Below are positions 1 through 64,000 of a stretch of 64,000 bases of DNA, in pieces. The notes beneath the pieces were generated by a model. It made no database searches. It was not told the DNA's origin and was given only the letters and a program-made list of their open reading frames with translations. The stretch covers positions 195,616 through 259,615 of the forward strand of contig CAKPHU010000002.1 of the NCBI GenBank assembly GCA_934162125.1. The letters are read 5' to 3'. How positions within the stretch are numbered: position 1 is the first letter of the stretch; each line of letters starts with the position of its first letter. Origin of the DNA: an uncultured Bacilli bacterium (lineage in GTDB: Bacteria; Bacillota_I; Bacilli_A; RF39; UBA660). The translations under genes were made by a program, and so were the position numbers.

Positions 1-461
1 ACATCCTCCCTCAATAGACATTCCAGAAACTTCTTCACCATACATATTACTATATAGTTTTAAAACATCTTTCTCATCTAACTGAACCATTATATCTTTA
101 TAATTTTCCATACTACCAAAATTATAATCAGTAGTAACTGGTGACTTATAATTATCAGTCTTAAAATATAAATAAGATAATACTTTAAACAACTTATCTT
201 TTTTACTCATTTCACTATTAGTAATATTTTCATTTTTATAAATACTTGCATATCTATAAATATCCATTTCAAAATCTATTTCTAAAATCTTAATCTTCTC
301 ATCTAGCGAATCCTTAACTTCACTACTTGTAATCTCTACTTCAGTATTATTATCTAAATTATCTTTATTATTATTTTCTTTATTATTATTAAGTAAAGAG
401 TATGAAACAACTCCCACTAAGCAAACAAAAACTATTGCGATTAAAGCAATTAATAAATTAT
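1..461 (-). CDS. hypothetical membrane-anchored protein, N-terminal part (gene runs off window start)
   Basis: Minus-strand ORF starting at ATG 461 (MKKNNLLIALIAIVFVCLVGVVSYSLLNNN...), RBS AGAGGTG upstream; N-terminal TM anchor then N/K/D-rich region; truncated by window edge so absent from ORF track. Confidence 0.5.
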
Positions 462-548
462 TCTTCTTCATCTTATACACCTCTATAATTAATTATATCT
501 CAAATACCCCAGAAGTGAAATAGTATTTTACCAAATAAAAGATACTAA

Positions 549-1124
549 CTAAACATTAGTATCTTCTTTATCTTTAAAATAAATTTTTAAGAGGTTCATA
601 TATCTCATTTTTAAATTTTTCTCAAACGCTGTCATTTCTTTTTCATCGACATCATTTTTCATATAAGCTGCATCATTATTATCTAGAACTACTTTGCCAT
701 CGCAAACAAAGTAAATAGCTGGTAAAAATAAATATTCACCCTCATCATCCCTATAATCTAAATAATCATATAATAAACTAACTAATTTATCATATTCTTT
801 AGTTTGATTATCTCTAATCTTAATAGGATCATAATAATAAATTCTTTCTTTTTCATGTCCTGTTTCTTTCATTGCCTCAAAGAAAATTTTTACTGTTTTA
901 GCCGAAACTTCACTATCACTTGTTCCAAACAAGATAATACCACTACCATTTTCTAAAATATCTAAAATCTCTTCAATGGTTGCATATTTAAATGGATTAT
1001 CTTTAGAAACAGCATATTCTTTATGAAACATTTCTGCATCAGTTAAATCTTTTTCTTTCTTTATAGAACAACCAGAAACACAAACTAATATTAAAATTAA
1101 TATTATTAACAGCTTTTTTCTCAT
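549..1124 (-). CDS. lipoprotein of unknown function
   Basis: Lipobox MRKKLLIILILILVCVSGCS; no recognisable catalytic motif. Confidence 0.6.
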   Translation of the reverse strand: MRKKLLIILILILVCVSGCSIKKEKDLTDAEMFHKEYAVSKDNPFKYATIEEILDILENGSGIILFGTSDSEVSAKTVKIFFEAMKETGHEKERIYYYDPIKIRDNQTKEYDKLVSLLYDYLDYRDDEGEYLFLPAIYFVCDGKVVLDNNDAAYMKNDVDEKEMTAFEKNLKMRYMNLLKIYFKDKEDTNV

Positions 1125-1142
1125 ATATACCCCTACTAAAAA

Positions 1143-2018
1143 CTATGCACCTTTTACTTGACTCATTACTTCTTCTGCAAAGTTTTCTTGTCTCTTTTCA
1201 ATACCTTCACCAACAGCAAATCTAGTCATTGCAACAACTTCTCCATTGTTATTTTTAACGTAATCTGCAACTGATAAAGAAGAGTCTTTAATAAATGATT
1301 GTTCTTCTAAGCAAACTTCTTTATAGAATTTATTTAATCTTCCAACAACCATCTTTTCAGCTATATTTTCAGGTTTTCCTTCAGCCATAACTTGTTCTTT
1401 AATAATATGAGATTCTTTTTCTACCATATCAGCTGGTACTCCATCTCTCTTTAAAGCAACTGGATTCATTGCCGCTGCTTGCATAGCTACATCTTTAGCA
1501 ACTTCTTCATTTGCACCTTTTAATGTAACAATAACACCAATTTTTCCACCCATATGTTTATAGCTACCAAATACTTCATCATCATTTTTAGCAATTTTCT
1601 TGAAACGTCTAAAACTGATCTTTTCACCAATCTTAGCAACTAAAGCAACTAGTTTTTCATTAACTGTTTCACTACCATCTTTAATAGCTAAAACATCTTC
1701 AACTGTTTCAACATCATTAGCTAAAATAATATCAGCTAAATAATTAACAAAGTTAACAAACTCTTCGTTTTTAGCAACGAAATCAGTTTCTGAATTAACT
1801 TCTAAGATAACTGCCTTATTACCATCAGTTTTAATTTGACATAATCCTTCAGCAGCAATTCTACTTTCTTTCTTAGCAGCTTTAGCAATACCTTTTTCTC
1901 TTAACCAATCAACTGCTTTTTCCATATTACCTTCAGTAGCTTCTAATGCTTTTTTACAATCAAGCATTCCAGCTCCTGTTTTTTCTCTTAATTCTTTTAC
2001 ATCTTTTGCACTAAACAT
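1143..2018 (-). CDS. tsf: translation elongation factor Ts
   Basis: N-terminal UBA-like MFSAKDVKELREKTGAGMLDCKKALEATEGNMEKAVDWLREKG typical of EF-Ts; 291 aa; directly downstream of rpsB as in most bacteria. Confidence 0.95.
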   Translation of the reverse strand: MFSAKDVKELREKTGAGMLDCKKALEATEGNMEKAVDWLREKGIAKAAKKESRIAAEGLCQIKTDGNKAVILEVNSETDFVAKNEEFVNFVNYLADIILANDVETVEDVLAIKDGSETVNEKLVALVAKIGEKISFRRFKKIAKNDDEVFGSYKHMGGKIGVIVTLKGANEEVAKDVAMQAAAMNPVALKRDGVPADMVEKESHIIKEQVMAEGKPENIAEKMVVGRLNKFYKEVCLEEQSFIKDSSLSVADYVKNNNGEVVAMTRFAVGEGIEKRQENFAEEVMSQVKGA

Positions 2019-2098
2019 TTATAATCCTCCTCGTATTTATATTATAACTCATTTTTCAAACAAAAAGAAGGAGAAATCCCTTCCTCCCTCCAATTATA

Positions 2099-3058
2099 CT
2101 ATTTAGTTAAAGCTTCTATTAAGTCTGCTTTCTTCATAGCAGAATAACCTTTAACTCCAGCTTCTTTAGCTTTTGCTTTTAAATCAGCTAAAGTTAATTC
2201 TTCTAAGTTGTCTAATTCTTTCTTTTCTTCTTCAGCTTCTTTAACTTCTTCTTTAATTTCTTCTTTTACTTCTTCTTTAACTTCAACTTTTTCTTCTTTA
2301 GTTTCTTCTTTTTGAGCTTTCTTTTCAGCTTTTTCAGCTTTAGCTTTATCATCTTCACTAACGAAGTCTAAGATTTCATTACCATTAGCTTCAGCAATAG
2401 CGTTAGTTAATACACCGATTAATAATTTAACTGATCTAACAGCATCATCATTACCAGGAATTACATAATCAACTACATCTGGATCACAGTTAGTATCTAC
2501 GATACCAAATACTGGAATACCTAAAATATGAGCTTCTTTAATAGCAATTTCTTCTTTACGAGGATCAACGATTACTAATGCTTGTGGCATTTTCTTCATT
2601 TCTCTAATTCCTCTTAAGTTTTTATTTAATTTTTCATATTCTTTTTTAATTTGAATAACTTCTTTTTTAGGAAGCATCTCGAAGATACCTTCTTGTTCCA
2701 TCTTTTCGATTTCTTCCATTCTTCTAACTCTTGAACGAATAGTCTTGAAGTTAGTTAAAGTACCACCTAACCATCTTTCATTAACGAAATACATATCAGT
2801 TCTAGTAGCACTTTCTTCAGCAGCTTCTTGAGCTTGTTTCTTAGTACCTACAAATAGAACTTTACCACCATTAGCAGCAATTTCTTTCATAGCATCATAA
2901 GCTTCTTCAAGTTTCTTAACTGTTTTTTGTAAATCGATAATATAAATATCATCTCTTGTAGTATAGATGAATTCCTTCATCTTAGGATTCCATCTTCTCT
3001 TTTGATGTCCAAAATGAACACCAGCTTCTAATAAATAATTCATTGATACAATTGTCAT
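2099..3058 (-). CDS. rpsB: 30S ribosomal protein S2 with ~85-aa K/E-rich C-terminal extension ending in HeH/Rho_N-like motif
   Basis: [20 protein letters not shown]2 signature; 319 aa vs ~240 typical; tail ...[26 protein letters not shown]...[32 protein letters not shown]. Confidence 0.93.
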
Positions 3059-3144
3059 ATATTTTCTCCTTCGTTTTTATCTTCTATTAGTTTCTAAAAC
3101 TTTATCACCATATAGGCACTAGATAAGTAAATTCACTAATATGT

Positions 3145-3768
3145 TTATTTTTCTAAAGCTGCAATAATTTCAGCTTTTTTTAATCCAGCAACATCAACTT
3201 TTTTCTTAGCTGCTATTTCTTTTAATTCTGCTACTGTCATTTTAGCATAATCAACTTTTTCTTCTTTTGCTTCTGCTTTCTTTGTTTCTTTTTTAGCAGG
3301 TGCTTTCTTTTCTTCTTTTACTTCTTTCTTTTCAGCTTTAACTGCTTTTTCTTCACGAGCTGCATTTATAGTAACTTCTTTTAAAGCTACTTCTGTACTC
3401 TTAGAAACTTTTCCAGCTTTACCATCTTTAGCAATTTTAACAAATTCACTAAACATCTTAGGATCATTAATTGCTATTTCTGATAACATTTTACGGTTAA
3501 CTTCAACACCAGCTTTATTTAATCCTTCAATAAATCTTGAATAACTAATGTCATTTTGACGACATGCAGCATTGATTCTTGTAATCCATAATTTTCTGAA
3601 ATCTCTCTTTTTTTGCTTTCTATCTCTGAATGCATATTGTCCTGAATGCATTAATTGTTCTTTTGCTGACTTATATAATCTATGTTTACTACCAAAGTAA
3701 CCTTTAGCTTCTTTTAATACTTTTTTATGACGAGCTTTTGTAACTGCTCCATTTTTAACTCTTGCCAT
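3145..3768 (-). CDS. rplT: 50S ribosomal protein L20 with ~90-aa K/E-rich C-terminal extension ending in HeH/Rho_N-like motif
   Basis: [33 protein letters not shown]...[22 protein letters not shown]20 core (~118 aa) followed by [28 protein letters not shown]...[31 protein letters not shown]. Confidence 0.9.
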
Positions 3769-3795
3769 TGTTCTTCCTCCTTCTGCTTAAACTAA

Positions 3796-3981
3796 TTAAA
3801 TGATATTCTTTAATCTGTTTTGATCAGCCTTACTTAAGTTTGATCCCTTTCTGTTTCTTCTGTTTGCAACTGCTGATTTACTACCAGTATTGTGACGACT
3901 TCCTGGTTTACCAATCTTGCAATCATTTTTACGTTTTGTAACAACCTTAGCTGTTCCTTTATGTGTTTTTATTTTTGGCAT
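3796..3981 (-). CDS. rpmI: 50S ribosomal protein L35
   Basis: MPKIKTHKGTAKVVTKRK... small basic protein between infC and rplT (canonical infC-rpmI-rplT operon). Confidence 0.85.
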   Translation of the reverse strand: MPKIKTHKGTAKVVTKRKNDCKIGKPGSRHNTGSKSAVANRRNRKGSNLSKADQNRLKNII

Positions 3982-3996
3982 AATTAATTCCTCCTA

Positions 3997-4527
3997 CTAT
4001 TTATCTTTTTTTGGTACTAATAACATAGTCATTATTTTTCCGTCTAACTTAGGTTTTTGCTCTATATCCGCATAATCTACTACTCTTTCAGCAAAACGAT
4101 CTAAAACTTCCTTACCTAACTCTGTATGAGCAAGTTGTCTACCCTTGAAACGGATAGTAAGTTTAACTTTATCTCCTTTTTCTAAATACTTAGTAGCGTT
4201 TCTAAGTTTGGTCTCAAAATCTCCCACATCAATAACTGGTGATAAACGAAACTCTTTTAATTCAGCCATGCTAGCTTTTTGTCTCTTTAAAGCTTCCTTT
4301 TCCTTCTTTTGTTTTTCATAACGGAATTTATTATAATCCATTACTTTACAAACTGGTGGATTTGCATTTGGACTTATAAGTACCAAGTCAAGTGCAGCAT
4401 AAGATGCTAAAGTCAAAGCATCTTGTATAGTTTTAACTCCAACTTGTTCTCCATTAGGTCCAATTACCAATACTTCCTTAACTTTGATTTGATCATTTAT
4501 CAACATGTTATTCTTATTGTTTGCGAT
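3997..4527 (-). CDS. infC: translation initiation factor IF-3 (start codon uncertain, probably non-ATG)
   Basis: C-terminal IF3 fold ...LTIRFKGRQLAHTELGKEVLDRFAERVVDYADIE...; N-terminal region NDQIKVKEVLVIGPNGEQVGVK; ORF-track start at 4599 is probably too early. GGAGGTG RBS at 4535-4541 followed 7 nt later by in-frame ATC (4527-4525); IF3 genes commonly use AUU/AUA/AUC starts. Confidence 0.8.
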   Translation of the reverse strand: MANNKNNMLINDQIKVKEVLVIGPNGEQVGVKTIQDALTLASYAALDLVLISPNANPPVCKVMDYNKFRYEKQKKEKEALKRQKASMAELKEFRLSPVIDVGDFETKLRNATKYLEKGDKVKLTIRFKGRQLAHTELGKEVLDRFAERVVDYADIEQKPKLDGKIMTMLLVPKKDK

Positions 4528-4681
4528 ACCTAACACCTCCATATTCGAACAAATGAAAAGCGGATATATATTTATACCCACTTTAAAAACCATAAACAAT
4601 CTACTTTTACTGGCTTTTGACCTATCGCTATTCGCTGATCAGGTGGATATAAATCTCTTTCCTCATTTCTCGACTAGTACA
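4528..4681 (-). promoter_or_regulatory. infC leader region, candidate L20-responsive autoregulatory leader
   Basis: ~150-nt untranslated leader between the strong promoter and infC; in Bacillus this leader binds L20 for autogenous control. Structure not verified here. Confidence 0.3.
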
Positions 4682-4710
4682 ATTATATGCACATTTTCCT
4701 TATTTGTCAA
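4682..4710 (-). promoter_or_regulatory. sigma-A type promoter of infC-rpmI-rplT operon (TTGACA-17-TATAAT)
   Basis: Minus-strand reads TTGACAaataaggaaaatgtgcaTATAAT: perfect -35 and -10 hexamers with 17-nt spacer, ~150 nt upstream of the infC start. Confidence 0.6.
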
Positions 4711-4732
4711 CAATTTTTAATTATTTTTATCT

Positions 4733-5998
4733 TTAACGATGATAAGCACCAATCTTTTTCTGTGAAGCCTCTATATCTTTACTAGACATTACTCCACTAT
4801 ATCTACTTCTATCATTAGAATTAACAGCTAAATCTTGAACAATCTTACTTCTAGTTAAATGATAAGTTGCTTCACCATTATAAGGCAGATAAGGATTAAC
4901 ATAAAATTTCTTTATTGTTCCTTCTCTTTTCTTTATATCAGATTCCCTCTTATCTAATTTTCGAGTTCTCTCTTCTAATTCAGCTCTACCCTTTTCTAAA
5001 GCTTCTTCTCTTCTTTTTAACTCTTCTTCTTTTTCTTTTAACTCTTTTTCTCTTCTTTCAAGAACTTCTTTTCTTGTAAATACTCTAACTCTTTTTCTAA
5101 CAGGAACCTTTTCACTACCTTGAATTCTTATAATTTTCCTGTCCCCATCAAAATGTCTTATATTATCTTCATTAACAGAAAACTTAGCTTTTTTATGAAA
5201 AATATCATAATATAATTTTTTTCCAGAAGGAAGTACTACTTCATTAAAGAAAAAATTACTATCACCCCAGGCCACAATTTTACAATTAATACCCATATAA
5301 TAATTATTTAATAACTTCTTAAATTGTGCTGCTCTATTAAAAGATATACAACCCTTTTTATAATAACCAGTCTCTAAATTACTCTTATTGCACCAATCAA
5401 ATACAAAATCAGCATATTCTTCTATTGTTGATCCGCCTAATTCATCTCTATGTTCCTCATAAAAATGATATACCATTTTTCTTAACTTTACAGCTCTAGC
5501 CATTGATTCTGAATCAAGTTTATCTACTGCCTTCTTAAAATCTCTATCATTAAGATTAAGTAAATAATAATCAAATGAGTTATCACCAAAATACTTTCTA
5601 TCAGAAATTGCATTAGTATTAGAAACTTCTACATTTTCAGGTATTCTATCTAAATCAATAAAACTTTTAGGATTAAATCCATAATTAGAAAAATCTAGTA
5701 TTACTCCTCTTTCAATAGCTTCCATCTTATTTCTATCAAATAACATTTTAATTGAAGATAACGGAGTCTTATCACAAAACTCTATTATAATTTTAAAACC
5801 ATTAGGTATACTCTTTAACATCTTTAAAAACTCTTCATCAATTGAAGATCTTATCATAATCGCAATACTATCATCTCTTACTTCATATAAATTATTACTT
5901 TTATCAATCCATCTATCATAATAATCTTCTTCTGAAGCAGCGCAAAACTGTAAGAATTGATATTTAGTACCGTTACCTAAAATTTTATATAAATCCAT
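4733..5998 (-). CDS. hypothetical protein with C-terminal charged coiled-coil (KELKEKEEELKRREEALEKGRAELEERTRKLDKRE)
   Basis: 421-aa ORF, no recognisable catalytic motif; occupies the position where thrS normally precedes infC. Confidence 0.55.
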   Translation of the reverse strand: MDLYKILGNGTKYQFLQFCAASEEDYYDRWIDKSNNLYEVRDDSIAIMIRSSIDEEFLKMLKSIPNGFKIIIEFCDKTPLSSIKMLFDRNKMEAIERGVILDFSNYGFNPKSFIDLDRIPENVEVSNTNAISDRKYFGDNSFDYYLLNLNDRDFKKAVDKLDSESMARAVKLRKMVYHFYEEHRDELGGSTIEEYADFVFDWCNKSNLETGYYKKGCISFNRAAQFKKLLNNYYMGINCKIVAWGDSNFFFNEVVLPSGKKLYYDIFHKKAKFSVNEDNIRHFDGDRKIIRIQGSEKVPVRKRVRVFTRKEVLERREKELKEKEEELKRREEALEKGRAELEERTRKLDKRESDIKKREGTIKKFYVNPYLPYNGEATYHLTRSKIVQDLAVNSNDRSRYSGVMSSKDIEASQKKIGAYHR

Positions 5999-6078
5999 AC
6001 GTATTCCCCCAAAGCCACTTAATTATACCATAAAACCTTATAATTCGCAATAAAAAGACATAGTTACCTATGTCCAAA

Positions 6079-6636
6079 TTACTCACATGTATATATATCT
6101 GACTCACTATAATCATTCTTAATACTTTCTAAAGTCATTTTTGCAGCCTCTTCTTTATTATAGTCCCCATCTAAATCAGCTTCTTTAGTAACAGTAATAG
6201 TCTTTCCATCAACACTAACTTTACAGTTAATATATCCGTAATCACTACTCTTATCGCAACCATCTTTATAATTTTCTTCTTCCCTACTCATATCAACATC
6301 AACAAGATATTTATAAGTTGCTATTTCATAATAATGAAGTAATTTATCTCCACTCTTATTAAAGTCATATATCTTACGTATCTCTCCAGAAACACCAACT
6401 TCAGAGTTCTTTGAAGCTTCTCTTTCTTCTTCTAATGAATCATATCTCTTTCCATATCTTTTTTCAATCATATACTTAGAAGTATTATCACTTCTTACAC
6501 ATTCGAATTTATTTGTATAACTTTTTGGTTCATCTCCATTACCATTAGTTACTTCTTTATCACCACAACCAGTAAGTAGCAAAGCTCCACATCCGAGTAA
6601 TAACATCTTTCTAAATTTCATCTTAAAATACCTCAC
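6079..6636 (-). CDS. lipoprotein of unknown function
   Basis: Lipobox MKFRKMLLLGCGALLLTGCGD; D/E/K-rich mature part. Confidence 0.55.
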   Translation of the reverse strand: MRYFKMKFRKMLLLGCGALLLTGCGDKEVTNGNGDEPKSYTNKFECVRSDNTSKYMIEKRYGKRYDSLEEEREASKNSEVGVSGEIRKIYDFNKSGDKLLHYYEIATYKYLVDVDMSREEENYKDGCDKSSDYGYINCKVSVDGKTITVTKEADLDGDYNKEEAAKMTLESIKNDYSESDIYTCE

Positions 6637-6704
6637 CTATTATAATATGAGCATATCAAATATCATGATAAAAAGCAACAAAAAGAGTAGTATCTCTACT
6701 ACTC

Positions 6705-7535
6705 CTATCTTCCTCTAGAATAATAAGTTCCCGTAAAATTACGTCCAGCTTTGCTAGGATCATTTCCCCCTTTAGCACTAGACATACTATTTGAGAAATA
6801 TCCTTCGTCAGTTAAAGTATCAACTGTACTACCTGTAATCATTGAAACACCACTTTTTCTTAATTGATTAACAATTACTTTTCGCATATCAATCTGAAAC
6901 TTTCCTTCTTCATTCTGATAAATTGCTTCATTCCAAAGACTTCTATCTGTCGCCCATGCTGGATAATTATCGTATTGCCAACCTTTGCCAGCACCGCTAC
7001 CAATATAAGCAATTAAATCATCATCATGGGAATCATAAGCTCTCTTTAAAGCATCTACTACCATTTCTGGCATTCTTTTATCTACAAATGCTGCACTACA
7101 ATGAGCAAGTGCCACTGCATGCTTCTTATAATCAGCAACCATTACAACTCTGCAATCAGCAACAGGATGTCCAATTACCACTTCAGGTACTTTATCTGTA
7201 ATAATTAAAATATCTTCTGGTATATCAGTCCAACCATTAGGATTCTCTCTAACATACTTTTCTGTTATTTCAAAAGCACTACCATCTTTCTTTACTTGAT
7301 CTGCCATAAACATCTTCTTACCAGAAAAGCCATAATGTTTACCTAGTTCATCTCTATTAATCTCAAATAATTCTCTTCTTATTTGTGGTGTTAAATCTAT
7401 ATCACGCAAATCTAAGACTTCAGCTCCATAATGTTCCATTAAATATACTTTGTCTCTTAAAGTCAAATTCTGATAATTAATTGAACTAGAATTCATCGAT
7501 CCAAACTTTTTACCAGCATCAATAATATTTAACAT
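6705..7535 (-). CDS. hypothetical protein (weak resemblance to PgeF/YlmD-type Cys/His enzymes)
   Basis: 276 aa; ...GHPVADCRVVMVADYKKHAVALAHCSAAF... loosely recalls the His/Cys/His arrangement of DUF152 but the motifs are not canonical. Confidence 0.45.
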   Translation of the reverse strand: MLNIIDAGKKFGSMNSSSINYQNLTLRDKVYLMEHYGAEVLDLRDIDLTPQIRRELFEINRDELGKHYGFSGKKMFMADQVKKDGSAFEITEKYVRENPNGWTDIPEDILIITDKVPEVVIGHPVADCRVVMVADYKKHAVALAHCSAAFVDKRMPEMVVDALKRAYDSHDDDLIAYIGSGAGKGWQYDNYPAWATDRSLWNEAIYQNEEGKFQIDMRKVIVNQLRKSGVSMITGSTVDTLTDEGYFSNSMSSAKGGNDPSKAGRNFTGTYYSRGR

Positions 7536-7562
7536 ATCCTAACCTCCCACTAAAACAAATTA

Positions 7563-8942
7563 TTAAAACTTAATTCTCTCTTCAATATAGTCTTTAATTT
7601 CATCAACTTTAATTATAACTTGTTCCATTGTATCTCTGTCTCTAACAGTAACTGTTCCATTATTAATTGTCTCATCATCAACTGTAATTGAGAAAGGAGT
7701 ACCTACTGCATCTTGTCTTCTATAACGTTTACCAATAGATCCAGCCTCATCATAACTAACCATAAAGTATTTACTTAATTCTCTATATACTTCCATAGCT
7801 TTTTCACCATGATATTTCTTTGCTAAAGGTAAAACACAAGCTTTATATGGTGCAAGCACTGGAGCTATCTTAAGTACTTCACGAACTTCTCCATTTTCTA
7901 ATTCCTCTTCATTATAAGCATCACTTAAAATTGCTAAAATAGCTCTATCAAGTCCTAGTGATGGTTCAATTACATAAGGAAGATACTTCTCATTAGTTTC
8001 AGGATCTAAGTATCTTAAATCAACTTTAGAATGTTCCATATGAGTACCCAAATCGTAATCAGTTCTATCTGCAATACCCCATAATTCTCCCCATCCCATT
8101 GGGAATTTATATTCAATATCAGTAGTAGCTTTACTATAAAAACTTAATTCTTCTTTTGCATGATCTCTATATCTTAAATTTTCTTCTTTTAAACCTAAAC
8201 TCTTTAACCAGTTAATGCAATAATCTTTCCAATAACTAAACCATTCCAAGTCTGTGTCAGGTTTACAGAAAAATTCAAGTTCCATTTGTTCAAACTCTCT
8301 TACTCTAAAGATAAAGTTACCAGGTGTAATTTCATTTCTAAATGACTTACCAGTTTGTCCAATACCAAATGGTACTTTAGCTCTCATACTTCTTTGAACA
8401 TTTAAGAAATTTGTGAATATACCTTGAGCAGTCTCACCTCTTAAATATACTTTGGATTTAGTATCTTCAGTAACACCTAAATGAGTCTCAAATAATAAAT
8501 TAAATTTTCTAATAGGAGTAAAATCACTAGCTCCACATTTAGGACATGTAATCTTATTATCTCTAATAAAATCCTCTAATTTTTTATTATCCCAACCATC
8601 ACCAGTTTCACTACCATTAGTAAAATCTTCTATTAATTTATCAGCTCTATGACGTGACTTACATTTCTTACAATCCAATAGTGGATCATTAAAATTTGTA
8701 ACGTGTCCACTTGCAACCCATACTTCTGGATTCATAAGTATTGCTGCATCTAATCCATAATTATAAGGACTTTCTTGAATAAACTTCTTCCACCATGCAC
8801 GACGTATATTTTCTTTCAACTCTCTTCCTAATGGACCATAGTCCCAAGTATTTGCAAGACCTCCATATATTTCACTTCCCTGAAATATAAATCCATATTG
8901 TTTACAATAATTTACTAGTTTTTCCATTGTTAAATTTTCCAT
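7563..8942 (-). CDS. glyQS: glycyl-tRNA synthetase (class II, alpha2 homodimeric type)
   Basis: [41 protein letters not shown]... hallmark GlyRS N-terminus; 459 aa; downstream of recO as in Bacillus. Confidence 0.95.
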
Positions 8943-8958
8943 TTTATCTTCTCCTCAC

Positions 8959-9717
8959 TTATTTTTTTATTCCTTCAATCATCATTTGTTTTGGTCCCTT
9001 ATTATCTTTCTTAGTAAAAGCTCTACTAAGTTCTTGATTTGCAATTCCACTAAGATCAAAACTAATATCTACTTTAGACTTATCTTCAAAAGATAAAGAT
9101 TCATTTACCCCATAATTTGAAGTAAATCTAAATTTTTTTCCATTAATTAAGCTTTGAATAGCTCCCCTAAAAAATCTCTCTTCATAGCCTGGAATCTTTC
9201 CTCCAACTTCACCATTTCTTAAATAGAAATACATTGTATTATCTTTTTTAGAGTATCGATAGTAAGAATCTTCAGCTTTCATAAATACATAGTTACAACC
9301 AGTACCTAAACTTTGATTAAAAGCTTCTTCTCTATCAGTCAAATATTTATCAACTATCTTAATAGAACGCTCACTTCCTAAAGGAACACTCGCTCTTAAG
9401 CTTTTAGGTCTTCTTGTTAAATCAGTCTCACTTTCTAACTCTGGTTCACATTTTAAAGGTCCCTCAACTACAAGATGTTTCTTTCCTTTTTTATCAATTT
9501 CTCTTCTTATTCCAAAAAGACGAGTATTATCTAAATAGTAATCAACTACTTTATCCAAAATTCCTTCTGAGCTGCATCCTCGTAAGCTATCCGAGAACTT
9601 ATCACTAACTTGAATCTTCTCCATTAAAGTTCCACCTGTCACAATAATCATTCCTCTTATAACAGATATTGTTAAATAGTCATTCGCATCTAATTGTTTA
9701 ATTCCAATTATCTTCAT
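8959..9717 (-). CDS. hypothetical protein co-transcribed with glyQS behind the T-box leader
   Basis: 252-aa ORF with strong RBS (AGGAGG + 7 nt + ATG) immediately after the T-box terminator; 16-nt gap with GAGGAG RBS to glyQS; no recognisable domain. Confidence 0.6.
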   Translation of the reverse strand: MKIIGIKQLDANDYLTISVIRGMIIVTGGTLMEKIQVSDKFSDSLRGCSSEGILDKVVDYYLDNTRLFGIRREIDKKGKKHLVVEGPLKCEPELESETDLTRRPKSLRASVPLGSERSIKIVDKYLTDREEAFNQSLGTGCNYVFMKAEDSYYRYSKKDNTMYFYLRNGEVGGKIPGYEERFFRGAIQSLINGKKFRFTSNYGVNESLSFEDKSKVDISFDLSGIANQELSRAFTKKDNKGPKQMMIEGIKK

Positions 9718-9864
9718 AAAAAGTCCTCCTTATAAATAAAAAACTTCTAGAATGCATAAGGACGAATTAATATCCGCGGTTCCACCTTATTTATTCTAGA
9801 AGAATCATCTTTAGTCTACACTGCTCCGAGCTTTCCACACTCATCATCACACTCATTAAAAAAA
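9718..9864 (-). promoter_or_regulatory. putative T-box riboswitch leader (Gly-type, short form) with intrinsic terminator
   Basis: Minus strand contains AATAAGGTGGAACCGCGG (T-box consensus AAUUAGGGUGGUACCGCGG) at 9774-9791, embedded in hairpin CTTCTAGAA...TTCTAGAAG followed by TTTTTTATT; upstream UGAUGA K-turn-like element and candidate GGA specifier in GUGUGGAAAGC. Confidence 0.5.
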
Positions 9865-10167
9865 TTATAAATCTAATATACTTTCTTTTTTTAGATATGT
9901 CAATTTAATATTATTACTTTTCTTTATTTTTTTTCTTTTAAAATAATAGTTAATCTTATTTATTAAAAATCCTATATTATAAATAGTATAAATATCTATA
10001 ATAAGCCATACTAGTACATATTCGCCTCTAACAAAAAGTACTATATAACTAAATACTATCACACTACAAATCATTAATAATAAAGCACCAATATCTAAAA
10101 TCAATTTAGCTTTTGCTTCACATTTAAACACAGTATCTCTCCTCGAATGTCCCATATTATAACACAA
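9865..10167 (-). CDS. small hypothetical membrane protein (doubtful)
   Basis: 100-aa ORF, two hydrophobic segments, K-rich tail; no homology recognised; overlaps the region where the glyQS T-box promoter must lie. Confidence 0.3.
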   Translation of the reverse strand: MCYNMGHSRRDTVFKCEAKAKLILDIGALLLMICSVIVFSYIVLFVRGEYVLVWLIIDIYTIYNIGFLINKINYYFKRKKIKKSNNIKLTYLKKESILDL

Positions 10168-10170
10168 AAG

Positions 10171-10911
10171 CTAATCTTTTGTCAATTGAGCCACTCTCTT
10201 CACAAAGGCTTTACTCTTTAAATAAATACCTGTATAACGATCATAGTAATCATCTAAGAACTGATTAATTTCTTTTGTAACCACACTAGAAACATCTAGC
10301 TTACTTATATTTTTTATATCTACATAGTAATAAAGTCTAATCATCTTTATAGTCTTCTCACTAACTAATCCTTCATCGCTATAACAATCTCCACAAATAT
10401 ATCCTCCACTATGAGAAGATAAAGTAACAATATTTTTATTATTGCCACATTTACTACAACTATTTAACGCCGGACTAACGCCCAAATAATTAAGCATTTT
10501 AAGTTCTAAAATATTTGTAAGAGCCATCGGATCTAATCCCGCATTAATCTTTTCTAAAGTATCTCTAAGTATAAAATAAATACTACTATCATTATTATCT
10601 TTTGCTACCTGATAAACTAAGTCTAAAAGGAAAGCTGCATAACTAATCTTTTCTAAATCTGTCATAATATTCGAAAATGAATTAATAACATCAACACTTA
10701 TTAAAGTTGATAATCCATTTTCTCTATAATAAATATGAAATGTTCCATAAACAAGTTTAGCACTAACTCCTCTTAATTTACTCTTAACATTTCGGCACCC
10801 TTTAGACATAATTCCAATAAGTCCCTGTGGAGTCAAAACATTAAGTATTTTACTGGACTCACTATAATTAGTCTCACTTAAAACAATTCCTTCTAAACTT
10901 TCTATTTTCAT
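10171..10911 (-). CDS. recO: DNA repair protein RecO
   Basis: 246 aa, C-terminal zinc finger CSKCGNN...CGDCYSD; era-yqzL-recO synteny. Confidence 0.9.
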   Translation of the reverse strand: MKIESLEGIVLSETNYSESSKILNVLTPQGLIGIMSKGCRNVKSKLRGVSAKLVYGTFHIYYRENGLSTLISVDVINSFSNIMTDLEKISYAAFLLDLVYQVAKDNNDSSIYFILRDTLEKINAGLDPMALTNILELKMLNYLGVSPALNSCSKCGNNKNIVTLSSHSGGYICGDCYSDEGLVSEKTIKMIRLYYYVDIKNISKLDVSSVVTKEINQFLDDYYDRYTGIYLKSKAFVKRVAQLTKD

Positions 10912-11001
10912 CTATTTCACTTCTTTATTTAATTCTTTCCATAAATTATAATATCGAATGTCTCCAGTCTTTACAAATAAATTCCAAAGTACATCATACA
11001 T
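10912..11001 (-). CDS. yqzL: YqzL-like small protein (29-41 aa, below ORF-track cut-off)
   Basis: ORF (MKNHQYINRGDF)MYDVLWNLFVKTGDIRYYNLWKELNKEVK; RBS AGAGGTG before second ATG (11001); stop TAG abuts recO ATG; same position as B. subtilis yqzL between era and recO. If the first ATG (11037) is the real start, the CDS spans 10912..11037 and overlaps nothing else. Confidence 0.4.
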   Translation of the reverse strand: MYDVLWNLFVKTGDIRYYNLWKELNKEVK

Positions 11002-11042
11002 AAAATCACCTCTATTAATATATTGGTGATTTTTCATTTATT

Positions 11043-11933
11043 TTATTCATCAGTCTCTTCTAAACCTAATTCAACTAGATATTTTTCTCTATCTCTCCAA
11101 TTTTTCAAGGTTTTAACATATGTCTCTAAGTAGACTTTCTTACCCAAGAATTTTTCCATATCACTTCTTGCTCTAATACCAACTTCTTTAAGCATTTGTC
11201 CACCCTTGCCAATAACAATCTTCTTAATGTTATCTCTATCTACTACAATAAGTACTTGAATATGAACACAATCCTCATCTTCTTCGTAATTTTCTACATA
11301 ACAAGTTACAGTATGAGGAACTTCATCATGAGTAAGTTCTAATAATTTTTCACGAACAAACTCTGCCATAATAAATCTAGTTGTAACATTAGTAAGTTCA
11401 TCTTCTGAATATATTGCATCCATCTCTGGTAAATATTTTTTAATACATTTAATAAGTAAATCAGTATTGTCCCCCTTCAAAGCTGAAATAGGAATAATCT
11501 CACTGAAATCATATAATTCTTTTAATTCATTGATTTTACCCAATAATATTTCTTTATTTTTAATCTTATCTACTTTATTTAAAAGTAAAAATACTGGTAC
11601 ATCATGTTCCTTTATTTTATTAAGAACAAACTTATCACCTGTTCCAAATCCTTTTTCTATGTCTACTAAAAACAAGATTATATCTACACCTTCAGTAGAA
11701 TTATAAGCTTTCTTATTCATAATTGTTCCAAGTTTATGTGTTGGTTTATGAATACCTGGAGTATCTACAAAAATAATTTGTGCTTCATCATCATTATAAA
11801 TACCTTGAATTATATTTCTAGTTGTTCCACTAACATCAGAAGTTATTGCTAATTTAAGTCCTAACAACTCATTAAGCAATGTACTCTTTCCTACATTAGG
11901 TCTTCCTACTAAACTTACAAAACCACATTTCAT
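11043..11933 (-). CDS. era: GTPase Era
   Basis: G1 motif GRPNVGKSTLLN, DTPG, NKVD, C-terminal KH domain; 296 aa. Confidence 0.95.
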   Translation of the reverse strand: MKCGFVSLVGRPNVGKSTLLNELLGLKLAITSDVSGTTRNIIQGIYNDDEAQIIFVDTPGIHKPTHKLGTIMNKKAYNSTEGVDIILFLVDIEKGFGTGDKFVLNKIKEHDVPVFLLLNKVDKIKNKEILLGKINELKELYDFSEIIPISALKGDNTDLLIKCIKKYLPEMDAIYSEDELTNVTTRFIMAEFVREKLLELTHDEVPHTVTCYVENYEEDEDCVHIQVLIVVDRDNIKKIVIGKGGQMLKEVGIRARSDMEKFLGKKVYLETYVKTLKNWRDREKYLVELGLEETDE

Positions 11934-12316
11934 ACTAAATCATCACTTCCAAAAGGAAAAGGACACATATCACTGACTCTATACTCTACATAGCCGCCAT
12001 TTGTTGAAAAGCATCTTATAATAGCGTCTTTATCAAATAATTCTGAAATTACTTGACGACATAAAAAGCAAGGTGTACCTATTTGTCCACTTCCAACCAT
12101 TACATTAAGTTCTCTAAAATCATATCTTTTATATCCTGCACTAATTGCTGAAACTATAGCACTTCTTTCCGCACATATTGCTGCTCCATAACTAGCATTT
12201 TCAACATTAACTCCACAAAATTCTGTTCCATCTTTCATTACCGCAATCGCGCTAACTCTGAATTTTGAATAAGGTGAATAACTATTTTCTAATAACTTTA
12301 ACAATTTATCTTTCAT
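11930..12316 (-). CDS. cdd: cytidine deaminase
   Basis: CAERSAI and PCFLCRQV zinc-binding motifs; 128 aa. Confidence 0.9.
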   Translation of the reverse strand: MKDKLLKLLENSYSPYSKFRVSAIAVMKDGTEFCGVNVENASYGAAICAERSAIVSAISAGYKRYDFRELNVMVGSGQIGTPCFLCRQVISELFDKDAIIRCFSTNGGYVEYRVSDMCPFPFGSDDLV

Positions 12317-12326
12317 ATATTTTCTC

Positions 12327-12725
12327 CTATAATCCTATAAATATTATAAACTTTGGTACAAAAATAATTAGTCCAATAACTGCTGCAATAATTGCTATCA
12401 TAAGTACTCCAGCACTAGCTGTATCTTTGGCAGCCTTTGCCAAAGGATGTATTTCTGGTGACGCTAAATCAACAGTATATTCTATTGCTGTATTAAAAAA
12501 CTCTGCCATTAAAACTAAACCAATTAAAATTAAACAAGCTAACCATTCACTATAAGTAATCTTAAAAATAAAGCCACATACAATAACTAAAATAGCCATT
12601 ACCGTATGAATCTTTAAATTTTGTTCTCCTTTATAAGCTTGAACAATACCCATAAAAGCAAACTTAAAACTATTAGTTAGTCTCTTCTTATCAATACCTA
12701 ACTTCTTCTTATCTTTTAATTCCAT
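12327..12725 (-). CDS. dgkA: diacylglycerol/undecaprenol kinase
   Basis: Small 3-TM protein with EF(F)NTAIE motif typical of DgkA; start trimmed to MELKDKKK to limit overlap with ybeY. Confidence 0.8.
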   Translation of the reverse strand: MELKDKKKLGIDKKRLTNSFKFAFMGIVQAYKGEQNLKIHTVMAILVIVCGFIFKITYSEWLACLILIGLVLMAEFFNTAIEYTVDLASPEIHPLAKAAKDTASAGVLMIAIIAAVIGLIIFVPKFIIFIGL

Positions 12726-13152
12726 TAGCTTCCAAAACCTCCTCTTGTTTTCCAAACATAACTTTTTCATCTTCCTTAGTCATGTGATCATACCCAAGTA
12801 AATGATAAAAACCATGTACAGCTAAAAAAGAAAGTTCTCTAAGTAAAGAATGTCCATATTCTTCAGCCTGACTACGTGCTTTATCAATAGAAATGTATAT
12901 ATCTCCTAAAACTCTTACATCTTCTGGTAAAACTAAACTATCTTCATCTTCTAAAGCAAAAGTAATAACGTCAGTCTCTCTATCAATTTTACGATAATCC
13001 CTATTAAGTTCATGAATATAATCATTATCTACAATAATTAAATTAAAACTTACATCTCCCAAGTTTTCTTTAACAATTGCACTTTCTAAAACTTTCTCTA
13101 CTGTTTCTAATTCTTCAATTTCTTGATCTGTTTGATTAAATATTTCTACCAC
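12709..13152 (-). CDS. ybeY: rRNA maturation endoribonuclease YbeY
   Basis: HGFYHLLGYDH metal-binding motif; 147 aa. Confidence 0.9.
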   Translation of the reverse strand: MVEIFNQTDQEIEELETVEKVLESAIVKENLGDVSFNLIIVDNDYIHELNRDYRKIDRETDVITFALEDEDSLVLPEDVRVLGDIYISIDKARSQAEEYGHSLLRELSFLAVHGFYHLLGYDHMTKEDEKVMFGKQEEVLEANGIKR

Positions 13153-13161
13153 AAAAACCTC

Positions 13162-13755
13162 CTATAATAATATTGCTATTATTCCTGCAACCGCAAAAAT
13201 TGCTAAAACATCTAAAAAATATTCATTTCCAAGTAATTTAGGACTCCTCTTACCTAATCTATCTAATATATTATACAAGTAGAAACCAAAAGTCCCACCT
13301 AGTACATTTAAAATAATATCATCAACATCAAATACTCTCCCTATCATAAGTTGAACAACCTCAATAGATAAAGATGCTACCAATGTTAAGACAACTGTTA
13401 ACAATGGCCTTTTATTATCTAACAAGTAGCTAGTAAAGAAACCAAAAGGTAAGAAAAGTAACATATTTCCTAAAACGTTCTTAATGAATAAACGACTGCC
13501 AATATTATACCTCAATATTTCTCTAAAAGGAATAAAATTATTTGTTGACCAGCTAACCTCATCTTGAAATGTAACAATTTGGAATAAACACATACTATAA
13601 ATGATGAATCCAAGCATCAACAACTCTTTATATAAAACAAATCTCTCTTTATTTTTAATAAGATAACTGATTCTTAATGAAATAATGATTATACAAGAAA
13701 TTATAACCATTGGCCATGTAAAATCAACTACACCATGTATCATTGGACCAAGCAT
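13162..13755 (-). CDS. VanZ-like integral membrane protein
   Basis: Multi-TM; ...NVLGNMLLFLPFGFF...EVVQLMIGRVFDVDDIILNVLG pattern of VanZ family. Confidence 0.55.
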   Translation of the reverse strand: MLGPMIHGVVDFTWPMVIISCIIIISLRISYLIKNKERFVLYKELLMLGFIIYSMCLFQIVTFQDEVSWSTNNFIPFREILRYNIGSRLFIKNVLGNMLLFLPFGFFTSYLLDNKRPLLTVVLTLVASLSIEVVQLMIGRVFDVDDIILNVLGGTFGFYLYNILDRLGKRSPKLLGNEYFLDVLAIFAVAGIIAILL

Positions 13756-13766
13756 CTTACCACCTC

Positions 13767-14906
13767 TTATTCTTCATTAACTATCTCTCTAAAATCTGTA
13801 ATATCTTCTTTTACTTTAATAAATACTTCTACTCTTATTTTACTATTTTTTTCCTCTTTTTTCAAAACTTTTTTATCTTGAATAACGATATCCTTACCAT
13901 ACTTAGTATAAACCTTATCAACAGCCTTTTTAAGAGCAAAATCATCTATATTGTTGTAGTTATATTGAAACTCATTAACTACTGTTTCCAAATACTTAGT
14001 ATAACTAATCTTAATAGGCAAAATACTCTTATCCAATATAACAAATTCTTCTCTTTTATATGTTTTAAATTTATTAAACAAAGTAAAATGCTTATCTAAA
14101 AAAATAAACTCTAACTGACTCTTCTCTCTACCAGTTACAATCTCTTCATGATATTTCTTAGGTATTTCTAAATCAACTTTATACCATATTTCTCCATAAA
14201 CATATCCCCTAGCACATCTAGTTGACATCAAATCCTCTTTATTATGAATATTACCACTAATTATAATGTCTCCTTTATGTACATAATCATATTTCTTCGC
14301 AACTACTTCACCCTCTTCTGCTTTTATCTCCAAAATCATTGCATCTTTTAAAGCCACAATATCTCTCTTATTACAAACTTCTGTATCTCTATTCTTCTTT
14401 CTCTCTTCAACTCTAACTACATACTTAGTCCCAATCTCTTCTATCTCAATCCACTCTAAATCATTATTTTCTTTCTTTAATATTTCCTTAATAATAGCTT
14501 CTTTTCTCTTATAATTTACTTTAAAATGATATTTCTCTATCCCATATCTTTTTAAATCATTAGAAACTAACTCTTTAATATAATTATTAGAATGAATAAC
14601 TTCCACAGAAAAAATAATATTACTCAAGAATATATTTAGTAAAACTCCCCCAATAAAACAAATAAAAAATAAATAACTATATCTCAAGTAATGTTTTACT
14701 CTAGCAACACCATAATAGTTAAGTATTTGATATTTATAACTAGTCTTAATCTTTTTTATTTTATTGAGTCCATCATCATCCACCACTAAAATTAATTTAT
14801 TATAACTTTTCTCTAAAGAATAAATCTTAACATTTCTAGTTAATAGTTTCTTAAAAAAATAATCTGGATTCTTTCCTTCGATTACTATTCTATACTTACT
14901 AGTCAT
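13767..14906 (-). CDS. yqfD: sporulation protein YqfD-like
   Basis: 379 aa, single TM after ~90 aa, follows yqfC homolog exactly as in B. subtilis yqfC-yqfD. Confidence 0.65.
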   Translation of the reverse strand: MTSKYRIVIEGKNPDYFFKKLLTRNVKIYSLEKSYNKLILVVDDDGLNKIKKIKTSYKYQILNYYGVARVKHYLRYSYLFFICFIGGVLLNIFLSNIIFSVEVIHSNNYIKELVSNDLKRYGIEKYHFKVNYKRKEAIIKEILKKENNDLEWIEIEEIGTKYVVRVEERKKNRDTEVCNKRDIVALKDAMILEIKAEEGEVVAKKYDYVHKGDIIISGNIHNKEDLMSTRCARGYVYGEIWYKVDLEIPKKYHEEIVTGREKSQLEFIFLDKHFTLFNKFKTYKREEFVILDKSILPIKISYTKYLETVVNEFQYNYNNIDDFALKKAVDKVYTKYGKDIVIQDKKVLKKEEKNSKIRVEVFIKVKEDITDFREIVNEE

Positions 14907-15138
14907 AGAATACCTCTAAGTTAAATATCTTCCCATTAATTAATATTTCTTTATCTAAAAGTTTATTTAAAACAAGATTTTCCCCTTTAATAACATACAT
15001 AACATCTCCAACTTTTAAAGCCACTCTAGAATCTGTTAAGGTCAAAATATTACTATAGTTAACAGCATATACTCTATCCTGATAGATTGTTAATCTAAAC
15101 TCTTCATCTTTAACATATTCTCTTATTTTATCAAACAC
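14899..15138 (-). CDS. yqfC: sporulation protein YqfC-like
   Basis: 79 aa; ...LTLTDSRVALKVGDVMYVIKGENLVLNKL... resembles YqfC; overlaps yqfD start. Confidence 0.65.
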   Translation of the reverse strand: MFDKIREYVKDEEFRLTIYQDRVYAVNYSNILTLTDSRVALKVGDVMYVIKGENLVLNKLLDKEILINGKIFNLEVFYD

Positions 15139-15223
15139 TTATATCACCTATAAAAGTATATGAAAATAGATTACTTCTTAGTAACAACTCCATTTATATT
15201 ATTTAACAAAAAGAAAAAAATCC

Positions 15224-15247
15224 CACAAAAAAAGTTCATTTCTGAAC
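15224..15247 (-). terminator. intrinsic terminator after yqeY
   Basis: Hairpin GTTCAGAAATGAAC followed by T7 on the minus strand directly after the yqeY stop. Confidence 0.55.
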
Positions 15248-15694
15248 TTATTGTAATTTACTCTTAATTATTTCACTAACTTTTTTCATATCAGCTCTAC
15301 CTCTTAGTTTAGCAGTAGCTTCTTTCATAACTTTACCCATATCTTTAACGCTTTCAGGTTTTACTTCTGCAAATATTTTTTCTATTTCTTCTACTACTTC
15401 ACTCTCTGATAATTGTTCTGGTAAATAAGCTTTTAAAATTTCAATCTCTTTCTTTGTTTTTTCAACTAAATCTTCACGATTACCTTTTTCAAATTCTAAA
15501 ATAGATTCTTCACGCATTTTAACTTGTTTACTAACAACATCAATTAGTAATTCATCATTAATTTCTCTTTTACGATCAATATGTTCAAGATCCATTGCTG
15601 CTTTAACCATTCTAATAACAGTTAAACGTTCTTTATCTTTTTCTTTCATTGCTTGAATCATATCAGCTTTTAATTTTTCTACCATGTTTTTCAT
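15248..15694 (-). CDS. yqeY: GatB/YqeY domain protein
   Basis: 148 aa, ...ERLTVIRMVKAAMDLEHIDRKREINDELLIDVVSKQVKMREES... YqeY family; rpsU-yqeY arrangement as in Bacillus. Confidence 0.85.
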   Translation of the reverse strand: MKNMVEKLKADMIQAMKEKDKERLTVIRMVKAAMDLEHIDRKREINDELLIDVVSKQVKMREESILEFEKGNREDLVEKTKKEIEILKAYLPEQLSESEVVEEIEKIFAEVKPESVKDMGKVMKEATAKLRGRADMKKVSEIIKSKLQ

Positions 15695-15732
15695 CTCCTA
15701 CTTATATTATATATAAATTTTTAAAAATGTAA

Positions 15733-15760
15733 ATTAAAAAAGAGACTTTTAATAGTCTCT
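15733..15760 (-). terminator. intrinsic terminator / attenuator overlapping rpsU stop
   Basis: Hairpin AGAGACTATTAAAAGTCTCT followed by T-run on minus strand. Confidence 0.45.
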
Positions 15761-15955
15761 GTTATTAGCACGATTTCTCTTTTGAGAATTTTTAATGCCT
15801 TCCTTCTTAGCTGCTCTTCTTCTTACTCCTGGTTTATCATAAGCTTCTCTTTTTCTACACTCTGAAGGGACACCATCTCTTGCGACTTTTTGTTTGAACT
15901 TTCTTAAAGCTTGATCCAAATTACCTTTATTAACAGTTACTTTTGTTGCCATCAT
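15749..15955 (-). CDS. rpsU: 30S ribosomal protein S21
   Basis: MATKVTVNKGNLDQALRKFKQKVARDGVPSECRKREAYDKPGVRRRAAKK; start moved to ATG-ATG after GGGAGGG RBS (track start includes the RBS). Confidence 0.9.
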   Translation of the reverse strand: MMATKVTVNKGNLDQALRKFKQKVARDGVPSECRKREAYDKPGVRRRAAKKEGIKNSQKRNRANNRDY

Positions 15956-15985
15956 TATCCCTCCCTTCGTTTTCAACTACATTGA

Positions 15986-16014
15986 ATTATAACAAAACTT
16001 TTTTTATATTTCAA
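15986..16014 (-). promoter_or_regulatory. sigma-A type promoter for rpsU (TTGAAA-17-TATAAT)
   Basis: Minus strand TTGAAAtataaaaaaagttttgtTATAAT ~35 nt upstream of the rpsU RBS. Confidence 0.5.
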
Positions 16015-16032
16015 CAAAAATTACGACATTTT

Positions 16033-16185
16033 TTACAAAAAGTACTTAAATTCCCACCAAAACCGTAATTTTTCTCCTAAAAGGATTCCAAAATCATATA
16101 AATTATGTAAAACAAGCCCCAATATCGGAATTAAAATTACCACTAGTAAAATCTTAAATACTCTTGAATGTTTATACCATATCAT
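16033..16185 (-). CDS. candidate bacteriocin immunity protein (50 aa, single TM)
   Basis: ORF MIWYKHSRVFKILLVVILIPILGLVLHNLYDFGILLGEKLRFWWEFKYFL; its ATG overlaps the TGA stop of prepeptide 1 (AAATGA), classic translational coupling of immunity genes. Confidence 0.45.
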   Translation of the reverse strand: MIWYKHSRVFKILLVVILIPILGLVLHNLYDFGILLGEKLRFWWEFKYFL

Positions 16186-16352
16186 TTTAAAGGACATAGT
16201 TCACCATCTACTATTCTTCTAATAGCTTCGCCTACGCTACATCCTGCATCATATAACACTTTAACTAATCCTGTAAAAGCACTAATAATTGTACCACTAA
16301 TTGTTGCTCCTCCACTAATCTTTTTAAGTTTTTCCAAAGAAACTCTATCCAT
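16182..16352 (-). CDS. class II bacteriocin prepeptide 1 with double-glycine leader (56 aa)
   Basis: MDRVSLEKLKKISGG|ATISGTIISAFTGLVKVLYDAGCSVGEAIRRIVDGELCPLK: leader fits LS-x2-EL-x2-I-x-GG consensus; RBS AAAGGAG 8 nt upstream; mature peptide has 2 Cys; directly downstream of C39-ABC exporter. Confidence 0.65.
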   Translation of the reverse strand: MDRVSLEKLKKISGGATISGTIISAFTGLVKVLYDAGCSVGEAIRRIVDGELCPLK

Positions 16353-16488
16353 TATTACACTCCTTTGGATTAGTAAAGCCTTCTAGAATCCCCGCAATGA
16401 AGACTACTATAGCCGCAATTGCTAAACCAGTCCATACGGAAAATCCTCCATTTATCTTAGCTAAAGAGTTATTATCCATTCTCTGCAT
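16345..16488 (-). CDS. class II bacteriocin prepeptide 2 with double-glycine leader (47 aa)
   Basis: MQRMDNNSLAKINGG|FSVWTGLAIAAIVVFIAGILEGFTNPKECNNG; hydrophobic mature peptide with GxxxG-like motifs (GLAIA, AGILEG); RBS GGTGA 5 nt upstream; its stop overlaps the ATG of prepeptide 1 (ATGGATAG). Confidence 0.55.
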   Translation of the reverse strand: MQRMDNNSLAKINGGFSVWTGLAIAAIVVFIAGILEGFTNPKECNNG

Positions 16489-16489
16489 A

Positions 16490-16900
16490 CTAATCACCAT
16501 CCTTTATTACTTTAAAAATTTCTCCCAAAGAAATTTGTCTATCCCTTAACACAATCTTAACACTATCACCATCCTTCTTATTTTTAAGACTACAATTAAT
16601 TAAAAGATCATGATAATTACTATCCTCTTCTTTTAATACATTCTTAATAACTTTACTACTCTTCACTTTAATTCTCTTATTGTCCACATAAATATAATTA
16701 CCATTTTTATTATAAATAGTAACATCTCTATCATTAACTATAGCTTCAATAAGTCCCTCATGCTGTACTACTCCATAAATAACATAATAACTATTAATCT
16801 TATAAAATATTGTATATCCTAAAAGAATCAGTCCTAAAATCAAAAATATCAATATAAAAAAGTTTAATCCATAACTCTTCTCATAATTTGTTAACCTCAA
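16490..16900 (-). CDS. small membrane-anchored accessory protein of bacteriocin export (HlyD-like N-terminus only)
   Basis: 136 aa, one N-terminal TM then soluble domain; overlaps ABC gene by 20 nt and its stop is 1 nt before prepeptide 2. Confidence 0.45.
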   Translation of the reverse strand: MRLTNYEKSYGLNFFILIFLILGLILLGYTIFYKINSYYVIYGVVQHEGLIEAIVNDRDVTIYNKNGNYIYVDNKRIKVKSSKVIKNVLKEEDSNYHDLLINCSLKNKKDGDSVKIVLRDRQISLGEIFKVIKDGD

Positions 16901-18965
16901 AAACTCTTCCTTTCTCTAACTTTAAAATCTTATCAAATAATTTTTGTTGATTAAATCTATGACTAATCACAATAATAGTCTTATCTTCTAAATAAGCAAA
17001 AATATCTTTGAGAATCTTACTCGTTTTATAACTATCAATCTGACTAAAAGCCTCATCAAAAATATAAATAGTACTATCTCTAACTAAAGATCTAGCCAGA
17101 ATTATTCTTTGTCTTTCTCCATTACTAAAATTACTACCATTGTCTTCTACCAGCCTTTGATACTGCATTTCTTCATCAACTAATTCATTAACTCTTGTAA
17201 TCTGTACTATCTTTTGAAACTCTTCTTCACTAACTTCTCTATTTAAAACAATATTATTATATAAACTATCTCGAAACAAAGTATCTAGATTACTCACATA
17301 AGTAATGTTTCTCCTAATAACATCTAAATGTATATGGTTAATATCAATATCACTAATCTTCACAAAACCAAAAGGGACTTCAAAATATCTCATCAGTATC
17401 TTCATTAAAGTACTCTTACCACTACCAGAGTCCCCCACTAATAAAACTTTTTCTCCTGGCTTTATCAAAAAACTAACTTTATCAAATAAAACTTTATCAA
17501 TAGTCTGATAATCTAAATTTCTAAATTCTATTTTTCCTTCAAATTTATTAAGTAAATAATAATAACTTCCACTAAACTTTTCGGAAGATATCATAAATAA
17601 ATCCTCTATTCTTTCCTTTGCCAATTTATAGTTCTGAAAATTATAACTAATATTTAATAAACTAAGAACCGAATTATAAAAATACCCAAAAAGGCTCTGA
17701 TAAATAATTAAACTAGCTAAATTAAATTTATTTAAAATAACCAAATAAGAACCATATCCCAAAATAATTGTATTAAGGAGATGTGAAAAAGTACTTCTAA
17801 ATAAATTAAATATTTCTTCTATTCTTAAATACACATAAGACTTTTCTAATAACTTCTCATACTTAATTTTAAAATTATCAATAATCTTCTTTTCTAAATG
17901 ACTACCTTTAATTGTCTCAATATTAGTAAAAGACTCAATTAAATATGCACTAACCATATCATTATTTCGATTTAAAGATTTCATTTTTTTCTTGCGAAAA
18001 CCATTAAATAAAGCCTGTTCCATAATTAGAATAATTAAAAATAAAAATACTACTATTGTTAAATTCTTATTACTTTTAAACATCAAATAAGAGAAAACAC
18101 CTACACTAATCACATCAATTATCCCGCTAGAAAACACTTGTGAAAGAAAAGACTTAATCACATTTAAATCTTTAATTCTTGAGATAACTTCACCAGTCGT
18201 TCTATTTCTATAATATAAATATGGAAGTAAGAGAATTTGCCTATATATTTTATTTGTTAAGTTAACATCAATTTGAAAAGTCCATTTACTAAGCAAAAGA
18301 TTTCTTAAAGTAAAAGCACTTTCTCTAAATAAATATAAAACAGCTAAGTAAATACTAATGATTAGAATTTGTTTAGTTAAACTGTATTCTATTCCTAACT
18401 CTAACAAATATTTAAAATGAAAAGCCGTCAAAATTTGTAATAAGAAATAAATAGCAGTTAAAAAAACACTCATTATAATTAATGCTTTCTTCCTTATAAA
18501 TAACTCTTTTGTAGCTTTTCTAATAATATTCTTACTCTTCATAACAGCAAGTCTCTTAACAGGATGTAGAAATATATAATTACCACTTTCAATTAATTTA
18601 AATTCCGCTAAAGATAAAATTCTCTTTCCTTTAGCTGGATCCATAATCACCACCTTACCATTTTCTAAATTAATGGAATATATAACTACAAAGTGTTTAT
18701 AGCTTTTATTCATAATGACATGAGCAAGACAAGGTAAGTTATTATCTTTTATTTTTGACAAGTCTCCCTTCATGCCTTCTGCTTTAAATCCTACTTCTTC
18801 TGCTGCCATTATTAGTCCAAGTGCTGTCACACCATTTCTATTTGTGCCACTAAGTTCTCGCAAATACTCCTTAGATACATCTCCCCCATAATATCTAATG
18901 ACAGATAATAAAGAACAAATGCCACAATCTTTCACACCATCTTGTAAGACTATCTTCATAAGCAT
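16881..18965 (-). CDS. bacteriocin-processing peptidase-C39 domain ABC transporter (double-glycine leader cleaving exporter)
   Basis: N-terminal C39 domain with catalytic Cys in QDGVKDCGICSLLSVIRYYGG, 6-TM domain, Walker A GDSGSGKST, ABC signature LSNGERQRI, Walker B IYIFDEA; 694 aa. Confidence 0.9.
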   Translation of the reverse strand: MLMKIVLQDGVKDCGICSLLSVIRYYGGDVSKEYLRELSGTNRNGVTALGLIMAAEEVGFKAEGMKGDLSKIKDNNLPCLAHVIMNKSYKHFVVIYSINLENGKVVIMDPAKGKRILSLAEFKLIESGNYIFLHPVKRLAVMKSKNIIRKATKELFIRKKALIIMSVFLTAIYFLLQILTAFHFKYLLELGIEYSLTKQILIISIYLAVLYLFRESAFTLRNLLLSKWTFQIDVNLTNKIYRQILLLPYLYYRNRTTGEVISRIKDLNVIKSFLSQVFSSGIIDVISVGVFSYLMFKSNKNLTIVVFLFLIILIMEQALFNGFRKKKMKSLNRNNDMVSAYLIESFTNIETIKGSHLEKKIIDNFKIKYEKLLEKSYVYLRIEEIFNLFRSTFSHLLNTIILGYGSYLVILNKFNLASLIIYQSLFGYFYNSVLSLLNISYNFQNYKLAKERIEDLFMISSEKFSGSYYYLLNKFEGKIEFRNLDYQTIDKVLFDKVSFLIKPGEKVLLVGDSGSGKSTLMKILMRYFEVPFGFVKISDIDINHIHLDVIRRNITYVSNLDTLFRDSLYNNIVLNREVSEEEFQKIVQITRVNELVDEEMQYQRLVEDNGSNFSNGERQRIILARSLVRDSTIYIFDEAFSQIDSYKTSKILKDIFAYLEDKTIIVISHRFNQQKLFDKILKLEKGRVFEVNKL

Positions 18966-19001
18966 CTCTCACTTCCATATTTATTATTTAGCAAGAAAAC
19001 G

Positions 19002-19027
19002 CTTAATCCCACAAAAAAAGAAGCAAT
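19002..19027 (-). terminator. intrinsic terminator after the surface-protein gene
   Basis: Hairpin AGAAGCAGAAATTGCTTCT followed by T7 on minus strand. Confidence 0.55.
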
Positions 19028-19233
19028 TTCTGCTTCTTTTAAATACCCAAGGCGAACTTAGAACTATGTATCAAAAAAATATTAGTTGTTGAGAGTAAAT
19101 ATTTTTCTTTCTAAGTTCAAATACATTATAACACACTTTTTATTTGTAAACAAGTAATTTACTAAAAAATATAAAAAAGAGTAATTATAAAAATTACTCC
19201 TCAAAGCCATTAAAATTATATTATCGATAATTC

Positions 19234-22200
19234 TTATTCCATCACATTAGACTTCTTACGATTTTTTCTACACATAAAGATTATAAAAGCTAATAACAAT
19301 GCATCTACGATAGAAGCTATTATAATAATCAAATTATCATTTGCACCTTCAGTATTTGGCACTGTATTTTCAGTCTTGGTAATTATTATATCTGTATTTA
19401 CTATTCCATCACTATATTCTAATTCTAATTTATGAGTACCTATTTCCAATGTATTTAAATAACTAGATTTTAATGTCAAAATAGTACTTCCATTCTTTAA
19501 TTCATAATTTGAAGAGTTAACCTCAATACCATCTAACTTTACTTTTATTAACTTTTCTAGTTCACCATCAGCTTTAATCACAATATCTTTGCTTGAGTCA
19601 ACTTCATAAGTTTGATTATTGCCACTTAAGATTGTGTATTTAACTCCAGCATCTTTCCATATAATTTTTACTACTGTATCATTATTAAAAGCATAAGTAT
19701 CTTCAATCCATCTCTCATTATTAACCATAATATAATCAAATCTCATATCAGTTGGTGGAGTTATTAATAAAGCAATCTTACTTTCTATATCACTTTTCTT
19801 TAATGAAGACCCCTTATCAATCACAATTGTTTCAAAACCATTATTTTTTCCACCATTAGTATCTATTGTTATTTTTACTTGTTCAATAAATTTTGCATAA
19901 ATACTTATATTTTGTTTAATCGTTGTATTAAAGTCAAACTTTGTTTTGAATGTTTCATCTGTATACCAATCATCAAATCTGTAATTATCCTTTGTAGGAT
20001 TAGGGGCTGGTCTTGATATCTTTTCTCCTGAACTCACATAACCAGAATACAATTCTTTTCCTTCAGACATAAATGTAACTTTATATGAAGCTGCTGGTGA
20101 CAATATTTTCCATTCTATCTTTATTGGATTAGTTGTACCATCAGACCATACATAGTTAGTAGTTGAAGATAAAGTACATATTTGAGTATAAGATTTTACT
20201 TTAGTTCCTTTTAAATCCCCACTACCCTTACTTCCTTCTGGACACTGGATACCACTATCTTGTTCACTACCATTATAGATTCTGTCTCCAATTTTTGTTG
20301 GAATTATTAACTTTTTCTTATTTATAGTAAGTTTTACACAACTACTGCTGGCTTGCTTTGTATTTAGAGTTTCATTAGAAATTGCTTTAACATAATAAGT
20401 TCCGGCATTTACTGGTGCTTCACCACTATTTTTAGCACCTGTTTTGGTAGTTGTCTCCACCGTACATTTATCATTAGTATAATATTTGTAAATTAACACT
20501 ACTCCATTTACATTTACACTTGCCTGATTTGCTTCCATTGCACTTCCCGAATATGTCCCGGTTTTAGCAGTCAATGTAATTTTAGGAGTTGCCTGGACTA
20601 TCTTCCATTTAATTTGTTTATTACCAGAAGATCCATCTGACCATACATACCTGCTAGTATCATTTAATTTCAAAGTTACAATATACTCTCCAGCATTTTG
20701 TGCACTTACCGTACTACTAGAACTAACTATACTTACATTAGCTGGTACAGCAATTCCATGATCCTGCATATTACCTGTATAAGTTTTATTTGTTGGATTA
20801 TCTGGTATTTTAACCTTCTCTTTTGGATCAACTAATTTTAGTTTAATCCATTTTGATATACTACTATTTTCGTCAAGTCCACCAAAATAATCTTTAGTTT
20901 GATTGCTTGTATCAGTTGTATCATTATTTTGAAGCATTGCAAATAATTTCAATTCTTTTGCTGTCAAATTAAAATTATTCTTAGGAATTGTAATAACAGC
21001 TTTAATTCCTCTTGCATTAACATCCGTAGCTGTGAAATTTTGTGAGATATTTACTTTTATTAGATTACTATTCTTAATATCAGTCTCTGTACCATTTTTA
21101 ACTAATTTTACTGTTGCTAAACCACTTGGATTAATTCCAACACGCAAATAATCATATGTCGTACCATTGTATTTTAAATTTGCCGCATTAACCTTAATTT
21201 CCACATAATCCTGACCAGCAACACTATTTTGATCTAGCCAATCAATATAAAAATAAATATTATTTAAATCATAATTTGATCTTATTGACATTTGAGCTTG
21301 TGATGCACTACCTATAAACAAAGCATCATCATTAGTATTTGACAAGACTTCATTTTTTATCTCTAATGTATGATTCAAATACAAATTATGTATTCCAATA
21401 TGATCTCTTTTCTTATTAGGATAATATGATGCAGTAAGTAATGCAAAACTATGTGTTGAAGTTGTCGCAATTGAACCAAATTGAGACCATCTTCCTGCTT
21501 CTTTCATCACATTTGGTTCCGACTTATCAAAATTTCCATTTGAATCTCCAATCATTATAGTTGGATAGTCTCCATTAGAATAATATAAAATCGTTTCACC
21601 TGATGGCATTTGAATAATATATGGTGCTGATCCTGACACAAAATTATTTTTTCTAGTAATTGGGCCAGTTTCTGTTAAACCCAAACCAACATTATCGTAT
21701 ACTTTTGCTTCACCATCAAAGTTAGTGTTTGCCTGATGTTGACTATTAATATCCATCCAATACTTCTGTTTACTAACACCATTAACCCTAACATTAGTTG
21801 CATTTGAATACGCTAATGAAATTTTATTCTTTAATGTAACTGATTCTGTATTTTTAACATTACCAGTAGTACATTGTCCAGAACAATTTTCATCACATTT
21901 TGAAGCGGAATCACAAATTGAAGGATTGTCTTTACAATTAGTGCTTATTGTAAAAGATTCAACAGCCATAACCATTTTCTTCTTATTATTAAGTTCTACT
22001 CCAACTGGCATTTGATCAGTCATTTTAATAATTTTATTATTATAACTTATTCCCTTATGACATTGACAATTTGTTTTTAGATTTGTAAAATCAACTATTT
22101 CAGTTGTATTTTGCCAAACAACTGGCTGTTGAATAATTACATATGGTGAATAAGAATTTCTCTCACTAGAATTATATCTTTTATTAGTTCCAACTATATG

Positions 22201-23124
22201 TGGAGTAAAGCTATTAGCATTATCAAGAGAAGATATCATTCCTACTCCTGATGAATTAAAATGGGGACCATTAACAGCTATATAATTTTTATATTTTTCT
22301 GCAAGGCTAACTCCATTTATATACTCAACAGGCGCAATACACGTAAAATATACTTGTATCTCACCAGTTGACAATTGAGCAATTGATGGTTCCCAAACAT
22401 AGCCTGAATAAATTTGTTTTTCAGTAGACCATGTCTTACCGCCATCAGAACTTATTTTCATATATATTCCAATTTTATTAAAAACTTCTGGAGTATAAAC
22501 CCAAACACTTTTTGGTACTTTTGCCACAACATTCATAATTCTGCCATCTCGTAAAACGATTGAATCAGAACTTGAATAATTATATTTTACAGAATTTTCT
22601 GTATATGATTCGTATAATTTCTTTGGTGTTTCCCAATTTTTTAAATCATTACTTCTAGTATAATAAACATTTATTCCATTAGCACTACTTGTATCAATAT
22701 TTTGAAAAGTTAATAAATACTTATACTCACCATTGGCTATATACTTAAGTCTAGGATAATTCATTAATTCTAAATCACTATTATTTTGATCCAAATTACT
22801 TTTATATAGCATTATTGTTTCCCTAAGATTACCTTCAAATGAACTAACAACAGTATTACTACTTACTATATCATCCTTATTCGAATCTAAAGACTTTTGT
22901 GTTTTATTTAAATTAGATATTTTTTCAATAGGCTGTTTCAAGAAAGTATTATTTGCAAAATCACTCATATCTTTATAATCATAATCAATTGAATAACTTG
23001 TCTTTAAGTTTAAAATAACCGCAAAAATAATCACTGCCAACAGCAAAAAAAGATTTCTCTTATTTAATAATTTTTTCATATTTCTCACCAACAACTTATT
23101 AAAGTAATTTGCACATTTTTTCAA
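19234..23124 (-). CDS. large cell-surface protein: BNR/sialidase-like repeats, Ig-like repeats, Listeria-Bacteroides repeat, C-terminal TM anchor
   Basis: 1296 aa; signal peptide (likely from second Met MKKLLNKRNLFLLLAVIIFAVIL); BNR motif SSDGGKTWS; repeated ...YVWSDGS... Ig-like modules; YRFDDWYTDETFKTKFDF repeat; C-terminal hydrophobic anchor + RKNRKK. Confidence 0.75.
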   Translation of the reverse strand: MKKCANYFNKLLVRNMKKLLNKRNLFLLLAVIIFAVILNLKTSYSIDYDYKDMSDFANNTFLKQPIEKISNLNKTQKSLDSNKDDIVSSNTVVSSFEGNLRETIMLYKSNLDQNNSDLELMNYPRLKYIANGEYKYLLTFQNIDTSSANGINVYYTRSNDLKNWETPKKLYESYTENSVKYNYSSSDSIVLRDGRIMNVVAKVPKSVWVYTPEVFNKIGIYMKISSDGGKTWSTEKQIYSGYVWEPSIAQLSTGEIQVYFTCIAPVEYINGVSLAEKYKNYIAVNGPHFNSSGVGMISSLDNANSFTPHIVGTNKRYNSSERNSYSPYVIIQQPVVWQNTTEIVDFTNLKTNCQCHKGISYNNKIIKMTDQMPVGVELNNKKKMVMAVESFTISTNCKDNPSICDSASKCDENCSGQCTTGNVKNTESVTLKNKISLAYSNATNVRVNGVSKQKYWMDINSQHQANTNFDGEAKVYDNVGLGLTETGPITRKNNFVSGSAPYIIQMPSGETILYYSNGDYPTIMIGDSNGNFDKSEPNVMKEAGRWSQFGSIATTSTHSFALLTASYYPNKKRDHIGIHNLYLNHTLEIKNEVLSNTNDDALFIGSASQAQMSIRSNYDLNNIYFYIDWLDQNSVAGQDYVEIKVNAANLKYNGTTYDYLRVGINPSGLATVKLVKNGTETDIKNSNLIKVNISQNFTATDVNARGIKAVITIPKNNFNLTAKELKLFAMLQNNDTTDTSNQTKDYFGGLDENSSISKWIKLKLVDPKEKVKIPDNPTNKTYTGNMQDHGIAVPANVSIVSSSSTVSAQNAGEYIVTLKLNDTSRYVWSDGSSGNKQIKWKIVQATPKITLTAKTGTYSGSAMEANQASVNVNGVVLIYKYYTNDKCTVETTTKTGAKNSGEAPVNAGTYYVKAISNETLNTKQASSSCVKLTINKKKLIIPTKIGDRIYNGSEQDSGIQCPEGSKGSGDLKGTKVKSYTQICTLSSTTNYVWSDGTTNPIKIEWKILSPAASYKVTFMSEGKELYSGYVSSGEKISRPAPNPTKDNYRFDDWYTDETFKTKFDFNTTIKQNISIYAKFIEQVKITIDTNGGKNNGFETIVIDKGSSLKKSDIESKIALLITPPTDMRFDYIMVNNERWIEDTYAFNNDTVVKIIWKDAGVKYTILSGNNQTYEVDSSKDIVIKADGELEKLIKVKLDGIEVNSSNYELKNGSTILTLKSSYLNTLEIGTHKLELEYSDGIVNTDIIITKTENTVPNTEGANDNLIIIIASIVDALLLAFIIFMCRKNRKKSNVME

Positions 23125-23134
23125 TCACTATTTA

Positions 23135-24025
23135 CTAAAAAATTAAATTTCCTTCTTTCATAACCTCTGGGTACCAGTCAGCATGATCAAAAGAATATGT
23201 AACCATTTCTGTTTGATCTAACCCATTATAATAGAAATTACTATCTTTATTTTGAATAGATGCTGCCACAGTAGAATCAAAATTATAATAATTTCCATCA
23301 TAATAAACAATATTCCAAGCATGATCTTCTCCACTATTACCAGTAACAATATAAGACTTTATACCAATATTCTGAAAAATAACTTGACTAGCTTTTGCAT
23401 AAGCTGCACAAACTGCACTATCACCAAAAAAGACACTATAAATAGACTGGTTCTTTGAAGAATATGTAAACACTTTATCATACTTACTATTAGAACTAAT
23501 CCAATAATAAACATACTGAATCTTATCTAAATCACTCATATTCTTAGTATTATTTTTAATTATATCAATTTCTCTTTCAATCTTTCTTTCCCCAATAAAA
23601 TCAAAAAATCTAGCTGGCAATGCATACACAAAACTAACCTTTACTTTTTTATCCGTAAACATCATAAAAAACGTTGAGAAACTTAAAAGTTCTGGATGAT
23701 CTACAAAAATAGCATCATATACATTTTGCATAATACCTGTACATTCATCATTATCACTACAACTATAAGAAGATAAATCAATCTCAATTGATCCTTTATG
23801 TTCTTTTATAGCTTTCACAAGACTATCATAAGTTTTCTTTTCATCATTTGATAAATAATTATTATAAATTCTACCATCAGACATATAAATATCATTAACA
23901 TAGAACTTACTATTCTTGTCAATCAATTCATTTCTACTTACTGGCCTAAAAAAGTTCCAATAAATAACTACCACACAAATTATAAATAGTATTGTTAAAA
24001 AAACATGATTCTTTATAAAATTCAT
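23135..24025 (-). CDS. transglutaminase-like cysteine protease superfamily protein, membrane-anchored
   Basis: N-terminal TM; Cys-His-Asp arrangement GDSAVCAAYAKA ... GEDHAWNIVYYDGNYYNFDST. Confidence 0.65.
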   Translation of the reverse strand: MNFIKNHVFLTILFIICVVVIYWNFFRPVSRNELIDKNSKFYVNDIYMSDGRIYNNYLSNDEKKTYDSLVKAIKEHKGSIEIDLSSYSCSDNDECTGIMQNVYDAIFVDHPELLSFSTFFMMFTDKKVKVSFVYALPARFFDFIGERKIEREIDIIKNNTKNMSDLDKIQYVYYWISSNSKYDKVFTYSSKNQSIYSVFFGDSAVCAAYAKASQVIFQNIGIKSYIVTGNSGEDHAWNIVYYDGNYYNFDSTVAASIQNKDSNFYYNGLDQTEMVTYSFDHADWYPEVMKEGNLIF

Positions 24026-24065
24026 TATCTCACCCTATCCTAGAATAAGTATAACACAACTTAAA

Positions 24066-24095
24066 AACAAAAAAAAGTTCTTGAAACAAGAACTT
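24066..24095 (-). terminator. hairpin terminator (potentially bidirectional) after tRNA-Arg
   Basis: AAGTTCTTG-aaa-CAAGAACTT flanked by A-run on one side and T-run on the other. Confidence 0.55.
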
Positions 24096-24105
24096 ATTTT
24101 TTAAA

Positions 24106-24182
24106 TGGTGTCCGCGAGGCGACTCGAACGCCTGACCGATCGCTTAGAAGGCGATTGCTCTATCCAGCTGAGCTACGCAGAC
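24106..24182 (-). tRNA. tRNA-Arg (anticodon TCT)
   Basis: Cloverleaf GTCTGCG/TAGCTCAGCTGGATAGAGC/ATCGC-CTTCTAA-GCGAT/.../GGTTCGAGTCC.../CGCGGAC-A-CCA; own TTGCAA-17-TATAAT promoter at 24200-24230. Confidence 0.85.
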
Positions 24183-24270
24183 ATAATCAACTGACAAATA
24201 GAATTATACATTAAAAGTCCTTTTCTTGCAAGAGATTTTTATATTTTTTCTAAATATCAGTTATTTATTT

Positions 24271-25443
24271 TTAATCAGTAGCTTTTTTTATTGCATTATC
24301 TATCTTAACAAGAACTTTTCCCACATCTTGTTCTGTTTCACGTTTTAATTCTTTAATGTGTTCACGTAATGACTCGTTACCAAAAACAACAGTATCATCG
24401 ATTCTATCTAAAATAGCATCATATTCCACATTAGAAGAAAATCTTGCATCTGTAAAATTAGTCTTTGTAACAGGACTAGTAAGATAAAGATCAATTACAG
24501 CACCTCTACTGCCAGTAAAGTTTGTACCTTCTAAAGTTCCATTGAATAAACAATCTTCTCCAAAAGTAACTCCCGCTAAATTGCATTGAAAAAGACTGAC
24601 TTCTCTTCTTTCAGATAATTGTGCATTAAAACCGTAACTACCTCTAAAATCTGTATTTCTAATATACAATGAACTATTAGTATATGGTTTTGTAAAGTAT
24701 ACCCCTTCAAATTTACAATTTGAAAGAGTTCCCGCAACTGTATTAGGATTCATTTCAATCATTCCATCAGTTACACTCTTAGCACCTCTGAAATCAGTAT
24801 CACCAATAGTACAGCCGTAAAAATCACCATCTATTTTTGCATCATCAAGAATAGTACCTGTAAAGTCCATACTCTCTGCTTTAATAAGAGCACCTTTACT
24901 ACCTTCAAAGCTATCATCTTTAACTGTATTTGGATATTCAATACTACCTTTAAAAGTCACACTATGATAAGTATTACTACCTAAAAGTTTATTCTTACTT
25001 GGAACAATAACAGCACCTTTACTATTTGAAAAAATAGTATCTTGAATTATACATCCCTCAATAGGTCTTACAAATTCAACGCCCACAAATTCTGCTCCTC
25101 TAAAATCAGGAAAAACTGTATCAGGATTTATCTTAACTCCTGTTAACCCTGCAAAGTTATATCCCATACATACAACATTATCAAAAGACACATTAGACAT
25201 ATCTATCTTTTTCAAAATTTCTGGTGGAAGAGTAAAAAATAATGCTTCGCATTCTTCTCCATTATTCATATCATTTTTAATTTTACTAGGCTTAAATAAT
25301 ACTTTTTCTAATAATCCTTCTGGAAAGTCATCTAACAATACTGGCTTTCCTTTATAATGACTTAACGTCTTAACCAAATAATCTCTTACTGCATCTGCTT
25401 TCTTCTTAGTAAATGCTTCACTATCAAATATATCATAAGTCAT
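24271..25443 (-). CDS. pentapeptide-repeat protein
   Basis: Long runs of A(D/N)(L/F)xx-type pentapeptides (...DFRGAEFVGVEFV..., NFTGSRGAVIDL...); 390 aa. Confidence 0.65.
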   Translation of the reverse strand: MTYDIFDSEAFTKKKADAVRDYLVKTLSHYKGKPVLLDDFPEGLLEKVLFKPSKIKNDMNNGEECEALFFTLPPEILKKIDMSNVSFDNVVCMGYNFAGLTGVKINPDTVFPDFRGAEFVGVEFVRPIEGCIIQDTIFSNSKGAVIVPSKNKLLGSNTYHSVTFKGSIEYPNTVKDDSFEGSKGALIKAESMDFTGTILDDAKIDGDFYGCTIGDTDFRGAKSVTDGMIEMNPNTVAGTLSNCKFEGVYFTKPYTNSSLYIRNTDFRGSYGFNAQLSERREVSLFQCNLAGVTFGEDCLFNGTLEGTNFTGSRGAVIDLYLTSPVTKTNFTDARFSSNVEYDAILDRIDDTVVFGNESLREHIKELKRETEQDVGKVLVKIDNAIKKATD

Positions 25444-25489
25444 AACAAACCCTCCAATAAGCTTTATTATAACAGATATTATTAATTAA

Positions 25490-26434
25490 TCAATATTTAT
25501 TTAAATCACTTCTACTAACATGACCAACTACTTCACCATTAACCTCAAAACTAACCATTTCACTAGGATAATTATCAAAAACTGACAAAGAAATAGTATA
25601 GATAACTTCCTCTACCAACTTATCATTTCCATCCATAATATAATCATTAAAATTAAGTCTCATAATTCCATCATCTTCCTGATAATCTAGAAGAACCGTA
25701 TTACTATTTAAAAAGCTAATTAAATTACTTTCATATAAATAACTAGAAGCTAACTCTTCTACAATAATCTTAATCTTTTCCCGATCATCATTAATATACT
25801 TAGTAACTGGTACATAATACATATCATTATTAATTCTATCCAAATAATATATAACAACCTCATTAATATTATTTCTCGAAGTAATATCATAAACCTTATT
25901 TATTCCAATACTCTTATTTAAAATAGGATCTAACTTTTCCTCTGAAACAGGATACTTATTCAAAACTTCATCTTCTACTAAAATACTAACTCCTTCTACT
26001 TTATCAAGTTCCAAAATACTATAAACAATTGAACTAATCATATTCTTTTCTTTATCCAAATCAACTTTTAAAATATCTTTCGAAAAATTAAGTGTAACTA
26101 TCTCTTTCCCAACAATCACATCTTTTAACTTAGTCCCACTAGGTATTACTCCACTAAGTCCATTTACTTTATTAGAATCTTTTAAACTATTAATAATCTT
26201 ATAAACTCTATCTTTAATATTATCTTCATTCATATAAATCTTACTTCTAACTAATAGATTATTTTTGTTAAGCAAATATATATTATAAATATCTCCCTTA
26301 TTTTCAACTTCTCCATGTGCTGTAACTGCTAAAGTTTCCGTATTACCTACTCCCTTCAAAGAAAAAGCAACTACTAAAATAAATAAAGATAAAGTTGTTA
26401 TAAATATTTTTCTTAAAGCCTTTGTTCTAAGCAT
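25490..26434 (-). CDS. GerM-like (spore germination/sporulation) protein with N-terminal membrane anchor
   Basis: 314 aa; tandem GerMN-like segments (...KVNGLSGVIPSGTKLKDVIVGKEIVTLNFSKD...); adjacent to gerE-like gene. Confidence 0.45.
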   Translation of the reverse strand: MLRTKALRKIFITTLSLFILVVAFSLKGVGNTETLAVTAHGEVENKGDIYNIYLLNKNNLLVRSKIYMNEDNIKDRVYKIINSLKDSNKVNGLSGVIPSGTKLKDVIVGKEIVTLNFSKDILKVDLDKEKNMISSIVYSILELDKVEGVSILVEDEVLNKYPVSEEKLDPILNKSIGINKVYDITSRNNINEVVIYYLDRINNDMYYVPVTKYINDDREKIKIIVEELASSYLYESNLISFLNSNTVLLDYQEDDGIMRLNFNDYIMDGNDKLVEEVIYTISLSVFDNYPSEMVSFEVNGEVVGHVSRSDLNKY

Positions 26435-26485
26435 ATTTCTTCACCTATCAAATTATATGAAAAGCCGTGCTATTTTAGCACGACT

Positions 26486-26692
26486 TTATAATGATAATTC
26501 CTTAAGCTTTAATAGTTCCACAACTGCACCAGCTCTTCCATTAACTCCAAGCTTCTGCATTACATTAGAAATATGATTACGAACTGTTTTCTCACTAATA
26601 TTAAGTTCTTCTGCAATTTCTTTTGTACTCTTATTGTCTATTAAAAGCTCAAATACCGTCTTTTCTCTAACCGTTAATATCGTATTAGCCAT
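26486..26692 (-). CDS. GerE/LuxR-family helix-turn-helix transcriptional regulator
   Basis: 68 aa; LTVREKTVFELLIDNKSTKEIAEELNISEKTVRNHISNVMQKLGV is a textbook LuxR-type HTH (GerE-sized). Confidence 0.8.
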   Translation of the reverse strand: MANTILTVREKTVFELLIDNKSTKEIAEELNISEKTVRNHISNVMQKLGVNGRAGAVVELLKLKELSL

Positions 26693-26768
26693 TTCTTATC
26701 ACCTAGAATATTCTATGAAACAAGAAATATTTTGCTAAGGTATTTGCCCAAGAAAAAAGAAAGAAAAG

Positions 26769-27266
26769 TTATCCTTCTTGAAATTTTACAGTTATATAAA
26801 GCTTATTCTTATAGTTTTTCTGAATAGCTCTCATTATATTATTTGCTAACTGCATATCATGCGTATTAGATATACAAACTACATTGACATTACTATTATC
26901 AATTTTTGTAAAGCAATCAAGCTTAAATTCATTTTTCAAACTTTTTTCAATAGCTTCTTCTTTTCCTTGTAATTCATTTAAATATTTTAATTTTTCATAA
27001 ACATTATTCTTCTCTTCGCTACTTAACTCTTCACTAACTAATTGTTCCTGCAAAACATTCATTTCTTTCTGTCTTTCTTCCTCTAAATTTACTCTCATTG
27101 CTACTAAAGGTCCTACTTCTTCTACCGCATCACTATCTATATTATTAGCCTTCTCAACTACTTCTTTTTCTGGTTTTAATAAGTCTGTAGGCATTGTTAT
27201 ATAATAAACTCCTAATATAAGAATTAAACTAAATAATGTTAAAAACCACAAATTTTGCTTATCCAT
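26769..27266 (-). CDS. hypothetical membrane-anchored protein (possibly sporulation-related)
   Basis: Start moved to MDKQNLWFLTLFSLILILGVYYI (TM anchor), acidic coiled region, C-terminal ~60-aa domain; track start overlaps next gene. Confidence 0.45.
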   Translation of the reverse strand: MDKQNLWFLTLFSLILILGVYYITMPTDLLKPEKEVVEKANNIDSDAVEEVGPLVAMRVNLEEERQKEMNVLQEQLVSEELSSEEKNNVYEKLKYLNELQGKEEAIEKSLKNEFKLDCFTKIDNSNVNVVCISNTHDMQLANNIMRAIQKNYKNKLYITVKFQEG

Positions 27267-27330
27267 AACCTGATCTCCTCTAATAGAATATATGAATAAA
27301 AAAAAAGAATATTCGCAAATATTCTTTTCT

Positions 27331-27930
27331 CTACTTAACTTCTTTACCACAATGTGTACAGAACTTAGCGTCACCTGTTATTTGTGTGCCACATTCAGCA
27401 CAGAATCTTTTAGCTTCTGTTGTATTTGTTGTACTAGCAGTACTATTTGTTGTATTAGTTGTAGTTTTACCACCAAAAGTTTTTTCAAAGAAGTCCCATA
27501 CTGGATCATTCATAGGAGTTGCTCCTACATATTCAGCGCTAGATAAACCTAAAATAGGCCAAAAGATAGGTCCAAGAAGTAATATTCCAACTCCAAAGCC
27601 ATCATCTTTACCAAAGCTTCTTGCTGTGCTAATTGAAAGTACTACTGCAAAGTAAATAGTTAAGAAACTAGCTAAAACTTGTCCAATAATTGGAATCAAA
27701 TTTAAAACAATTCCTCCACCATAAACAACTGCTACCCATAATGGATTAAGTCCTACTATCTTACATTGAACAATAACATTATAAATTGGAATAATAGCTT
27801 CCCAGCCACCTTTTCCAGCTTTCTTAAAAGCCTTCCATTGACCAATAATTTGAAGAATTCCAATAACAGCTATTATAAGACCAAAAGTTGCCATACTAGC
27901 TACTAAAAAAGCAACTACATCACTTTCCAT
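27331..27930 (-). CDS. polytopic membrane protein with T/N-rich linker and C-terminal zinc-ribbon
   Basis: 4 TM segments, ...GGKTTTNTTNSTASTTNTTEAKRFCAECGTQITGDAKFCTHCGKEVK (CxxC...CxxC). Confidence 0.6.
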   Translation of the reverse strand: MESDVVAFLVASMATFGLIIAVIGILQIIGQWKAFKKAGKGGWEAIIPIYNVIVQCKIVGLNPLWVAVVYGGGIVLNLIPIIGQVLASFLTIYFAVVLSISTARSFGKDDGFGVGILLLGPIFWPILGLSSAEYVGATPMNDPVWDFFEKTFGGKTTTNTTNSTASTTNTTEAKRFCAECGTQITGDAKFCTHCGKEVK

Positions 27931-27942
27931 AAACTCACCTCC

Positions 27943-29199
27943 TTACTTTTCTAAGAGCTTAGAAATAGCTCTTAATAATGCTAACTTACCATACTGATAA
28001 GTAAGGCCACCTTGCATATAAGCAATATATGGACTTCTTAATGGTCCATCACAAGAAATTTCAATTGAAGACCCTTGTGTAAAAGAACCACTTGCCATAA
28101 TAACTTGACTATCATAACCAGGCATATCACTAGGAATAGCTGCAACATTAGAATCAATTGCTGAAGCTTCCTGAATACCTTGGGTAAATTTAACTAACTT
28201 ATCACTATCATTAAAAATAATAGTTTGAACAATATCTACTCTTGGATCATTATATGCAGGTTCCACATCAAAGCCTAACTTTTTCATTACATAACTAGTT
28301 AATACTGCAGTCTTTAATGATGAAGCAACTGCATTTGGAGCCATATATAATCCTTGTAAAAATTGTTTATTTGCTCCCAAACTAGGTCCAACTTCCTTAC
28401 CACATCCAGGAACAGTTAATCTCTCAGCACATAAACTAACTAAATCCTTACGTCCTGCAATATAAGCTCCATTAGAAGCAATACCTCCACCTAAATTTTT
28501 AATTAAAGAACCAACTATTACATCAGCTCCCACTTCTAGTGGACTAACTTCTTCTACTAATTCACAGTAACAATTGTCGATCATTACAATAACATCATTA
28601 TCTACTTTTTTAATAAGTCTAATAACTTTTTCAATCTTAAAAATATCTAAAGCACTTCTCGTAGAATAACCTCTACTTCTTTGAATTTCAATAACACGAA
28701 CTTTATTATTCTCTAAATATTTTCTAATATCATCATAGCAAAAATCATTATTCTCTAATTCTATTTGATCATAAGAAACTCCATAACTCTTCAAAGAACT
28801 TGGATTATCTCTAATTCCAATTACTTCATCCAACGTATCATATGGTTTACCACTTATACTAAGTAGCCTATCACCTGGACGTAACAAAGCATTAAAACAA
28901 ACTGTTAAAGCATGACTACCAGAAATAAATTGATTTCTAACCAAAGCATCTTCTGCTCCCAAAACATCTCTAAAAACATCCTCAATTTTATCTCTTCCTA
29001 TATCATTATATCCATAACCAGTAGTTCCATTAAAATGACATTCACTAACATTATTTTTATGAAAACTAGTTAAAACTTTTAAACTGTTCTTCATAGCCAT
29101 ATCATCTATTTTTTCAAACTCTGCCCTAACTGCTTCTTCTGCTTCTCTAACAATACTAAGTGCTTCATCACTTATTCCTAATTCTTTATAATTATCCAT
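27943..29199 (-). CDS. PLP-dependent C-S lyase family protein (YnbB / methionine gamma-lyase-like)
   Basis: 418 aa; N-terminus MDNYKELGISDEALSIVREAEE... characteristic of YnbB family; PLP-fold class I architecture. Confidence 0.65.
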   Translation of the reverse strand: MDNYKELGISDEALSIVREAEEAVRAEFEKIDDMAMKNSLKVLTSFHKNNVSECHFNGTTGYGYNDIGRDKIEDVFRDVLGAEDALVRNQFISGSHALTVCFNALLRPGDRLLSISGKPYDTLDEVIGIRDNPSSLKSYGVSYDQIELENNDFCYDDIRKYLENNKVRVIEIQRSRGYSTRSALDIFKIEKVIRLIKKVDNDVIVMIDNCYCELVEEVSPLEVGADVIVGSLIKNLGGGIASNGAYIAGRKDLVSLCAERLTVPGCGKEVGPSLGANKQFLQGLYMAPNAVASSLKTAVLTSYVMKKLGFDVEPAYNDPRVDIVQTIIFNDSDKLVKFTQGIQEASAIDSNVAAIPSDMPGYDSQVIMASGSFTQGSSIEISCDGPLRSPYIAYMQGGLTYQYGKLALLRAISKLLEK

Positions 29200-29935
29200 T
29201 ATACTTTCCCCCGTCGACTCTTATTATAGCATCATTTATATAATTTGCTTTAGAACTTGCTAAAAAAACTATTATTTTCGCAATTTCATCAGCCTCTGCA
29301 AATCTACCAAGTAAAATCTTCTTTCTCTCTTCATTTATCTGTTCAATTGATAAATCCTTATTCATATCAGTCTTAACCCATCCAGGACAAACACAATTAA
29401 CATTTATAAAAGGTGCAAATTCTCTAGCCAAATTATGAGTTAAAGAAATAACTCCAGCTTTAGCTGCATCATAATCACAACTTTCTGGATAAAAAGTATC
29501 AATCGCATTAGTAGAACTAATATTAATAATCTTACCCTTCTTATTTTCCATCATAACTTTTCCTACATACTTACTACACAAATATGTACCAATTAAATTA
29601 ACATCCAAAATTCTCTTAAAATCTCTTACAGTCTTATCCATCAATAAAGTATCTCTACATACACTAGCATTATTTACTAATATATCTATCTTTCCAAAAT
29701 GATCAACAATCTCATTAACCATTTTTTCTACTTCTTCCTCTACACTAATATCACACTTAATACATAAAACTTGTACATCATAATTATCTAAAATATATTT
29801 TTTTAACTCAAGGGCTTCCTTCTCATGATGATAATAATTAATAATAACATCCAAGCCACTTTTAGCCATTTCTAAAACTGTACTCTTACCAATTCCTCTA
29901 CTACTTCCAGTAACTAAACACACTGCCTTACCCAT
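29192..29935 (-). CDS. short-chain dehydrogenase/reductase (FabG-like)
   Basis: TGSSRGIGKS cofactor motif, NNAS, Y-x3-K catalytic region; 247 aa. Confidence 0.85.
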   Translation of the reverse strand: MGKAVCLVTGSSRGIGKSTVLEMAKSGLDVIINYYHHEKEALELKKYILDNYDVQVLCIKCDISVEEEVEKMVNEIVDHFGKIDILVNNASVCRDTLLMDKTVRDFKRILDVNLIGTYLCSKYVGKVMMENKKGKIINISSTNAIDTFYPESCDYDAAKAGVISLTHNLAREFAPFINVNCVCPGWVKTDMNKDLSIEQINEERKKILLGRFAEADEIAKIIVFLASSKANYINDAIIRVDGGKYNG

Positions 29936-29939
29936 TCTA

Positions 29940-30371
29940 TCACTCCACTAAACTAAGATCTTCTAAAAAAGAATCTATCTCACTACTATTACTTATATTT
30001 TCTTTAAATAAAGAAACTTTTCCCTCATCAATATAAACAATAACTGGATACTCAATATCATCATAAAGACTAATTTCTTGTTTCAATATATCATATTGAT
30101 CCTTATTTTCTACATCAAAAAATACATAATCTAAATTTCTACTCTTAATATCTTTTTTTAAAGTTTGGCAATTACTACAATTCTTACTATCATATAAAAA
30201 CAAAACAAAACTATCTTGCCTTCTGATTCTATAATAAGCACTCTTAACATCATGCCTAAATCTATAACCAAAACAAAAAACAGCTGGTATAACTACTGCT
30301 ATACCTACTAAAAGACCAGTAATAATTCTCTTTTTTAAAGCAATTAAGTGTTCATCTTTGTCTCTTGTCAT
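29940..30371 (-). CDS. membrane-anchored thioredoxin-fold protein (CxxC)
   Basis: TM anchor then ...FVLFLYDSKNCSNCQTLK... thioredoxin-like. Confidence 0.45.
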   Translation of the reverse strand: MTRDKDEHLIALKKRIITGLLVGIAVVIPAVFCFGYRFRHDVKSAYYRIRRQDSFVLFLYDSKNCSNCQTLKKDIKSRNLDYVFFDVENKDQYDILKQEISLYDDIEYPVIVYIDEGKVSLFKENISNSSEIDSFLEDLSLVE

Positions 30372-30423
30372 AATTACCCTCCACCATAATTTTACTATAA
30401 TTTTAAACAGAAAAAAAGAGTTA

Positions 30424-33400
30424 TTAAACTCTTTCTACTTTGATACAAGCTTTTTCATCATTAAGTTCACACTCATCTGTCAAGCTTTCATCTTCTATTA
30501 ATTCATCTCCTAATACTTCACCCATAACATAGTCTCTATATTTATCAAACATCTCATGAACAGCTTTAGTACCTTTATAATAAACTTTAATATGATCAGT
30601 TATTACAAAGTCAGCATCTTTTCTTAAACTTTGTACTTTACGAACAAATTCACGAGCAAGACCTTCTAATATTAAATCTTCTGTAAGCTCAGTATTTAAA
30701 ACTACACAAGTCTTATTATTACTTGTAGAAGCATATCCCTCTTTTTGTTTAAGACTAACTAATACCATTTCATTAGTAAGTTCAAAGTCCTCATCACCAA
30801 GTTTAATTGTAATAGAACCCTTTTCGGTAAGTTTTGTTACTTCATTACTACTTAATTTAGCAAGTGCTTCTTGTAATAACTTAATTTTTGGTCCTAATGT
30901 TTTACCAAGAACTTTAAAGTTAGGTTTAACAATATATTCAAGATATTCACTCATATCATCTTTAAATTCAACTTTCTTAACATTTAATTCTTCTGTAATG
31001 ATAGGAAGTAAATCTCCAATAATCATTTCATCACTCTTAGGTAAAATTAAACTACTAATAGGTTGACGTACTTTAATATTAGCTTCTTCTCTAGCAAATC
31101 TACCTAATGAGCAAACATCTCTTACTAAATCCATTCTTTCTTCAACACTACTATCAACTAAATCAGTATTTTCAACTGGGAAGTCTTCTAAATGAACTGA
31201 TTCTTTTCCAGTTAATTTTGTAAATATTTCTTCTGTAATGAATGGAGTCATTGGTGCACATAATTTGCAAAGAGCAACTAAAACTTCATAAGTAGTTAAA
31301 TAAACAGCTTTCTTAGACTCAGTTAACTCACTATCCCAGAAACGTCTTCTATTACTACGGATATACCAGTTAGATAAATCATCGTTTAAGAATGGAACAA
31401 TAGCACGAGCTGCTTTATTTAAATCATACTCTTGATATGCTTCATTAACTTTCTCAATTAAATCATTTAATTTAGAAATTAACCATCTATCAATTAATTC
31501 ACGATCTTTAACTGGAATATTATATTCTCTTGGATCAATATTATCTGCATTAGCATACATTTCAAAGAATGAATAAGCATTTTTAAATGTTGAAATATAT
31601 TTAGAATAAATTTCTTTTAAGCCATCTTCATCAAATTTTAATGGAGTCCAAACTGGTGAAGCATATAACATATAGAATCTAACTGTATCTGCTCCATACT
31701 TCTCCATAACTTCAAATGGACTAATTGCATTTCCTCTTGATTTATGCATCTTTTGACCATATTTATCTAGTAATAAGTCATTAACTAAAACATTCTTATA
31801 AGGAGTTTGACCAGTAACAAATACACTAACAACAAGTAATGAATAGAACCATCCTCTTGTTTGATCAATTCCTTCACAAATAAAGTCTGCTGGATATTGT
31901 GATTCCCATAACTCTTTATTTTCAAATGGATAATGATATTGAGCAAATGGCATAGAACCAGAGTCAAACCAACAATCGATAACATCTTTAACACGATGCA
32001 TTAACTCTCCACATTCTGGACATTTAATATGAATATCATCAACATATGGTCTATGTAATTCAATATCTTCAGTAATATCTTCTACTGCCTTCTCACATAA
32101 TTCTTTACGTGATCCTATCATTTCCTGATGACCACAACTACATTTCCATAATGGAATTGGTGTACCCCAATATCTATCACGAGAAATAGCCCAATCCACC
32201 ATATTCTCTAACCAGTTACCAAATCTCTTTTCACCAACAAATTCTGGATGCCAACAAACTTTATTATTTTGTTCAATAATTTCATCTTTCTTAGCTGTTG
32301 TCTTAATATATAAAGATGGTTTTGAATAATAAACAAGTGGTGTTTTACATCTCCAACAATGTGGATAATCATGGTTCATCTTTTGTTTCTTAAATAATTT
32401 ATCTTCATGAGCTAAATACTTAACAATTTCAAGTTCAAGTTCAGGATCAACAACAAGTCTTCCCTTCCATGGACCTTCAGTATAGCAACCATCTTCTCCT
32501 ACTGGATTAAGCATTGCTAAATTATATTTTAAACCAACTTCATAGTCATCTTGTCCAAAAGCAGGAGCTATATGAACAACACCAGTACCATCTTCCATAG
32601 TAACATAATCAGCACATGTTACAACAAATGCTTTCTTATCTTTTGGTACTTCTAACATTGGAAGTAATTGTTCATACTCACGTCCCTCTAAATCACGTCC
32701 CTTATATCTTTCAACTACTTCATAACCTTCTCCAAGAACTTTATCAACTAACTTTTCAGCTAAAATAAAATTATATCCCTTAGATAAACACTTAACATAA
32801 TCTTCTTCTGGATTAACACAAAGAGCACTATTAGCAAGCAAAGTCCAAGGAGTAGTAGTCCATACTAAATAATATGTATTATCTTGATCCTTAGCTTTAA
32901 AAGGTACAAATACTGTATTAACACTAATCTCTTTATATCCTTGAGCAACTTCATGAGATGCAAGACCAGTTCCACATCTAGGACACCATGGTACAATCTT
33001 TAATCCTTCATAGATGTATCCCTCATCAAACATCTTCTTTAGAATCCACCATTCAGTTTCAATATAATTATTATCATATGTAACATATGGATGTTTTAAA
33101 TCAATAAATTGTCCCATTTCTCTTGTGAATTTAGAGAATGACTTTTCATTACTCCAAACACTCTCACGACATTTTTGATTAAATTCTTTAATTCCATATT
33201 TTTCAATATCACTTTTACCAGAAAAACCTAATTCTTTTTCTACTTGTACTTCTACTGGTAAACCATGAGTATCCCATCCTACTTTTCTAAGAACGCGATA
33301 TCCTTGCATTGCTTTATACTTACATACTGTATCTTTTAATAATTTAGCAAGCATGTGATGAATACCAGGCATTCCATTTGCTGTTGCAGGTCCATCATAG

Positions 33401-33528
33401 AAAACAAAATCATCATGGCCTTTTCTATTTTCAATTGTTTTTTCTAAGATATCCATTTCATCCCATTTTTGTGAATATCTTGTTTCAACTTCATTAATTG
33501 TTCCTTGTTCTAATTTTTCAAACTTCAT
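30424..33528 (-). CDS. ileS: isoleucyl-tRNA synthetase
   Basis: 1034 aa; HIGH-region PATANGMPGIHHMLAKLLKD, KMHKSRGN (KMSKS), class I editing aaRS size and layout; divIVA...ileS neighbourhood. Confidence 0.95.
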   Translation of the reverse strand: MKFEKLEQGTINEVETRYSQKWDEMDILEKTIENRKGHDDFVFYDGPATANGMPGIHHMLAKLLKDTVCKYKAMQGYRVLRKVGWDTHGLPVEVQVEKELGFSGKSDIEKYGIKEFNQKCRESVWSNEKSFSKFTREMGQFIDLKHPYVTYDNNYIETEWWILKKMFDEGYIYEGLKIVPWCPRCGTGLASHEVAQGYKEISVNTVFVPFKAKDQDNTYYLVWTTTPWTLLANSALCVNPEEDYVKCLSKGYNFILAEKLVDKVLGEGYEVVERYKGRDLEGREYEQLLPMLEVPKDKKAFVVTCADYVTMEDGTGVVHIAPAFGQDDYEVGLKYNLAMLNPVGEDGCYTEGPWKGRLVVDPELELEIVKYLAHEDKLFKKQKMNHDYPHCWRCKTPLVYYSKPSLYIKTTAKKDEIIEQNNKVCWHPEFVGEKRFGNWLENMVDWAISRDRYWGTPIPLWKCSCGHQEMIGSRKELCEKAVEDITEDIELHRPYVDDIHIKCPECGELMHRVKDVIDCWFDSGSMPFAQYHYPFENKELWESQYPADFICEGIDQTRGWFYSLLVVSVFVTGQTPYKNVLVNDLLLDKYGQKMHKSRGNAISPFEVMEKYGADTVRFYMLYASPVWTPLKFDEDGLKEIYSKYISTFKNAYSFFEMYANADNIDPREYNIPVKDRELIDRWLISKLNDLIEKVNEAYQEYDLNKAARAIVPFLNDDLSNWYIRSNRRRFWDSELTESKKAVYLTTYEVLVALCKLCAPMTPFITEEIFTKLTGKESVHLEDFPVENTDLVDSSVEERMDLVRDVCSLGRFAREEANIKVRQPISSLILPKSDEMIIGDLLPIITEELNVKKVEFKDDMSEYLEYIVKPNFKVLGKTLGPKIKLLQEALAKLSSNEVTKLTEKGSITIKLGDEDFELTNEMVLVSLKQKEGYASTSNNKTCVVLNTELTEDLILEGLAREFVRKVQSLRKDADFVITDHIKVYYKGTKAVHEMFDKYRDYVMGEVLGDELIEDESLTDECELNDEKACIKVERV

Positions 33529-33540
33529 ACTTACTTCCTC

Positions 33541-34491
33541 CTAACCAAACATAACATAACCATAGTAGACTACAAATACTAATAAGAAACATATTCCTTC
33601 ACGTCTACTAATTTTATAATCATTTCTTGAAAATACAAACAACATTAAAGCTGTCGCTATCATTACTATTAAATCAACATAACTAAATGCTATTGTACCA
33701 ATACCACCAAGTAACGCAACTGGTAAACCAATAACTATACCTATGTTAAAGATATTACTACCAACTACATTTCCTATCGCAATATCGTATTCTCCTTTTT
33801 TAGTTGCTGTAACTGATGTTACTAATTCTGGTAAACTAGTTCCAAGAGCTATAATTGTCAAACTAATTATTCTTTCACTAATTCCAATTGCTTTTGCTAA
33901 AGCTGATGCAGAATCAACTACAAAGTTACTACCTATTATAATTGATATAAGTCCAACTAAAGTAAACATAATAGCTTTAAATAATGGCATTACTTCCTTA
34001 TCTTTTTCTTCTTCTACTTTATTACGCATCAACGTAATTAAATAATATATAAATACTAAAAAGAAAAGTATTAAGACAATTCCATCTCCTCTAGTAAAAC
34101 TATTAGTAAGTTTCTTATCAAATATATTATCTGATAACAATACTGCAAATAAACTTGTAATTAATAAAGTAATTGGTAATTCTTTCTTTACTGTATTATT
34201 TTTAACTACTAGTGGATGAATAATTGCTGAAACACCTAAGATAAGTAAAATATTTAAAATATTACTACCTATAACATTACCAAGTACTATATCTCCTGAA
34301 TTAGAAAGCAATCCTTTAACACTAACTGCAAATTCAGGAGCACTAGTTCCAAATGCTACAATTGTAAGACCAATTAACATTTTAGAAACCTTAAAATTTA
34401 ATGCCACATTTGATGCTCCATCTACAAACAGATCTGCACCCTTAATTAGTACTACAAAACCTACTACTAATAAAATAATATCTACTAACAT
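33541..34491 (-). CDS. Na+/Ca2+ exchanger family (CaCA, YrbG-like) membrane protein
   Basis: Two alpha-repeats GNVIGSNILNILLILG and GNVVGSNIFNIGIVIG; start moved to MLVDIILL after GAGAGGAGG RBS. Confidence 0.85.
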   Translation of the reverse strand: MLVDIILLVVGFVVLIKGADLFVDGASNVALNFKVSKMLIGLTIVAFGTSAPEFAVSVKGLLSNSGDIVLGNVIGSNILNILLILGVSAIIHPLVVKNNTVKKELPITLLITSLFAVLLSDNIFDKKLTNSFTRGDGIVLILFFLVFIYYLITLMRNKVEEEKDKEVMPLFKAIMFTLVGLISIIIGSNFVVDSASALAKAIGISERIISLTIIALGTSLPELVTSVTATKKGEYDIAIGNVVGSNIFNIGIVIGLPVALLGGIGTIAFSYVDLIVMIATALMLFVFSRNDYKISRREGICFLLVFVVYYGYVMFG

Positions 34492-34506
34492 AAATCCTCC
34501 TCTCAA

Positions 34507-34716
34507 AAATAAAAAAACTACTCATCCAATAAGGACGAATAGTTCGTGGTACCACCTTAATTCACCAATTTAAAAATCAGTGCACTTGATACTATAACGC
34601 GTTACCGTATTTATCTTATCCATAAATCGCAACTTGAAAGTGATCTAAATATTAACTTCAAACTCATTTTCACCTAACCATGAGCTCTCTACCTATCCAT
34701 TAATATTTCGTCTTTC
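34507..34716 (-). promoter_or_regulatory. putative T-box riboswitch leader preceding CaCA-ileS
   Basis: Minus strand AATTAAGGTGGTACCACG (T-box consensus) at 34545-34562, AGAGA box in GGTAGAGAGCTC, F-box-like GCGTTA, followed by GGATGAG + T7; ~210-nt leader as typical for aaRS T-boxes. Confidence 0.55.
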
Positions 34717-34734
34717 GCTCTTGCTTTCCAAATC

Positions 34735-34763
34735 ACTATAACACATTTTATAAAAGTTGACAA
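34735..34763 (-). promoter_or_regulatory. promoter for T-box-CaCA-ileS transcript (TTGTCA-17-TATAGT)
   Basis: Minus strand TTGTCAacttttataaaatgtgtTATAGT immediately upstream of the leader. Confidence 0.45.
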
Positions 34764-34781
34764 CCACTTTTTTCTGACATT

Positions 34782-35186
34782 TTATCTAATCTTACTTAAG
34801 TCACCATTTATAACAACTGGATTAAATCCAATAATTTCATCTTTTAATAATCCCTCTGGAATATCATTAATCATATAGATTTTCTTTTCTAATCTAAAAG
34901 CATCATACATCTCTAAAAATGTTGCTCCTCCAATATAATTATCTACTCCATTTTTTGTATAGTTAAGAACCAAAACTGCATCAACCTTAGAAATAACTTC
35001 TTCACTATGCTTAATCATGCTAGCCTTCCATCTACCATGTTCACTAGTACCTCTAAACTTAGCTTCGGTCTCCGGATGATCATAACAATTAGGTAAAGTT
35101 ATAATATGACCAGCACCCTCTAAATAATCTTTTATCTCAGGAATTCTATCATAAAAAGCCTTACTACAAATAATAAATATCTTCAT
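34782..35186 (-). CDS. hypothetical protein (Rossmann-like; possibly nucleoside 2-deoxyribosyltransferase-like)
   Basis: 134 aa, MKIFIICSKAFYDRIPEIKDYLEGAGHII...; assignment weak. Confidence 0.45.
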   Translation of the reverse strand: MKIFIICSKAFYDRIPEIKDYLEGAGHIITLPNCYDHPETEAKFRGTSEHGRWKASMIKHSEEVISKVDAVLVLNYTKNGVDNYIGGATFLEMYDAFRLEKKIYMINDIPEGLLKDEIIGFNPVVINGDLSKIR

Positions 35187-35262
35187 ACTTAATCACCACT
35201 TAAATAGTATCATAAACAAAAAAGAGACTCAAGTCAAATACTTAAATCCCTAATTACAATAT

Positions 35263-36639
35263 TTATCCAATTCTAAAAGCTGGTGAAACACCAATTTTAC
35301 TATTAGCACGTTCGTTATACCAGTTACCCTTATCAGTTACATAACAGAAACGAATATCACCATGAGAATAAACAGCACGGAGCCACCACCATGAACTTGA
35401 ACCATTTAGTTGTTTAATAGCCTTAGAAAAACTATTTGTTGTAACTCCTGTATAATAATCTAACTGTCTAGTGTTATCTCTTGCTGTATCATACTCAATA
35501 ATATTTGATGTTCCTTGTGCCCATATTTCGGCAGTAGACAATAAATACAATTTATCTATTGAAGTAAAATTAGCTGAATCATTACCTCCATGTCCTGATA
35601 CTGCTTTTGTATCTATTATGATACTTTGTAAATTTGATGGTAAAGCATTATAAACATCACTATTTAAGTATGATCTCATAGTAGTTACTGGCCAACCCCC
35701 ATCGCTTGTCTCAATAGAATTCATATTATACTTCGTAATTATATCTGCAAATTCTAATACAAAGCCACAGGCTGTTTGAGAAAAACCTTCTTGACTACAT
35801 TCTGCTGGAGTTGAAGTATTTGCTATTCGTAGTGTATGCTTTCCTAGACTACCCAAGTCAACTTCTTTAGTATCACCAACAGTATATATTCCATTATATG
35901 CACCACTCTTTACAGCTGCCCCTATAGTTGACCAATCATCTTCCGCAAAACTTTTAGGTGTAACCTCTTCTGAACCATTTACTTGTGCAGAACTTGTCTC
36001 ATCTATACATAAGCCAGTTATATTTTTTACAGGTCCTACATTTGTACATTTATAAATTCTAGAATTTCCAGAAGTAACAGCTGAACAATCTAAACTGCCA
36101 TTATCTAACGTTAATTCTACTTTTTTCTTGTCTGTATCTGATATATCTACCTTAACATTACCTCTTTTTAAATCATCAGATGAAATAGTATTATCATCTA
36201 ACACTGCATGAACTCCATCACTTAAACCTACATAAAAAGTAGTCTTTCTTTGCGGTTCACCATTATTATCAATTATTGTCTCAACATGAACTCTTACATA
36301 ACCGTTTACATCTCTATTTCCCCACGAAGACTTCCCACCTTGACCAATTAATTCTGGCAAACTAGATCTAGCAGAATCTTTTGTATTGATCAAAATATAA
36401 TAATCTCCATCATCAACAGCAGTAGCACTCATGCCTTCACAAGTCAAAGAATCAGCTGTCCACAATGCCTTTGCAGCATTTGCATAGGATCTCGCTGTAT
36501 TTACAAAAGAATCTTTTCTAACGTTTTCAATTATTCTACTAACTGCAGGTATCGCAATCATCATTAAGATTCCCATTATAACTATAACTGCCAACAACTC
36601 AACCAAAGTAAACCCTTTTCTATTTTTCATATTATACAC
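35263..36639 (-). CDS. type IV pilin-like protein with prepilin N-terminal cleavage/methylation motif and large C-terminal domain
   Basis: N-terminus KGFTLVELLAVIVIMGILMMIAIPA (class III signal peptide, G-1/F+1/E+5); 458 aa, Cys-containing extracellular domain ending ...SSSWWWLRAVYSHGD...GVSPAFRIG. Confidence 0.8.
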   Translation of the reverse strand: MYNMKNRKGFTLVELLAVIVIMGILMMIAIPAVSRIIENVRKDSFVNTARSYANAAKALWTADSLTCEGMSATAVDDGDYYILINTKDSARSSLPELIGQGGKSSWGNRDVNGYVRVHVETIIDNNGEPQRKTTFYVGLSDGVHAVLDDNTISSDDLKRGNVKVDISDTDKKKVELTLDNGSLDCSAVTSGNSRIYKCTNVGPVKNITGLCIDETSSAQVNGSEEVTPKSFAEDDWSTIGAAVKSGAYNGIYTVGDTKEVDLGSLGKHTLRIANTSTPAECSQEGFSQTACGFVLEFADIITKYNMNSIETSDGGWPVTTMRSYLNSDVYNALPSNLQSIIIDTKAVSGHGGNDSANFTSIDKLYLLSTAEIWAQGTSNIIEYDTARDNTRQLDYYTGVTTNSFSKAIKQLNGSSSWWWLRAVYSHGDIRFCYVTDKGNWYNERANSKIGVSPAFRIG

Positions 36640-36731
36640 TTCTCCTACCTTACTATTACCTTAATTCTAACATACAAAATATAAAATTAAAATTCCCTAT
36701 ACACAAAAAAATCAAGTTCATTCTGTAAAAC

Positions 36732-37205
36732 TTAATTTTCTTCTTCAACTTTCTTATTATCTCCGGGATTTAACTCTAAATTATCAATTTCTTCCACAAC
36801 AGCCATCTGCTGTTCCATAATAATTTTTAGTTTTCTCTTAAAAATCTTAATATTTTTTTCTAAAAGATCGGCATTATTTTCTATTCTTTCAGCTCTAAGA
36901 AGTGCTTCATTTACAATTCTACTCGCATTATTCTTAGCTTCTTCTACTATTACCTTAGCCTCATTTCTCGCTACATCTTTGATATTATCTCCAACCTCTT
37001 CTGCTCGAACTACTGTAATCTTTAAAGCCTCTTCCATTCTTTTATAATGCTCTATTTCATTCTTTAGCCTATCTATTTCTTCTCCCTGTTGCCTACATCT
37101 AGTAATAATGCTTTCTGTCTGAGTGATCACATCACTTATAAACTGATTTACTTCACTACGTTTATACCCATTAGGCTCATAATTAAATTTTTCCACTATG
37201 ATCAC
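36732..37205 (-). CDS. divIVA: DivIVA domain cell-division protein
   Basis: GYKRSEVNQFISDV N-terminal DivIVA motif, coiled-coil; 157 aa; follows sepF. Confidence 0.8.
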   Translation of the reverse strand: MIIVEKFNYEPNGYKRSEVNQFISDVITQTESIITRCRQQGEEIDRLKNEIEHYKRMEEALKITVVRAEEVGDNIKDVARNEAKVIVEEAKNNASRIVNEALLRAERIENNADLLEKNIKIFKRKLKIIMEQQMAVVEEIDNLELNPGDNKKVEEEN

Positions 37206-37224
37206 CCCAGAAAAAATCTACTCT

Positions 37225-37686
37225 TTAAAAGAAATCGTCTTCATCACTATCTTCTTTATCTTTTTTAGCCTTTACACTTTTATTAGCACTAGGAGCATTA
37301 TTTGCTTCTTCACTAATCTTACCAGCAACTTTAACATTATTAGGAGTACATAAGAAAATACCTCCTCCTAATTTTTGTAATTCTCCACCAATCGCATAAA
37401 TAGTACCTGATAAGAAATCAACTATTCTCTTTGCTTGATCTGGTGTTACTCTTTTTAAATTAACCACAACGGCACTACGCTGTTTTAAATAATCTGCTAT
37501 TTGTTGACTTTCAGAATATGCTCTAGGTTCTAAAAGCATCATTTTACTATTAGCCATACCATTCTCAACATGATACTCTTCTTTAGATACAGAATAAAAC
37601 TCCTCTTCTGGTGTTACTTCTTCTTCATTATCTCCATCAGACCATATCTTTTTTAATTTACTTAAAGCCATAAATATAACCTCCAT
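37225..37686 (-). CDS. sepF: cell division protein SepF
   Basis: ...[67 protein letters not shown] near-identical in pattern to B. subtilis SepF core. Confidence 0.85.
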
Positions 37687-37747
37687 TATAATATGTTATA
37701 TACAACACAATTCTATCACAAAACTAGAAAAAGACCAACTCTTTCTT

Positions 37748-39601
37748 TTAATTATTTAAATTACCACCCAAAGTAATAAATGGATTAACCATACTTGGAG
37801 CCTCTTGTTTTACTGGTGGTCTATATGTTTCTATCTCTTTATACCATACAGTACTAATATCAACATTATTACTTAATGGTTCTGGATCAGGTTTCTCTAC
37901 ATAAAGAGAAACTGGTACTTTAAAAGCATTACCAAAAGCCATACAGTTACCTGGTTTCAAACTCTTCAATTGTTGAACTATCTCTGCTGAAATGTTTGGT
38001 ACCATATTTCTAATATAATCTAAATCATTTGGATGTAGTGTACGTAAAATTATAAAATTAGTACATTGTGAAACACAAGTATCAGATAGTTCACTAGGAC
38101 GTTGTGTAATAAGTCCTAAGAAAATACCATATTTACGTCCCTCTTTTGCAATTCTCTCAAATATATTATATCCAAGTAAATCCATATCTCTGTCTTTAAC
38201 AACATATCTATGAGCCTCTTCAATAATAACATGGAATGCTCTACTACCACGAGGAGTAATACTTGATGCTACATCAAATAACATTCTTGAAATAATCTTT
38301 GTAATTACCTTAGCCATTCTATCATCAACATAATTAATATTAAAATTAACTATTTGACACTTAGAACCATCTGCTTTTCTAAGTAAAGATTCAACATAAT
38401 CTCTCTTACCACAGAAACCATCATAAGTAAAATATTCTTTATAAGGACTATTAACTAAAGTATGTAATCTTACACTTAAAATGTTAGCGTAATCAAATAC
38501 TTTTTCACTCTTTAAAATACCTTCATTAATAAGTGCAAAATCCATAGCTAACTCTAAATCAGAAAGACTATAATATGGATTTAAATCTTCTGTAGCAATT
38601 GCTGCGTCTGTTTCCATTATAAATCCTCTTATAAATTCTACTACAAGTTCCATCTCTTGCATCTTACCAGTTTTATCTATATATAAACATTGTTTTAAAG
38701 TTCTAACATATCCAGGTTGAACAATCTGACTTTCTAGATGTAACTCTGGTGTATTAAATTTTGTAAGAACTGCTGTTACTTGATCTCGTATCTTAGTTGA
38801 ATCATTACCACTAAGTAAAATGTCTTGAACAGCTCTAGCAATTATATCATTTTTTCTTTTAACTACATTATCACTAGTACCGGTAAGTATAGGTACTAAA
38901 CTTAAAGTCTTCTCAATAATTGGTAACTGAGTAGGATTAGTTGCATCTAACAATAAAGCTAAGTCATCAACATCTAAAAGCCATACTGGTATATGTACTA
39001 AATTAGCTCTATCTTCAGTATTAGTAGTTAAATATTTATAATTAAGTTGTGGATTATATTGATGAAGATTCTGGAAAGCATTATTGTACTCTCCAAAAGC
39101 ATCAAAGAAAAAGAAATTAGCATTTATTGGAGCTTTTGGATTCATAAATAGTTTTTGTACAATAGAAGCAACTGTACAACTTTTACCAGCTCCACTATTT
39201 CCTAATACTGAGAAATGATTACTAAAGAAATCATTAATATTAACATTAATTCTATATCCATCATAGATGTTACTAACACCAATATTAGTTTCCCCATCAT
39301 CAACATTTTGACTACCTAACATTAATTCAAGTTCTTCTAATGTTACAAGTCTAATATTAGCTCTAAAAGAAGGTCTCTTTGCAGAACCAGGTACAAATGA
39401 ATCTTTTGTAACTTCTCCAACGACAACAACTAGCATTTCTATTTGATTAACACTAACAATTTCTCCTACTATTCTCTTATCTGCATCTTCAAAAACAACA
39501 TGAAGTCCAACTAGATTAGGCTGTTTATTGATGTCAATTGCAAGTTTTATTTTCACATGGTTATCGATAATTTCAATGACACTACCTATCATTCTATCCA
39601 C
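37748..39601 (-). CDS. HerA/FtsK-like P-loop ATPase (DUF87-type)
   Basis: N-terminal beta-barrel-like MIGSVIEIIDNHVKIKL...VVVVGEV, Walker A VLGNSGAGKSCT, HVIIEEAHRY (HerA EEAH-type Walker B/sensor); 617 aa. Confidence 0.65.
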   Translation of the reverse strand: MDRMIGSVIEIIDNHVKIKLAIDINKQPNLVGLHVVFEDADKRIVGEIVSVNQIEMLVVVVGEVTKDSFVPGSAKRPSFRANIRLVTLEELELMLGSQNVDDGETNIGVSNIYDGYRINVNINDFFSNHFSVLGNSGAGKSCTVASIVQKLFMNPKAPINANFFFFDAFGEYNNAFQNLHQYNPQLNYKYLTTNTEDRANLVHIPVWLLDVDDLALLLDATNPTQLPIIEKTLSLVPILTGTSDNVVKRKNDIIARAVQDILLSGNDSTKIRDQVTAVLTKFNTPELHLESQIVQPGYVRTLKQCLYIDKTGKMQEMELVVEFIRGFIMETDAAIATEDLNPYYSLSDLELAMDFALINEGILKSEKVFDYANILSVRLHTLVNSPYKEYFTYDGFCGKRDYVESLLRKADGSKCQIVNFNINYVDDRMAKVITKIISRMLFDVASSITPRGSRAFHVIIEEAHRYVVKDRDMDLLGYNIFERIAKEGRKYGIFLGLITQRPSELSDTCVSQCTNFIILRTLHPNDLDYIRNMVPNISAEIVQQLKSLKPGNCMAFGNAFKVPVSLYVEKPDPEPLSNNVDISTVWYKEIETYRPPVKQEAPSMVNPFITLGGNLNN

Positions 39602-39670
39602 CCTCTTTTACCTTATACAAAGTATAACAAAAAAAAACAAAAAATAAAAGAGATTATTAAATAATTTCTT

Positions 39671-40207
39671 TTACTTTTCATATAAGCCATGAATCTTTTG
39701 TCTATCAATATCACTTATTGAATCAAGACTCCAAGTACCATCTTCACTCTTCGTCAAATGAAATGACATATCATACTTTACTTTATCATCAACTTTTCCC
39801 ATTTGTTCTAATTTATATTTAGTATAAGTATCATCTTCTTTAAATTCATCTAAGTGTTCATCATAATACTTTTTACTTTTACGAATACTACTAGCGTAAT
39901 CTAATACTTCAATTTCTACTTCTACTACTGCTTTGTCATCAGAAATTTCTTCATTTTTAATTTTATAAGCTAAGTTTTGATATTGTTTTTCCATTAAACC
40001 ACGATAAGTACTTTTTTCTTCATCACTCATCGTTGTATCTTCTGACACAATTAAATCTAGTTGTGTTAATACTTCTGTATCCATATTTTGATACTTACCT
40101 AGAAATTCCTCTACTTTTTTAGTTGGACTACTAACCATTGTTGTATTAGTACAACTACAACCCGTAAAAAGTAATATTCCAAATAGACATAATAGTATTT
40201 TCTTCAT
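39671..40207 (-). CDS. lipoprotein of unknown function
   Basis: Lipobox MKKILLCLFGILLFTGCSC. Confidence 0.6.
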   Translation of the reverse strand: MKKILLCLFGILLFTGCSCTNTTMVSSPTKKVEEFLGKYQNMDTEVLTQLDLIVSEDTTMSDEEKSTYRGLMEKQYQNLAYKIKNEEISDDKAVVEVEIEVLDYASSIRKSKKYYDEHLDEFKEDDTYTKYKLEQMGKVDDKVKYDMSFHLTKSEDGTWSLDSISDIDRQKIHGLYEK

Positions 40208-40278
40208 ATTTTCCTCCCATTTCTATCTTAACCATATAATTAAAAACTATACAAAAAAAAGAAAGCAAACGCTTTCTC

Positions 40279-41658
40279 TTAATAATCACAGTTTCCTGGA
40301 GTTCTAGGATAAGGAATAACATCACGGATATTCTCTACCCCTGTTAGGTAAATAAGAAGTCTCTCAAATCCCATACCAAAACCTGAATGAACACAGCCTC
40401 CGTACTTTCTTAAGTTTAAGTACCATTGTAGACCTTCTTTTTCCATACCTAACTCATCCATACGATTAACTAATTTATCATAATCTTCTTCTCTTTGTGA
40501 TCCACCAATTAATTCACCTGCACCAGGTACTTCTAGATCAACAGCTGCAACTGTCTTGCCATCTGGATTTAGTTTCATATAGAATGCCTTAATATCTTTT
40601 GGCCAGTTCTTTATAAATACTGGGCTATTAAAGTACTCAGTAATATATTTTTCATGTTCTTTTGCAATATCTTCACCATATTCTGGTTCAAATTCCCATT
40701 TAACCTTAGCTTCTTTAAGTATTTTAATTACTTCTTCATGATCAATCCTTACAAAGCTACTATTTAATAATTTATGTAATTTATCAAGTAAGCCTTTTTC
40801 TACAAATTGATCAAAGAATTCCATCTCTGCTGGAGCATTATCTAAAACATATTTAACAATATACTTTAACATGTCTTCTTCAATATCCATAACTTGTTCC
40901 AAATCACAGAAAGCAATTTCTGGTTCAATCATCCAAAACTCATTAGCATGTGTTTTAGTATTAGAGTTTTCTGCTCTAAAAGTAGGTCCAAAAGTATAAG
41001 TTTTCTTATAAGTTAACGCAAAAGTCTCTGCTTGTAATTGTCCACTAACTGTTAAAGCTGCAGGTTTACCAAAGAAATCTTTACTATAATCTACTTTTCC
41101 TTCTTTTGCTATTCTATCTAAATCAAGAGTAGTAACTTGAAACATTTCTCCTGCACCTTCACAGTCACTTGCTGTTATAAGTGGAGCATGGAAATAAACA
41201 TACCCATGTTCTTGGAAATATTTATGAATAGCGTAAGCTGCTATACTTCTAACTCTAAATACTGCTCCAAAAAGATTTGTTCTAGGGCGAAGATAAGCTT
41301 GTTCTCTTAAAAACTCTCTTGTATGTCTTTTTGGTTGTATTGGATAATCATCTGGACAATCTCCCAATAATTTAATATCAATAACTTGTAATTCAAAATC
41401 TTGTCCCTTAGCTGGAGAACTAATAACTGTTCCCTTTACTTCGATTGCAGATCCAATCTTTATTTTTTGTATTTCTTCAAAACTCTCTAATTTATCATCA
41501 TAAACTACTTGTACTGGTTTAAAATAAGTTCCATCATTAAAATCAATAAATCCAAATTCTTTTTGTTTACGGTGATTACGTACCCATCCTTGTAGTACTA
41601 CTTCTTTATCTATATATTTTTTATAATCACTATATATATCTTTAACATCAATAATCAT
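40279..41658 (-). CDS. asnS: asparaginyl-tRNA synthetase
   Basis: FRAENSNTKTHANEFWMIEPE class IIb motif 2 region specific to AsnRS; GGSQREE; 459 aa. Confidence 0.9.
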   Translation of the reverse strand: MIIDVKDIYSDYKKYIDKEVVLQGWVRNHRKQKEFGFIDFNDGTYFKPVQVVYDDKLESFEEIQKIKIGSAIEVKGTVISSPAKGQDFELQVIDIKLLGDCPDDYPIQPKRHTREFLREQAYLRPRTNLFGAVFRVRSIAAYAIHKYFQEHGYVYFHAPLITASDCEGAGEMFQVTTLDLDRIAKEGKVDYSKDFFGKPAALTVSGQLQAETFALTYKKTYTFGPTFRAENSNTKTHANEFWMIEPEIAFCDLEQVMDIEEDMLKYIVKYVLDNAPAEMEFFDQFVEKGLLDKLHKLLNSSFVRIDHEEVIKILKEAKVKWEFEPEYGEDIAKEHEKYITEYFNSPVFIKNWPKDIKAFYMKLNPDGKTVAAVDLEVPGAGELIGGSQREEDYDKLVNRMDELGMEKEGLQWYLNLRKYGGCVHSGFGMGFERLLIYLTGVENIRDVIPYPRTPGNCDY

Positions 41659-41667
41659 AATAACCTC

Positions 41668-42798
41668 CTACATCTTATAAGCCATCTTAAAAGCTAAAAT
41701 TCTAAGCACTGCTTTATCAATGACTTCTTCTTTAATTGTGCCATCTAAAACAGCATCATAAACTTCATTATACATACTCTTATAATCTGAAGTAATAATC
41801 ATATCATTAAGAGCATTAATTGCTAAAACAGCGGCACGACCATCTTCTACATAACTTTCAACGGCATCCATTGCTAAGTCATCTGTAATAATAATTCCAC
41901 TAAAATCTAATTTATCTCTAAGTTCTTTATGAACAGTCAAAGATAAACTAGCAGGATATTCACTATCAATAGCTTTAACTACATTATGAGAAACAAGTAC
42001 CATTGGAACTTTATTTTTAATTCCACTTTCAAATGGTAAATAATCATTCTCTACAAAATTCTCATAACTTCTCTCATCAATCGCAACACCAGTATGTGTA
42101 TCAACATTATTTCCATATCCCGGAAAATGTTTTAAACAAGAAGCAATTCCTGCTTTATTCGCATAACTAACCATTTTACCTACAAGTTCACTTGTCTCTT
42201 TAGCATCTCTATTAAATGTTCTATTATTTATAAAATCATCTTCTGAAGTAGAAACATCACTAACTGGTGCTAAATTAGTATTAACTCCAATACTAAGTAA
42301 AAGATTAGCTTTTTCTTCTTCTGTTTTAGCTAAAAGTTCTTCTCCACCTTCTTCATAGTATTCTCTAGGAGACTTAAACTTTTCTTCACGAAAAGCTTTA
42401 TAACGACTAACTCTTGTAACGTAGCCTCCTTCTTCATCTACCGCAATCATTAGTGGAGTATTACTTAATTCTTTTAAATTATCTAATTCTTTTTTTATAC
42501 TTTCTTTATCTTGATTTTGGAAATCTTTCGCAAAAAGAATAAAACCACCTGCATAATAATCATTAATATAATCTTCTGCTAAATTCTTATCATATCTAAC
42601 TAAGAATAATTGCCCTATCTTTTCTGCTAAAGATAATTTCTCTAAAGTCTTGCTAGCGTCTTTATAATATTCGCTGAATAATTCATCATCTTCGTAGTTA
42701 CTTATCGTACTACGATTCAAATACTTTGTCCCAAAATAAGCTCCTAATCCTAAAATGATAACTGTAATTATTATAATTATCTTTTTCATAAGTCTCAC
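41668..42798 (-). CDS. glycoside hydrolase family 3 N-terminal domain beta-N-acetylhexosaminidase (NagZ/YbbD-like), secreted
   Basis: KHFPGYG...THTG motif, IAVDEEGG; N-terminal signal/anchor. Confidence 0.8.
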   Translation of the reverse strand: MRLMKKIIIIITVIILGLGAYFGTKYLNRSTISNYEDDELFSEYYKDASKTLEKLSLAEKIGQLFLVRYDKNLAEDYINDYYAGGFILFAKDFQNQDKESIKKELDNLKELSNTPLMIAVDEEGGYVTRVSRYKAFREEKFKSPREYYEEGGEELLAKTEEEKANLLLSIGVNTNLAPVSDVSTSEDDFINNRTFNRDAKETSELVGKMVSYANKAGIASCLKHFPGYGNNVDTHTGVAIDERSYENFVENDYLPFESGIKNKVPMVLVSHNVVKAIDSEYPASLSLTVHKELRDKLDFSGIIITDDLAMDAVESYVEDGRAAVLAINALNDMIITSDYKSMYNEVYDAVLDGTIKEEVIDKAVLRILAFKMAYKM

Positions 42799-43650
42799 CT
42801 ACTTATTCATAATTTTTTTAAATTCATTTGGATTACTAACTTCAAATAAAATATCTTTTTTGATTACTGGATAATATAATTTTAATCTATTCGCATGTAA
42901 GTATAATCTAACTTCATTATCACGAACATTACTATATTTCTTATCACCTACAATTGGGTTACCAATTGAATTCATCGCAACTCTTATTTGATTCTTTCTT
43001 CCTGTCTCAATATTTATACTAACCATTGTATAATTATTACTTTCTTTTATAGTTTTATAATTAGTAATTGCAACTTTTCCATCTTTATCTTTAACTGCAT
43101 ACACTAAATTAGTCTTTGTCTCTCTCAAATATTGTTCTATTCTACCACTTGGACTCTTTAATTTACCATGTACAACAGCTACATATTCTCTCAAACTAAC
43201 GTATTCATTCCAATTTTCTTGTAATTGATTCTTAATTTTTTCATTCTTCGCAAAAACTACAATACCACTAGTATCTTTATCTAATCTATGTACTATAAAT
43301 ACTTTATTATTTTTATCACTACTCTTTAAATATTCTCCTACGATATGATATAAAGTCTTCTCTTTTTCTTTACTAGTCGCAATAGTAAGTAATCCAGCTG
43401 GTTTATTTACTACAATAATATTATCATCTTCAAATACTATTTCGAATGGTAAAGTCTTTTTATTTTTACTATCAGTATCAATAACTATATTCATACCTTT
43501 AATAAGTCTATAATCATATTTAGTAACTTTAACATTATCTACAAAAATTGCTCCATGTGTTAAATATTGTTTTACTCTCTTCTTAGGCATATCTAAATTA
43601 TCATATAAATAATTTAATAAAGTATCTTCTTTCTTAACTGTAATCTTCAT
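42799..43650 (-). CDS. RluA-family pseudouridine synthase
   Basis: HRLDKDTSGIVVFAKNE catalytic Asp motif, S4-like N-terminus. Confidence 0.85.
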   Translation of the reverse strand: MKITVKKEDTLLNYLYDNLDMPKKRVKQYLTHGAIFVDNVKVTKYDYRLIKGMNIVIDTDSKNKKTLPFEIVFEDDNIIVVNKPAGLLTIATSKEKEKTLYHIVGEYLKSSDKNNKVFIVHRLDKDTSGIVVFAKNEKIKNQLQENWNEYVSLREYVAVVHGKLKSPSGRIEQYLRETKTNLVYAVKDKDGKVAITNYKTIKESNNYTMVSINIETGRKNQIRVAMNSIGNPIVGDKKYSNVRDNEVRLYLHANRLKLYYPVIKKDILFEVSNPNEFKKIMNK

Positions 43651-43706
43651 AATAATCCCCTCTTGGAAATATTATAAGACGAAATTAACAAAAAAGGAAG
43701 AATTCT

Positions 43707-44429
43707 TTATTCAAAAATCTTCTTTAAGAACTCTTCCACACCTTTATCTTCGTTACTGACAACTTTTATTTTACTAACTCTCTTAACTTTATCTATCGCA
43801 TTACTAACAGACCCGCTACATCCAACTTTATCTAATAGTTCGATGTCACCTTCTCCATCTCCTATTGCCGCAACTTCTTCTAAATTAATTTTCTTCTTTG
43901 TACAAATTTTCATAACTCCTGATAACTTATTAATATCTAAACTAGTAACTCCTACATAGAAAGCATCATTAGTTATCTCTACATAACAAGTTATGTTTTT
44001 TATTTCTAATAATTTTTCTTTAATAGAAACAGCTTCTTCTAGATTTTTACAAACTACTTCTAATTTATAAATATCTTGGATATCTTCTAAATCATGAAGA
44101 ATAAACTTGCGATCTTTTCTTAATCCAAATATCTCATTCTTCACACTCTTTAATACTTTTGTAATTGTACTTTTACTAATACTTTTCTTAAATATAACAT
44201 TTTCTCTTTTTACATCGTAGACAATTGCTCCTCCACAAGCAACTATATAATCTATAAAAGAAAAGTCTCTATTATAGTACAAAATATCTGAAAGACATCT
44301 CTCTGTCACAATTACAAACAATACTTTATCTTTACGTACCTTATCAATCTCCAACATCGTTGAAAGACTAATTGCTTCATATTCATCTATTAGTGTCCCA
44401 TCAAAGTCACTCACAACCATCTTATACAT
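43707..44429 (-). CDS. HAD-superfamily Cof-like hydrolase
   Basis: Motif I DFDGTL at N-terminus, GDGEGD motif IV. Confidence 0.75.
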   Translation of the reverse strand: MYKMVVSDFDGTLIDEYEAISLSTMLEIDKVRKDKVLFVIVTERCLSDILYYNRDFSFIDYIVACGGAIVYDVKRENVIFKKSISKSTITKVLKSVKNEIFGLRKDRKFILHDLEDIQDIYKLEVVCKNLEEAVSIKEKLLEIKNITCYVEITNDAFYVGVTSLDINKLSGVMKICTKKKINLEEVAAIGDGEGDIELLDKVGCSGSVSNAIDKVKRVSKIKVVSNEDKGVEEFLKKIFE

Positions 44430-45031
44430 TTATTTTCCCCCCTAAGTCTATTAATCACAATAATAATCACAATAGCCAAACTATATCCCGCTAGAACATC
44501 AGTTGGATAATGTACACCTACATATATTCTACTAATTCCAATAGATAGTATCAAAATACCTACTAATGTCGCTAAAGTATATTTTAAATACTTATTCTTA
44601 ATATTGCAAATAATTAAATATAAAATAACTCCATAGACACAAATTGAAATCATCGCATGTCCACTTGGAAATGAAAAGCCCTTCTCTATCACTAATCTCA
44701 AATGTTCAGGTCTACTTCTTCTAACTAATTGCTTAATAATTGTATTAAATCCAATAGAGGCAACAGCTGAAGAAAGAACATAAATAATATCTTTATTTCT
44801 TAAAATGAGACATGTCACAATAACTACTATAACTACCGTGATTGGATCTCCAAGTCTAGTAATAAAAGTAAAATAATTATCTAAGAATGTACAACGACTC
44901 TTCATAATAAAATTATAAATAGCTTCATCAATTACTAAGTTCTTATCTAAAAGCACGACTCCAAACACAAGAAAGAAAATAATTAAAAGTACACTACATA
45001 TAATTATTTCTTTTTTCTTAAATTGTTTCAT
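44411..45031 (-). CDS. PAP2-family lipid phosphatase
   Basis: KxxxxxxRP, PSGH, SRxxxxxHxxxD motifs (RRSRP...SFPSGHAM...RIYVGVHYPTDV). Confidence 0.85.
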   Translation of the reverse strand: MKQFKKKEIIICSVLLIIFFLVFGVVLLDKNLVIDEAIYNFIMKSRCTFLDNYFTFITRLGDPITVVIVVIVTCLILRNKDIIYVLSSAVASIGFNTIIKQLVRRSRPEHLRLVIEKGFSFPSGHAMISICVYGVILYLIICNIKNKYLKYTLATLVGILILSIGISRIYVGVHYPTDVLAGYSLAIVIIIVINRLRGENKCIRWL

Positions 45032-46229
45032 CTTCCAACTCCTGCATCTTTTCTTTTAAAATTTTCTTATATATTTCTACCCCTGGTTGATTAAATGGTT
45101 CTACTTCAAATAAATAACCCGAATATGCAGCACTAAGCATCATAAATGCTGATAACTCTCCCATATTTTCTTCATTAACTTTATCTAATATTATTGTGGT
45201 TGCTGGCACCGAATTTAAAACATGTGCTTCTTTAACTGATTCTAATACTAAATTATTAATATCATTCAATTTACAATTTTTATATTTAACTTCACTCGTC
45301 TCTAAAATCTTTATAAAAGTCTCAAATATAATTGGATTACCCTCTTGAACAAATTGACCTAAAGAATGTAAATCTCTTGTCCCAATCATTGAAACTGGAA
45401 AAATACCCTTTTTATTTTTACCCTCTGTTTCTCCAAATAATTGTTTTAACCATTCCAAGTAATAACTGAAATTTTCTTGATAAACACTAAAACTTTCAAT
45501 ATATTTACCTTCATCAAATAAATATCTACGTAAAGCTGCATAATAATAAGCTTCATCAACTAAATTAAGTCCTAATTCATAACCAGAAACTAATTTATCT
45601 ATATCTAAGTTAAATGACAATGGTAATAAATGAGCAGCCGTCATTAATGAATATCTGCCTCCAATATCTCTAGGTATTTCAAAAGTTCTATATCCATTAT
45701 TAAGTGCTTCTTGAAGTAAACTACCCTTTTCTTTATCTGTTGTAATAATAGTTCTCTCTCCTATTTCTTCACTACTATACTTTTTCTTCATAAACTCTTT
45801 CATCAAAGAATAAGTTATCATTATTTCCGTTGTTTCTCCACTCTTACTAATAACGTCTATATAAAAATCTTTATCTTCTAAATACTTAAAAGTATCTAAA
45901 ATAGTTTCACTATCTAAACCATTACCTAAATAAATAACTTCAGTATCACCTTTAGCGTACTTTTTACTGAATATTTGATTTAAAGCATAACTGCCTAGAA
46001 AAGATCCCCCGATCCCAATCACAACTAAGACACTAGCTCTACTTTTAATTTCATCTCTAACTTTTAATATTTCTTCTATTAAAGTCTGAGAAATTTCTCT
46101 CATCCATCCTGTCATCGTACTCTTACTTAACTCTTCAAGTACTAACTTCTTTTTACTTAAATACTTACTACTTAAAGTATCCGCATCAACTAGATTCTTG
46201 GTATATTTATCAAATTCAAATCCAATCAT
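45018..46229 (-). CDS. pgi: glucose-6-phosphate isomerase (short bacterial form)
   Basis: SIS-type GIGGSFLGSYAL and FNQPGVE motifs; 403 aa (shorter than Bacillus pgi). Confidence 0.55.
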   Translation of the reverse strand: MIGFEFDKYTKNLVDADTLSSKYLSKKKLVLEELSKSTMTGWMREISQTLIEEILKVRDEIKSRASVLVVIGIGGSFLGSYALNQIFSKKYAKGDTEVIYLGNGLDSETILDTFKYLEDKDFYIDVISKSGETTEIMITYSLMKEFMKKKYSSEEIGERTIITTDKEKGSLLQEALNNGYRTFEIPRDIGGRYSLMTAAHLLPLSFNLDIDKLVSGYELGLNLVDEAYYYAALRRYLFDEGKYIESFSVYQENFSYYLEWLKQLFGETEGKNKKGIFPVSMIGTRDLHSLGQFVQEGNPIIFETFIKILETSEVKYKNCKLNDINNLVLESVKEAHVLNSVPATTIILDKVNEENMGELSAFMMLSAAYSGYLFEVEPFNQPGVEIYKKILKEKMQELEDETI

Positions 46230-46297
46230 TATATCACCTTCTATTTAATTATAACAGAAAATTACTCTTTCTGATCCAAAAAAGGAAATAGCCTAAA

Positions 46298-49200
46298 CTA
46301 TTTCCTATAAATAACCACATCATGCTTCTTCTTATCATTTACTAATTTAATTTTACTTACACTCGTACCATCAACTAATATTTTATCAGTTTTATCTTTT
46401 TTAACTTCTATATCATAAGTTGTATCTAAATACTTATAAGTAATATTAAATTTCTTAAATTTATCCAAAACACAAGGTTCAATATTTAAAATACTGCCTT
46501 CTTTTTTAATACCTAATAAATCTCTAATTCCTACATTATAGAACCAACCAGCAGAACCTGTATACCATGTCCAACCACCTCTACCAGCCATATTAGTTGC
46601 TGAATAAATATCGGCTGCAATAACATAAGGTTCTACTTTATATTCTTCTATATTATTCTTAGTAACTGGATTAATCATTTGATAGTAACGATAAGCTTCA
46701 TCATATTTCTTTTCTTTTATTAAAGCCATAATATACCAGCTAACTGCATGAGTATATTGTCCACCATTTTCTCTAATTCCTTTAGAATAATTCATAATAT
46801 AACCAGGATTATTTAAAGACTTACTGAAAGGTGGTGTTAAAAGCTTTACTAAACCATGTTCTTCATCCACTAAGTTATCTGAAACACTATTCAAAACTTC
46901 ATCTTTCTTCTCTTCTGGACAAACTCCACTGATAAGGGCAAAACTTTGTGAAATAAGATCAATCTTACACTCTGTATTGTCATGACTACCAAGTCGATCC
47001 CCATTATCAAAATAAGCTCTTAAATAATATTTGTCATCCCAACCATACTTATTAAGATTATCTTTTAATTTACTATTAAACTTTTCTAATTTACTAATAT
47101 CATAAGAAGAATCAAACTTCTCTATAACTGGTATAAACATCTCAATAATATTGTAAAGGAAGAATCCTAGCCAAACACTCTCGCCCTTACCTTTAATACC
47201 AACTCTGTTCATACCATCATTCCAGTCACCTCCACCCATTAAAGGTAAATGATGACTTCCTAAAGAATTAATACTTAAATTAAGTGCTTTTTCTAAATGT
47301 TTAAACAAACTATCTTTTTCACTAGTATATTCAAAGTTTACAGTCTTTTCATTTTCATAATCTCCAAGAATTGGTGCATTAATATAAGGTACTTCTTCAC
47401 TTAAGATAGCCACATCACCAGTAACTTCAATATACATAATAGTTGCATACACTAGCCATAAATAATCATCTTTATATCTACTTCTAAGTCCAAAATGATT
47501 ATCTTCATGCCACCAGTGTAATACATCTCCCTCTATAAACTGATGACTTGCATTTCTTAATATCTGATCATGTGTCACACTTGGATCTACTAAAACTATA
47601 TTCATGGCATCTTGTAATTGATCACGATAACCATAAGCACCACTTACTTGATAAAAACCTGCTTTCGCAAATAGTCTTGAAGAAATAGTTTGATATAAGT
47701 ACCAACCATTTAAAACATAATCAAGTGCCACATCTGGGGTCTTAACCTTCACAACAGATAATTTCTCTTTCCAAGTTGAAACTACGTCTTTAAACTCTCT
47801 CTTGACACTCTCAACATTACGATATTTTTTAAGAAGCATTTCTAAATAATCATTATCTCTAGAAGCTCCCAACATAAATACCATTTCTTTTTCTTCTAAA
47901 GGTTCAAGTTCAACTTTCGTACTAATACTCTTTGAAAGAATACGATCAACAGATGAATCTGTAAGTTTCATACTAGATGCCATACATACTACAACATCAC
48001 TATAATTGATACTATAAACATTACGTAACTTAACATAATCATCTCTATCTATATATTCTGTCAAAATATGTCTAGCTGTCTTCTCCTCAAAATTACCAAG
48101 AACAGGATTAATATAGTATGAAACATCTAAAGCTATTTTCTTCTTTGTTTTATTTGTAAGTTTAACTAAATATAACTTAACTGTATCTTCTACCGCTACA
48201 AACTCACAAATCTCTTTCTTAACTTCACTAGTTTCAGACTCTAAAATACTATATCCAAAACCATGTCTACACTTATCAGCTACAAAAGTTCTATTATCAA
48301 ATTTAAATCCTTCACTCTGATCATTAACCACAATATCATTAGTCCATGATGTAATCTTAAATTCTCCTGAATTATAAGCAAATGTATAACCACAACCATT
48401 ATTAGTCACAATAGTACCAAAATTCTTATTACTTATTACATTACTCCAAGGAGTTGGTGTATTTCTATTATAAATAAGGTATTCTTCCCCATCTTTAACA
48501 AAACCACCATAACCATTATCAAATACAATTTTTTCTTTAATTTTACTTTCTACATTTCTTTCGTATAAAGCTTCTTCATAATTACTAATTTTATTATGTT
48601 CTTGCAAGTCAGAGATAGCACTTTCCAAAGTCATATGATCTTTAATAATAAATTTAAGTCTAGGAACTACATTAAATAAAATTCTCTCTTCACTAGATAA
48701 ACTATTACCATCAATTACTTTTATCATTCCAGGCGTATGATAGAAATTATTTAATGAATACATTCTATATATTTCATCATCTATTTCTTTATTAATAATC
48801 TTAGCGTATTTATCTTTCTCATCATTAATAATTACTATATCTACAAAGATAGAATTATTTTTATAGTACTCAAAAGTTTTTAAAATACTAAAGACAAATG
48901 GTAAATCACTAATATCACTAATATCAACTAAAATAATTGGTCTGTCTCCACTAACTCCAAATTTCCATAAAGCATTCTGTCCCAACGCATTTTGTCTTAA
49001 AATCTCATTTCTCTCTTCACTAACTGAAATCTTTGTAGTTTGATACAAATAGTTAAGCATAATATTATAAAGTCGCATATCACTACCCGTAATAGAAAGC
49101 ATCTTTGTATTCACAATATTATTAAGTGTCGCTACTTTAAAAGCATTATCTATTTTCTTCTTATCGTTATAGCTTTCAATTATATCATTTATTTGTTCTC

Positions 49201-52200
49201 TACTACGTCCAAATCCCGCAATATAATAAACTGTTGTTGAACTATTTGGTCCAATTAAAATCTTATTTCTAATACTCATTACTGGATCTAAGTTATCACC
49301 CACATAATTAGTTAATTTATTATCTAACATAACTGGGTCATTAACAGTTCTACCTCTACCTACGAAATTATATCTTTCTGTTTCATAAGAATAATCTTCT
49401 AGTGGATCTTCAATTAATAGTCTATTAAACATATAACTATTAACTGCCGCATCCCCTCTACTTCTTCTCTTCATAATTAAAGAATTACTCTTCTTATCAA
49501 ACTCACTAGTAATAAACATACTATTAAATACTCTATGACTAACATCATCCATATTAGGAGAAAGTATTACTTCTGTATAAGTAGTAAGTTCTAAACTCTT
49601 TACTTCATCACTATTATTTCTAAATGTAACCTTTCTAATCTCTCCGTGATGAGAACTCATTACAATAATCTCTGTCTTAGTAGTTATTACTCCATCTTTT
49701 CTAATGTACTTAATATTATCTGAAGCAAAAACAACTTCGTAATTATCGCACTTCTTATTAACAGGTGCATAAGTATTAGACCAAACATAATCAGTATCTA
49801 AATCCTTAATATACATAAACATACCATAGTCTTGTTCTGTTACTTTACGATATCTATTTAATTGAAGAGTTCTATATCTTGAGAAACTATCTCCTCTATC
49901 ATTCATAAGTAAAGCATATTTTCTATTAGATAGAACTGATACTTCTGGCATATAAGAAATATAGTTAAAGTATCTGATATCGTTTTCTATTCCTTCTTTA
50001 GCATAATTATATTTCTTATAATCAGCCATCTTCATATCAATATCTGCTTTTACTTGAACTTTTTCTTTTAATAAAATGTCATAAGTCTTAATATTAACGT
50101 TATGATGGAAATAGTTCTTAATAGCTCCATCTTTTAAATAATTTGTAAGTCCCGCTAATATCATTCCTTGATGATGTGAAAAGAATGCTTCCACAACACC
50201 TTTATTATCATAGTCATAAGCTTCATATAGACCATATTTTCCAGTCATGTCTAGTTCTCTAAACTTTAATATATTCTTATAAACATCCCTTGGAAATAAC
50301 TCCATTACCATAAGTGAAGCATAAGGAGCTAAAACTATTCTATTATCACTAGACTCTTTTGCCTTTAAGTATGGTGTCGCAAAAGCTCTATATTTATAGT
50401 TTAATGAATTATCAAGTTCATTATAAGCTGACTCACTAATTCCCCATGGCAACTTTCTAGAAACCCCTGCCACATAGTCTTTTTGACAGAAATATGAAAA
50501 TTTATAAGACTCATCCAACAATGTATTTGGATAATTCTTCATAAATAAAAGTGGCATATAATATTCAAAAGCTGTTCCAGACCAAGAAATAAGTCCTTTT
50601 CTTCCCTTATAAGTTGTTAAAGACTTATCAAGAGAAAACCAGTGTTTACTAGAAACATCTCCTAAACAAATAGCTAAATAACTAGTAAGTCTAGATTCAC
50701 TCGCAAACTTATTATAGTTATAAATAGAAAGTTTCCCTTCATTATCATCATACCCTATACTAAAGACATGTTTCTTAGTATATAGCTTTCTAAAATTAGT
50801 ATTCTTAATCAATTTATCACATAACTTAACTAGCTTCTCATCACCCAATTTATATAAGAATTCTCTTACTACAATCAAAGAACTAACAAAGTTACCAGAG
50901 TCAACTGTTGAAACAAACCTTGGATTTATTACTTTACCAGTCTTAATAGAATACCAGTTATATAAATGACCATGCCATTTTTCTAATTTAGAAACACTAT
51001 CTAAAACCTTCTCTATAAGTTCAAGTGCTTCATCTTTTTTAATAAACTCTAATTCATAAGCACTAACTATACTTACAAGTGAAAAACCTATCGCTGTTGG
51101 AGAAGTCCTCATATCTAGTTTTTCTTCCCTATTTTCCTGATAATTATCAGGAATTAAATAGAAATATTCTGCACGTAAATTATCTTTAAAGTATAACCAT
51201 GTCTCATAAGCTAATTTCTTAACGTCTTCATCTTCATCTTCTTTTAAATCTACTCTCTCATCTGGAATAGTTAAACTAACATAATATAAGATAAAAGGAG
51301 CTGAAATAAATACTAATGCAATTATAAAAGCAACTACTTCTTTAAAAATAATACCTAAAATAATGAAGACAACACTAACCCCAATATTAAAATAGAAATT
51401 CTTAATGTAAGTAATTAAATCACTTTTCAAAGTCTTTTCTGCATCTTCTGCTGTTACCCAATTAAGTAAATTCTTATGACTAACAGTAAGTCTATAAATA
51501 GTTCTAAAGAAAGCGTCTAAATATAGTTTTGTATAAAATGGAATTGTCGCTAAAGTAATATAACACTTCAAAATAAGACTTCTTCCACCAAAAACTAAGT
51601 TCTTATAATAAACCGTCTTACTATGTGATTCTTCTTTAATTAATTTATTCTTCAAAAAGAAGATAACTGGTATCGCAATCGCTAAAACAACAAATCCAAC
51701 CCACCACCAAGCATTAACTTTTGGACAACAAACTGCTAAAAGTAATACCACCAAAAGTAATGGTTGATAAAATATTCTCACAATATTGTCCAATATTTTA
51801 AACTTACCCAAAATATTAATTGGATTCTTAATTAGATCTCCTTTTTTATTTCTAACTCTATTTCCTAACCAGGAAATAATCTGTGTATCTCCTCTAGCCC
51901 AACGATGATGTCTAGAAGTATCAGTTAAAAACTTTGCAGGGAAATCATCAACTAATTCAATATCTGATACATAACCACAACGTAAATAATTTCCTTCTAA
52001 TAAATCATGTGAAAGTATTAAATTATCTGGAAATACTCCATCTAATATCTGATCAAATACTTTTAAATCATAAATACCCTTACCTACAAAACTTCCTTCT
52101 AAAAAAGTATCTTGATATACATCAGGTATCAAAGCGGAATAAGTATCAAATCCTCCTATACCTGCAAATATTTGACTATATAAACTCTTATTAGTTGCTT

Positions 52201-53935
52201 CAATGTCCACACTAACTCTAGGTTGCATAATTCCATATCCACTAATAACCTTAGTACCCTCTTTATTTAAAACAGGTCTATTTAATGGATGTGCCATTGC
52301 CCCTATTAAGTTTAATGCTGTATTTAAAACTAATTTAGTATCACTATCTAAAGTAATAACATACTTAATATCTAAATTATGATGATGAAGAGTATTCACA
52401 TTAAACCATTTTTTCTCCTCACTATCACTCATCTCTTTAAGTAATATTTTATTAAATTGTAATAAAGCTCCTCTTTTTCTTTCATAACCTAAGTAAGAAC
52501 TTTCTTTATCATTCCACTTTCTTTTTCGATAAACAAAATAGAACAAATCTTTACCATACTTCTTATTTAATTCTGTAGAGACCTTTTCCCCATACTCACT
52601 AATCTCTTTATCATAATCTTCTACTTCCTTATCACTAGCTTTAACATCCCCTAGTAACGTAAAATATAAGTTATCTGATTTATTCATTAAATAAAACGTC
52701 TCTAAAGTTGAAAACATTGTCTTAATCTTTTCTTTAGAAGAAACAATTGTTGGTATTACAACCATAGTAGCACTCTCATCTGGAATACCCTTTGTATAAT
52801 TAAGTTTAGGTAGTGGATTAGTTGCTACAACCTTTATAAGTAACCTATTAATTAACTGAATAAATAATTGACTAACTGGTATTAATAAAATTAAAAATCC
52901 CAATACTCTAAATTTAATAAAGTATTTAGAAAGGTAAAAACAAGTAATAAAAGTTAAAAGTACTAAACTTAAAATATAAAGAACAACTCTTAAACTTGTA
53001 TTCTTCTTTTTAAATAAACTAAACCCAATATGATAATCGTCATCTACATTTTTATCTATAATTGAAAGTAAATATAAATATTCATTCATCTTATGCTTCT
53101 TAGCTAATTTCGCAACTTGCTTACGATATAAATACTTAGACTCTACTGTCATTTGTTTATATATTTTATCTTCTAAAAGAAGCTTTTCTGTACTAGAAGT
53201 CTTCTCTAAAAGTTCTTCATCACTAAATTCAAAGAATTCTTTTAAATCTTGAAAAATATTAGATATCAGTAAATTACTATCTATTTTCTTTTGATGTTCT
53301 TCGTTAATAACATCTTTTAAACTGATCTGTTTTTCTTTAAGCATTTCATTTATTTCTTTAAACAAGCCATTACTCTTAGTACCTAAATTCTTTAATTGAT
53401 TATTAAGTTCAAAGACATAATAATGATCTAAATTATTTAAGTCTTTATCATTAAAGAAAGTACTTATAGAAACATTCTCATTATCTTTTACTTCACCAAT
53501 TAACTTACTAATTTTCTTATTAATATTTAATTTACTCATCTCTTCTATACAAAGACTATGTAATTTTTCTGTATAAATAAATAATAATAAATTTTTAATA
53601 GACGCAATCTGATCATATGTAAAGTACATATTATTATCTTTTTGATATTTCTTTATCTCTGAAGAAAGCATCTTAAAATCAATATTAAAATTATTATGTA
53701 GAGCTAACTCTTTTAAACAGTAATAAATATCTATTGTATTATATAATCTCTTATTAATAATCTTTTTATCATGAATAATATTTACTTTATGTTCTACTAA
53801 TAAATAAAAATTATCAATAATCCACTCATTGGTAATTCCTACATATTCTTGTTTCTTAGTCATATCAACAAGTAAATTATAGTAATTATTTATATAGTTA
53901 AAATCTTTTAAAAATTTAGTTATTAATCTATTCAT
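46298..53935 (-). CDS. giant membrane glycosyltransferase + GH94 protein resembling cyclic beta-1,2-glucan synthase (NdvB/Cgs)
   Basis: 2545 aa; ~300-aa N-terminal soluble part, multiple TM helices flanking a processive GT domain (LDSDT, RHHRWARGD = QxxRW), then GH94-like domains (…GGQYTHAVSWYIMAL…). Confidence 0.7.
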   Translation of the reverse strand: MNRLITKFLKDFNYINNYYNLLVDMTKKQEYVGITNEWIIDNFYLLVEHKVNIIHDKKIINKRLYNTIDIYYCLKELALHNNFNIDFKMLSSEIKKYQKDNNMYFTYDQIASIKNLLLFIYTEKLHSLCIEEMSKLNINKKISKLIGEVKDNENVSISTFFNDKDLNNLDHYYVFELNNQLKNLGTKSNGLFKEINEMLKEKQISLKDVINEEHQKKIDSNLLISNIFQDLKEFFEFSDEELLEKTSSTEKLLLEDKIYKQMTVESKYLYRKQVAKLAKKHKMNEYLYLLSIIDKNVDDDYHIGFSLFKKKNTSLRVVLYILSLVLLTFITCFYLSKYFIKFRVLGFLILLIPVSQLFIQLINRLLIKVVATNPLPKLNYTKGIPDESATMVVIPTIVSSKEKIKTMFSTLETFYLMNKSDNLYFTLLGDVKASDKEVEDYDKEISEYGEKVSTELNKKYGKDLFYFVYRKRKWNDKESSYLGYERKRGALLQFNKILLKEMSDSEEKKWFNVNTLHHHNLDIKYVITLDSDTKLVLNTALNLIGAMAHPLNRPVLNKEGTKVISGYGIMQPRVSVDIEATNKSLYSQIFAGIGGFDTYSALIPDVYQDTFLEGSFVGKGIYDLKVFDQILDGVFPDNLILSHDLLEGNYLRCGYVSDIELVDDFPAKFLTDTSRHHRWARGDTQIISWLGNRVRNKKGDLIKNPINILGKFKILDNIVRIFYQPLLLVVLLLAVCCPKVNAWWWVGFVVLAIAIPVIFFLKNKLIKEESHSKTVYYKNLVFGGRSLILKCYITLATIPFYTKLYLDAFFRTIYRLTVSHKNLLNWVTAEDAEKTLKSDLITYIKNFYFNIGVSVVFIILGIIFKEVVAFIIALVFISAPFILYYVSLTIPDERVDLKEDEDEDVKKLAYETWLYFKDNLRAEYFYLIPDNYQENREEKLDMRTSPTAIGFSLVSIVSAYELEFIKKDEALELIEKVLDSVSKLEKWHGHLYNWYSIKTGKVINPRFVSTVDSGNFVSSLIVVREFLYKLGDEKLVKLCDKLIKNTNFRKLYTKKHVFSIGYDDNEGKLSIYNYNKFASESRLTSYLAICLGDVSSKHWFSLDKSLTTYKGRKGLISWSGTAFEYYMPLLFMKNYPNTLLDESYKFSYFCQKDYVAGVSRKLPWGISESAYNELDNSLNYKYRAFATPYLKAKESSDNRIVLAPYASLMVMELFPRDVYKNILKFRELDMTGKYGLYEAYDYDNKGVVEAFFSHHQGMILAGLTNYLKDGAIKNYFHHNVNIKTYDILLKEKVQVKADIDMKMADYKKYNYAKEGIENDIRYFNYISYMPEVSVLSNRKYALLMNDRGDSFSRYRTLQLNRYRKVTEQDYGMFMYIKDLDTDYVWSNTYAPVNKKCDNYEVVFASDNIKYIRKDGVITTKTEIIVMSSHHGEIRKVTFRNNSDEVKSLELTTYTEVILSPNMDDVSHRVFNSMFITSEFDKKSNSLIMKRRSRGDAAVNSYMFNRLLIEDPLEDYSYETERYNFVGRGRTVNDPVMLDNKLTNYVGDNLDPVMSIRNKILIGPNSSTTVYYIAGFGRSREQINDIIESYNDKKKIDNAFKVATLNNIVNTKMLSITGSDMRLYNIMLNYLYQTTKISVSEERNEILRQNALGQNALWKFGVSGDRPIILVDISDISDLPFVFSILKTFEYYKNNSIFVDIVIINDEKDKYAKIINKEIDDEIYRMYSLNNFYHTPGMIKVIDGNSLSSEERILFNVVPRLKFIIKDHMTLESAISDLQEHNKISNYEEALYERNVESKIKEKIVFDNGYGGFVKDGEEYLIYNRNTPTPWSNVISNKNFGTIVTNNGCGYTFAYNSGEFKITSWTNDIVVNDQSEGFKFDNRTFVADKCRHGFGYSILESETSEVKKEICEFVAVEDTVKLYLVKLTNKTKKKIALDVSYYINPVLGNFEEKTARHILTEYIDRDDYVKLRNVYSINYSDVVVCMASSMKLTDSSVDRILSKSISTKVELEPLEEKEMVFMLGASRDNDYLEMLLKKYRNVESVKREFKDVVSTWKEKLSVVKVKTPDVALDYVLNGWYLYQTISSRLFAKAGFYQVSGAYGYRDQLQDAMNIVLVDPSVTHDQILRNASHQFIEGDVLHWWHEDNHFGLRSRYKDDYLWLVYATIMYIEVTGDVAILSEEVPYINAPILGDYENEKTVNFEYTSEKDSLFKHLEKALNLSINSLGSHHLPLMGGGDWNDGMNRVGIKGKGESVWLGFFLYNIIEMFIPVIEKFDSSYDISKLEKFNSKLKDNLNKYGWDDKYYLRAYFDNGDRLGSHDNTECKIDLISQSFALISGVCPEEKKDEVLNSVSDNLVDEEHGLVKLLTPPFSKSLNNPGYIMNYSKGIRENGGQYTHAVSWYIMALIKEKKYDEAYRYYQMINPVTKNNIEEYKVEPYVIAADIYSATNMAGRGGWTWYTGSAGWFYNVGIRDLLGIKKEGSILNIEPCVLDKFKKFNITYKYLDTTYDIEVKKDKTDKILVDGTSVSKIKLVNDKKKHDVVIYRK

Positions 53936-54020
53936 CTTATCAACTCTCCGATAATTTTATTATAACATAAGAATTTATAAAAAATAAAAAAAGTTCTATC
54001 ACTAGAACTTCATTTATCAA

Positions 54021-54111
54021 TGGCGGAGTAGGAGAGATTTGAACTCTCGCGCCAGTTGCCCGACCTACACCCTTAGCAGGGGCGCCTCTTCAGCCTCTTG
54101 AGTACTACTCC
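54021..54111 (-). tRNA. tRNA-Ser (anticodon GCT), long variable arm
   Basis: GGAGTAG...CCCCTGCTAAGGG...variable stem...GGTTCAAATCTC...CTACTCC-G-CCA; 91 nt; TTGACA-17-TAATAT promoter at 54134-54162. Confidence 0.85.
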
Positions 54112-54202
54112 AGAATATGCATCCGCATATATAATATTACATAAGGTCATCTAAAATGTCAAGAAAAAAATAAAAAACTCCTCTACCGGAGTTAACTTCA
54201 AA

Positions 54203-54279
54203 TGGTGACGAGTATGGAATTCGAATCCATGAATGCTGCCGTGAAAGGGCAGTGTGTTAAGCCACTTCACCAACTCGCC
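54203..54279 (-). tRNA. tRNA-Glu (anticodon TTC)
   Basis: GGCGAGT...CTGCC-CTTTCAC-GGCAG...TTCGAATTC...ACTCGTC-A-CCA. Confidence 0.8.
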
Positions 54280-54282
54280 AGA

Positions 54283-54359
54283 TGGCGCCCCAACTAGGAC
54301 TTGAACCTAGGACCCCTTGATTAACAGTCAAGTGCTCTAACCGACTGAGCTATTGAGGC
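54283..54359 (-). tRNA. tRNA-Asn (anticodon GTT)
   Basis: GCCTCAATAGCTCAGTCGGTTAGAGC...ACTGTTAATCA...GGTTCAAGTCC...GGGGCGCCA. Confidence 0.85.
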
Positions 54360-54366
54360 ATATTAA

Positions 54367-54443
<77 letters not shown>

Positions 54444-54563
54444 ATTAATAAGTACTTCTTAATTCTACAATATTTCTTTTACTTTTGCAAGTAGTAATTT
54501 GCACTTTTTCTCAAAACTGCAATATTAGAATACACTAAAAAAAGTAGGAAAGTCAAGTCTTTT

Positions 54564-56903
54564 TTAACTTTTTCCTGCTTTTCTTTCAATATATGTAATT
54601 AGCTTCTCCATTGATAAGTAAATTAAGTGTACTAAAACTACACACAAAACAATAACTATGGCCATTCTAGTATTCAAAGTACTGAATGAAAAAAGCTCTC
54701 TAAAACCAAAGAAACCAGTCGCATACAACACTACCATTGAACCAAATAAAATACCTCTTAACTTATTAAATGGCTGACATACTTTAAATAAAAGTACAAA
54801 AGCAGTATAACCAGTAACTATTGCTGATAAAGTTGACGTCTCTTCATAACTAAATCCAAATATCTTACTAATTATAAAAATAACAAAGATATTACAAACT
54901 ATCGTAATAGCTGGTGGAAAAGCCTTCTTCAAAACTCTTCTTAAGAAATGTTTCTTTACTAAATCATAATTAGGTTCTAGAGCCAAGATAAAAGATGGAA
55001 TTCCAACTGTTACTGTACTAGCTAATGAAAGTTGTATTGGAATAAATGGATAAGGCATATTAATAAAAATAAATATTATAGCTAAAAGTGAAGCATAAAT
55101 AGTTTTAACTAAAAATAATGATGCACTTCTCTCAATATTATTAATAGTTCTTCTACCCTCTCCTACTACATAAGGCATTGAAGCAAAATTAGAATCTAAT
55201 AAAACTAATTGACTAACATTCTTTGTTGCATCAGTACCTGTTGCCATTGCAATAGAACAATCCGCTTCTTTTAAAGCTAAAACGTCATTAACTCCGTCTC
55301 CCGTCATCGCAACTGTATGACCAAGTCTCTGCAATGCTAAAACAAACTTTTTCTTCTGCTCAGGTGTAACTCTACCAAAAATATCGTACTCTTCAACTGC
55401 TTCAAGTATATCTTGATCAGTCTTTAACTTTCTAACATCTATTTTCTTCGCCTCAGGACTAAATCCAGCTCTTAAAGCTATTCCGTAAACAGTATCTTGA
55501 TTATCTCCAGAAATAATCTTAAGTCTAACACCCTGTTCTCTAAAATAATTAAGAGTATCTTTTGCTTCTTTTCTTATTTTATCTTGTAATAACAGAACTC
55601 CTACTGGTTTAACATTTTTAAGTTCCTTATTATCAGCCTTAGCAATCATTAATACACGATAATCTTTCGCATACTCTTCTATCTCCTTTTTATATGAATC
55701 ATATTCATCTCCTAATATAAACTCACTCGCACCAACTACATAAACTTTATCTTTTAAAGTAAAACCAGAATATTTCTTAGCTGATGAAAAAGGTATTGTA
55801 TCAATAACCTCTAAACTATCTTTCTTTCCATACTTATCTTTTAAAGCCAAACTTGTTGGACTCTTCTCATCAAGTACTCTATTAAAGTTCCCTAGAATAT
55901 CTGAAATGTTTCCTTCATCCATAGACACTTCCTTAACAACTTCCATCTTACCTTCCGTAATAGTACCAGTCTTATCTAAACATATCGTATCAACTCTAGC
56001 CAATGTCTCAATACAATACAAATCTTGTACTAAAACTTTTTTACTAGAAAGTCTAATAACACTAACAGCTAAAACTGAACTAGTAAGTAAAACAAGTCCT
56101 TCTGGAATCATTCCAATTAATGCTGCTACTGTAGACACAATAGCTTGTTCAATAGTATTTCCCTCTATATACATTTGTCTACTAAATAGTAAAATACCTA
56201 CTGGTACAATTAAAAAGGAAATAGTTGAAACAATTTTATTTAAACTTCGCATAATTTCCGAAGAAACAGATTTAGTATATTTTGTTCCACTAGAAATCTT
56301 AGAAGTAAAATTATCAAGCCCTATATGTTCAACTTGACATATCGCTCTACCACTAACTACAAAGCTCCCTGATAAAAGCATATCCCCCTCTTTTTTAAAT
56401 ACTGTATCTGCTTCCCCAGTAATAAAAGATTCATCTACTTCTACTTCTCCACTTCTAATAATAGCATCTACTACAATCTGATTACCTAAAGAAACTTCTA
56501 AGATATCATCCAAAACTATCTCATTTATATCAATATCCAGTCTCTCAGAATTTCTCACAGCTCTAACTTTTGACATTGCTACTACTCTAAGTTTATCTAA
56601 AGTCTTCTTACTTCTAATTTCTTGAATAATACTAATCAAAGTATTAATAATAATAACACCCATAAAAGTAAGGTTTTTATAAGATCTTACCGCAAGTACT
56701 GCTAAAGCTAACACAATATTAATTATATTAAACAAAGTAAAAACATTTTCTCTAATAATCTCTTTTTCACTTTTAGTCTTAGATTCAATATTTTTATTAA
56801 CTAAATTATTTTTAATTCTTTCTTCTATCTGTTCCCTAGTTAAACCAGTACTAATATCTGGTTTATACCTTTTTATATCTTTCATACTATCACCAAACTT
56901 CAT
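54564..56903 (-). CDS. cation-transporting P-type ATPase (P2/P3-type, Ca2+/Mg2+-like)
   Basis: DKTGTITEG phosphorylation motif, TGES-like loop, MTGDGVNDVLALKEAD hinge; 10 TM; 779 aa. Confidence 0.9.
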   Translation of the reverse strand: MKFGDSMKDIKRYKPDISTGLTREQIEERIKNNLVNKNIESKTKSEKEIIRENVFTLFNIINIVLALAVLAVRSYKNLTFMGVIIINTLISIIQEIRSKKTLDKLRVVAMSKVRAVRNSERLDIDINEIVLDDILEVSLGNQIVVDAIIRSGEVEVDESFITGEADTVFKKEGDMLLSGSFVVSGRAICQVEHIGLDNFTSKISSGTKYTKSVSSEIMRSLNKIVSTISFLIVPVGILLFSRQMYIEGNTIEQAIVSTVAALIGMIPEGLVLLTSSVLAVSVIRLSSKKVLVQDLYCIETLARVDTICLDKTGTITEGKMEVVKEVSMDEGNISDILGNFNRVLDEKSPTSLALKDKYGKKDSLEVIDTIPFSSAKKYSGFTLKDKVYVVGASEFILGDEYDSYKKEIEEYAKDYRVLMIAKADNKELKNVKPVGVLLLQDKIRKEAKDTLNYFREQGVRLKIISGDNQDTVYGIALRAGFSPEAKKIDVRKLKTDQDILEAVEEYDIFGRVTPEQKKKFVLALQRLGHTVAMTGDGVNDVLALKEADCSIAMATGTDATKNVSQLVLLDSNFASMPYVVGEGRRTINNIERSASLFLVKTIYASLLAIIFIFINMPYPFIPIQLSLASTVTVGIPSFILALEPNYDLVKKHFLRRVLKKAFPPAITIVCNIFVIFIISKIFGFSYEETSTLSAIVTGYTAFVLLFKVCQPFNKLRGILFGSMVVLYATGFFGFRELFSFSTLNTRMAIVIVLCVVLVHLIYLSMEKLITYIERKAGKS

Positions 56904-57023
56904 CCTAAATATATCATAAATTAACTATTTAGTCTATTTCCTACTAATATACTTGTCACTAATTTTAAAAAAATACTTGTAAATATTAAAAAAATAGTAT
57001 AAAATAAATTATGCAAATCGAAA

Positions 57024-57099
57024 TGGACTGTTAGCTCAGTTGGTAGAGCAACTGACTCTTAATCAGTGGGTCTAGGGTTCGAATCCCTAACAGTCCACC
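57024..57099 (+). tRNA. tRNA-Lys (anticodon CTT)
   Basis: GGACTGT/TAGCTCAGTTGGTAGAGC/AACTGA-CTCTTAA-TCAGT/.../GGTTCGAATCC/ACAGTCC-A-CCA; the only clear plus-strand gene in the window. Confidence 0.85.
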
Positions 57100-57111
57100 A
57101 TTTAGGTATAT

Positions 57112-57148
57112 AAAATCTAACTTGATCTCATATCTTGTTAGATTTTTT
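57112..57148 (+). terminator. intrinsic terminator after tRNA-Lys
   Basis: AAATCTAAC...GTTAGATTT hairpin followed by T7. Confidence 0.55.
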
Positions 57149-57185
57149 TACTTTTCGGCACCTTTTCGGCACCCAAAAAAGACTA

Positions 57186-57818
57186 CTAATTATTAGTAGT
57201 CTTCTTTTTTTGCTTTACTTTTTCTTTTTTATAATAATTATCAGTCATCTTAAAAGTAACTGCATGAATAACATATTCCATTTGTTCTTCTGTACCACGT
57301 AATTCTTTTTCTTCTAATCTATCTTCAAATCCAAAACAAAAATCATCATTAAATTCCGGTTTATATAGATTTCTAGGCATAGCTTTATCAAAGAACCAGT
57401 CTTCTTCATAAACCTTACATAATTTTTGTTCTACTAATCTTCTAAACAACCAGTATGAAGTATTATGTCTAAGCCCCGTATGAAACTTCTTACCTCTATT
57501 CTCTAGAAAGACACTTTTTAAAGCTCTCATCATCTCTAAAGTACGACTAAAAGACTCTCCTTCTTTAGTTGCTACCCAATTTGAAATAGATACATCCGTC
57601 AAATTACTTCTATACATCAGAAACCAACTATCGCCTATATAAATCTTAACATCACTTTTACCATAACCTGCTCTATTTCCAAAACCAGCTAAATCTTCTC
57701 CAGATCTAACCATACTAAAATAAGTATTATATATTTCTCTATTATAACCAGAAGCTGCAATTTCTTTTACTTTAAGAACTTGTTCATGACTTAAATCTTT
57801 AACATCAAACTTCTCCAA
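57186..57818 (-). CDS. hypothetical protein
   Basis: 210 aa, K-rich C-terminus; no recognisable motif; 3' end embedded in a perfect 21-bp palindrome. Confidence 0.5.
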   Translation of the reverse strand: MEKFDVKDLSHEQVLKVKEIAASGYNREIYNTYFSMVRSGEDLAGFGNRAGYGKSDVKIYIGDSWFLMYRSNLTDVSISNWVATKEGESFSRTLEMMRALKSVFLENRGKKFHTGLRHNTSYWLFRRLVEQKLCKVYEEDWFFDKAMPRNLYKPEFNDDFCFGFEDRLEEKELRGTEEQMEYVIHAVTFKMTDNYYKKEKVKQKKKTTNN

Positions 57819-57857
57819 ATATAATCCCTCCTAAAGGAAATAATATTATAACAGAAT

Positions 57858-58454
57858 CTAATAATTAATAAAAGCCTCAATTATTTTCTTAGCACCTTCA
57901 TCATAGGAAATCATTCTCTCTGGATGCCATTGTACTCCTACTTGAAATACAGCATTTTTATTTTCAATAGCTTCAATTAATAAATCCGGACTAACTCCAA
58001 CTACTCTAAACATCTTACTTTCTGTAACAGTCTGTAAATGATGTGAATTAACCATCACTTCTTTTTCTCCTAAAATACGTCCTAATAAACTATCCTCCTC
58101 TAACATCACTTTATGAATATAGCCCTCATCTTGTTTATGATTTCTATTACCAATCTCTACTAAACTATTATTACTTCCATATAAAGCCATTGACTGCATT
58201 CCTTGACATATTCCTAGTAACTTAAGTTTATGTTCAAGAACATAACCAATTAAAAAGAAATCCCAAACACCAACTACATCCCCTCCTGGTAAAAGTATTC
58301 CTTCCACCATTTTAAGTTTATTCATTAGTACCTCTAAAGTATCACTATCATATGCTAAAACAACCTCTCCTCCAAGATCCTTTATAGCACTCATATAATA
58401 GTTATTACTAACTTCACTATTTTCTTTTCTAATCAACAATAAAAACTTTTTCAT
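57858..58454 (-). CDS. class I glutamine amidotransferase-like (gamma-glutamyl hydrolase, peptidase C26 family)
   Basis: LLGICQGMQSM nucleophile elbow, VQWHPE His motif. Confidence 0.8.
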   Translation of the reverse strand: MKKFLLLIRKENSEVSNNYYMSAIKDLGGEVVLAYDSDTLEVLMNKLKMVEGILLPGGDVVGVWDFFLIGYVLEHKLKLLGICQGMQSMALYGSNNSLVEIGNRNHKQDEGYIHKVMLEEDSLLGRILGEKEVMVNSHHLQTVTESKMFRVVGVSPDLLIEAIENKNAVFQVGVQWHPERMISYDEGAKKIIEAFINY

Positions 58455-58470
58455 ATCAAAAAAAGAAAGC

Positions 58471-59691
58471 CTATCTTAGCTTTCCTTTTACTCCCTTCAT
58501 ACCTTTTACTCCACCATTAGCAGCAAATCCACTAAGAATATTTGATTCAAATGAATGAGTTTTACTAATTCTCTTCTTATAATCTTTAATTCCTATTGTA
58601 ATCATTTCATCAAGTAAATCAGTAAAATCAATTCCTTTAGCATCCCATAAATAGAAAGCTAAACTTCCAGGAATAGAGTTAATTTCATTAATATATACTT
58701 TTCCTGCCTTATCATCAATTAAGAAATCAATACGACAGTTACCAGATGATCCAAGTACTTTGAAAGCTTTAACTGCAATCTCTTCAACTTCTTTTCTCAT
58801 CTTATCACTAATTTCAGCTGGTAACTTTCTATTAGTAGAAGCCATTCCCTTAGAGAATTTAGTACTAGTTTTAGCTCCCTTTAACTTTCCTTTTCCTCCA
58901 CCAATATATTTATCAGCATAAGTTAAGAATTTATTACCAGATAAAACTTCTTCTATTTCACTAACTTTTTGATGTTCATAATTACCCATTACAGCAATAT
59001 TAACTTCTTTTAAGTTTTGAACAACTTCTTCTACTACAATTTTAGTATCATATTGAATAGCATCATCTATACCTTCAATAAGTTTTTCTTCATTTTCACA
59101 TACACTAATACCAACACTAGATCCTGTTGTAGCAGGTTTAACAATAACTGGATATTTTAACTTACTAACTTTCTTAATAATTTCATCACGATTATTTTTA
59201 TAATCAAAATCATAGAACCATACATACTTAGTCATAGGTATTTCAGCTTCAGCCCAAATATCTTTCATGAAAGCTTTATCTTGTCCTACTACTGAAGCAT
59301 AAACATTTCCCCCTACAAAAGGTATACCAATTGATTGTAAATAACCTTGTAGAACACCATCTTCTACATTAGTACCATGTACTATTGGAAATGCAATATC
59401 AATCTCTTTAACTACAGTCTTTGGAAAACTCTTCTTTTGAAGTACATAAGATCCATTCTTATAATATAAAACTACATTTTTAGCATACTTCTTAATTAAA
59501 GAAAAGTCTTGATATACTTCAATATCCTTTAACATATCTCCAGTATACCATTCTCTATCTTTTGTAATATATATTGGAATTACTTCATATTTTTCTTGAT
59601 TAATCTTATTCATGGCTTGAATAGCAGAAATAATACTTACTTCATGTTCTACTGTTTCTCCCCCAAATATTACACCTACTTTAATTCTCAT
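58471..59691 (-). CDS. ddl: D-alanine--D-alanine ligase (long form with Gly/Lys-rich insertion)
   Basis: MRIKVGVIFGGETVEHEVSIISA N-terminus, ATP-grasp core; 406 aa with insertion ...YIGGGKGKLKGAKTSTKFSKGMASTNRKLPAEIS...; adjacent murF. Confidence 0.85.
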   Translation of the reverse strand: MRIKVGVIFGGETVEHEVSIISAIQAMNKINQEKYEVIPIYITKDREWYTGDMLKDIEVYQDFSLIKKYAKNVVLYYKNGSYVLQKKSFPKTVVKEIDIAFPIVHGTNVEDGVLQGYLQSIGIPFVGGNVYASVVGQDKAFMKDIWAEAEIPMTKYVWFYDFDYKNNRDEIIKKVSKLKYPVIVKPATTGSSVGISVCENEEKLIEGIDDAIQYDTKIVVEEVVQNLKEVNIAVMGNYEHQKVSEIEEVLSGNKFLTYADKYIGGGKGKLKGAKTSTKFSKGMASTNRKLPAEISDKMRKEVEEIAVKAFKVLGSSGNCRIDFLIDDKAGKVYINEINSIPGSLAFYLWDAKGIDFTDLLDEMITIGIKDYKKRISKTHSFESNILSGFAANGGVKGMKGVKGKLR

Positions 59692-59708
59692 ATAATCTAA
59701 AAATCCTC

Positions 59709-61328
59709 CTATTCATTATATGTGTCAGGTAAATCATTTTCAAATAAAGCGTAAACTTCATCTTTTCCATTACACAAACTATTTATAAAAGCATATGCTT
59801 CTCTAACATCATTATACACCACAATATTATCTTTGTTAAATCCTGTTGAAATTATTCCTTCATAAATTGGTTTAGTCCTCTTCTCTCCAATTAAAACAGC
59901 ATAATCACAAGACTCAGCAATTTCTTCTCCAAACTTCTTATTGTATTCTGCTTCCTTATCCCCAAGTTCAATCATGCCTGGTGTTACTACAACTTTAATA
60001 CCATCCATCATTTTTAGAACTTGACAAGCATTAGCAGCCCCAACAGGATTAGAATTATAAGCATCATCAATCTGATAAAAAGCTCCTAATCTTTTTACCT
60101 CTAAACGATGTTCAACTGGCTTAACCATCTTAACTGCATTAATCAAGTCTTCTATCTCAATACCAAATTCTCTTCCGCAAGCAATACCTGCTAAAATATT
60201 ATAAACATTATGATTACCTAATAACTTAGTAGTAAAATGATATTTCTTATTATCACCTACAAAACTAACATCAAAACTAGTTCCAGTTCCAGAACATTTA
60301 ATATTGCTAGCTCTAACTGAAACATCAGGATTATTAATACCAATCCAAATAGTCTTAACTTTATTCTTTAATTTATAATTAACTTGTTTTGGATCATCGC
60401 CATTTAAAACAGCAAATCCATCACTAGGAAGTGACTCTATAAGTTCAAATTTACCATCTATAATATTTTGTTCACTACCAAATGACTCTAAATGAGCAGT
60501 ACCTATTGTAGTTAAAATACCATACTTAGGTTTAACTAAATTACAAAGTCCCTTAATTTCCCCTTTAACATAAGCACCCATCTCTGCAATAAAAATATCA
60601 GTAAACTTATCCATATAATTATTAACAGTCATAATAAGTCCATTATAAGTATTTAAATTTCTAGGAGTTGGTAAAGTATTATATTTAACACTTAAAATAT
60701 CACTTAAAATATTCTTAGAACTAGTCTTACCATAACTACCAGTAATACCAATTATTTTTAAATTAGTCATAGATTTAAGCTTCTTTTGCGCTTTTCTTTT
60801 AAAATGAATATATACACACTTCTCAATTGGAAAGTTAATAATATTAGCAATAAATACCACATAACAGTTTAAAAATAACATCAAACTACTTATAAACAGA
60901 CACATCCATACACATTGTAAATTATCAACATGTCCATTATATATAGTTAAACCAAGAGGTATCAAATATAAAATACCAATTGTAAAGATTAATCTCTTAA
61001 CTCTTGCTGTAACAACTAAAGGCTTCTTATTCTGATCATTAACAATTTTCTGTTTCCATTTATAACCCATTATAATATTTAATATAATGATCGCAACATT
61101 TGCCATAAATGTAAATTTATTTAAATCAAATATAATTAAATAACCAATTAAACTAATAGCAACTACTATTATATCCATATCTAAGAATTGTTCATAGTTC
61201 TTCCAAACCCATTTTAAATAACGATTATTTTCATTATATAAGTTTTGTTGTAACATATGTAAATATCTCTTAGTCTTATAAAATAATACATATATAAAAC
61301 TAAATACAACAATATAATATAAAACCAT
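59709..61328 (-). CDS. murF: MurF-like Mur ligase fused to an N-terminal polytopic membrane domain
   Basis: Mur ligase central domain GITGSYGKTSSKN and C-terminal domain; ddl-murF pairing; first ~190 aa are 5-6 predicted TM helices instead of the usual soluble MurF N-domain. Confidence 0.7.
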   Translation of the reverse strand: MVLYYIVVFSFIYVLFYKTKRYLHMLQQNLYNENNRYLKWVWKNYEQFLDMDIIVVAISLIGYLIIFDLNKFTFMANVAIIILNIIMGYKWKQKIVNDQNKKPLVVTARVKRLIFTIGILYLIPLGLTIYNGHVDNLQCVWMCLFISSLMLFLNCYVVFIANIINFPIEKCVYIHFKRKAQKKLKSMTNLKIIGITGSYGKTSSKNILSDILSVKYNTLPTPRNLNTYNGLIMTVNNYMDKFTDIFIAEMGAYVKGEIKGLCNLVKPKYGILTTIGTAHLESFGSEQNIIDGKFELIESLPSDGFAVLNGDDPKQVNYKLKNKVKTIWIGINNPDVSVRASNIKCSGTGTSFDVSFVGDNKKYHFTTKLLGNHNVYNILAGIACGREFGIEIEDLINAVKMVKPVEHRLEVKRLGAFYQIDDAYNSNPVGAANACQVLKMMDGIKVVVTPGMIELGDKEAEYNKKFGEEIAESCDYAVLIGEKRTKPIYEGIISTGFNKDNIVVYNDVREAYAFINSLCNGKDEVYALFENDLPDTYNE

Positions 61329-61337
61329 AATACCCTC

Positions 61338-62138
61338 CTAAATAAATGAATTAAGTATATTTACAACTTGATTTAAGTTTTCCAAGTAAGCATAATGTGT
61401 ACCTGGTAAAACTATAAGTGCTGCATCATTCATTATTTGTTCTAACTCCTTAGCATCACTAACAGGAGCTTCTGTATCATCTTGTCCCCAAATAAGTAAT
61501 GTTGGTTCTTCTATCTGCATTGCATATGGTGTTAAGTCTTCATTAACAACATTTACTAATGTCTGTCTCATTATAGGACTAGCTGCTTTATAATCTCTAG
61601 ATCCTATATATTGTTTCATATATTCTCCTAATTTATCCATACCTGGTAGTTTTTTAATTCCTTTAAGTATTTTAACTGATAAAGGTAATTCTTTATCTTT
61701 TCTTATACAAGGACTACCAAATAAAACTAACTTTTCTATCGGATTATTAGATGAATAATATATTGCAACTCTTCCTCCAAATGAATGTCCCATTACTACT
61801 GGCTTCTTTATATCTAATTCTTTAACTAATTTTTCAATAAGTAAAGAATAATCTTTTATCGTCCACGGACTAAGAGGTTCATCACTTTCTCCAAAGCCAG
61901 GAAAATCTAATATCGTAATACGATGATTATCCGCAAAGTTATCACCTAAAAACTTCATCATTTCAATATTTTGACCCCAACCATGAAGTAGTAAAATATC
62001 ACTACCCTCTCCATATTGTATGTAATTAATATTAAGATTGTCTATTTTTATTTTCATATGACCACTCCGTAACAAAATTATACCATATTTTATACATTTC
62101 TTTACGATGAAAGCACTATTTATGTAAAAAAATGTCAA
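61338..62138 (-). CDS. alpha/beta-fold hydrolase
   Basis: HGWGQN oxyanion region, GHSFGG nucleophile elbow; true start likely MKIKIDNL (62057). Confidence 0.8.
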   Translation of the reverse strand: MTFFYINSAFIVKKCIKYGIILLRSGHMKIKIDNLNINYIQYGEGSDILLLHGWGQNIEMMKFLGDNFADNHRITILDFPGFGESDEPLSPWTIKDYSLLIEKLVKELDIKKPVVMGHSFGGRVAIYYSSNNPIEKLVLFGSPCIRKDKELPLSVKILKGIKKLPGMDKLGEYMKQYIGSRDYKAASPIMRQTLVNVVNEDLTPYAMQIEEPTLLIWGQDDTEAPVSDAKELEQIMNDAALIVLPGTHYAYLENLNQVVNILNSFI

Positions 62139-62155
62139 TAAAAAAAGAAGAGTAT

Positions 62156-62545
62156 TTATTCTTCTTCTAATGCAGTTAGTTCTTCTTCTGTTAGATTAGT
62201 TAATTTTGATATTAATGCTTTAGCCATATTTTCTTTAAGCATATTCTTAGCTATTTCTTTGGCCTTGTTTTTCTCACCAAGTTCTATACCTTCTCTTTTA
62301 CCTTCATCTTTAAGTGCCTACTCTTTATCATATGCTTCTCCAAAGTCACCTTCAAAGCTTACCTCTTCTGCTTCTTTTAAATATTCATTCATAACTTTTT
62401 CATCACCCAAACCTTTTAGTTTCTCCAAGCCCATATCTACTAGTGCAAGAATGTATTTTTCTCTTTCACTTAGACTTTTTTCACCTTCAGTATACCATTT
62501 TTTTCTTAAGTTTGGTACATATATTTGTATGAATATGGTTTTTAT
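62156..62545 (-). pseudogene. remnant of Rpn/YhgA-like (PD-(D/E)XK) putative transposase, C-terminal fragment interrupted by in-frame stop
   Basis: No start codon; reads ...YVPNLRKKWYTEGEKSLSEREKYILALVDMGLEKLKGLGDEKVMNEYLKEAEEVSFEGDFGEAYDKE*ALKDEGKREGIELGEKNKAKEIAKNMLKENMAKALISKLTNLTEEELTALEEE* ; tail resembles the DUF4351-like C-terminus of Rpn-family proteins. Confidence 0.4.
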
Positions 62546-62625
62546 AATATTTCATGTCAACTCATTAACAAAATATTATTTTGCTAATATTATTTTTTCA
62601 AAAGAAAAAAGTATGCATGCATACT

Positions 62626-63126
62626 TTAATTTTCTATCTTAAGAGTATTATTATCTAACACACTAGGAGTATTACTAGAACCCCATACTGGATCAAATAG
62701 TATTTCCCCACTTGTATCAGAAATAATATTAATACTTAAACTTTCTCCTGCAGATATAGCTTCTGTATAATACACTTTATCTCCAAAAGTTATTTTAATT
62801 TGTCCCCTAGAATTACCTGTATTAGTAAATTTAGCCATATACTCTACTGAAGCTTCAATATGATTATTTGCCTCTACAGAAACACTATTTTCCGTAGTAG
62901 GAGTAAGAACAGTGTCAAAAACTAATGAACCAGTCTTAATCTCACCTGTTGAAGTAGTAAAATCATCATTAAACCATGACCAGGTAGAAAAAAGTGAACT
63001 ATAATTAAAAATACCAAGTAAAGAGATTATTAAAGGAATTATATAAATTTTGTTTTTATTCACATTACAAATAGCAAAAATAACTATAATAAGCAACAAA
63101 ACTAATATTAAAATATTACTATTCAT
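62626..63126 (-). CDS. TasA/camelysin-family (SipW-cognate signal peptide) secreted protein, short paralog
   Basis: TM/signal then SWFNDDFTTSTGEIKTGSLVFD matching the AWF(T/N)D...AG(T/S)L motif of SipW substrates. Confidence 0.55.
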   Translation of the reverse strand: MNSNILILVLLLIIVIFAICNVNKNKIYIIPLIISLLGIFNYSSLFSTWSWFNDDFTTSTGEIKTGSLVFDTVLTPTTENSVSVEANNHIEASVEYMAKFTNTGNSRGQIKITFGDKVYYTEAISAGESLSINIISDTSGEILFDPVWGSSNTPSVLDNNTLKIEN

Positions 63127-63161
63127 CCTAAATAACCTCCTCTACATATCAATTATTAAAT

Positions 63162-63794
63162 TTATACTCCAGTTACTTGATCATCAGTAGGATATGTTGC
63201 ACCATTATCATATTGATTACCAAAACTATCAGCTTCCACTGTGTCCTGAGTAGCAATTACTTTAATTGAAACGTCACTTAACATCATTCCTTGATACTCA
63301 TTACCAGCCTCTTCATTCATATGAAGACTAATTGTAATTGGATCAGAAGCTTCTCCAGCAGCCAATTTAAATTCTTGATTTGTTAAATCAATAGGAGAAC
63401 CATTTTGATCATATGTAATAAGTAATTGTTCTAATAATTTTGCATCACCAGTTAAACCATTAAGTACAATTTTATATTTTAATGCTAAATTACCATTATT
63501 TGTAACCTTAATAGTTTCTAATTTATAAGTTGCTCCTGGTTCAAAATATATTTCTTCATTTTCATGACCTGCCGCTTTTATAAGATTAAGTGTCTTACCT
63601 TCAGCATCTATCCATGTGTTTCCATCAGTTGTCTTTTCTAACTTAATGTCTAACGTACCAGCTTGAATTTTATTACCACTTGTTGAAGCAGTATCTGTAA
63701 ACCATGCGTATGAAGTTCCAACTATTGTCACAACACACACAGCTATTATTAATAAACTAAATATTATTCCTTTTTTTAAATTTTTACTTTCCAT
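63162..63794 (-). CDS. TasA/camelysin-like (peptidase M73 family) secreted protein
   Basis: Signal region followed by SYAWFTDTASTSGNKIQAGTLDI hallmark; start set to ATG after GGAGG RBS (track start is an upstream TTG). Confidence 0.7.
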   Translation of the reverse strand: MESKNLKKGIIFSLLIIAVCVVTIVGTSYAWFTDTASTSGNKIQAGTLDIKLEKTTDGNTWIDAEGKTLNLIKAAGHENEEIYFEPGATYKLETIKVTNNGNLALKYKIVLNGLTGDAKLLEQLLITYDQNGSPIDLTNQEFKLAAGEASDPITISLHMNEEAGNEYQGMMLSDVSIKVIATQDTVEADSFGNQYDNGATYPTDDQVTGV

Positions 63795-63822
63795 ATATAC
63801 CTCCAAATTTTTTATTGTTTTA

Positions 63823-64000
63823 TTATTCTCCTGTTGTTACATTATCTGTAGGATATGTAGCATCTTTATCATATTGATTATTAAAACTATCAGTTTCCAC
63901 TGTGTCCTGAGTAGCAACCGCTTTAATTTTAATACCTTCCATAGTTAAGCCTTGATACTCATTACCAGCCGTTACATTCATAATAGCAATAATTGTAAAA
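63823..64000 (-). CDS. TasA/camelysin-like paralog, C-terminal part only (gene runs off window end)
   Basis: 3' 170 nt are ~85 % identical to the 3' end of the 63162-63794 gene (…ATYPTD..VTG. tail); tandem duplication. Confidence 0.5.
   Translation of the reverse strand, partial: FTIIAIMNVTAGNEYQGLTMEGIKIKAVATQDTVETDSFNNQYDKDATYPTDNVTTGE

Follow-up and report, generated by a model that had tools for sequence, protein, structure and literature searches.

Ribosomal proteins uS2 and bL20 of an uncultured gut Bacilli lineage end in helix-extended-helix modules on charged linkers

Gene organization and three-part architecture

The window, a 64-kb stretch of DNA analysed over its full length, carries genes in the order infC-rpmI-rplT-rpsB-tsf on the reverse strand, with rplT and rpsB adjacent. 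Tails included, rplT (3145..3768, stop codon at 3145-3147) encodes a bL20 of 207 aa and rpsB (2099..3058, stop codon at 2099-2101) a uS2 of 319 aa. The first-pass annotation had given these same lengths, and both reading frames and the tail sequences that it quoted were reproduced. The ribosomal cores were recognized by Pfam (Ribosomal_L20, 160 bits; Ribosomal_S2, 333 bits) and passed the corresponding equivalog models, with bL20 scoring 165.4 bits against TIGR01032 (cut-off 65.65) and uS2 346 bits against TIGR01011 (cut-off 76.3).

Upstream of rplT, rpmI (3796..3981, reverse strand) encodes a bL35 of 61 aa without an extension. It was called as an ORF, and L35p occupies the matching position in related loci L001-L004. 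The downstream partner of rpsB is tsf (1143..2018, reverse strand), an ORF for EF-Ts whose orthologue in relatives matches Pfam EF_TS. A scan placed a terminator-like hairpin between rpsB and tsf (2066..2091, reverse strand). No terminator-like site was found in the 86-nt rplT-rpsB spacer (3059..3144, reverse strand), so rpsB is probably co-transcribed with rplT. Upstream of infC and on the same strand lie a promoter-like site (4710-4682; 12/12 match to the promoter consensus), an attenuator-like hairpin detected by scanning (4584-4557), and an L20 leader-like RNA (4546..4665) that covers the full length of model RF00558 at 37 bits (E 1.8e-4), below the Rfam gathering score of 58.7 bits. A search for an S2 leader RNA found none.

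Both proteins proved to be composed of three parts. The canonical core of the ribosomal protein leads into a charged linker of low complexity, and this is followed at the C-terminus by a helix-extended-helix (HeH) domain of about 35 aa belonging to the SAP/Rho_N/LEM clan. In uS2, the conserved core (about aa 1-225; 2384..3058, reverse strand; Pfam match over residues 9-223) is followed by an acidic E/K-rich linker (about aa 226-281; 2216..2383) and a 38-aa module of a long-loop, Rho_N-like subtype (aa 282-319; 2102..2215). The core of bL20 (about aa 1-118; 3415..3768, reverse strand; Pfam residues 3-108, TIGR01032 1-114) precedes a basic K/E/A/T-rich linker (about aa 119-170; 3259..3414) and a 37-aa module of a short-loop, SAP-like subtype (aa 171-207; 3148..3258). 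Six-frame translation of the window revealed no HeH modules beyond these two.

The linkers, about 50 residues each in the source genome, were characterized by composition and charge. That of S2 is acidic (net charge -10 over a 57-aa slice) and is partly encoded by 12-nt tandem repeats at 2236-2311, while that of L20 is mildly basic (+4 over a 55-aa slice). The modules themselves are only slightly basic, with a net charge that averages +0.9 in S2 and +2.1 in L20, and the S2 tail as a whole is strongly acidic.

Domain identity and predicted fold

The first-pass annotation had described both tails as Rho_N- or SAP-like and proposed a Pfam profile search, which we performed. Gathering thresholds are 24.9 bits for Rho_N (PF07498) and 23.9 bits for SAP (PF02037), both members of the HeH clan. 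Full-length S2 matched Rho_N at residues 285-319 with 39.0 bits (E 8e-10), rising to 45.5 bits for the isolated tail, which reached 20.6 bits against SAP, below threshold. Conversely, L20 passed the SAP threshold at residues 173-206 (27.6 bits; 32.2 bits for the isolated tail) and scored 20.6 bits against Rho_N as a whole protein, below threshold, and 24.9 bits, exactly at threshold, as an isolated tail. The assignment is thus upheld by profile scores above the Pfam cut-offs, Rho_N for S2 and SAP for L20, and the predicted fold agrees.

The two subtypes differ in the length of the loop, represented by KGYSAMKK in S2 and VAGLKK in L20. Module positions T, A, L, K and KKA are invariant and compatible with the SAP consensus, and helix 2 would begin at the KK pair. 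The S2 module aligned with TIGR00767, a Rho model, over model positions 4-40. For the L20 module, the best solved relative by sequence was the SAP domain of Tho1 (4uzw/1h1j).

AlphaFold modelled the 38-aa S2 module with a pLDDT of 89.9 as a helix-loop-helix, with helices at 9-19 and 29-37, and the predicted fold is accordingly HeH (helix, extended loop, helix). The best structural matches overall were the Rho N-terminal subdomain and the SAP domains of FAN1, Hcc-1, Ku70 and Tho1 (TMq 0.7-0.84). Superposition on the E. coli Rho N-terminus gave TMq 0.80-0.84 with an rmsd of 1.0-1.4 A, and the SAP domains of FAN1, Hcc-1 and Tho1 gave TMq 0.75-0.80. As Foldseek E-values are not significant for a query of only 38 aa, the fold call rests on TM-score, rmsd and Pfam scores. 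The model of full-length S2 was poor (pLDDT 56), with the linker at pLDDT 35-52 and nothing reliable to be read from it, including on the idea that the E/K linker might form one stable alpha-helix. Among solved ribosome structures, no chain was found with such a module; bL21 of F. johnsoniae (7jil_R, 147 aa) aligned only up to residue 126.

Several more specific identities were considered and rejected. A Rho-like termination factor does not fit, as only positions 4-40 of Rho models were matched, at 17 bits against cut-offs of 315-509, and the other Rho domains are absent. The NCBIfam "sunset domain variant" models were likewise discarded: S2 scored 296.9 bits of the required 710 against NF051451, with an alignment ending at 275 of 382 model positions, and L20 scored 138.4 bits of 375 against NF051450, ending at 164 of 219. 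In both cases, the alignment stopped before the C-terminal domain of the model. Module-less L20 tails of relatives also failed the "sunset domain variant" models.

Conservation and exchange of the modules among related genomes

The extensions recur widely. An S2 (P0121) that is 100% identical to that of the window occurs on 50 contigs, and a near-identical L20 of 207 aa (P0009) on 98. In a homologue search with L20, none of the 120 matches listed lacked the L20 domain, and SAP or Rho_N was present as well in 116. Extended L20 was present in 84 of 84 related loci of at most 12.6 kb, which represent 81 distinct genomes and include four copies of one genome. We could therefore confirm the tails as genuine coding sequence. 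A frameshift, stop-codon read-through or mis-assembly behind the apparent extensions is contradicted by these identical copies and by intact ORFs in the 81 distinct genomes, as well as by a predicted folded domain with pLDDT 90. Some metagenomic module proteins are indeed fragments or chimeras (e.g. P0318, from a contig of 595 bp at coverage 1.1), and an artefact at this locus nevertheless deserves practically no credence.

Among the 84 loci, 75 L20 proteins end in the module, eight have a tail without it, and one is truncated. Every complete adjacent S2 in related loci (61 of 61) ends in the module. In eight related genomes, the module has gone from L20 and been kept on S2, leaving an L20 tail of K/T/A/E residues; the L20 copy is therefore dispensable. 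Distant relatives (L064-L084) have no rpsB within 3 kb downstream of rplT, and their L20 carries the module except in L068, which is cut off by a contig end, and L079. Module-bearing relatives span 53-81% L20 identity to the query. As far as these genomes reach, the architecture has been kept throughout a lineage of uncultured gut Bacilli.

Within this architecture, the parts evolve differently. Identity among orthologues was 0.59-0.64 for modules and 0.85-0.90 for cores, with the uS2 core nearly invariant across 32 homologues. The linkers were unalignable among relatives, ranging from 20 to 100 aa (20-56 aa for L20 in 72 related genomes and 43-100 aa for S2 across species). S2 length variants of 312-324 aa reflected small in-frame indels, mostly of 3-8 aa. 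These alignments show constrained modules joined to linkers whose length and sequence are free to drift.

The description of the S2 and L20 modules as "almost identical" did not survive measurement, as their identity is about 35-50%. Counting by eye gave 13/32 identical residues, alignment A1 gave 35%, and the best local alignment gave 15/30. No alignment of the S2 tail with the L20 tail was returned by BLASTP. Smith-Waterman comparison of the modules scored 50, against 26.3 +/- 5.2 for shuffles, with 3 of 5000 shuffles reaching 50. Judged from sequence, the similarity is real at the level of a family.

In related genomes, the likeness can be far closer. Module identity within a genome was 0.648, compared with 0.537 between genomes (permutation p < 1e-4), and the excess extended to synonymous codons, where the within-genome match was 0.767 vs 0.673 overall. 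At one locus (L058), 34 of 36 codons are identical between the modules and the synonymous match reached 0.94; DNA identity in relatives is as high as 97%. The 3' ends of rplT and rpsB in related genomes form direct repeats of 144-158 nt. These patterns indicate that gene conversion has homogenised the two modules in several related genomes, and, because DNA identity there reaches 97%, that modules have been exchanged between rplT and rpsB. Given this identity and the adjacency of the genes, the earlier statement that the two proteins carry the module "independently" is doubtful. For two distinct ribosomal protein genes, both essential, gene conversion between their 3' ends is unusual evolutionary behaviour.

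Possible roles and comparison with known systems

The reading that we favour has the modules acting as flexibly tethered, low-specificity nucleic-acid binders on both subunits; we hold it tentatively (probability about 0.45) and by analogy with Arabidopsis RHON1 and with SAP domains. The SAP domains of Ku70, FAN1, PIAS and Tho1 are DNA or RNA binders. The C-termini of uS2 and bL20 should be exposed to solvent at the ribosome surface, so the modules would be displayed on flexible tethers from both subunits. On the 30S subunit, uS2 would occupy the rear of the head/body hinge, next to the bS1/mRNA site, and bL20 would be on the solvent side of the 50S subunit, adjoining bL21. There, the modules might locally enrich RNA (mRNA or nascent rRNA) or AT-rich DNA at the ribosome surface. 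[quoted passage not shown] Counted against the binding proposal were the weak basicity of the modules, the acidic S2 tail, the dispensable L20 copy, and the lack of a module in solved ribosomes. The primary RNA contacts of Rho, which lie in its OB fold and not in the N-terminal helices, also count against it.

Alternatively, the modules could be protein-docking handles for a shared partner (RNA polymerase, NusA/NusG, or a hibernation or assembly factor) or for each other, serving transcription coupling, clustering or dimerisation. The Rho N-terminal domain contacts RNAP and Nus factors in pre-termination complexes, such structures (6xav/6xas) were among our fold matches, and in the 100S dimers of Firmicutes uS2 is located where the two 30S subunits meet. 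The tendency of the two modules to share a subtype within a genome is what fitting one partner, or each other, would produce. However, that likeness reaches synonymous codons, which favours gene conversion over selection for surfaces that match, and the window's own modules differ in subtype and are about 35% identical. The bL20 site is also far from the uS2 site, and we consider docking unlikely. Somewhat less likely again is that the tails are near-neutral accretions, in which K/E-rich sequence liable to slippage, together with a small mobile HeH cassette, accumulated on solvent-exposed C-termini, contributing at most solubility or an "entropic bristle" effect with no specific ligand. The genome has a G+C content of 29%. 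Such accretion would account for the tandem-repeat-encoded, highly length-variable linkers, for the eight genomes whose L20 retains just a K/T/A/E tail, and for the promiscuity of the module, which occurs in 3943 representative proteins of many architectures. It would not readily explain why the module stands at the extreme C-terminus of every complete adjacent S2 and of 75/84 L20 proteins, why its key positions are invariant while the adjoining linker varies, or why the same module became fixed independently on bL21 in an unrelated phylum.

Extra-ribosomal or assembly roles were also weighed, in which the modules firm up binding of uS2 and bL20 to their own mRNA leaders, and thereby infC-rpmI-rplT-rpsB-tsf autoregulation, or to nascent rRNA. 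Both proteins are autogenous repressors (PMC10931766), an L20 leader-like RNA precedes infC, no terminator separates rplT from rpsB, and the Rho-N motif of RHON1 binds fragments of 16S and 23S rRNA and aids rRNA processing (PMC3458557). Yet canonical bL20 and uS2 autoregulate without any module, the leader match falls short of its gathering score (37 vs 58.7 bits), and no S2 leader was found. L20 of L064-L084 mostly keeps the module though no rpsB lies within 3 kb downstream. Such roles appear improbable, the more so than docking or neutral accretion. Returning to nucleic-acid binding, a bolder version would have the uS2 and bL20 modules dedicated to tethering translating ribosomes to the AT-rich chromosome or to nascent transcripts, enforcing transcription-translation coupling or ribosome localisation. 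Recurrent conversion would then be kept since both modules recognise the same ligand, and the bL21 fusion of Flavobacteriaceae would be convergent at the same 50S patch. This version is speculative, and we would place it just behind neutral accretion and slightly ahead of the autoregulatory roles.

When a bacterial ribosomal protein has a lineage-specific extension, this is usually a short peptide packed on rRNA. Here, by contrast, a complete domain of a nucleic-acid-binding type, predicted to fold independently, is tethered to each subunit. Should RNA or DNA binding hold for the modules, the ribosome would have its own replacement for mRNA capture of the bS1 type, or a physical link to the nucleoid. 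The comparison with bS1 is one of function only: both would have a flexibly tethered RNA-binding unit located at uS2, but bS1 is a separate protein with OB-fold S1 domains and has no sequence or fold relation to HeH modules.

Among known HeH proteins, the N-terminal helical subdomain of Rho (PF07498) shares both fold and sequence pattern with the S2 module. In Rho, however, an OB-fold RNA-binding domain and an ATPase follow Rho_N, whereas the S2 and L20 modules are C-terminal and isolated on a long linker; Rho-like termination activity cannot be read from this likeness. The L20 module scores above the cut-off for eukaryotic SAP domains (PF02037; Tho1, Ku70, FAN1, Hcc-1) and, as in Ku70, is terminal on a flexible linker, although its host is a bacterial ribosomal protein. 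RHON1 resembles the S2 tail in that its C-terminal Rho-N module, about 40 aa long, comes directly after an acidic region of low complexity. In gel shifts, this 40-aa motif alone binds ssRNAs, including rRNA fragments (PMC3458557). RHON1 is nonetheless a plant-specific partner of RNase E and not a ribosomal protein, and the likeness is stated for the module only.

Closest in architecture are fusions already in databases, although a literature search on ribosomal proteins fused to Rho_N, SAP or sunset domains, and on bL20 and uS2 extensions, found no paper on them. L20 of the window aligned end to end (residues 1-207, model positions 1-225 of 232) with NF011109/PRK14537, "L20/unknown domain fusion protein", at 173.2 bits, below the 187-bit cut-off. 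That model assigns its domain neither identity nor function; because the S2 and L20 tails both match its positions 189-225, the "unknown domain" is the HeH module. Other hosts joined to the module among the representative matches (IF2_N, ParB-N, TopA-N, EF-Ts-N and ECF sigma) included many fragments, the one inspected being that on the 595-bp contig, and were not accepted. bL21 fused to Rho_N is common in Flavobacteriaceae (Leeuwenhoekiella, Mesonia, Salegentibacter, Christiangramia and others), where a second module on uS2 was not found. Although the phylum and host protein differ, the design is the same, with a ribosomal core, a K/A/E linker and a C-terminal Rho_N module, and bL21 is the 50S neighbour of bL20. 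The proposal of a lineage-specific ribosome feature therefore holds insofar as the arrangement is conserved in one lineage of uncultured gut Bacilli, but not as a claim that its kind is unique. It spans dozens of species of these abundant bacteria and has its parallel on bL21 in an unrelated phylum.

Extended S2 and L20 genes in a conserved gene run

Both open reading frames were as the first-pass annotation had given them, with rpsB (2099..3058, minus strand) encoding a 319-aa S2 and rplT (3145..3768, minus strand) a 207-aa L20. In the window they belong to an unbroken run of infC, rpmI, rplT, rpsB, and tsf. This gene order is unusual, with rpsB-tsf placed directly downstream of infC-rpmI-rplT (1143-4710, minus strand). 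A promoter-like site (12/12; 4710-4682, minus strand) lies upstream of an L20-leader-like RNA at 4546-4665 on the same strand (RF00558, E 1.8e-4; its 37 bits fall short of the gathering score, 58.7). The 86-nt spacer between rplT and rpsB carries no terminator-like site, and a terminator-like hairpin (2091-2066) separates rpsB from tsf. The leader-like RNA overlaps the 5' part of the infC ORF as listed (3997-4599, minus strand; 200 aa, TTG start). Given this overlap and an IF3 length of 169 aa in relatives, the real infC start probably lies downstream of the listed one, possibly at a codon that is not canonical.

The C-terminal tails were genuine, as had been proposed, and the explanation that they are artifacts was refuted. 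A 100% identical copy of the 319-aa S2 was present on 50 contigs (P0121), a 97% identical L20, also of 207 aa, was present on 98 (P0009), and L20 was extended in all 84 related loci (81 distinct genomes, as L001-L004 derive from the same one). These L20 proteins were mostly 172-208 aa, with one truncated at 142 aa. The C-terminal end was formed by the module, a helix-extended-helix (HeH) domain of about 35 aa, in 75 of the 84; eight were extended without it and one was the truncated copy. The window's gene order, with S2 directly downstream of L20, recurred in 62 of 84 loci, and all 61 complete copies of S2 were 303-361 aa with the module at the end. In distant relatives (L064-L084), rpsB was not found within 3 kb downstream of rplT.

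Most module-less L20 proteins (L040, L041, L059, L061, L062, L063, L079) shared a recurring K/T-rich terminus, ..KKTTTKKTTKKE(E/D/T)K, while that of L075 ended differently. None of these tails matched the NCBIfam "sunset" model, and S2 recovered beside such genes kept the module. Two L20 homologues, P0001 (293 aa) and P0073 (239 aa), had the L20 core duplicated internally and are probably mis-assemblies.

A scan using one genome per species gave at least 499 loci with relatives, of which the top 80 were all from uncultured gut Bacilli, with records labeled Bacilli bacterium, Mycoplasma sp. CAG:776, uncultured Erysipelotrichaceae, Tenericutes, or Clostridia. Several were labeled Muribaculaceae, probably wrongly. 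Sporulation (YqfD, Germane) and peptidoglycan (Mur ligase, Ddl) genes in the window (13767-14906, 25490-26434, and 58471-61328, minus strand) indicate that the organism is a walled spore-former and not a mollicute, despite the "Mycoplasma sp." or "Tenericutes" labels of several related genome records. Across the window (1-64000), ORFs of at least 90 aa were nearly all on the minus strand, GC skew was strongly negative throughout (-0.2 to -0.5), and G+C was 24-34%; the extreme strand bias fits a single replichore. Between the infC promoter region and the next gene, a 421-aa ORF (4733-5998, minus strand) contained an E/K/R-rich coiled stretch, ..EKELKEKEEELKRREEALEKGRAELEERTRKLDKRESDIKKREG.., and had no Pfam match. 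Two very large minus-strand ORFs, one of 2545 aa (46298-53935) and one of 1296 aa with a Listeria-Bacteroides repeat domain (19234-23124), probably encode surface proteins.

Anatomy, constraint, and fold of the module

Pfam analysis upheld the earlier reading of the tails as Rho_N/HeH-like. In S2, a normal core scored 333 bits over residues 9-223 and Rho_N 39 bits over residues 285-319 (E 8e-10, against a cut-off of 24.9). In L20, the normal core scored 160 bits (residues 3-108), and SAP passed its cut-off of 23.9 with 27.6 bits at residues 173-206; Rho_N and HeH gave weaker scores there. One Pfam clan unites SAP, Rho_N, and HeH/LEM. No third copy turned up in the six-frame translation of the 64-kb window or the flanks of the 84 related loci when these were searched with a profile of the two tails and, later, with one of 136 related tails.

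The two modules had also been described as almost identical, which overstated their likeness. Identity was 35% in a seven-sequence alignment (A1), 13/32 by eye, and 15/30 in the best local alignment, and BLASTP reported no alignment between them. The Smith-Waterman score was 50, compared with 26.3 +/- 5.2 for composition-preserving shuffles, of which 3 of 5000 reached 50. Together, these comparisons indicate a relationship that is real but family-level in degree. The S2 module is of a long-loop, Rho_N-like subtype, and that of L20 of a short-loop, SAP-like subtype.

Among orthologues, cores were 85% (S2) and 90% (L20) identical and modules 59% and 64%, respectively. Invariant module positions in the seven-sequence alignment were T, A, L, K, A, KKA, AL, and a final K. 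The K/E-rich linkers joining core to module were unalignable, with S2 linkers of 43-100 aa and L20 linkers of 20-56 aa. The S2 linker was acidic (mean net charge -5; window -10), the L20 linker mildly basic (mean +3; window +4), and the modules weakly basic (S2 +0.9, L20 +2.1). Part of the S2 linker in the window is encoded by 12-nt tandem repeats (2236-2311), and small in-frame linker indels in close strains, mostly of 3-8 aa, gave S2 variants of 312-324 aa.

An AlphaFold model of the S2 module from alignment A1 (pLDDT 89.9) contained helices at 9-19 and 29-37 with an extended loop between. Its best PDB fold matches were the N-terminal helical subdomain of E. coli Rho (9ff7, 1a8v, 1pv4, 6xav; TMq 0.80-0.84, rmsd 1.0-1.4 A), with Foldseek E-values that were not significant because the query had only 38 residues. 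SAP domains of FAN1, Hcc-1, Ku70, and Tho1 followed. By sequence, the nearest solved relatives were the Ku70 SAP domain and Rho proteins (7oqh, 8hsj, 3l0o) for the S2 tail and the Tho1 SAP domain for the L20 tail. The module was not found in solved ribosome chains. Full-length S2 was modeled poorly (pLDDT 56; linker 35-52, module about 79), a result compatible with an autonomous end domain on a flexible tether.

Exchange between neighboring genes

The suggestion that the two proteins carry the module independently was not borne out, given the within-genome likeness of modules and their near-identity at the DNA level in related genomes. In 51 non-redundant genomes with both modules, L20-S2 module identity averaged 0.648 within the same genome versus 0.537 between different genomes, and none of 10,000 permutations reached the within-genome value. 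The subtype pairs seen were short-loop L20 with long-loop S2 (as in the window), both short, and both long; long-loop L20 with short-loop S2 was not seen in the 51 genomes. In several genomes, near-identity extended to synonymous sites. The modules of L058 shared 97% DNA identity (34/36 identical codons) and those of L007 92%. Direct repeats of 158 nt (L058) and 144 nt (L007) lay about 1.04 kb apart at the 3' ends of rplT and rpsB. In L051 and L043, 93-94% of codons at identical residues were identical, versus a between-genome baseline of 67%. This pattern is the hallmark of gene conversion, or of cassette replacement, between neighboring genes. The window's own pair, with 56% DNA identity and different subtypes, shows no sign of recent conversion. 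The long-loop form is probably ancestral on L20, as the distant relatives L064-L084 still carry it there, except for L068 (cut by the contig end) and L079.

Occurrence elsewhere and possible role

A profile of seven tails picked out 3943 proteins at E <= 0.001 (213 at E <= 1e-10) among 1.84 billion representatives. The best 150 of these contained Rho_N (143) and SAP (136) by Pfam, and their hosts included Ribosomal_S2 (3), Ribosomal_L20 (2), Ribosomal_L21p (2), Rho (1), and many multi-copy proteins. Many short matches were gene fragments or probable chimeras. In metagenomic "proteins" (P0276, P0298, P0318, P0322, P0375, L085), the module was fused to an N-terminal fragment of EF-Ts, ParB, IF2, topoisomerase I, or an ECF sigma factor; P0318 (IF2_N plus module) came from a 595-bp contig with coverage 1.1. 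Such joins are likely to be chimeras that assembly created at the repeated module, and a third genuine host among them is conceivable.

In a bL21 search, the L21 domain was present in all 120 matches listed, and Rho_N in 119 of them. Many hosts (P0395-P0509) were cultured Flavobacteriaceae, including, among the matches listed, Leeuwenhoekiella, Mesonia, Salegentibacter, Christiangramia, Zunongwangia, and Psychroflexus. These proteins, of about 157-172 aa with a C-terminal module, were annotated only as "50S ribosomal protein L21". The existing NCBIfam model NF011109/PRK14537, "L20/unknown domain fusion protein", aligned end-to-end with the window L20 (173 bits, cut-off 187), its positions 189-225 corresponding to the module. 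NCBIfam "sunset domain variant" models of S2 and L20 gave no match through their C-terminal domain. Databases already contain bacterial ribosomal proteins with an added HeH module, and no publication on such a fusion was found in the literature searched. New here are the presence of the module on both subunits in one lineage, the opposite linker charges in S2 and L20, and the exchange of module cassettes between two essential ribosomal protein genes through gene conversion.

The globular domain of bL20 lies on the 50S solvent side beside bL21, as seen in 50S structures and the assembly map. On the 30S subunit, uS2 occupies the back, at the head-body hinge, and bS1 docks on it (PMC10931766). 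Tails extending from these two ends would reach out into the cytoplasm. Low-specificity nucleic-acid binding is typical of HeH modules. In RHON1, the C-terminal Rho-N motif of 40 aa is enough to shift several single-stranded RNAs, among them fragments of rRNA (PMC3458557).

Beyond what is demonstrated above on anatomy, conservation, class of fold, and gene conversion, we tentatively favor tethered nucleic-acid-binding modules on both subunits, with the S2 module as an analogue of the bS1 capture arm (probability roughly 0.45). This reading draws on the location of the C-termini, HeH behavior, and the RHON1 parallel; our confidence in its structural part is much higher. Its rivals are that the modules serve protein docking or homotypic association, that they arose by near-neutral accretion, or that they aid bL20 and uS2 in autoregulation or assembly. 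For nucleic-acid binding by tethered modules, the closest experimental parallel is RHON1, whose Rho-N motif likewise follows an acidic stretch (PMC3458557).

Follow-up and report, generated by a model that had tools for sequence, protein, structure and literature searches.

The 64-kb window, meaning the whole stretch of DNA that was analysed, carries on its minus strand, directly upstream of rpsU, five translationally coupled genes in the order exporter, accessory gene, pepA, pepB and pepC. As read, their ORFs occupy positions 16881-18965, 16490-16900, 16345-16500, 16182-16352 and 16033-16197, and adjacent genes overlap by 20, 8 and 16 nt or, in one case, are separated by a 1-nt gap. An earlier sequence-only reading had reported here an exporter, an accessory gene, two prepeptides with Gly-Gly (GG) leaders and a small membrane protein, and we found these ORFs where it had located them. 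It had also called the locus unannotated, which holds insofar as the small ORFs fall below the size cut-off used there, but public gene calls already include all three; pepB relatives in NCBI MAGs are labelled "hypothetical protein." A regex scan for GG-leader ORFs in six frames of the window returned pepA and pepB and otherwise two internal fragments of larger proteins. The GC content of the locus is not distinctive.

The exporter gene (16881 to 18965, minus strand; ORF of 694 aa) encodes a PCAT composed of a C39 peptidase, a 6-TM ABC_membrane domain and an ATPase, with matches to PF03412 (Peptidase_C39; E = 1.4e-33), PF00664 (ABC_membrane; E = 6.9e-30) and PF00005 (ABC_tran; E = 1.5e-24) all above gathering. 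The sequence-only reading had recognised this C39/ABC ORF over its whole extent; its true start, however, is probably the ATG at 18959, which yields the N terminus MKIVLQDG as in relatives. Of the solved structures, PCAT1 of Clostridium (Acetivibrio) thermocellum (4RY2) matches best and aligns over the full length with an E value of 8e-88, and Streptococcus ComA (8HF4) is likewise homologous over the full length (E = 6e-84). Residues Q8, C14, H91 and D109 of the C39 domain align with those of PCAT1, the stretch HFVVIYSI is identical, and Walker A (GDSGSGKS at 511) and Walker B (IYIFDEA at 633) are present, so that the catalytic Cys/His/Asp, the oxyanion Gln, the 6-TM domain and the ATPase with its Walker motifs expected of a PCAT are all found. 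The exporter has clearly diverged from PCAT1 and ComA in the alignment, its ABC signature is FSNGERQR where LSGGQ is usual, and the cargo peptides are unrelated. The exporter scores under the curated cut-offs of TIGR01193 (bacteriocin_ABC; 356 versus 523.85 bits) and NF045998 (Mbov_0121 family; 294.8 versus 500 bits).

The accessory gene (16490 to 16900, minus strand) has a TTG start and a 20-nt overlap with the end of the exporter gene; it encodes a 136-aa protein which is kept beside the exporter in relatives. It consists of a conserved N-terminal NYEK motif, one TM helix and a beta-rich extracytoplasmic part, and an AF2 single-sequence model was confident for the TM helix only. Thirteen of the 18 members of its family weakly match NCBIfam NF045999, the Mycoplasma MAG1140 family (best E = 7.6e-6), and the window protein itself reaches 12.8 bits (E = 0.1), under the curated cut-off of 35 bits, which indicates distant similarity only. 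The Mycoplasma Mbov_0121-family peptidase-ABC transporter (NF045998) and its MAG1140-family protein (NF045999) would make up a comparable pair, namely a PCAT plus a partner of about 126 to 136 aa, although the matches of the exporter (295 bits) and of the accessory relatives (7.6e-6 at best) all lie below the curated cut-offs of 500 and 35 bits. LcnD/ComB-type accessories are about three times the size of the 136-aa protein.

The gene pepA (16345 to 16488, minus strand) encodes a prepeptide of 47 aa. The ATG at 16488 is deemed its most likely start because the SD sequence GGATGGTGA precedes it and the relatives begin with MQK or MEK. The prepeptide comprises a 15-aa GG leader, MQRMDNNSLAKINGG, and a 32-aa hydrophobic mature part with the motifs GxxxG and TNPxxC, the predicted cleavage region being LAKINGG/FSVW. 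In an alignment of 35 sequences, G13, G14, G32, G36, P40 and C43 are invariant, with G32-x3-G36 forming the GxxxG, and the dN/dS is 0.05 to 0.3. Mature pepA has a median net charge of -1 and a GRAVY of +1.05; it is TM-like (GRAVY 2.0 across the first 23 residues) and not cationic. Weak matches among the 35 relatives were obtained with the models for lactococcin G-beta/enterocin 1071B (NF038034; 28/35, best E = 1.5e-7), lactobin A/cerein 7B (TIGR03949; 21/35, best E = 8.7e-7) and Bacteriocin_IIc (PF10439; 24/35, best E = 2.1e-4), while the window pepA stays under every bacteriocin cut-off tried, with 14.9 versus 37 bits, 20.0 versus 21.5 bits and 20.1 versus 27.1 bits, respectively. On these sub-cut-off scores, the pepA family appears to resemble class IIb beta-peptides.

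The second prepeptide gene, pepB (16182 to 16352, minus strand; 56 aa), shares 8 nt with the end of pepA and combines a 15-aa GG leader, MDRVSLEKLKKISGG, with a 41-aa mature part (predicted cleavage region LKKISGG/ATIS; median net charge of the mature part +1). An exhaustive HMMER search collected 69 cluster representatives of its family, and we were not able to detect any matching Pfam, NCBIfam or PDB family. Among 71 sequences, G14, G15, G37, G41, R45, R46 and C53 are invariant, G37-x3-G41 being the GxxxG, and an AF2 model built from them shows a single helix over residues 18 to 48 (pLDDT about 75 to 83). The third small gene, pepC (16033 to 16197, minus strand), encodes a single-TM protein that is a candidate for immunity. 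Its start ATG sits within the pepB codons ...L-C-P-L-K, and an ORF with the identical 16-nt overlap was found in most relatives of the locus. The single-TM protein overlapping the upstream prepeptide had been noticed before as a product of 50 aa; a length of 54 aa (MSFK..., from ATG 16197) is more likely, since relatives retain the 16-nt overlap and several of them are without the second Met. M1, G37 and G41 are invariant in pepC, the two glycines forming a GxxxG, and neither a Pfam family nor homology to known immunity proteins was detected.

All three small ORFs are kept across about 60 related loci, with pepA and pepB adjacent in every one of them; the loss or disruption of the peptide ORFs in relatives, which according to the sequence-only reading would speak against it, was looked for and not encountered. 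The dN/dS of pepA and pepB (0.01 to 0.3) reflects purifying selection and is comparable to that of the exporter and YqfD (0.1 to 0.2), whereas pepC evolves faster (0.3 to 0.7). Ten strains of the species have the same mature pepA and pepB, and pepC varies within the species by up to 5 substitutions. The leaders follow the consensus L-x2-I-x-GG, and the invariant GxxxG is common to pepA, pepB and pepC.

Upstream of the exporter, we read from the sequence a candidate sigma-A promoter of the operon, TTGTTT-17 nt-TGtTATAAT with an extended -10 (19125 to 19153, minus strand), which the consensus scan had missed because its -35 matches in only three of six bases. The box AGTAAATTrCTTGTTTACA...TGTTATnAT is conserved 5' of the leader in the related loci L012 to L015, L038 and L074. 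A structured leader (19054 to 19118, minus strand; fold z-score -2.8) follows, with a closing helix, GAACUUAGAA/UUCUAAGUUC, around a hairpin and a loop holding a conserved pyrimidine-rich motif (UUUACUCUCAA); it may act in cis or be a small RNA of its own. The same architecture was obtained for 16 independently folded relatives, and the sequence of the closing helix varies among subclades with complementarity kept. Compared with 4227 Rfam covariance models, nothing in the window reached the gathering score; at E values up to 10, positions 18940 to 19260 gave chance-level matches only, and a search over eight related loci found only tRNAs. About 50 nt 5' of the exporter start lies an intrinsic terminator or attenuator, AAAAGAAGCA-GAAAU-UGCUUCUUUU plus a U-run (19013 to 19040, minus strand), and a hairpin with a T-run occurs 45 to 70 nt before the exporter in nearly all relatives, the exception being a clade with a divergent XRE regulator. 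At the other end of the operon, the rpsU promoter (TTGAAA-17-TGnTATAAT, 15986 to 16014, minus strand; 11/12 match with TG present in the consensus scan) begins 18 nt past the pepC stop. That no terminator precedes this promoter, as stated before, was borne out by a scan of 15000 to 19600, where the sole terminator-like site (15760 to 15741) comes after rpsU, which encodes the 68-aa ribosomal protein S21 (15749 to 15955, minus strand; PF01165, 6.8e-16; TIGR00030, 3.2e-16).

As a rule, bacteriocin loci are accessory and vary between strains. This module lies immediately 5' of rpsU also in relatives that share just 31 to 67% exporter identity, and exporter identity declines in parallel with that of YqfD; in the deepest branch, the module adjoins sepF/divIVA instead of rpsU. 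S21 identity drops to 55% across the clade holding the module, whose hosts are uncultured low-GC, spore-forming gut and rumen Bacilli. All 10 conspecific contigs, retrieved via rpsU, carry the module, and no relative of it was found in the viral contigs and plasmids searched. What does vary among strains is a neighbouring 3.95-kb segment outside the module (19176 to 23129, minus strand), which is absent from all 10 conspecific contigs and holds a 1296-aa surface-protein gene (19234 to 23124) with its terminator. The segment is bordered by the 14-nt direct repeat ATTTTTTAGTAAAT, the conspecific contigs are 97.9 to 99.3% identical on both sides of the indel, and the same-strain contigs L010/L011 were the only ones with a homologue. 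The strain-variable piece at the locus is the surface-protein gene and not the peptide module. From these comparisons of sequence, the operon is judged to be old, vertically inherited and chromosomally fixed in an uncultured lineage of gut Bacilli. The proposal of the sequence-only reading that the operon is an acquired or strain-specific insertion, a recent bacteriocin island in a housekeeping block, is rejected as extremely improbable: all that speaks for it is that bacteriocin loci are, in general, expected to be accessory, and it is contradicted by the site conserved down to 31% exporter identity, the co-divergence with YqfD, the 10/10 conspecifics, the lack of viral or plasmid kin among those searched and the assignment of the variable element to the adjacent surface-protein gene.

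By definition, a class IIb bacteriocin has adjacent peptide genes and, within their operon, an immunity gene; both peptides contain GxxxG and a GG leader of 15 to 30 residues, which a dedicated ABC transporter cleaves off, and in lactococcin G the ABC transporter and an accessory gene also lie within the operon (PMC2850506). In the window, pepA and pepB are adjacent with an 8-nt overlap, their leaders count 15 residues each and end in an invariant GG, and GxxxG is invariant in the 35 pepA and 71 pepB sequences; the operon also contains an accessory gene and a C39-ABC exporter whose catalytic residues are intact. Directly 3' of the peptides, as in lactococcin G, lies a gene for a small membrane protein, here a conserved, translationally coupled one without homology to known immunity proteins. 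The class II architecture put forward earlier can accordingly be specified as one tightly coupled operon of the two-peptide type, with the C39 residues, the GxxxG motifs and sub-cut-off class IIb matches, among them that of pepA relatives to the lactococcin G-beta/enterocin 1071B model. Unlike class IIb operons, lactococcin G in particular, the module has its exporter first in gene order, an accessory protein of only 136 aa and one invariant Cys near the C terminus of each peptide; its peptides are not cationic but hydrophobic with little net charge, and it is fixed and vertical across a deep clade instead of strain-variable or plasmid-borne. Six characterised class IIb reference peptides, with net charges of +3 to +5, are more cationic and less hydrophobic than mature pepA and pepB.

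[quoted passage not shown] Transcription would proceed from the extended -10 sigma-A promoter through the structured leader and the intrinsic terminator, which may keep expression low or conditional. By homology to PCAT1 and ComA, the C39 domain (Q8/C14/H91/D109) is predicted to recognise the pepA and pepB leaders, 15 residues each, and to cleave after Gly-Gly, whereupon the exporter, assisted by the single-TM accessory protein, would release a 32-aa hydrophobic and a 41-aa helical peptide. The two could pair helix to helix via their invariant GxxxG and insert into target membranes, with pepC, itself a small GxxxG-bearing TM protein, shielding the producer, and transcripts may read through past pepC into rpsU, no terminator intervening. 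The single C-terminal cysteines may lock the pair, although the locus has no thiol-oxidoreductase gene and the hosts are probably anaerobes. Against a two-peptide bacteriocin speak the scores of the window pepA below all bacteriocin model cut-offs, the absence of pepB and pepC from described families, the higher hydrophobicity and lower charge of the mature peptides relative to the six reference peptides, the accessory protein of about one-third of the LcnD/ComB-type size with its resemblance to a Mycoplasma family, and lineage-wide fixation under strong purifying selection, which is atypical of a competition weapon.

A rival reading is a core, non-antagonistic role in which the peptides, once exported, would target the producer's own cell; for instance, pepA, pepB and pepC could form a GxxxG-packed membrane complex for envelope physiology, division or sporulation, and the module would be the spore-former counterpart of the Mycoplasma PCAT and small accessory pair. 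We regard this as rather unlikely, though it is favoured by the fixation of the module in every sampled clade member at a housekeeping site (rpsU, or sepF/divIVA in the deepest branch), by purifying selection as strong as on neighbouring core genes, by the TM-like, non-cationic pepA, by the invariant GxxxG in all three small proteins and by the similarity to Mycoplasma (weak to MAG1140 for the accessory protein, 295 bits on the Mbov_0121-family model for the exporter), which lies below curated cut-offs. A precedent for GG-leader peptides with a PCAT in a conserved physiological rather than antimicrobial role is offered by Synechococcus elongatus, where small secreted proteins with a GG motif are reported to be needed for biofilm (PMC4997328); that system belongs to another phylum, and its peptides are unrelated and are not known to have an immunity-like partner. 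The GG leaders, the peptide pair, the small TM protein and the class IIb beta-peptide similarity are, in turn, a bacteriocin signature, and the higher evolutionary rate of pepC compared with the peptides is what an immunity or specificity partner should show. An unlikely, more specific version supposes an ancestral, vertical peptide-export system of Mollicutes-related low-GC Bacilli, distantly shared with Mycoplasma Mbov_0121/MAG1140, where the cleaved peptides and the TM partner would assemble via the three GxxxG motifs, possibly with an inter-peptide disulfide, into a membrane complex that serves development or a core cellular role; a riboswitch-like leader not described before would gate expression of the module. 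It is decidedly doubtful that one or both peptides are instead secreted pheromones like the ComAB/BlpAB-exported ComC and BlpC, controlling population behaviour. PCATs do export GG-leader pheromones (PMC7595303), a few pepA and pepB relatives weakly match ComC-type models via the leader, and a possible analogy is the M. genitalium ABC-transporter gene MG_390, which shares a transcript with MG_389 within the sigma-20 recombination regulon (PMC4446450). However, in the inspected loci, no histidine kinase or response regulator was among the genes called on either side of the module, and the co-translated small TM partner suits immunity better. Typical pheromones are short, unlike the mature peptides of 32 and 41 aa, which are hydrophobic, helical and GxxxG-bearing.

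Several components appear to be new: pepB defines a peptide family of 69 cluster representatives without annotation, pepC would be a new small immunity-like family, the accessory protein is a new small type distantly linked to Mycoplasma, and the leader is a candidate new structured RNA 5' of a PCAT. The mature peptides, at 32 and 41 aa, are short enough for direct synthesis. It is unusual that a complete two-peptide/PCAT operon is held at one site beside rpsU, under purifying selection, in a deep clade; either a bacteriocin can persist over very long times in the manner of a core gene, or pairs of GG-leader peptides fulfil an overlooked conserved physiological role.

Five consecutive ORFs on the minus strand (16033-18965), directly upstream of rpsU, form a set of coupled genes. 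The first encodes a 694-aa exporter (16881-18965) with Peptidase_C39, ABC_membrane, and ABC_tran domains, each above the Pfam gathering threshold, and overlaps by 20 nt the accessory gene (16490-16900), whose 136-aa product is without a Pfam family. They are followed by pepA, a 51-aa ORF at 16345-16500 in which a double-glycine (GG) leader ending in ...LAKINGG precedes the mature peptide FSVWTGLAIAAIVVFIAGILEGFTNPKECNNG. We place the pepA start at ATG 16488, 1 nt from the accessory stop, giving 47 aa with a 15-residue leader, as the SD-like sequence GGATGGTGA precedes this codon and the N-termini of relatives agree with it. pepB (16182-16352, 56 aa; leader ending in ...LKKISGG, mature peptide ATISGTIISAFTGLVKVLYDAGCSVGEAIRRIVDGELCPLK) overlaps pepA by 8 nt and, at its other end, overlaps by 16 nt pepC (16033-16197), which encodes a 54-aa single-TM protein. 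Searched with a regular expression in all frames, the 64-kb window contains only two further GG-leader ORFs, both internal fragments of larger proteins. The rpsU gene (15749-15955, minus strand) has its own promoter, TTGAAA-17-TGnTATAAT at 16014-15986, and the sole terminator-like site returned by a scan of 15000-19600 lies after it, at 15760-15741. The five-ORF locus with two GG-leader peptides described in the sequence-only reading is thus borne out once two start codons are slightly revised; for pepC, the ORF stands, and the second-Met start chosen in that reading is the less likely one, several relatives being without that Met.

By domain architecture, the exporter is a PCAT which falls outside the curated subfamilies, scoring 356 bits against the curated cut-off of 524 for TIGR01193 and 295 against 500 for the Mycoplasma Mbov_0121 family. 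The closest solved structures, both matched over the full length, are PCAT1 from C. thermocellum (4RY2, E = 8e-88) and ComA (8HF4, E = 6e-84). The C39 residues Gln8, Cys14, His91, and Asp109 are in place, the sequence HFVVIYSI around His91 is identical to that of PCAT1, and the Walker A and Walker B motifs lie at 511 and 633. Exact exporter peptide patterns scanned over genome contigs recovered distant ABC proteins only and no relatives. The relatives identified share 50-67% identity, all come from uncultured samples (including Bacilli bacterium MAGs), and have the same five genes on their contigs. The exporter is broken into two ORFs in three of the related contigs (L081, from a conspecific strain, 1226-3309, as 45 + 660 aa; L044, 3-2085; L059, 2383-4462), either by an occasional frameshift in a pseudogene or by an assembly error.

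The small ORFs are genuine genes. For pepB, an exhaustive HMMER search gave 69 cluster representatives, nearly all of 51-72 aa, and a metagenome scan anchored on pepB alone yielded 51 loci, where the order is exporter, accessory, pepA, pepB, (pepC), rpsU wherever the contig is long enough. A pepC ORF is present in most loci; its start precedes the stop of pepB by 16 nt, except in four loci where the distance is 13 or 19 nt. The invariant columns are G13, G14, G32, G36, P40, and C43 in pepA (35 sequences), G14, G15, G37, G41, R45, R46, and C53 in pepB (71 sequences), and M1, G37, and G41 in pepC (28 sequences), so that an invariant GxxxG is common to all three and each exported peptide has a single invariant Cys near its C-terminus. 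According to the Nei-Gojobori method, applied to non-saturated pairs only, dN/dS is 0.05-0.28 for pepA, 0.01-0.24 for pepB, 0.11-0.17 for the exporter, 0.11-0.12 for YqfD, and 0.28-0.7 for pepC. Across ten conspecific contigs, mature pepA and pepB are invariant, the sole change being K8N in the pepB leader, and pepC shows up to five substitutions.

The module had been interpreted as probably an acquired or strain-specific insertion, and this is refuted by its distribution. Relatives whose exporters share 31-67% identity with that of the window also have it immediately upstream of rpsU, and exporter identity drops in step with that of YqfD, from 100% for both through 58% (YqfD, 60%), 54-56% (57-58%), and 47-49% (44-47%) to 31-34% (38-42%), with S21 identity going from 100 down to 55% over the same range of relatives. 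The module is present in three of three loci picked via YqfD, blind to the module, and complete in all 10 contigs, from 10 samples and 97.9-99.3% identical to the window, which were retrieved by exact look-up of the S21 protein; no relatives were found among PLSDB plasmids or the viral contigs of IMG/VR. One clade, that in which pepB identity is lowest (36%), has the module after sepF and divIVA instead of upstream of rpsU. Where rpsU remains the downstream gene, no insertion was found at the module-rpsU junction. Some relatives carry extra genes between rpsU and yqeY (L013, 9266-11129; L073, 3573-6203; L075, 5318-6226), and compared with this classical pair, the junction of module and rpsU is the more stable.

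The variable piece is the surface-protein gene and not the module. Positions 19176-23129, absent from all 10 of the conspecific contigs retrieved by way of rpsU, constitute a 3.95-kb indel which holds a gene for a 1,296-aa surface protein with BNR/Listeria-Bacteroides repeats together with its terminator and is flanked in the window by the 14-nt direct repeat ATTTTTTAGTAAAT; a homologue of this protein was found only in two same-strain contigs. The stretch from gerM to the operon promoter also varies among relatives, where it may hold a tRNA, genes for pentapeptide-repeat and transglutaminase-like proteins, or be empty, while the module itself is constant. In the window, this zone (23135-25443) encodes tRNA-Arg and two proteins, one with pentapeptide repeats (390 aa) and one transglutaminase-like (296 aa); its equivalents in L013-L016, L025, L074, and L075 hold the tRNA only, the pentapeptide protein only, or nothing. 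Elsewhere in the window, the minus strand has a very large ORF of 2,545 aa (46298-53935).

In the interval from the surface-protein terminator to the exporter, the minus strand carries an extended -10 promoter (TTGTTT-17-TGtTATAAT, 19153-19125), a leader element of roughly 65 nt (19118-19054) with the closing helix GAACUUAGAA/UUCUAAGUUC around a hairpin and a pyrimidine-rich loop, a strong intrinsic terminator (19040-19013), and a conserved stretch of about 45 nt before the start codon (...AAUAAUA...GGAAGUGAGAG). The fold z-score of the leader region is -2.8 in the window. Promoter, leader, and terminator were seen together in the window (19013-19153) and in L012-L015, L038, L074, and L030/31/37/47/51/58/59/61/72, and some loci have the terminator without the leader. 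Relatives keep the promoter, the loop motif UUUGUYUYCUCA, and the terminator; their closing helix differs in sequence by subclade (GGACUUAAA/UUUAAGUCC, GGAAGUG/CACUUCC, GUAGGAAG/CUUCCUAC, or GGGAUAAAU/AUUUAUCCC) and nevertheless stays complementary. A second clade has an added hairpin with an invariant UAUCACGCGUUUGG loop. The covariance model from this "CACGCG-loop" clade gave 10 strong matches, matched the window's clade marginally (E 0.3-0.9), and did not recover the window itself; one model for both leader types was rejected, and their homology is therefore putative. In the model-fitted alignment, which leans towards structure and takes in marginal matches, pairing in the closing helix reaches 98-100%, with changes on both sides in 8 of 9 pairs, and none of 500 shuffles equals this. 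The per-sequence shuffle test of the closing helix is weak (1-35% of shuffles as good), since AT-rich sequences readily pair end to end.

The leader matched no Rfam family. Ribosome-mediated attenuation was rejected, because the short ORF MYLNLERKIFTLNN, present in the window and L012, keeps neither its frame nor its start in L013-L015. Pairing of the pyrimidine-rich loop with the 5' strand of the terminator or with the SD region, judged by eye, looked suggestive at some loci, with an exact 8-mer in L038, and was inconsistent across loci. A sporulation-sigma promoter at the conserved GCGAATAATA box was dropped as a reading, since its spacing would place the -10 within coding sequence. Nearly all loci, leader-less ones included, share a conserved box, (U)UUGCGAAUAAUAnAnUAGGAGGUGAnAG, downstream of the terminator and ahead of the exporter start (18966-19012; CUUGCUAAAUAAUAAAUAUGGAAGUGAGAG in the window), which may serve as a second promoter or a standby site or as a partner in base pairing. 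In a deep-branching clade (L045, L050, L055, L056, L068), a divergently transcribed gene for an HTH_3 (XRE-type) regulator replaces leader and terminator, which suggests another mode of control for the same module. We see the leader as a candidate, either for an attenuator or riboswitch-like element or for a separate small RNA.

Class IIb bacteriocins are defined by adjacent genes, GG leaders of 15-30 residues, a dedicated ABC transporter, GxxxG in both peptides, and an immunity gene within the operon; in lactococcin G, the transporter and an accessory gene are in the same operon too (PMC2850506). At the sequence level, the locus fits this definition, with pepC as the putative immunity gene and the exporter as the predicted dedicated transporter. 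Among the 35 pepA family members, 28 match the lactococcin G-beta/enterocin 1071B model (best, 1.5e-7), 21 match TIGR03949, and 24 match PF10439; the window's pepA falls just short of both the TIGR03949 cut-off (20.0 versus 21.5 bits) and that of PF10439 (20.1 versus 27.1 bits). For pepB, family searches gave nothing except occasional leader-only matches, and its profile gave chance matches only against the PDB; its AF2 model (71 sequences) is one long helix at residues 18-48 (pLDDT about 75-83), with the Cys in the non-helical C-terminal tail. There are differences as well. The mature peptides are hydrophobic and carry almost no charge (median charge, -1 for pepA, with a GRAVY of +1.05, and +1 for pepB), whereas six classical class IIb peptides have charges of +3 to +5; moreover, pepA and pepB each have one invariant Cys, and the accessory protein is merely 136 aa. 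Its single-sequence structure model is poor (pLDDT 47.7), and 13 of its 18 relatives have weak matches to the MAG1140 family of Mycoplasma (best 7.6e-6, short of the cut-off). Two pepA relatives have a weak match to the "MPN313 family," as have two of the accessory relatives to the "MG406 family." Together, these likenesses hint that the module has counterparts in Mollicutes.

We regard it as secure that the locus is a PCAT operon, fixed in its lineage, whose cargo is two co-evolving GG-leader peptides and which also encodes a small TM partner. As for its function, we lean slightly towards a class-IIb-like, membrane-active pair of peptides for which pepC would be the immunity protein; pepC evolves faster, as would suit a partner in immunity or specificity. 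The main rival, a non-antagonistic core function, appears rather unlikely; the arguments for it are the deep fixation of the module, purifying selection as strong as for neighbouring core genes, the TM-like and uncharged nature of pepA, the GxxxG motif common to the three small proteins, and a distant relationship to the PCAT and accessory protein of Mycoplasma. A signalling role of the peptides is more doubtful still, no receptor gene having been seen next to the module in the loci inspected. The finding is worth recording on other grounds than those of the sequence-only reading: the peptide families are new, the accessory protein and the evolutionary stability of the locus are unusual, and the leader RNA may be new as well.

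Follow-up and report, generated by a model that had tools for sequence, protein, structure and literature searches.

The window analysed here is a stretch of 64,000 nucleotides from an uncultured Bacilli bacterium, and it contains five minus-strand chromosomal genes which encode, in order, an ABC exporter with a C39 peptidase domain, a 136-aa membrane protein, two prepeptides (pep1 and pep2) and a small ORF (Table 1). The exporter consists, according to Pfam, of the N-terminal C39 peptidase, an ABC transmembrane domain and the ATPase, and residues of the C39 catalytic type (Q8/C14/H91/D109) are recognisable in its sequence; its predicted role is the cleavage of the GG leaders and the export of both peptides. 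A comparison of the ABC protein with the genome contigs gave a best match of only 27% identity. The gene of the 136-aa protein starts with TTG, and its first 20 nt overlap the 3' end of the ABC gene.

Table 1. Features of the putative bacteriocin cassette, with positions in the window.
Feature	Position	Strand	Details
Peptidase-domain ABC exporter, 694 aa	16881..18965	minus	Pfam PF03412 (1.4e-33), PF00664, PF00005; TIGR01193-like
136-aa membrane protein	16490..16900	minus	Single TM helix at the N-terminus, then an extracytoplasmic domain (~100 aa)
pep1 prepeptide, 47 aa	16345..16488	minus	Leader 16444-16488; mature part 16348-16443 (32 aa); Cys codon 16357-16359
pep2 prepeptide, 56 aa	16182..16352	minus	Leader 16308-16352; mature part 16185-16307 (41 aa); conserved Cys codon 16194-16196
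Second, lineage-specific Cys of pep2	codon 16239-16241	minus	
Unannotated small ORF, 54 aa, candidate immunity protein	16033..16197	minus	ATG 16195-16197

An earlier note on this DNA had recognised two dissimilar GG-leader prepeptides, and both are real. The pep1 ORF translates to the leader MQRMDNNSLAKINGG followed by the mature part FSVWTGLAIAAIVVFIAGILEGFTNPKECNNG, and the pep2 ORF to the leader MDRVSLEKLKKISGG followed by the mature part ATISGTIISAFTGLVKVLYDAGCSVGEAIRRIVDGELCPLK; each leader is 15 aa long and has hydrophobic residues at positions -4, -7 and -12. When the two prepeptides were compared with hhalign, their likeness was limited to the leader and to the first residues past it, the mature parts being non-homologous. 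Shine-Dalgarno-like sites precede both genes (AGGATGGTGA with a 5-nt spacer for the pep1 start at 16488, AGGAG with a 7-nt spacer for pep2), and an alternative ATG of pep1 is found at 16500. The start/stop overlap that had been proposed was also found, with the pep2 ATG (16352-16350) and the pep1 TAG (16347-16345) both lying within ATGGATAG and the ORFs overlapping by 8 nt. GxxxG-type motifs are present in the two peptides, as GILEG in pep1 and GCSVG in pep2. The helix calculations agreed with what had been said of their character: the mature part of pep1 corresponds to a uniformly hydrophobic, TM-like helix (KD 2.2-2.5, muH about 0.05), and that of pep2 to an amphipathic one (muH 0.4-0.65). 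The AF2 model of pep2, which is of low confidence, predicts a single helix at residues 20-48 and places the conserved Cys in a non-helical tail.

Relatives of these peptides come from human gut assemblies, including Hadza samples, and from many further metagenome collections, their sources being gut and rumen anaerobes; the MAGs are labelled 'Tenericutes/Mycoplasmatota bacterium' or 'Bacilli bacterium'. Genetic code 4 (TGA = Trp), suggested by the Mycoplasmatota label and by the 69-aa sequence P0001, was considered and rejected. The organism uses the standard genetic code, and therefore the TGA stop of pep2 is real; pep2 homologs terminate at the identical position, with TAA. Code-4 gene calling on MAGs labelled 'Tenericutes' yields falsely extended peptides.

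Word-indexed homolog searches with each peptide gave strain variants only, and it was exhaustive phmmer that revealed the family. The relatives of pep2 amount to 69 representatives in the phmmer search and to 169 clusters in a profile search, at least 170 in all, which are unnamed: pep2 has no Pfam or NCBIfam family, and a full-text literature search retrieved no paper in which the family motifs are printed. Paired loci were collected with a hand-made codon pattern in which G, G, RR and Cys of pep2 are obligatory. For this reason, the figures on pep2 conservation were taken from the independent phmmer and profile sets.

Of 117 loci, 116 have a pep1 homolog immediately preceding pep2, the sole exception (L136) having a truncated pep1, and the same holds for all of the 85 dereplicated loci with upstream sequence, where the spacing between the two genes ranges from -68 to +17 nt. 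When the 89 pairs are considered, the genes overlap in 49 (55%) and are separated by 0-17 nt in the other 40. The recurrence of the same pair in more than 85 distinct loci indicates that the pairing is not due to chance. The GG leader is invariant in both family alignments. The glycines of the GxxxG motif, G37 and G41, are invariant in the pep1 alignment (each present in 100% of the 89 pairs) and also in pep2, where they were in part forced by the pattern for the 89 pairs and are confirmed by the phmmer set. A D/E in pep1 and RR in pep2 occur at fixed offsets from GxxxG, and the consensus of the pep1 family over the 89 pairs is F(-7) G(-4) D/E(-1) G(0) R/N(+3) P(+4) C(+7).

Loci that contain several bacteriocins and one common ABC transporter are frequent. 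Considering also that the mature parts of pep1 and pep2 are unrelated, the two might be one-peptide (class IId-like) bacteriocins that are independent of each other, do not work as a unit and have no more than the exporter in common. Independent bacteriocins, however, should be acquired and lost one without the other, whereas pep1 and pep2 co-occur strictly, in a fixed order and with overlapping or near-abutting genes, in 85 out of 85 dereplicated loci; moreover, GxxxG is invariant in each peptide, and the Cys residues of both were lost jointly in one lineage (see below). We consider the existence of two unconnected bacteriocins at this locus very improbable.

The scores of the window pep1 against curated models lie below their thresholds, with 20.7-20.9 bits against PF10439 (gathering threshold 27.1), 20.1 bits for the 47-aa form and 19.8 bits for the 51-aa form against TIGR03949 (cut-off 21.5), and 14.8 bits against NF038034 (cut-off 37). 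Among 52 pep1 relatives, 38 match the class IIb model TIGR03949 with E <=0.01 (best 2.9e-7), 23 match PF10439 and 27 give sub-threshold matches to the lactococcin G / enterocin 1071 models NF038034 and NF038035. The window pep2 matches neither TIGR03949 nor PF10439, and 10 of 47 pep2 relatives show a weak match to the latter. Of the 45 loci that offer enough context, 42 have an ABC gene at a distance of no more than 3.5 kb upstream of pep2. Since the gene order is invariant, the genes are tightly spaced or overlapping, a C39-ABC exporter accompanies them and GxxxG occurs in both peptides, the sequence hallmarks of class IIb are all present, and most of them are conserved throughout the family. 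The class IIb-like, two-peptide character put forward in the earlier note is thus strongly backed by comparative genomics, in terms of pairing, leaders, exporter and GxxxG motifs, and we regard it as likely, judging from sequence, that the five genes constitute a class IIb-type two-peptide bacteriocin cassette.

The cassette was found in 10 out of 10 strains of the species and is therefore core. It adjoins rpsU in 65 of 93 loci, which corresponds to the same chromosomal site across species, and a search of plasmids found pep2 on none. This core and syntenic placement is atypical of bacteriocin loci and fits a non-antagonistic, lineage-specific function as well.

The presence of the cassette in all 10 strains, its constant site by rpsU and the invariance of pep1 within the species (identical across 13 strain sequences) are what would be expected if pep1 and pep2 were a lineage-specific pair of secreted or membrane peptides with a role in signalling, in the envelope, in development or in self-directed lysis of these spore-forming, Mycoplasmatota-labelled gut bacteria. 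The comparison between species gives a different picture. In fact, identity between the window and locus L145 is 98% for rpsU, as compared to 43% for pep1, 54% for pep2, 39% for the 136-aa protein and 62% for the ABC protein. The peptide, accessory and ABC genes diverge faster than the flanking ones, which is the pattern expected of an antagonism locus, and the immunity-like genes also diverge far faster between species than the flanks. In addition, no gene for a histidine kinase, a response regulator or a modification enzyme was found in the flanks, in the window and in every context examined, while architecture, motifs and NCBIfam matches are all bacteriocin-like, and the small membrane protein encoded downstream, with its resemblance to a decoy, suits immunity. 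A purely physiological role of the peptide pair appears unlikely to us. As for enzymes that would mark a RiPP, neither the cluster at the window nor the annotated contexts contain one of the lanthipeptide, sactipeptide or glycocin type, and modification genes (LanB/C/M, radical SAM, glycosyltransferase) were absent from more than 100 contexts.

The cysteines of the two peptides deserve separate consideration. The earlier note had pointed to a Cys pair in pep2, 15 residues apart. The pair is present in the window pep2 (C38 and C53 of the precursor), but it is not a feature of the family, because only C53 is conserved and C38 is species-specific. Of 176 relatives, a set that was not selected for Cys, 174 retain the C-terminal Cys, C53, and 157 have exactly one Cys; the second residue is missing from about 90% of the relatives and varies in position where present. 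Similarly, a Cys is present in the pep1 of all 89 pairs, invariably at +7, and it is the sole Cys of pep1 in 87 of them; this feature was outside the search pattern, and the Cys was lost in one lineage only. Both conserved residues are C-terminal to the respective GxxxG, at +12 in pep2 and at +7 in pep1. The total number of Cys is odd in about 10% of pairs, including that of the window.

The only intact pep2 that lacks the C-terminal Cys (P0008, at loci L145 and L146 of two strains) is paired with the only pep1 devoid of Cys. The small downstream ORF is missing from the lineage of L145 and L146 as well; the ORFs for the ABC protein, the accessory protein and the peptides are intact there, and the peptide genes at the two loci show synonymous differences only. 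The joint loss of Cys represents a single evolutionary event that coincides with the loss of the small ORF, and selection may be relaxed in this lineage.

The occurrence of one conserved Cys in each partner points to a role between the peptides and not to an intramolecular bridge. It is quite conceivable, if a little short of probable, that the two conserved residues cooperate, in the simplest case by forming an interchain disulfide, which would lock parallel helices into a covalent heterodimer. The gut and rumen hosts are anaerobic, which counts against the disulfide part of this proposal. No thioredoxin- or Dsb-like gene was found in the cassette or in the Pfam-annotated flanks, and our full-text literature search retrieved no description of an interchain disulfide in a two-peptide bacteriocin from bacteria.

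The anaerobic habitat and the absence of an oxidoreductase from the cassette would also be compatible with Cys residues that are not disulfide partners of each other, such as free thiols involved in receptor contact or metal binding, or residues modified by enzymes encoded elsewhere. In the species of the window, which has two Cys in pep2, a C23-C38 bridge (mature numbering) may be formed instead, and intramolecular disulfides do exist in class IIb (gallocin A and its relatives, PMC10100652). Furthermore, where the small ORF is present, its start codon shares nucleotides with the Cys codon of pep2, which adds a constraint at the nucleotide level. On the other hand, the second Cys of pep2 is rare among relatives and variable in position; the low-confidence AF2 model has C38 of the precursor in a continuous helix and C53 in the tail, with no hairpin; and modification genes do not occur in any of the contexts surveyed. 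One Cys per partner, fixed offsets and joint loss are most simply explained by a shared role. We take the possibility of non-partner Cys seriously, without considering it the expected outcome.

The small ORF begins inside pep2, its ATG lying within the Leu-Cys-Pro codons, 13 nt ahead of the first nucleotide of the pep2 stop codon, and this overlapping start position is shared by the homologs in at least 65 of 114 loci. The polymorphic sites within the species are 6 synonymous and 5 non-synonymous, a pattern that makes it look like a coding gene. Its product has one TM segment followed by LYDFGILLGEKLRFW, which resembles LYDAGCSVGEAIRRI of pep2. In hhalign, the small ORF matched the pep2 family with 85.8% probability (E 5.4e-6), as compared to 0.1% for pep1. 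An R at +4 after GxxxG is present in 23 of 31 homologs, and about 40% of the homologs have a Cys at an offset like that of pep2; the protein of the window has none. This conserved, single-TM ORF of about 50 aa that overlaps the pep2 stop is absent from approximately one third of the loci. Judging from its sequence and position, it probably encodes the immunity protein.

For the 136-aa protein, Pfam, NCBIfam and PDB (searched by sequence) yielded no relative, and the single-sequence AF2 model has a pLDDT of 48.5, with confidence in the TM helix alone. About 48 of 68 dereplicated loci contain an ORF of the same architecture. Its presence correlates with that of the small downstream ORF (Fisher p = 2e-4), and about one quarter of the loci have neither of the two. 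The protein is a candidate accessory or immunity component. A PedC-like thiol-oxidoreductase role was rejected, given that it contains no CxxC and no conserved Cys.

For export, killing, synergy, disulfide formation and immunity we infer the following course, the first steps by analogy with class IIb. The two peptides would be translated from one transcript and, given the overlap of start and stop codons, in similar quantities. The C39 domain would trim the 15-aa leaders after Gly-Gly, and the ABC transporter would export the peptides. In the target membrane, the hydrophobic helix of pep1 and the amphipathic helix of pep2 would pack against each other via GxxxG, making the membrane permeable. 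The Cys of pep1 and pep2 may be joined after export into an interchain disulfide, which would clamp the parallel, GxxxG-packed helices. In the producer membrane, the small ORF product may act as an anchored copy of the GxxxG-R segment of pep2 and compete with pep2 in binding pep1 or the receptor. Taken together, the active toxin could be a pep1-pep2 heterodimer with an interchain disulfide, and immunity could be provided by a membrane-tethered pep2 decoy that captures pep1 through GxxxG-R and, in the homologs with a Cys at a pep2-like offset, possibly with a disulfide too. Such a system would represent a new subclass of two-peptide bacteriocins, widespread in uncultured gut and rumen Bacilli/Mycoplasmatota. 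We propose this complete picture tentatively, as possible rather than probable.

The present analysis adds a large unnamed family of bacteriocin type, with at least 170 clusters and 85 distinct paired loci, from bacteria known from metagenomes alone. The name of pep2 is missing from all databases, and the third gene escapes annotation by pipelines; gene callers miss overlapping ORFs of about 50 aa. The rule of one Cys per partner, together with the joint loss, translates into a specific hypothesis of assembly, that is, a covalent lock on a GxxxG helix pair, and the pep2-like small ORF may offer a concrete case of 'immunity by mimicry', proposed so far for gallocin A only. Short and apparently unmodified, and available as 89 natural pairs, the peptides are suited to synthesis, to structure prediction from paired alignments and to the search for receptors.

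Several traits link the cassette to class IIb as defined for lactococcin G, plantaricin EF and JK, and enterocin 1071 (Nissen-Meyer et al., 2009, PMC2850506). The operon has adjacent genes for two different peptides, with double-glycine leaders of 15 aa (15-30 residues in the class); it includes a dedicated peptidase-ABC exporter and an 'accessory' gene, GxxxG occurs in both peptides, a gene for a candidate immunity protein comes after them, and the mature peptides are predicted by modelling to be of the helical, membrane-active type. There are differences from class IIb as well. pep2 has no sequence relationship to the class, and pep1 reaches only borderline scores with the curated models. 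A single Cys is invariant in each partner, a residue that most class IIb peptides do not contain (PMC10100652). The accessory protein has just 136 aa and no detectable family, the immunity candidate is an overlapping ORF of about 50 aa, and the cassette, found in an uncultured lineage, belongs to the core genome and keeps its synteny instead of being strain-variable or plasmid-borne.

[quoted passage not shown] The cassette is like gallocin A in being of class IIb type and from a gut bacterium, in that Cys matter and in having as third gene a small ORF that resembles a bacteriocin peptide, here pep2. It differs from that description in the single Cys per peptide, in pep2 being modelled as a single helix and in having no thioredoxin-like gene or CxxC in the cassette.

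With TIGR03949 ('class IIb bacteriocin, lactobin A/cerein 7B family') and PF10439 (Bacteriocin_IIc), pep1 shares the leader and the hydrophobic core rich in Gly and Ala, but its FxxGxx(D/E)Gxx(R/N)PxxC tail is largely beyond the matched stretch (residues 3-37 of 47). A disulfide-linked heterodimeric antimicrobial peptide is known from a eukaryote, namely distinctin from frog. Although unrelated to it in sequence and made differently, the pep1-pep2 pair would resemble distinctin, if the interchain disulfide is real, in consisting of two different chains held by a single S-S bond.

The two adjacent GG-leader prepeptides, here called pep1 and pep2, had been read in an earlier note as a two-peptide, class IIb-like bacteriocin. 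This reading is supported, given that all the sequence-level features of class IIb are found here, the immunity gene as a candidate, and that most of them are conserved across the family. Judged from sequence, the cassette probably works like a class IIb bacteriocin, with the caveat that it behaves as a core, syntenic locus. It has two distinctive features: a conserved and jointly lost pattern of one Cys per partner, and an overlapping small ORF with the look of a pep2 decoy. The features of the window are collected in the table.

Features of the pep1/pep2 locus and its surroundings (leader and mature parts joined by a slash)
Feature	Position	Strand	Description
pep1 ORF	16345..16488	-	MQRMDNNSLAKINGG / FSVWTGLAIAAIVVFIAGILEGFTNPKECNNG
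pep2 ORF	16182..16352	-	MDRVSLEKLKKISGG / ATISGTIISAFTGLVKVLYDAGCSVGEAIRRIVDGELCPLK; 56 aa
Small ORF	16033..16197	-	54 aa, candidate immunity gene; downstream, begins 13 nt ahead of the first base of the pep2 stop codon
Accessory protein	16490..16900	-	136 aa; upstream; one confident N-terminal TM helix
ABC exporter	directly upstream of the pep1/pep2 part of the cassette	-	694 aa; Peptidase_C39, ABC_membrane, ABC_tran; TIGR01193-like
Promoter-like site	16014-15986		strong; between small ORF and rpsU
Surface protein	19234-23124	-	1296 aa; upstream of the ABC gene
Transglutaminase-core gene	23135-24025		
ORF between era and recO	10912-11037	-	conserved 29-30-aa gene call in related contigs
tRNA genes	24109-24182, 54024-54443, 57025-57097		

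As had been noted, the start of pep2 overlaps the stop of pep1, with ATG and TAG both contained in the octamer ATGGATAG, and Shine-Dalgarno-like sequences precede both starts. The described characters of the two peptides also hold: with KD values of about 2.2-2.5 and a hydrophobic moment near 0.05, mature pep1 is TM-like and hydrophobic throughout, and mature pep2 is amphipathic (hydrophobic moment 0.4-0.65). Since the likeness between the two families detected by hhalign is limited to the leader and the first residues beyond it, they were rightly called dissimilar. Within the species, 13 sequences of pep1 are all the same, and pep2 occurs as two amino-acid variants.

Because the NCBI MAG is labelled 'Tenericutes/Mycoplasmatota bacterium', the genetic code was checked. 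TGG accounts for 0.82% of codons, none of the long genes requires an in-frame TGA, the TGA stop of the ABC gene coincides with the end of its homologs, and pep2 homologs have a TAA stop at the same position. Codon usage and stop positions thus give a pep2 of 56 aa, and the genome uses code 11. The 69-aa database form of pep2 (P0001, …CPLKWYGINIQEYLEFY) is an artefact in which the TGA stop (16182-16184) was read as Trp, probably because the genes of a MAG labelled 'Tenericutes' had been called with code 4.

Pairing of the two genes was examined with a codon-level pattern derived from the pep2 core, which gave 120 metagenome loci, 112 of them true. A pep1 homolog lies immediately upstream of pep2 in 116 of the 117 loci with upstream sequence, and in 85/85 after dereplication. 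The sole exception, L136, retains only the last nine codons of pep1 (…GYVRPLKCN), which suggests that the pair was disrupted by an insertion or rearrangement in this one contig; unrelated coding sequence stands ahead of the truncated gene (about 8740-9070 of the pep2-oriented sequence). Among 89 distinct pairs, the pep1 stop and the pep2 start overlap in 49 and are 0-17 nt apart in 40, never further. A 'long' pep2 relative, P0032, turned out to consist of a pep1-like and a pep2-like gene with a stop codon between them.

The full cassette is present in 10/10 strain-level assemblies of the species. In three distant relatives (pep2 identity 44-49%) its layout is identical and it occupies the same chromosomal site, in the order ABC, 135/136-aa protein, pep1, pep2, then rpsU-yqeY-…. 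Loci from many species (65 of 93) have it upstream of rpsU, similarly oriented and at most 1.5 kb away, a position for which vertical inheritance may be part of the explanation. Between species, the cassette diverges far faster than its neighbours: identity to locus L145 is 98% for rpsU, as compared to 62% for ABC, 54% for pep2, 43% for pep1 and 39% for the accessory protein, and identity to locus L019 is 77% for era and 44% for pep1. About a quarter of the family loci are shorter (e.g., L027, L034, L076, L087, L118, L132, and L134), the ABC gene abutting pep1 and both the accessory gene and the small ORF missing; their pep2 tails read CDY, CDF, CSL or CP(V/A)(R/K), in place of CPL(E/K).

No family or solved relative of the accessory protein was detectable. 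Genes for modification enzymes, histidine kinases and response regulators were all missing near the cassette in the window and the annotated contexts. Past the small ORF a promoter-like site is followed by rpsU, and no terminator-like site was found between the small ORF and rpsU (15749-16032). The surface protein gene is strain-variable, being present in the window, L147 and L151 and missing from 8 other same-species strains, where the transglutaminase-core gene is directly upstream of the ABC gene; homologs in other strains carry Flg_new repeats. The ORF between era and recO is unrelated to the cassette. Essentially all long genes of the window (1-64000) are on the minus strand, GC is about 29%, and GC skew is uniformly and strongly negative (-0.2 to -0.5 in each 2-kb bin).

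Window pep1 narrowly misses two models: it scores 20.7 bits on PF10439, where the cut-off is 27.1, and 20.1 bits on TIGR03949, a class IIb model with a cut-off of 21.5. In 52 diverse relatives, TIGR03949 matches 38 (best E 2.9e-7) and the lactococcin G-beta model gives sub-threshold hits to 27, which places pep1 at the edge of the recognised class IIb families, with an apparent relationship to known ones that is only marginal. Window pep2 matches no Pfam or NCBIfam model, and by sequence appears to have no relationship to any known class IIb family. Word-indexed searches with the peptides returned only strain variants. In an exhaustive phmmer search of 1.84 billion representatives, pep2 had 69 full-length relatives, about 55 aa long, and a later profile search yielded 169 clusters, all unnamed or 'hypothetical protein', the few with organism names being Bacilli MAGs. 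Two long, unrelated proteins listed in 57-aa clusters, P0225 (487 aa) and P0229 (483 aa), appear to be clustering noise; one of them reads like argininosuccinate lyase. The pep2 consensus is GG-xxSxSGTxINA…GxxxGSxIRRIxxGxxCPL; in a clean alignment of 47 sequences GG, G37, G41, R46 and C53 (precursor numbering) are invariant and R45 exceeds 90%, and C53 is kept in at least 90% of a larger set of 68.

Numbered relative to its invariant GxxxG, pep1 follows the pattern F(-7) G(-4) D/E(-1) G(0) … R/N(+3) P(+4) K/R(+6) C(+7), with the Cys, which lies outside selection by the pep2-based search pattern, at +7 in 89/89 pairs and with zero indels. Exactly one Cys is found in pep1 in 87 of the 89 pairs. 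In pep2 sets assembled without selection for Cys (n = 176), the C-terminal Cys is retained in 174 and the mature part has exactly one Cys in 157. These counts point to a family rule of one Cys per partner, close to each C-terminus. The Cys pair previously described in pep2 is therefore real in this species as a peculiarity of it, its second member, C38, not being conserved. The only intact pep2 lacking the C-terminal Cys (P0008, …NNLGPLE) comes from two samples (L145 and L146), and its partner, ending …GVLNGFTDPAVDSSG, is alone among the pep1 sequences examined in having no Cys. This lineage has lost the downstream small ORF as well, with the ABC, accessory and peptide ORFs intact; the two loci differ by one synonymous change per peptide gene and zero amino-acid changes. 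The joint loss is a single evolutionary event, and precisely the outcome expected if both Cys share a role.

One such role, an interchain disulfide between the pep1 and pep2 Cys, we regard as possible, at somewhat less than an even chance. An AF2 model of pep2 (70-sequence alignment, mean pLDDT 66) gives a single helix (precursor residues 20-48) and places the Cys in a tail that is not helical; it does not favour, at low confidence, the internal C38-C53 bridge. Against the interchain disulfide, the hosts are anaerobic and no oxidoreductase is evident; as to Cys conservation itself, the pep2 Cys codon also contributes to the start codon of the small ORF.

The small ORF (about 50 aa) occurs in 65 or more of 114 loci and begins 10-13 nt ahead of the first base of the pep2 stop codon, its ATG arising within the nTA-TGT-CCn codons of the pep2 Leu-Cys-Pro. 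It is absent from every gene-caller annotation examined, and the consecutive NCBI accessions MCI5789667-MCI5789671 would leave no slot for it. Its within-species polymorphism (6 synonymous and 5 non-synonymous sites) is consistent with purifying selection on a coding gene. One TM segment is followed by (F/Y)xLGxYxGxFxR, which in the window reads LYDFGILLGEKLRFW vs. LYDAGCSVGEAIRRI in pep2. Profile-profile comparison matched the small-ORF and pep2 families over 28 columns (probability 85.8%, E 5.4e-6), as compared to 0.1% for the pep1 family used as control. An Arg stands at +4 past GxxxG in 23/31, the same offset as in pep2, and a Cys at +7 to +13 in 13/31, the window copy being without it. 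The small ORF and the accessory gene tend to occur together (both 34, accessory only 10, ORF only 4, neither 13; Fisher p = 2e-4, uncorrected for phylogeny). On these resemblances, the ORF looks like a pep2 decoy.

Full-text literature searches found neither a paper with the motifs of this family nor any description of an interchain disulfide in a bacterial two-peptide bacteriocin. Most class IIb peptides are without Cys (PMC10100652). In gallocin A, each peptide has two Cys that form intramolecular bridges, a thioredoxin-domain protein acts as helper, and a third gene encodes the immunity peptide GIP, which resembles the toxin peptides (PMC10100652). The present cassette differs in having one Cys per peptide, a pep2 predicted as a single helix, and neither a thioredoxin-like gene nor a CxxC motif. 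Gallocin A is nevertheless the closest precedent both for functional Cys and for an immunity peptide of the mimic type.

Follow-up and report, generated by a model that had tools for sequence, protein, structure and literature searches.

Cyclic β-1,2-glucans are known from Proteobacteria (Brucella, Agrobacterium, rhizobia), in which they act as osmoprotectants of the periplasm and as factors of host interaction. In the classical systems (chvB/chvA, ndvB/ndvA, cgs/cgt), the glucan reaches the periplasm through an ABC exporter dedicated to it. The locus described here, which lies in a 64-kb stretch of DNA (hereafter the window), raises the question of whether a Gram-positive bacterium of the animal gut encodes a complete enzyme of this type, and what it could use it for. 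A first-pass annotation had noticed, in what it took for a low-GC Firmicute, one ORF of 2545 amino acids with the domain logic of NdvB/ChvB/Cgs. The description of the organism fits, with a G+C content of 24-34% in the window and metagenome-assembled genomes (MAGs) of uncultured gut Bacilli as the nearest genomes. The ORF indeed runs as a single frame, from ATG to stop, over positions 46298..53935 of the minus strand, and an ORF of such length is not a chance product because stop codons are frequent at about 28% G+C.

The best explanation of the following lines of evidence is that this 2545-aa protein is, very probably, a cyclic β-1,2-glucan synthase of the Cgs/NdvB/ChvB type. First, it matches the A. 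tumefaciens Cgs (8rf0/8rf9) colinearly over its full length (1263 bits, residues 36-2512), in four aligned stretches of 18.8, 403, 383 and 452 bits; identities are given per aligned stretch only, because the A. tumefaciens and T. italicus sequences were absent from the retrieved representatives. Second, a single polypeptide carries the colinear modules N-terminal domain (NTD), transmembrane (TM) helices, GT84, TM helices, cyclase and GH94 phosphorylase. Third, Pfam (E ≤ 0.01) recognized the GH94 catalytic domain (residues 2055-2475, 357 bits), the GH94 supersandwich (best stretch 1329-1574, 278 bits) and 'Glycoamylase' (1079-1279, 68 bits), with no further glycosyltransferase match. Fourth, the three motifs pointed out previously were all located, namely LDSDT (529-533), RHHRWARGD (675-683) and GGQYTHA (2391-2397). 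The scan against NCBIfam returned zero families at E ≤ 0.01, so that the protein bears no curated name, and NCBI designates these proteins as 'hypothetical' or 'glucoamylase family protein'.

The NTD (residues 1-310; 53006..53935, minus strand, like all gene segments below), which the first-pass annotation had correctly recognized as a domain of about 300 amino acids and wrongly left without a function, is the N-terminal scaffold of Cgs, since a profile made of 24 clade sequences matches the residues 62-355 of A. tumefaciens Cgs with E = 6e-15. In the A. tumefaciens enzyme, the glucan primer, which is linked to a tyrosine, lies in a cradle formed by this domain. The hydropathy of the 2545-aa protein displayed no hydrophobic N-terminal signal or signal peptide. 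It revealed TM1 and TM2 (residues 311-369; 52829..53005) as peaks at 317-339 and 344-367, in a segment that aligns from residue 415 of A. tumefaciens Cgs on. TM3 to TM6, with the cytoplasmic loop between them (residues 716-892; 51260..51790), are colinear with A. tumefaciens Cgs and appeared as peaks at 718-736, 743-761 and 855-873; we read the hydrophobic stretch at about 846-890, which contains the last of these peaks, as two helices. The six hydrophobic helices occur in pairs (2+2+2) between the soluble domains, and we infer from this pattern that every soluble domain is cytoplasmic and that the helices form a compact membrane anchor.

The GT84 glycosyltransferase (residues 370-715; 51791..52828) corresponds to the 403-bit stretch aligned with 8rf0. 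Its residues D430, R486, D530/D532, D644, R678/W679 and R681 are equivalent to D527, R586, D624/D626, D739, R773/W774 and R776 of A. tumefaciens Cgs, where D527 and D624/D626 coordinate UDP, D739 is the catalytic base and R773/W774 constitute the RW motif (PMC10901819). In the IF1-homology loop, Y599 (GGFDTYSAL) aligns with A. tumefaciens Y694 (RGIDPYVFT), the tyrosine that is autoglycosylated to serve as the primer (PMC10901819); by this alignment, Y599 is the putative primer tyrosine.

A third catalytic module was overlooked in the first-pass annotation, which had rightly listed the glycosyltransferase core and the GH94 region. It is a GH189 cyclization (transglycosylase) domain (residues 893-1302; 50030..51259), identified by its match to 8wy1, the T. 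italicus cyclization domain established as such by biochemistry (331 bits, against 237 bits for A. tumefaciens Cgs), and by an AlphaFold model. The confidence in this model is moderate (pTM 0.77, mean pLDDT 66.5, model residues 160-310 being poor), and its ranking against the PDB places 8wy1 first (TM 0.77, E = 2e-19), followed by 8rf9 and then by GH144 glucanases. The cyclase residues mapped and checked on the sequence are E1080, E1168, E1124, H1254/H1255, S1009 and D1012, of which E1080, E1168, E1124 and H1254/H1255 are equivalent to E1356, E1442, E1400 and H1536/H1537 of T. italicus. In the latter enzyme, E1356 is the acid/base, E1442 is the nucleophile, and E1400 and H1536/H1537 are pKa-tuning neighbours (PMC10834661). 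Hence, E1168 is the predicted nucleophile and E1080 the predicted acid/base of the present cyclase. This domain is devoid of a four-helix insert (about 120-155 aa) that occurs in both solved enzymes, from A. tumefaciens and T. italicus: residues 1116-1263 of A. tumefaciens Cgs are represented by only 20 residues. In A. tumefaciens Cgs, the insert is ascribed to a back-to-back dimer contact and not to catalysis (PMC10901819), and we predict that the protein without it is a monomer or dimerizes through a different interface. Of the 124 family representatives that could be scored, 42 share the insert-less short form; it is thus a subfamily trait that gives no reason to exclude the protein from GH189, and we rejected the idea that it could be the defining novelty of the protein.

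The phosphorylase module starts with the first GH94 supersandwich subdomain (GP1, residues 1303-1640; 49016..50029), which comprises the best Pfam PF06165 stretch (1329-1574) and is colinear with A. tumefaciens Cgs. It is followed by a Rossmann-fold-like subdomain (residues ~1641-1800; 48536..49015), bracketed by the flanking alignments of residues 1542-1719 with 1774-1949 and of residues 1804-1830 with about 2045-2074 of A. tumefaciens Cgs, in which this subdomain spans 1847-2012 (PMC10901819). The remainder is the GH94 phosphorylase itself, GP2 plus the GP3 catalytic barrel (residues 1801-2545; 46301..48535; Pfam PF17167 at 2055-2475), which reached 427 bits with residues 2350-2770 of A. tumefaciens Cgs and some 159 bits with cellobiose phosphorylases. 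D2105 (GYRD) and D2240 (GGGDWND) are equivalent to A. tumefaciens D2393 and D2528, and D2240 is the predicted catalytic acid. The GGQYTHA motif contains H2396, which we take to be functional as the conserved histidine of the GH94 phosphate site. The first-pass annotation had stated that its reading would be undermined by a GH94 region devoid of catalytic residues and a glycosyltransferase core of another family; the region contains the catalytic Asp together with the partner Asp, and the core is the GT84 of Cgs (403 bits).

Altogether, 19 functional residues were mapped, all of them present; 18 correspond to residues named in the structure papers on the A. tumefaciens or T. italicus enzymes, and the remaining one is the histidine of GGQYTHA. 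None of the 19 varies among 76 homologues of other species (48-67% identity), a purifying conservation across species. The family counts 3179 representatives at E ≤ 1e-30, and the clade is found in the guts of human, ruminant, chicken, rabbit and mouse. Among these Gram-positive commensals of the gut, which form a broad lineage, the complete synthase is a stable core gene.

On the basis of the homology with A. tumefaciens Cgs, from which we take the likely substrate, the cyclic nature and size of the product and its final location, we propose the following pathway, which would operate with the soluble domains in the cytoplasm and the six membrane helices as an anchor. The GT84 domain would use UDP-glucose to glucosylate Tyr599 in the IF1-homology loop, thereby generating a covalent β-1,2-glucan primer held by the NTD, and the same domain would then elongate the chain. 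At the surface of the Rossmann-like and GH94 domains, the phosphorylase (acid D2240) could use phosphate to trim the chain, which would release glucose-1-phosphate and determine the chain length. Finally, the GH189 domain (nucleophile E1168, acid/base E1080) would transglycosylate the chain onto itself, to produce a ring of about 17-25 glucoses and regenerate the primer.

The same architecture could also serve another output, i.e., the production of linear β-1,2-glucan or oligosaccharides, or the degradative phosphorolysis or transglycosylation of imported β-1,2-glucans, which we regard as unlikely. According to this proposal, there would be no cyclization, because the compact cyclase lacks the insert found in both characterized enzymes; however, the catalytic residues of T. 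italicus and their pKa-tuning neighbours are all kept and invariant, and the A. tumefaciens insert is assigned to dimer contact. A catabolic role would be consistent with the lack of a linked exporter (see below) and with the fact that GH94 enzymes are reversible phosphorylases, one of which is used catabolically by Gram-positives such as Listeria (PMC3960220). Yet the GT84 site and the primer tyrosine, which are intact and invariant here, would be superfluous for a purely catabolic enzyme, the domains all appear to be cytoplasmic, and uptake genes were not seen adjacent to the gene. We thus keep to the reading of the protein as a cyclic β-1,2-glucan synthase, the gene of which is designated cgs below.

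Four tRNA genes in the order Ile-Asn-Glu-Ser had been noticed directly upstream of cgs, and they do occur there on the same strand (54021..54443): tRNA-Ile(GAT) at 54367-54443, tRNA-Asn(GTT) at 54283-54359, tRNA-Glu(TTC) at 54203-54279 and tRNA-Ser(GCT) at 54021-54111, which ends 85 nt 5' of the cgs ATG. The first-pass annotation viewed this cluster as an integration landmark, and such a location, for a gene best known in Proteobacteria, might suggest a recently acquired genomic island inserted beside the tRNAs. This proposal is very improbable, and effectively refuted by the following lines of evidence. First, the comparison with the flanking genes that the annotation had recommended showed that cgs (GC 0.274, GC3 0.173) is indistinguishable from its neighbours; its codon-usage distance is the smallest among the 37 window genes, i.e., its codon usage is the most typical of the window. 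Second, no integrase, transposase or repeat-bounded structure is annotated nearby. Third, the identical four tRNAs occur in identical order upstream of cgs in 11 of the 18 relatives scanned, and the order Mur ligase, Ddl, tRNAs, cgs, PGI, PAP2, HAD, RluA, GH3, AsnRS recurs at 59-67% Cgs identity. Fourth, the divergence of Cgs parallels that of the housekeeping genes around it, as the corresponding identities in relatives are 59-67% for Cgs, 61-73% for the Mur ligase, 60-82% for Ddl and 67-82% for AsnRS. Fifth, the glucose-6-phosphate isomerase (PGI) gene that lies directly downstream of cgs (45018..46229, minus strand; NCBIfam PRK14097, 342 bits, under the model's curated cutoff of 443) has the same downstream position in 60 of 82 loci, among them those of the 48-52% identity group, and is the most constant neighbour in the clade. 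The tRNA cluster belongs to the conserved synteny of this locus and is no scar of an integration, and cgs is a core-region gene that an uncultured clade of gut Bacilli has inherited vertically. That cgs could be a decaying relic without current function, as might be suspected from a lifestyle without periplasm, unlike the one of the established Cgs hosts, is scarcely conceivable in view of its unbroken 7.6-kb ORF, its 98-100% identical copies on many contigs, its 19 invariant functional residues, and the higher mean identity of its catalytic domains (71% for the cyclase, 68% for GT84 and 65% for GH94) as compared with the N-terminal domain (48%).

Between tRNA-Ser and the ATG (53936..53985, minus strand), a putative promoter proper to cgs (extended -10, TGTTATAAT) and a ribosome-binding site (GGAGAG) were read from the sequence. 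The promoter scan yielded a weak consensus match at 53981-53954 and found 57 sites versus 61.6 expected, which is no better than chance in AT-rich DNA, so that the promoter call stems from sequence reading alone. At the other end, a terminator-like hairpin (46283..46306, minus strand), with a 10-bp stem followed by TTTTTT, overlaps the stop codon of cgs, which suggests that the gene is transcribed alone, as a monocistronic unit. In relatives, the genes inserted between cgs and PGI encode YibE/F membrane proteins, a metallo-beta-lactamase-fold protein, McrBC with an EVE-AAA protein, a sigma factor, pilin-like proteins and a recurrent protein of ~155 aa without Pfam match; we considered them as partners of Cgs and dropped them, as they are all absent from the window and have no obvious link with glucans.

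As regards the fate of the product, no exporter of the ChvA/NdvA/Cgt type was found in the 64-kb window, where the sole ABC exporter (16881-18965) is of the C39-peptidase bacteriocin type and scored 127 bits against TIGR01192 (chvA), the cutoff of which is 585. Similarly, a motif scan of the regions flanking cgs at 82 loci (1.6 Mb in all) found no recurrent ABC gene, only three unrelated, non-recurrent ABC ATPase ORFs. The host is, by its cell type, walled and without periplasm, and the presence in the window of genes for a Mur ligase, Ddl, SepF, DivIVA, SpoIIIAH-like, GerM and YqfD proteins accordingly points to a walled bacterium that is equipped with sporulation genes and probably forms spores. 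In the literature searched, we found no report of a cyclic β-1,2-glucan isolated from a bacterium without outer membrane, nor do we know of any; on the physiology of cyclic glucans or Cgs in Gram-positive or gut bacteria, the search returned only the study of the T. italicus domain and, in tables of CAZymes, entries for GT84.

The fate and role of such a glucan in gut Gram-positives cannot be the textbook periplasmic one. We tentatively raise the possibility, with the odds rather against it, that a large and widespread group of uncultured Bacilli of the gut produces cyclic β-1,2-glucan without a periplasm or a classical linked exporter, for a role unlike the proteobacterial one. If so, the glucan could be a cytoplasmic osmolyte or reserve freed on lysis or sporulation, or it could be secreted and act on the host or the community; the first-pass annotation had suggested a possible role in the spore, in biofilms or in the cell wall. 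An active enzyme would make these bacteria candidate sources of β-1,2-glucan in animal guts, which might explain the presence of GH144 β-1,2-glucanase loci in gut Bacteroides and would bear on the β-1,2-glucan-degrading loci of the latter, as well as on possible immune effects of the glucan.

Compared with known systems, the protein is alike A. tumefaciens Cgs in its module order (NTD, TM1-2, GT84, TM3-6, cyclase, and GH94 with its Rossmann-like insert) and in its UDP-binding, catalytic-base and RW residues, primer tyrosine, cyclase acids and phosphorylase acid. It differs from A. tumefaciens Cgs in being about 290 aa shorter (2545 versus ~2830 aa), with an N-terminal domain shortened by about 80 aa and a cyclase without the four-helix dimerization insert, and in belonging to a walled member of the Bacillota without periplasm and with no adjacent exporter of the chvA/ndvA type. 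The GH189 founder TiCGSCy of T. italicus (8wy1), also from the Bacillota and studied as an isolated cyclization domain, not as a whole enzyme (PMC10834661), is the best match for residues 893-1302 in both sequence and fold, and the environment made by its E1356/E1442, E1400 and H1536/H1537 is kept here, whereas its insert of ~155 aa (chain residues 149-305) is missing. This naturally compact, insert-less form could help to dissect the function of the dimerization motif. The cyclase model also has the fold of the GH144 endo-β-1,2-glucanases (Chitinophaga pinensis SGL, 5gzh; TM 0.65-0.70), but S1009 replaces the equivalent of their Asp139 and the residue set is that of GH189. Likewise, the catalytic barrel aligns with those of the stand-alone GH94 phosphorylases (cellobiose and 1,2-β-oligoglucan phosphorylases), with conservation of the catalytic Asp. 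Whereas the GH144 and stand-alone GH94 enzymes are single-function, soluble and degradative, both folds are fused here to a membrane GT84.

The cgs gene (46298-53935, minus strand) is one uninterrupted open reading frame of 2545 codons from ATG to stop, as the first-pass annotation had claimed, and the motifs cited there lie at the implied places (LDSDT at residues 529-533, RHHRWARGD at 675-683 and GGQYTHA at 2391-2397). [quoted passage not shown] The Pfam matches are confined to the C-terminal two thirds of the protein ("Glycoamylase" domain, 1079-1279; GH94 supersandwich, best stretch 1329-1574; GH94 catalytic domain, 2055-2475), and no NCBIfam model matches it. In public metagenome-assembled genomes (MAGs), members of this Cgs family are annotated as "hypothetical protein" or "glucoamylase family protein" (entries P0020, P0078 and P0271); only JGI names them "cyclic beta-1,2-glucan synthetase".

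The roles of the residues were taken from the studies of the A. tumefaciens Cgs (PMC10901819) and the T. italicus domain (PMC10834661). First, the N-terminal domain (1-310), initially regarded as of unknown function, is the Cgs scaffold domain: its single-sequence match to the A. tumefaciens Cgs is weak (18.8 bits), and a profile built from 24 sequences of the clade hits residues 62-355 of that enzyme with E = 6e-15. Second, hydropathy places membrane helices at 317-339, 344-367, 718-736 and 743-761, and the long hydrophobic stretch at about 846-890 was taken as two helices, giving the 2+2+2 pattern of Cgs. As there is no signal peptide, the soluble parts should all be cytoplasmic. Third, in the GT84 domain (370-715), the A. 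tumefaciens residues D527, R586, D624/D626, Y694 (primer tyrosine), D739 (catalytic base), R773/W774 and R776 correspond to D430, R486, D530/D532, Y599, D644, R678/W679 and R681. Fourth, the cyclase (893-1302; 331 bits to the T. italicus domain) has E1080, E1168, E1124 and H1254/H1255 for the T. italicus E1356 (acid/base; A. tumefaciens E1300), E1442 (nucleophile), E1400 and H1536/H1537, and S1009/D1012 for the A. tumefaciens S1101/D1104. The AlphaFold model of the cyclase (pTM 0.77, mean pLDDT 66.5; its central part is weak) matches 8wy1 first (TM 0.77, E = 2e-19), the A. tumefaciens Cgs second and GH144 beta-1,2-glucanases third. Fifth, the Rossmann-like subdomain (A. tumefaciens 1847-2012) is bracketed by aligned residues 1542-1719 and 1804-1830, and the GH94 phosphorylase (427 bits to A. 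tumefaciens 2350-2770) keeps the GGQYTHA histidine as well as D2105 and D2240, the counterparts of D2393 and D2528 (catalytic acid), which are the aspartates mutated to inactivate the A. tumefaciens phosphorylase (PMC10901819). The domain annotation called for by the earlier reading therefore finds the GH94 catalytic aspartates in place and the GT84 active site mapping to that of a Cgs.

These data establish the architecture and catalytic residues of the protein and the fold of its cyclase, and we infer its substrate, product, ring size and destination by homology. Following the A. tumefaciens model, we propose that GT84 would glucosylate Y599 from UDP-glucose and then lengthen the beta-1,2 chain, which would arrive at the Rossmann-like/GH94 surface to be trimmed by phosphorolysis, and that the GH189 domain would cyclise the chain by transglycosylation, thereby restoring the primer. 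The neighbouring glucose-6-phosphate isomerase gene (PGI) is compatible with a glucose-phosphate supply route, yet it is in any case a housekeeping gene.

The protein is under selective constraint. None of the 19 mapped residues varies in an alignment with homologues translated from the loci of 75 other species, even though these are only 48-67% identical to the window protein, and the catalytic modules are the best-conserved parts (mean identities: GT84, 68%; cyclase, 71%; GH94 barrel, 65%; N-terminal domain, 48%). This is the mark of an enzyme in use, and we reject a functionless relic.

The tRNA-Ile(GAT), tRNA-Asn(GTT), tRNA-Glu(TTC) and tRNA-Ser(GCT) cluster was confirmed by ARAGORN directly upstream of cgs on the same strand (54443-54021, minus); a tRNA-Lys lies on the opposite strand (57025-57100). 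Its suggested role as an integration landmark, and with it a genomic-island origin, did not survive the compositional check: cgs (GC 0.274, GC3 0.173) has the smallest codon-usage distance to the window average among 37 genes tested. Furthermore, the order Mur ligase, Ddl, (P-type ATPase), tRNA-Ile-Asn-Glu-Ser, cgs, PGI, PAP2, HAD, RluA, GH3 (NagZ-like), AsnRS recurs across species, with PGI downstream of cgs in 60 of 82 loci, and the divergence of cgs runs parallel to that of its housekeeping neighbours. A scan of 18 relatives showed an identical tRNA quartet ahead of cgs in 11, which are all but two of the loci at 59-67% identity in that set; in the five at 48-52% the tRNAs are absent, yet cgs still adjoins PGI. 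The arrangement is thus old and has been inherited vertically.

A hairpin with a T-run lies 3' of tRNA-Ser, a putative extended -10 (TGTTATAAT) and a ribosome-binding site (GGAGAG) can be read 5' of the ATG, and a terminator-like hairpin overlaps the cgs stop codon. Because the promoter scan did not rise above chance, these signals can only suggest that cgs is transcribed alone. The cgs-PGI junction, 68 bp in the window, holds 0.7-5.7 kb of variable cargo in relatives (e.g., loci L017:8988-12489, L015:18808-21898, L033:17797-20829 and L076:8869-11040), including McrBC with an EVE-AAA protein, YibE/F membrane proteins, a metallo-beta-lactamase-fold protein, a 1010-aa pilin-like protein and a 723-aa sigma-70-like protein. 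Directly 3' of cgs and ahead of PGI, 22 relatives encode a soluble, conserved protein about 155 aa long (52-78% mutual identity; e.g., L015:18378-18842, L054:17696-18187 and about 20 other loci) beginning KDKYIIVE[VI]IPT...G.IAQISALKLDG, which has no Pfam match and is absent from the window species.

The window represents a normal stretch of core chromosome (G+C 24-34%) encoding EF-Ts, S2, L20, IF3, Era, RecO, YbeY, IleRS and AsnRS. As the minus strand holds 53 of its 57 ORFs (minimum 100 aa) and the GC skew is strongly negative throughout (-0.2 to -0.5), it lies within one replichore of extreme strand bias. Since it also carries wall and division genes (Mur ligase, Ddl, SepF, DivIVA) and sporulation genes (SpoIIIAH-like, GerM, YqfD), the host is walled, without an outer membrane, and probably spore-forming. 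Unusually, two ribosomal proteins bear a like small helical nucleic-acid-binding extension at the C-terminus: S2 (2099-3058, minus; 319 aa; Rho_N-like, residues 285-319, E = 8e-10) and L20 (3145-3768, minus; 207 aa vs about 118 usually; SAP/Rho_N-like, residues 173-206). The genes at 35263-36639 and 37748-39601 (both minus) encode a type IV pilin-like protein, with an N-terminal methylation motif and DUF6273, and a nearby HerA/DUF87 ATPase, which in several relatives shares synteny with the cgs region, and a bacteriocin-type C39-peptidase ABC exporter (16881-18965, minus) adjoins a 1296-aa surface-type protein (19234-23124, minus) with Listeria-Bacteroides repeat, BNR-like and CBM_X2 domains.

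Many ENA and Logan metagenome contigs, up to 790 kb in length, encode an identical or 98-100% identical protein. Among GTDB species genomes, tblastn confirmed 394 matches; the best 80 of these (48-67% identical) come nearly all from uncultured gut MAGs (human, rumen, chicken, rabbit, mouse and Hadza samples). The taxon labels on these MAGs are Bacilli, Erysipelotrichaceae, Mollicutes/Tenericutes, Candidatus Onthousia or Candidatus Faecimonas, the last two being "Bacilli incertae sedis" in the NCBI taxonomy.

Compared with the A. tumefaciens Cgs, the window protein is about 290 aa shorter. What it chiefly lacks, relative to both characterised enzymes, is the cyclase's four-helix insert (A. tumefaciens 1116-1263; T. 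italicus chain residues 149-305), which makes a back-to-back dimer in the A. tumefaciens Cgs (PMC10901819) and has only 0-20 counterpart residues in the window protein. This compact form is no peculiarity of the window gene. With residues 310-1310 as the query, a search of 1.84 billion cluster representatives yielded 9979 relatives at E <= 0.001 (3179 at E <= 1e-30), and the VDSGN-ASExR spacing, scorable in 124 of the best 150 representatives, is 67-100 aa (short) in 42 and 130-296 aa (long) in 82, so that the compact form is a common subfamily; full-length proteins of the two forms measure 2390-2762 aa (short) and 2408-2990 aa (long). No ChvA/NdvA/Cgt-type exporter occurs in the 64-kb window, and none recurs in 1.6 Mb of cgs flanks.

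The Cgs family has been studied in depth, and cryo-EM structures of it appeared in 2024. GH189 was itself defined on a Bacillota enzyme, the T. italicus synthase cyclization domain (PMC10834661), and CAZyme tables already list GT84 in Firmicutes genomes and one rumen metatranscriptome. In the literature on Cgs and cyclic glucans, we found no report of cyclic beta-1,2-glucan from a bacterium without an outer membrane, nor is a source of beta-1,2-glucan in the gut a topic of a recent review. GH144 loci are nevertheless present in gut Bacteroides, and it is speculation that enzymes of the window type supply the beta-1,2-glucan for them. The protein family of the window Cgs is already known, and any novelty would lie in its physiology.
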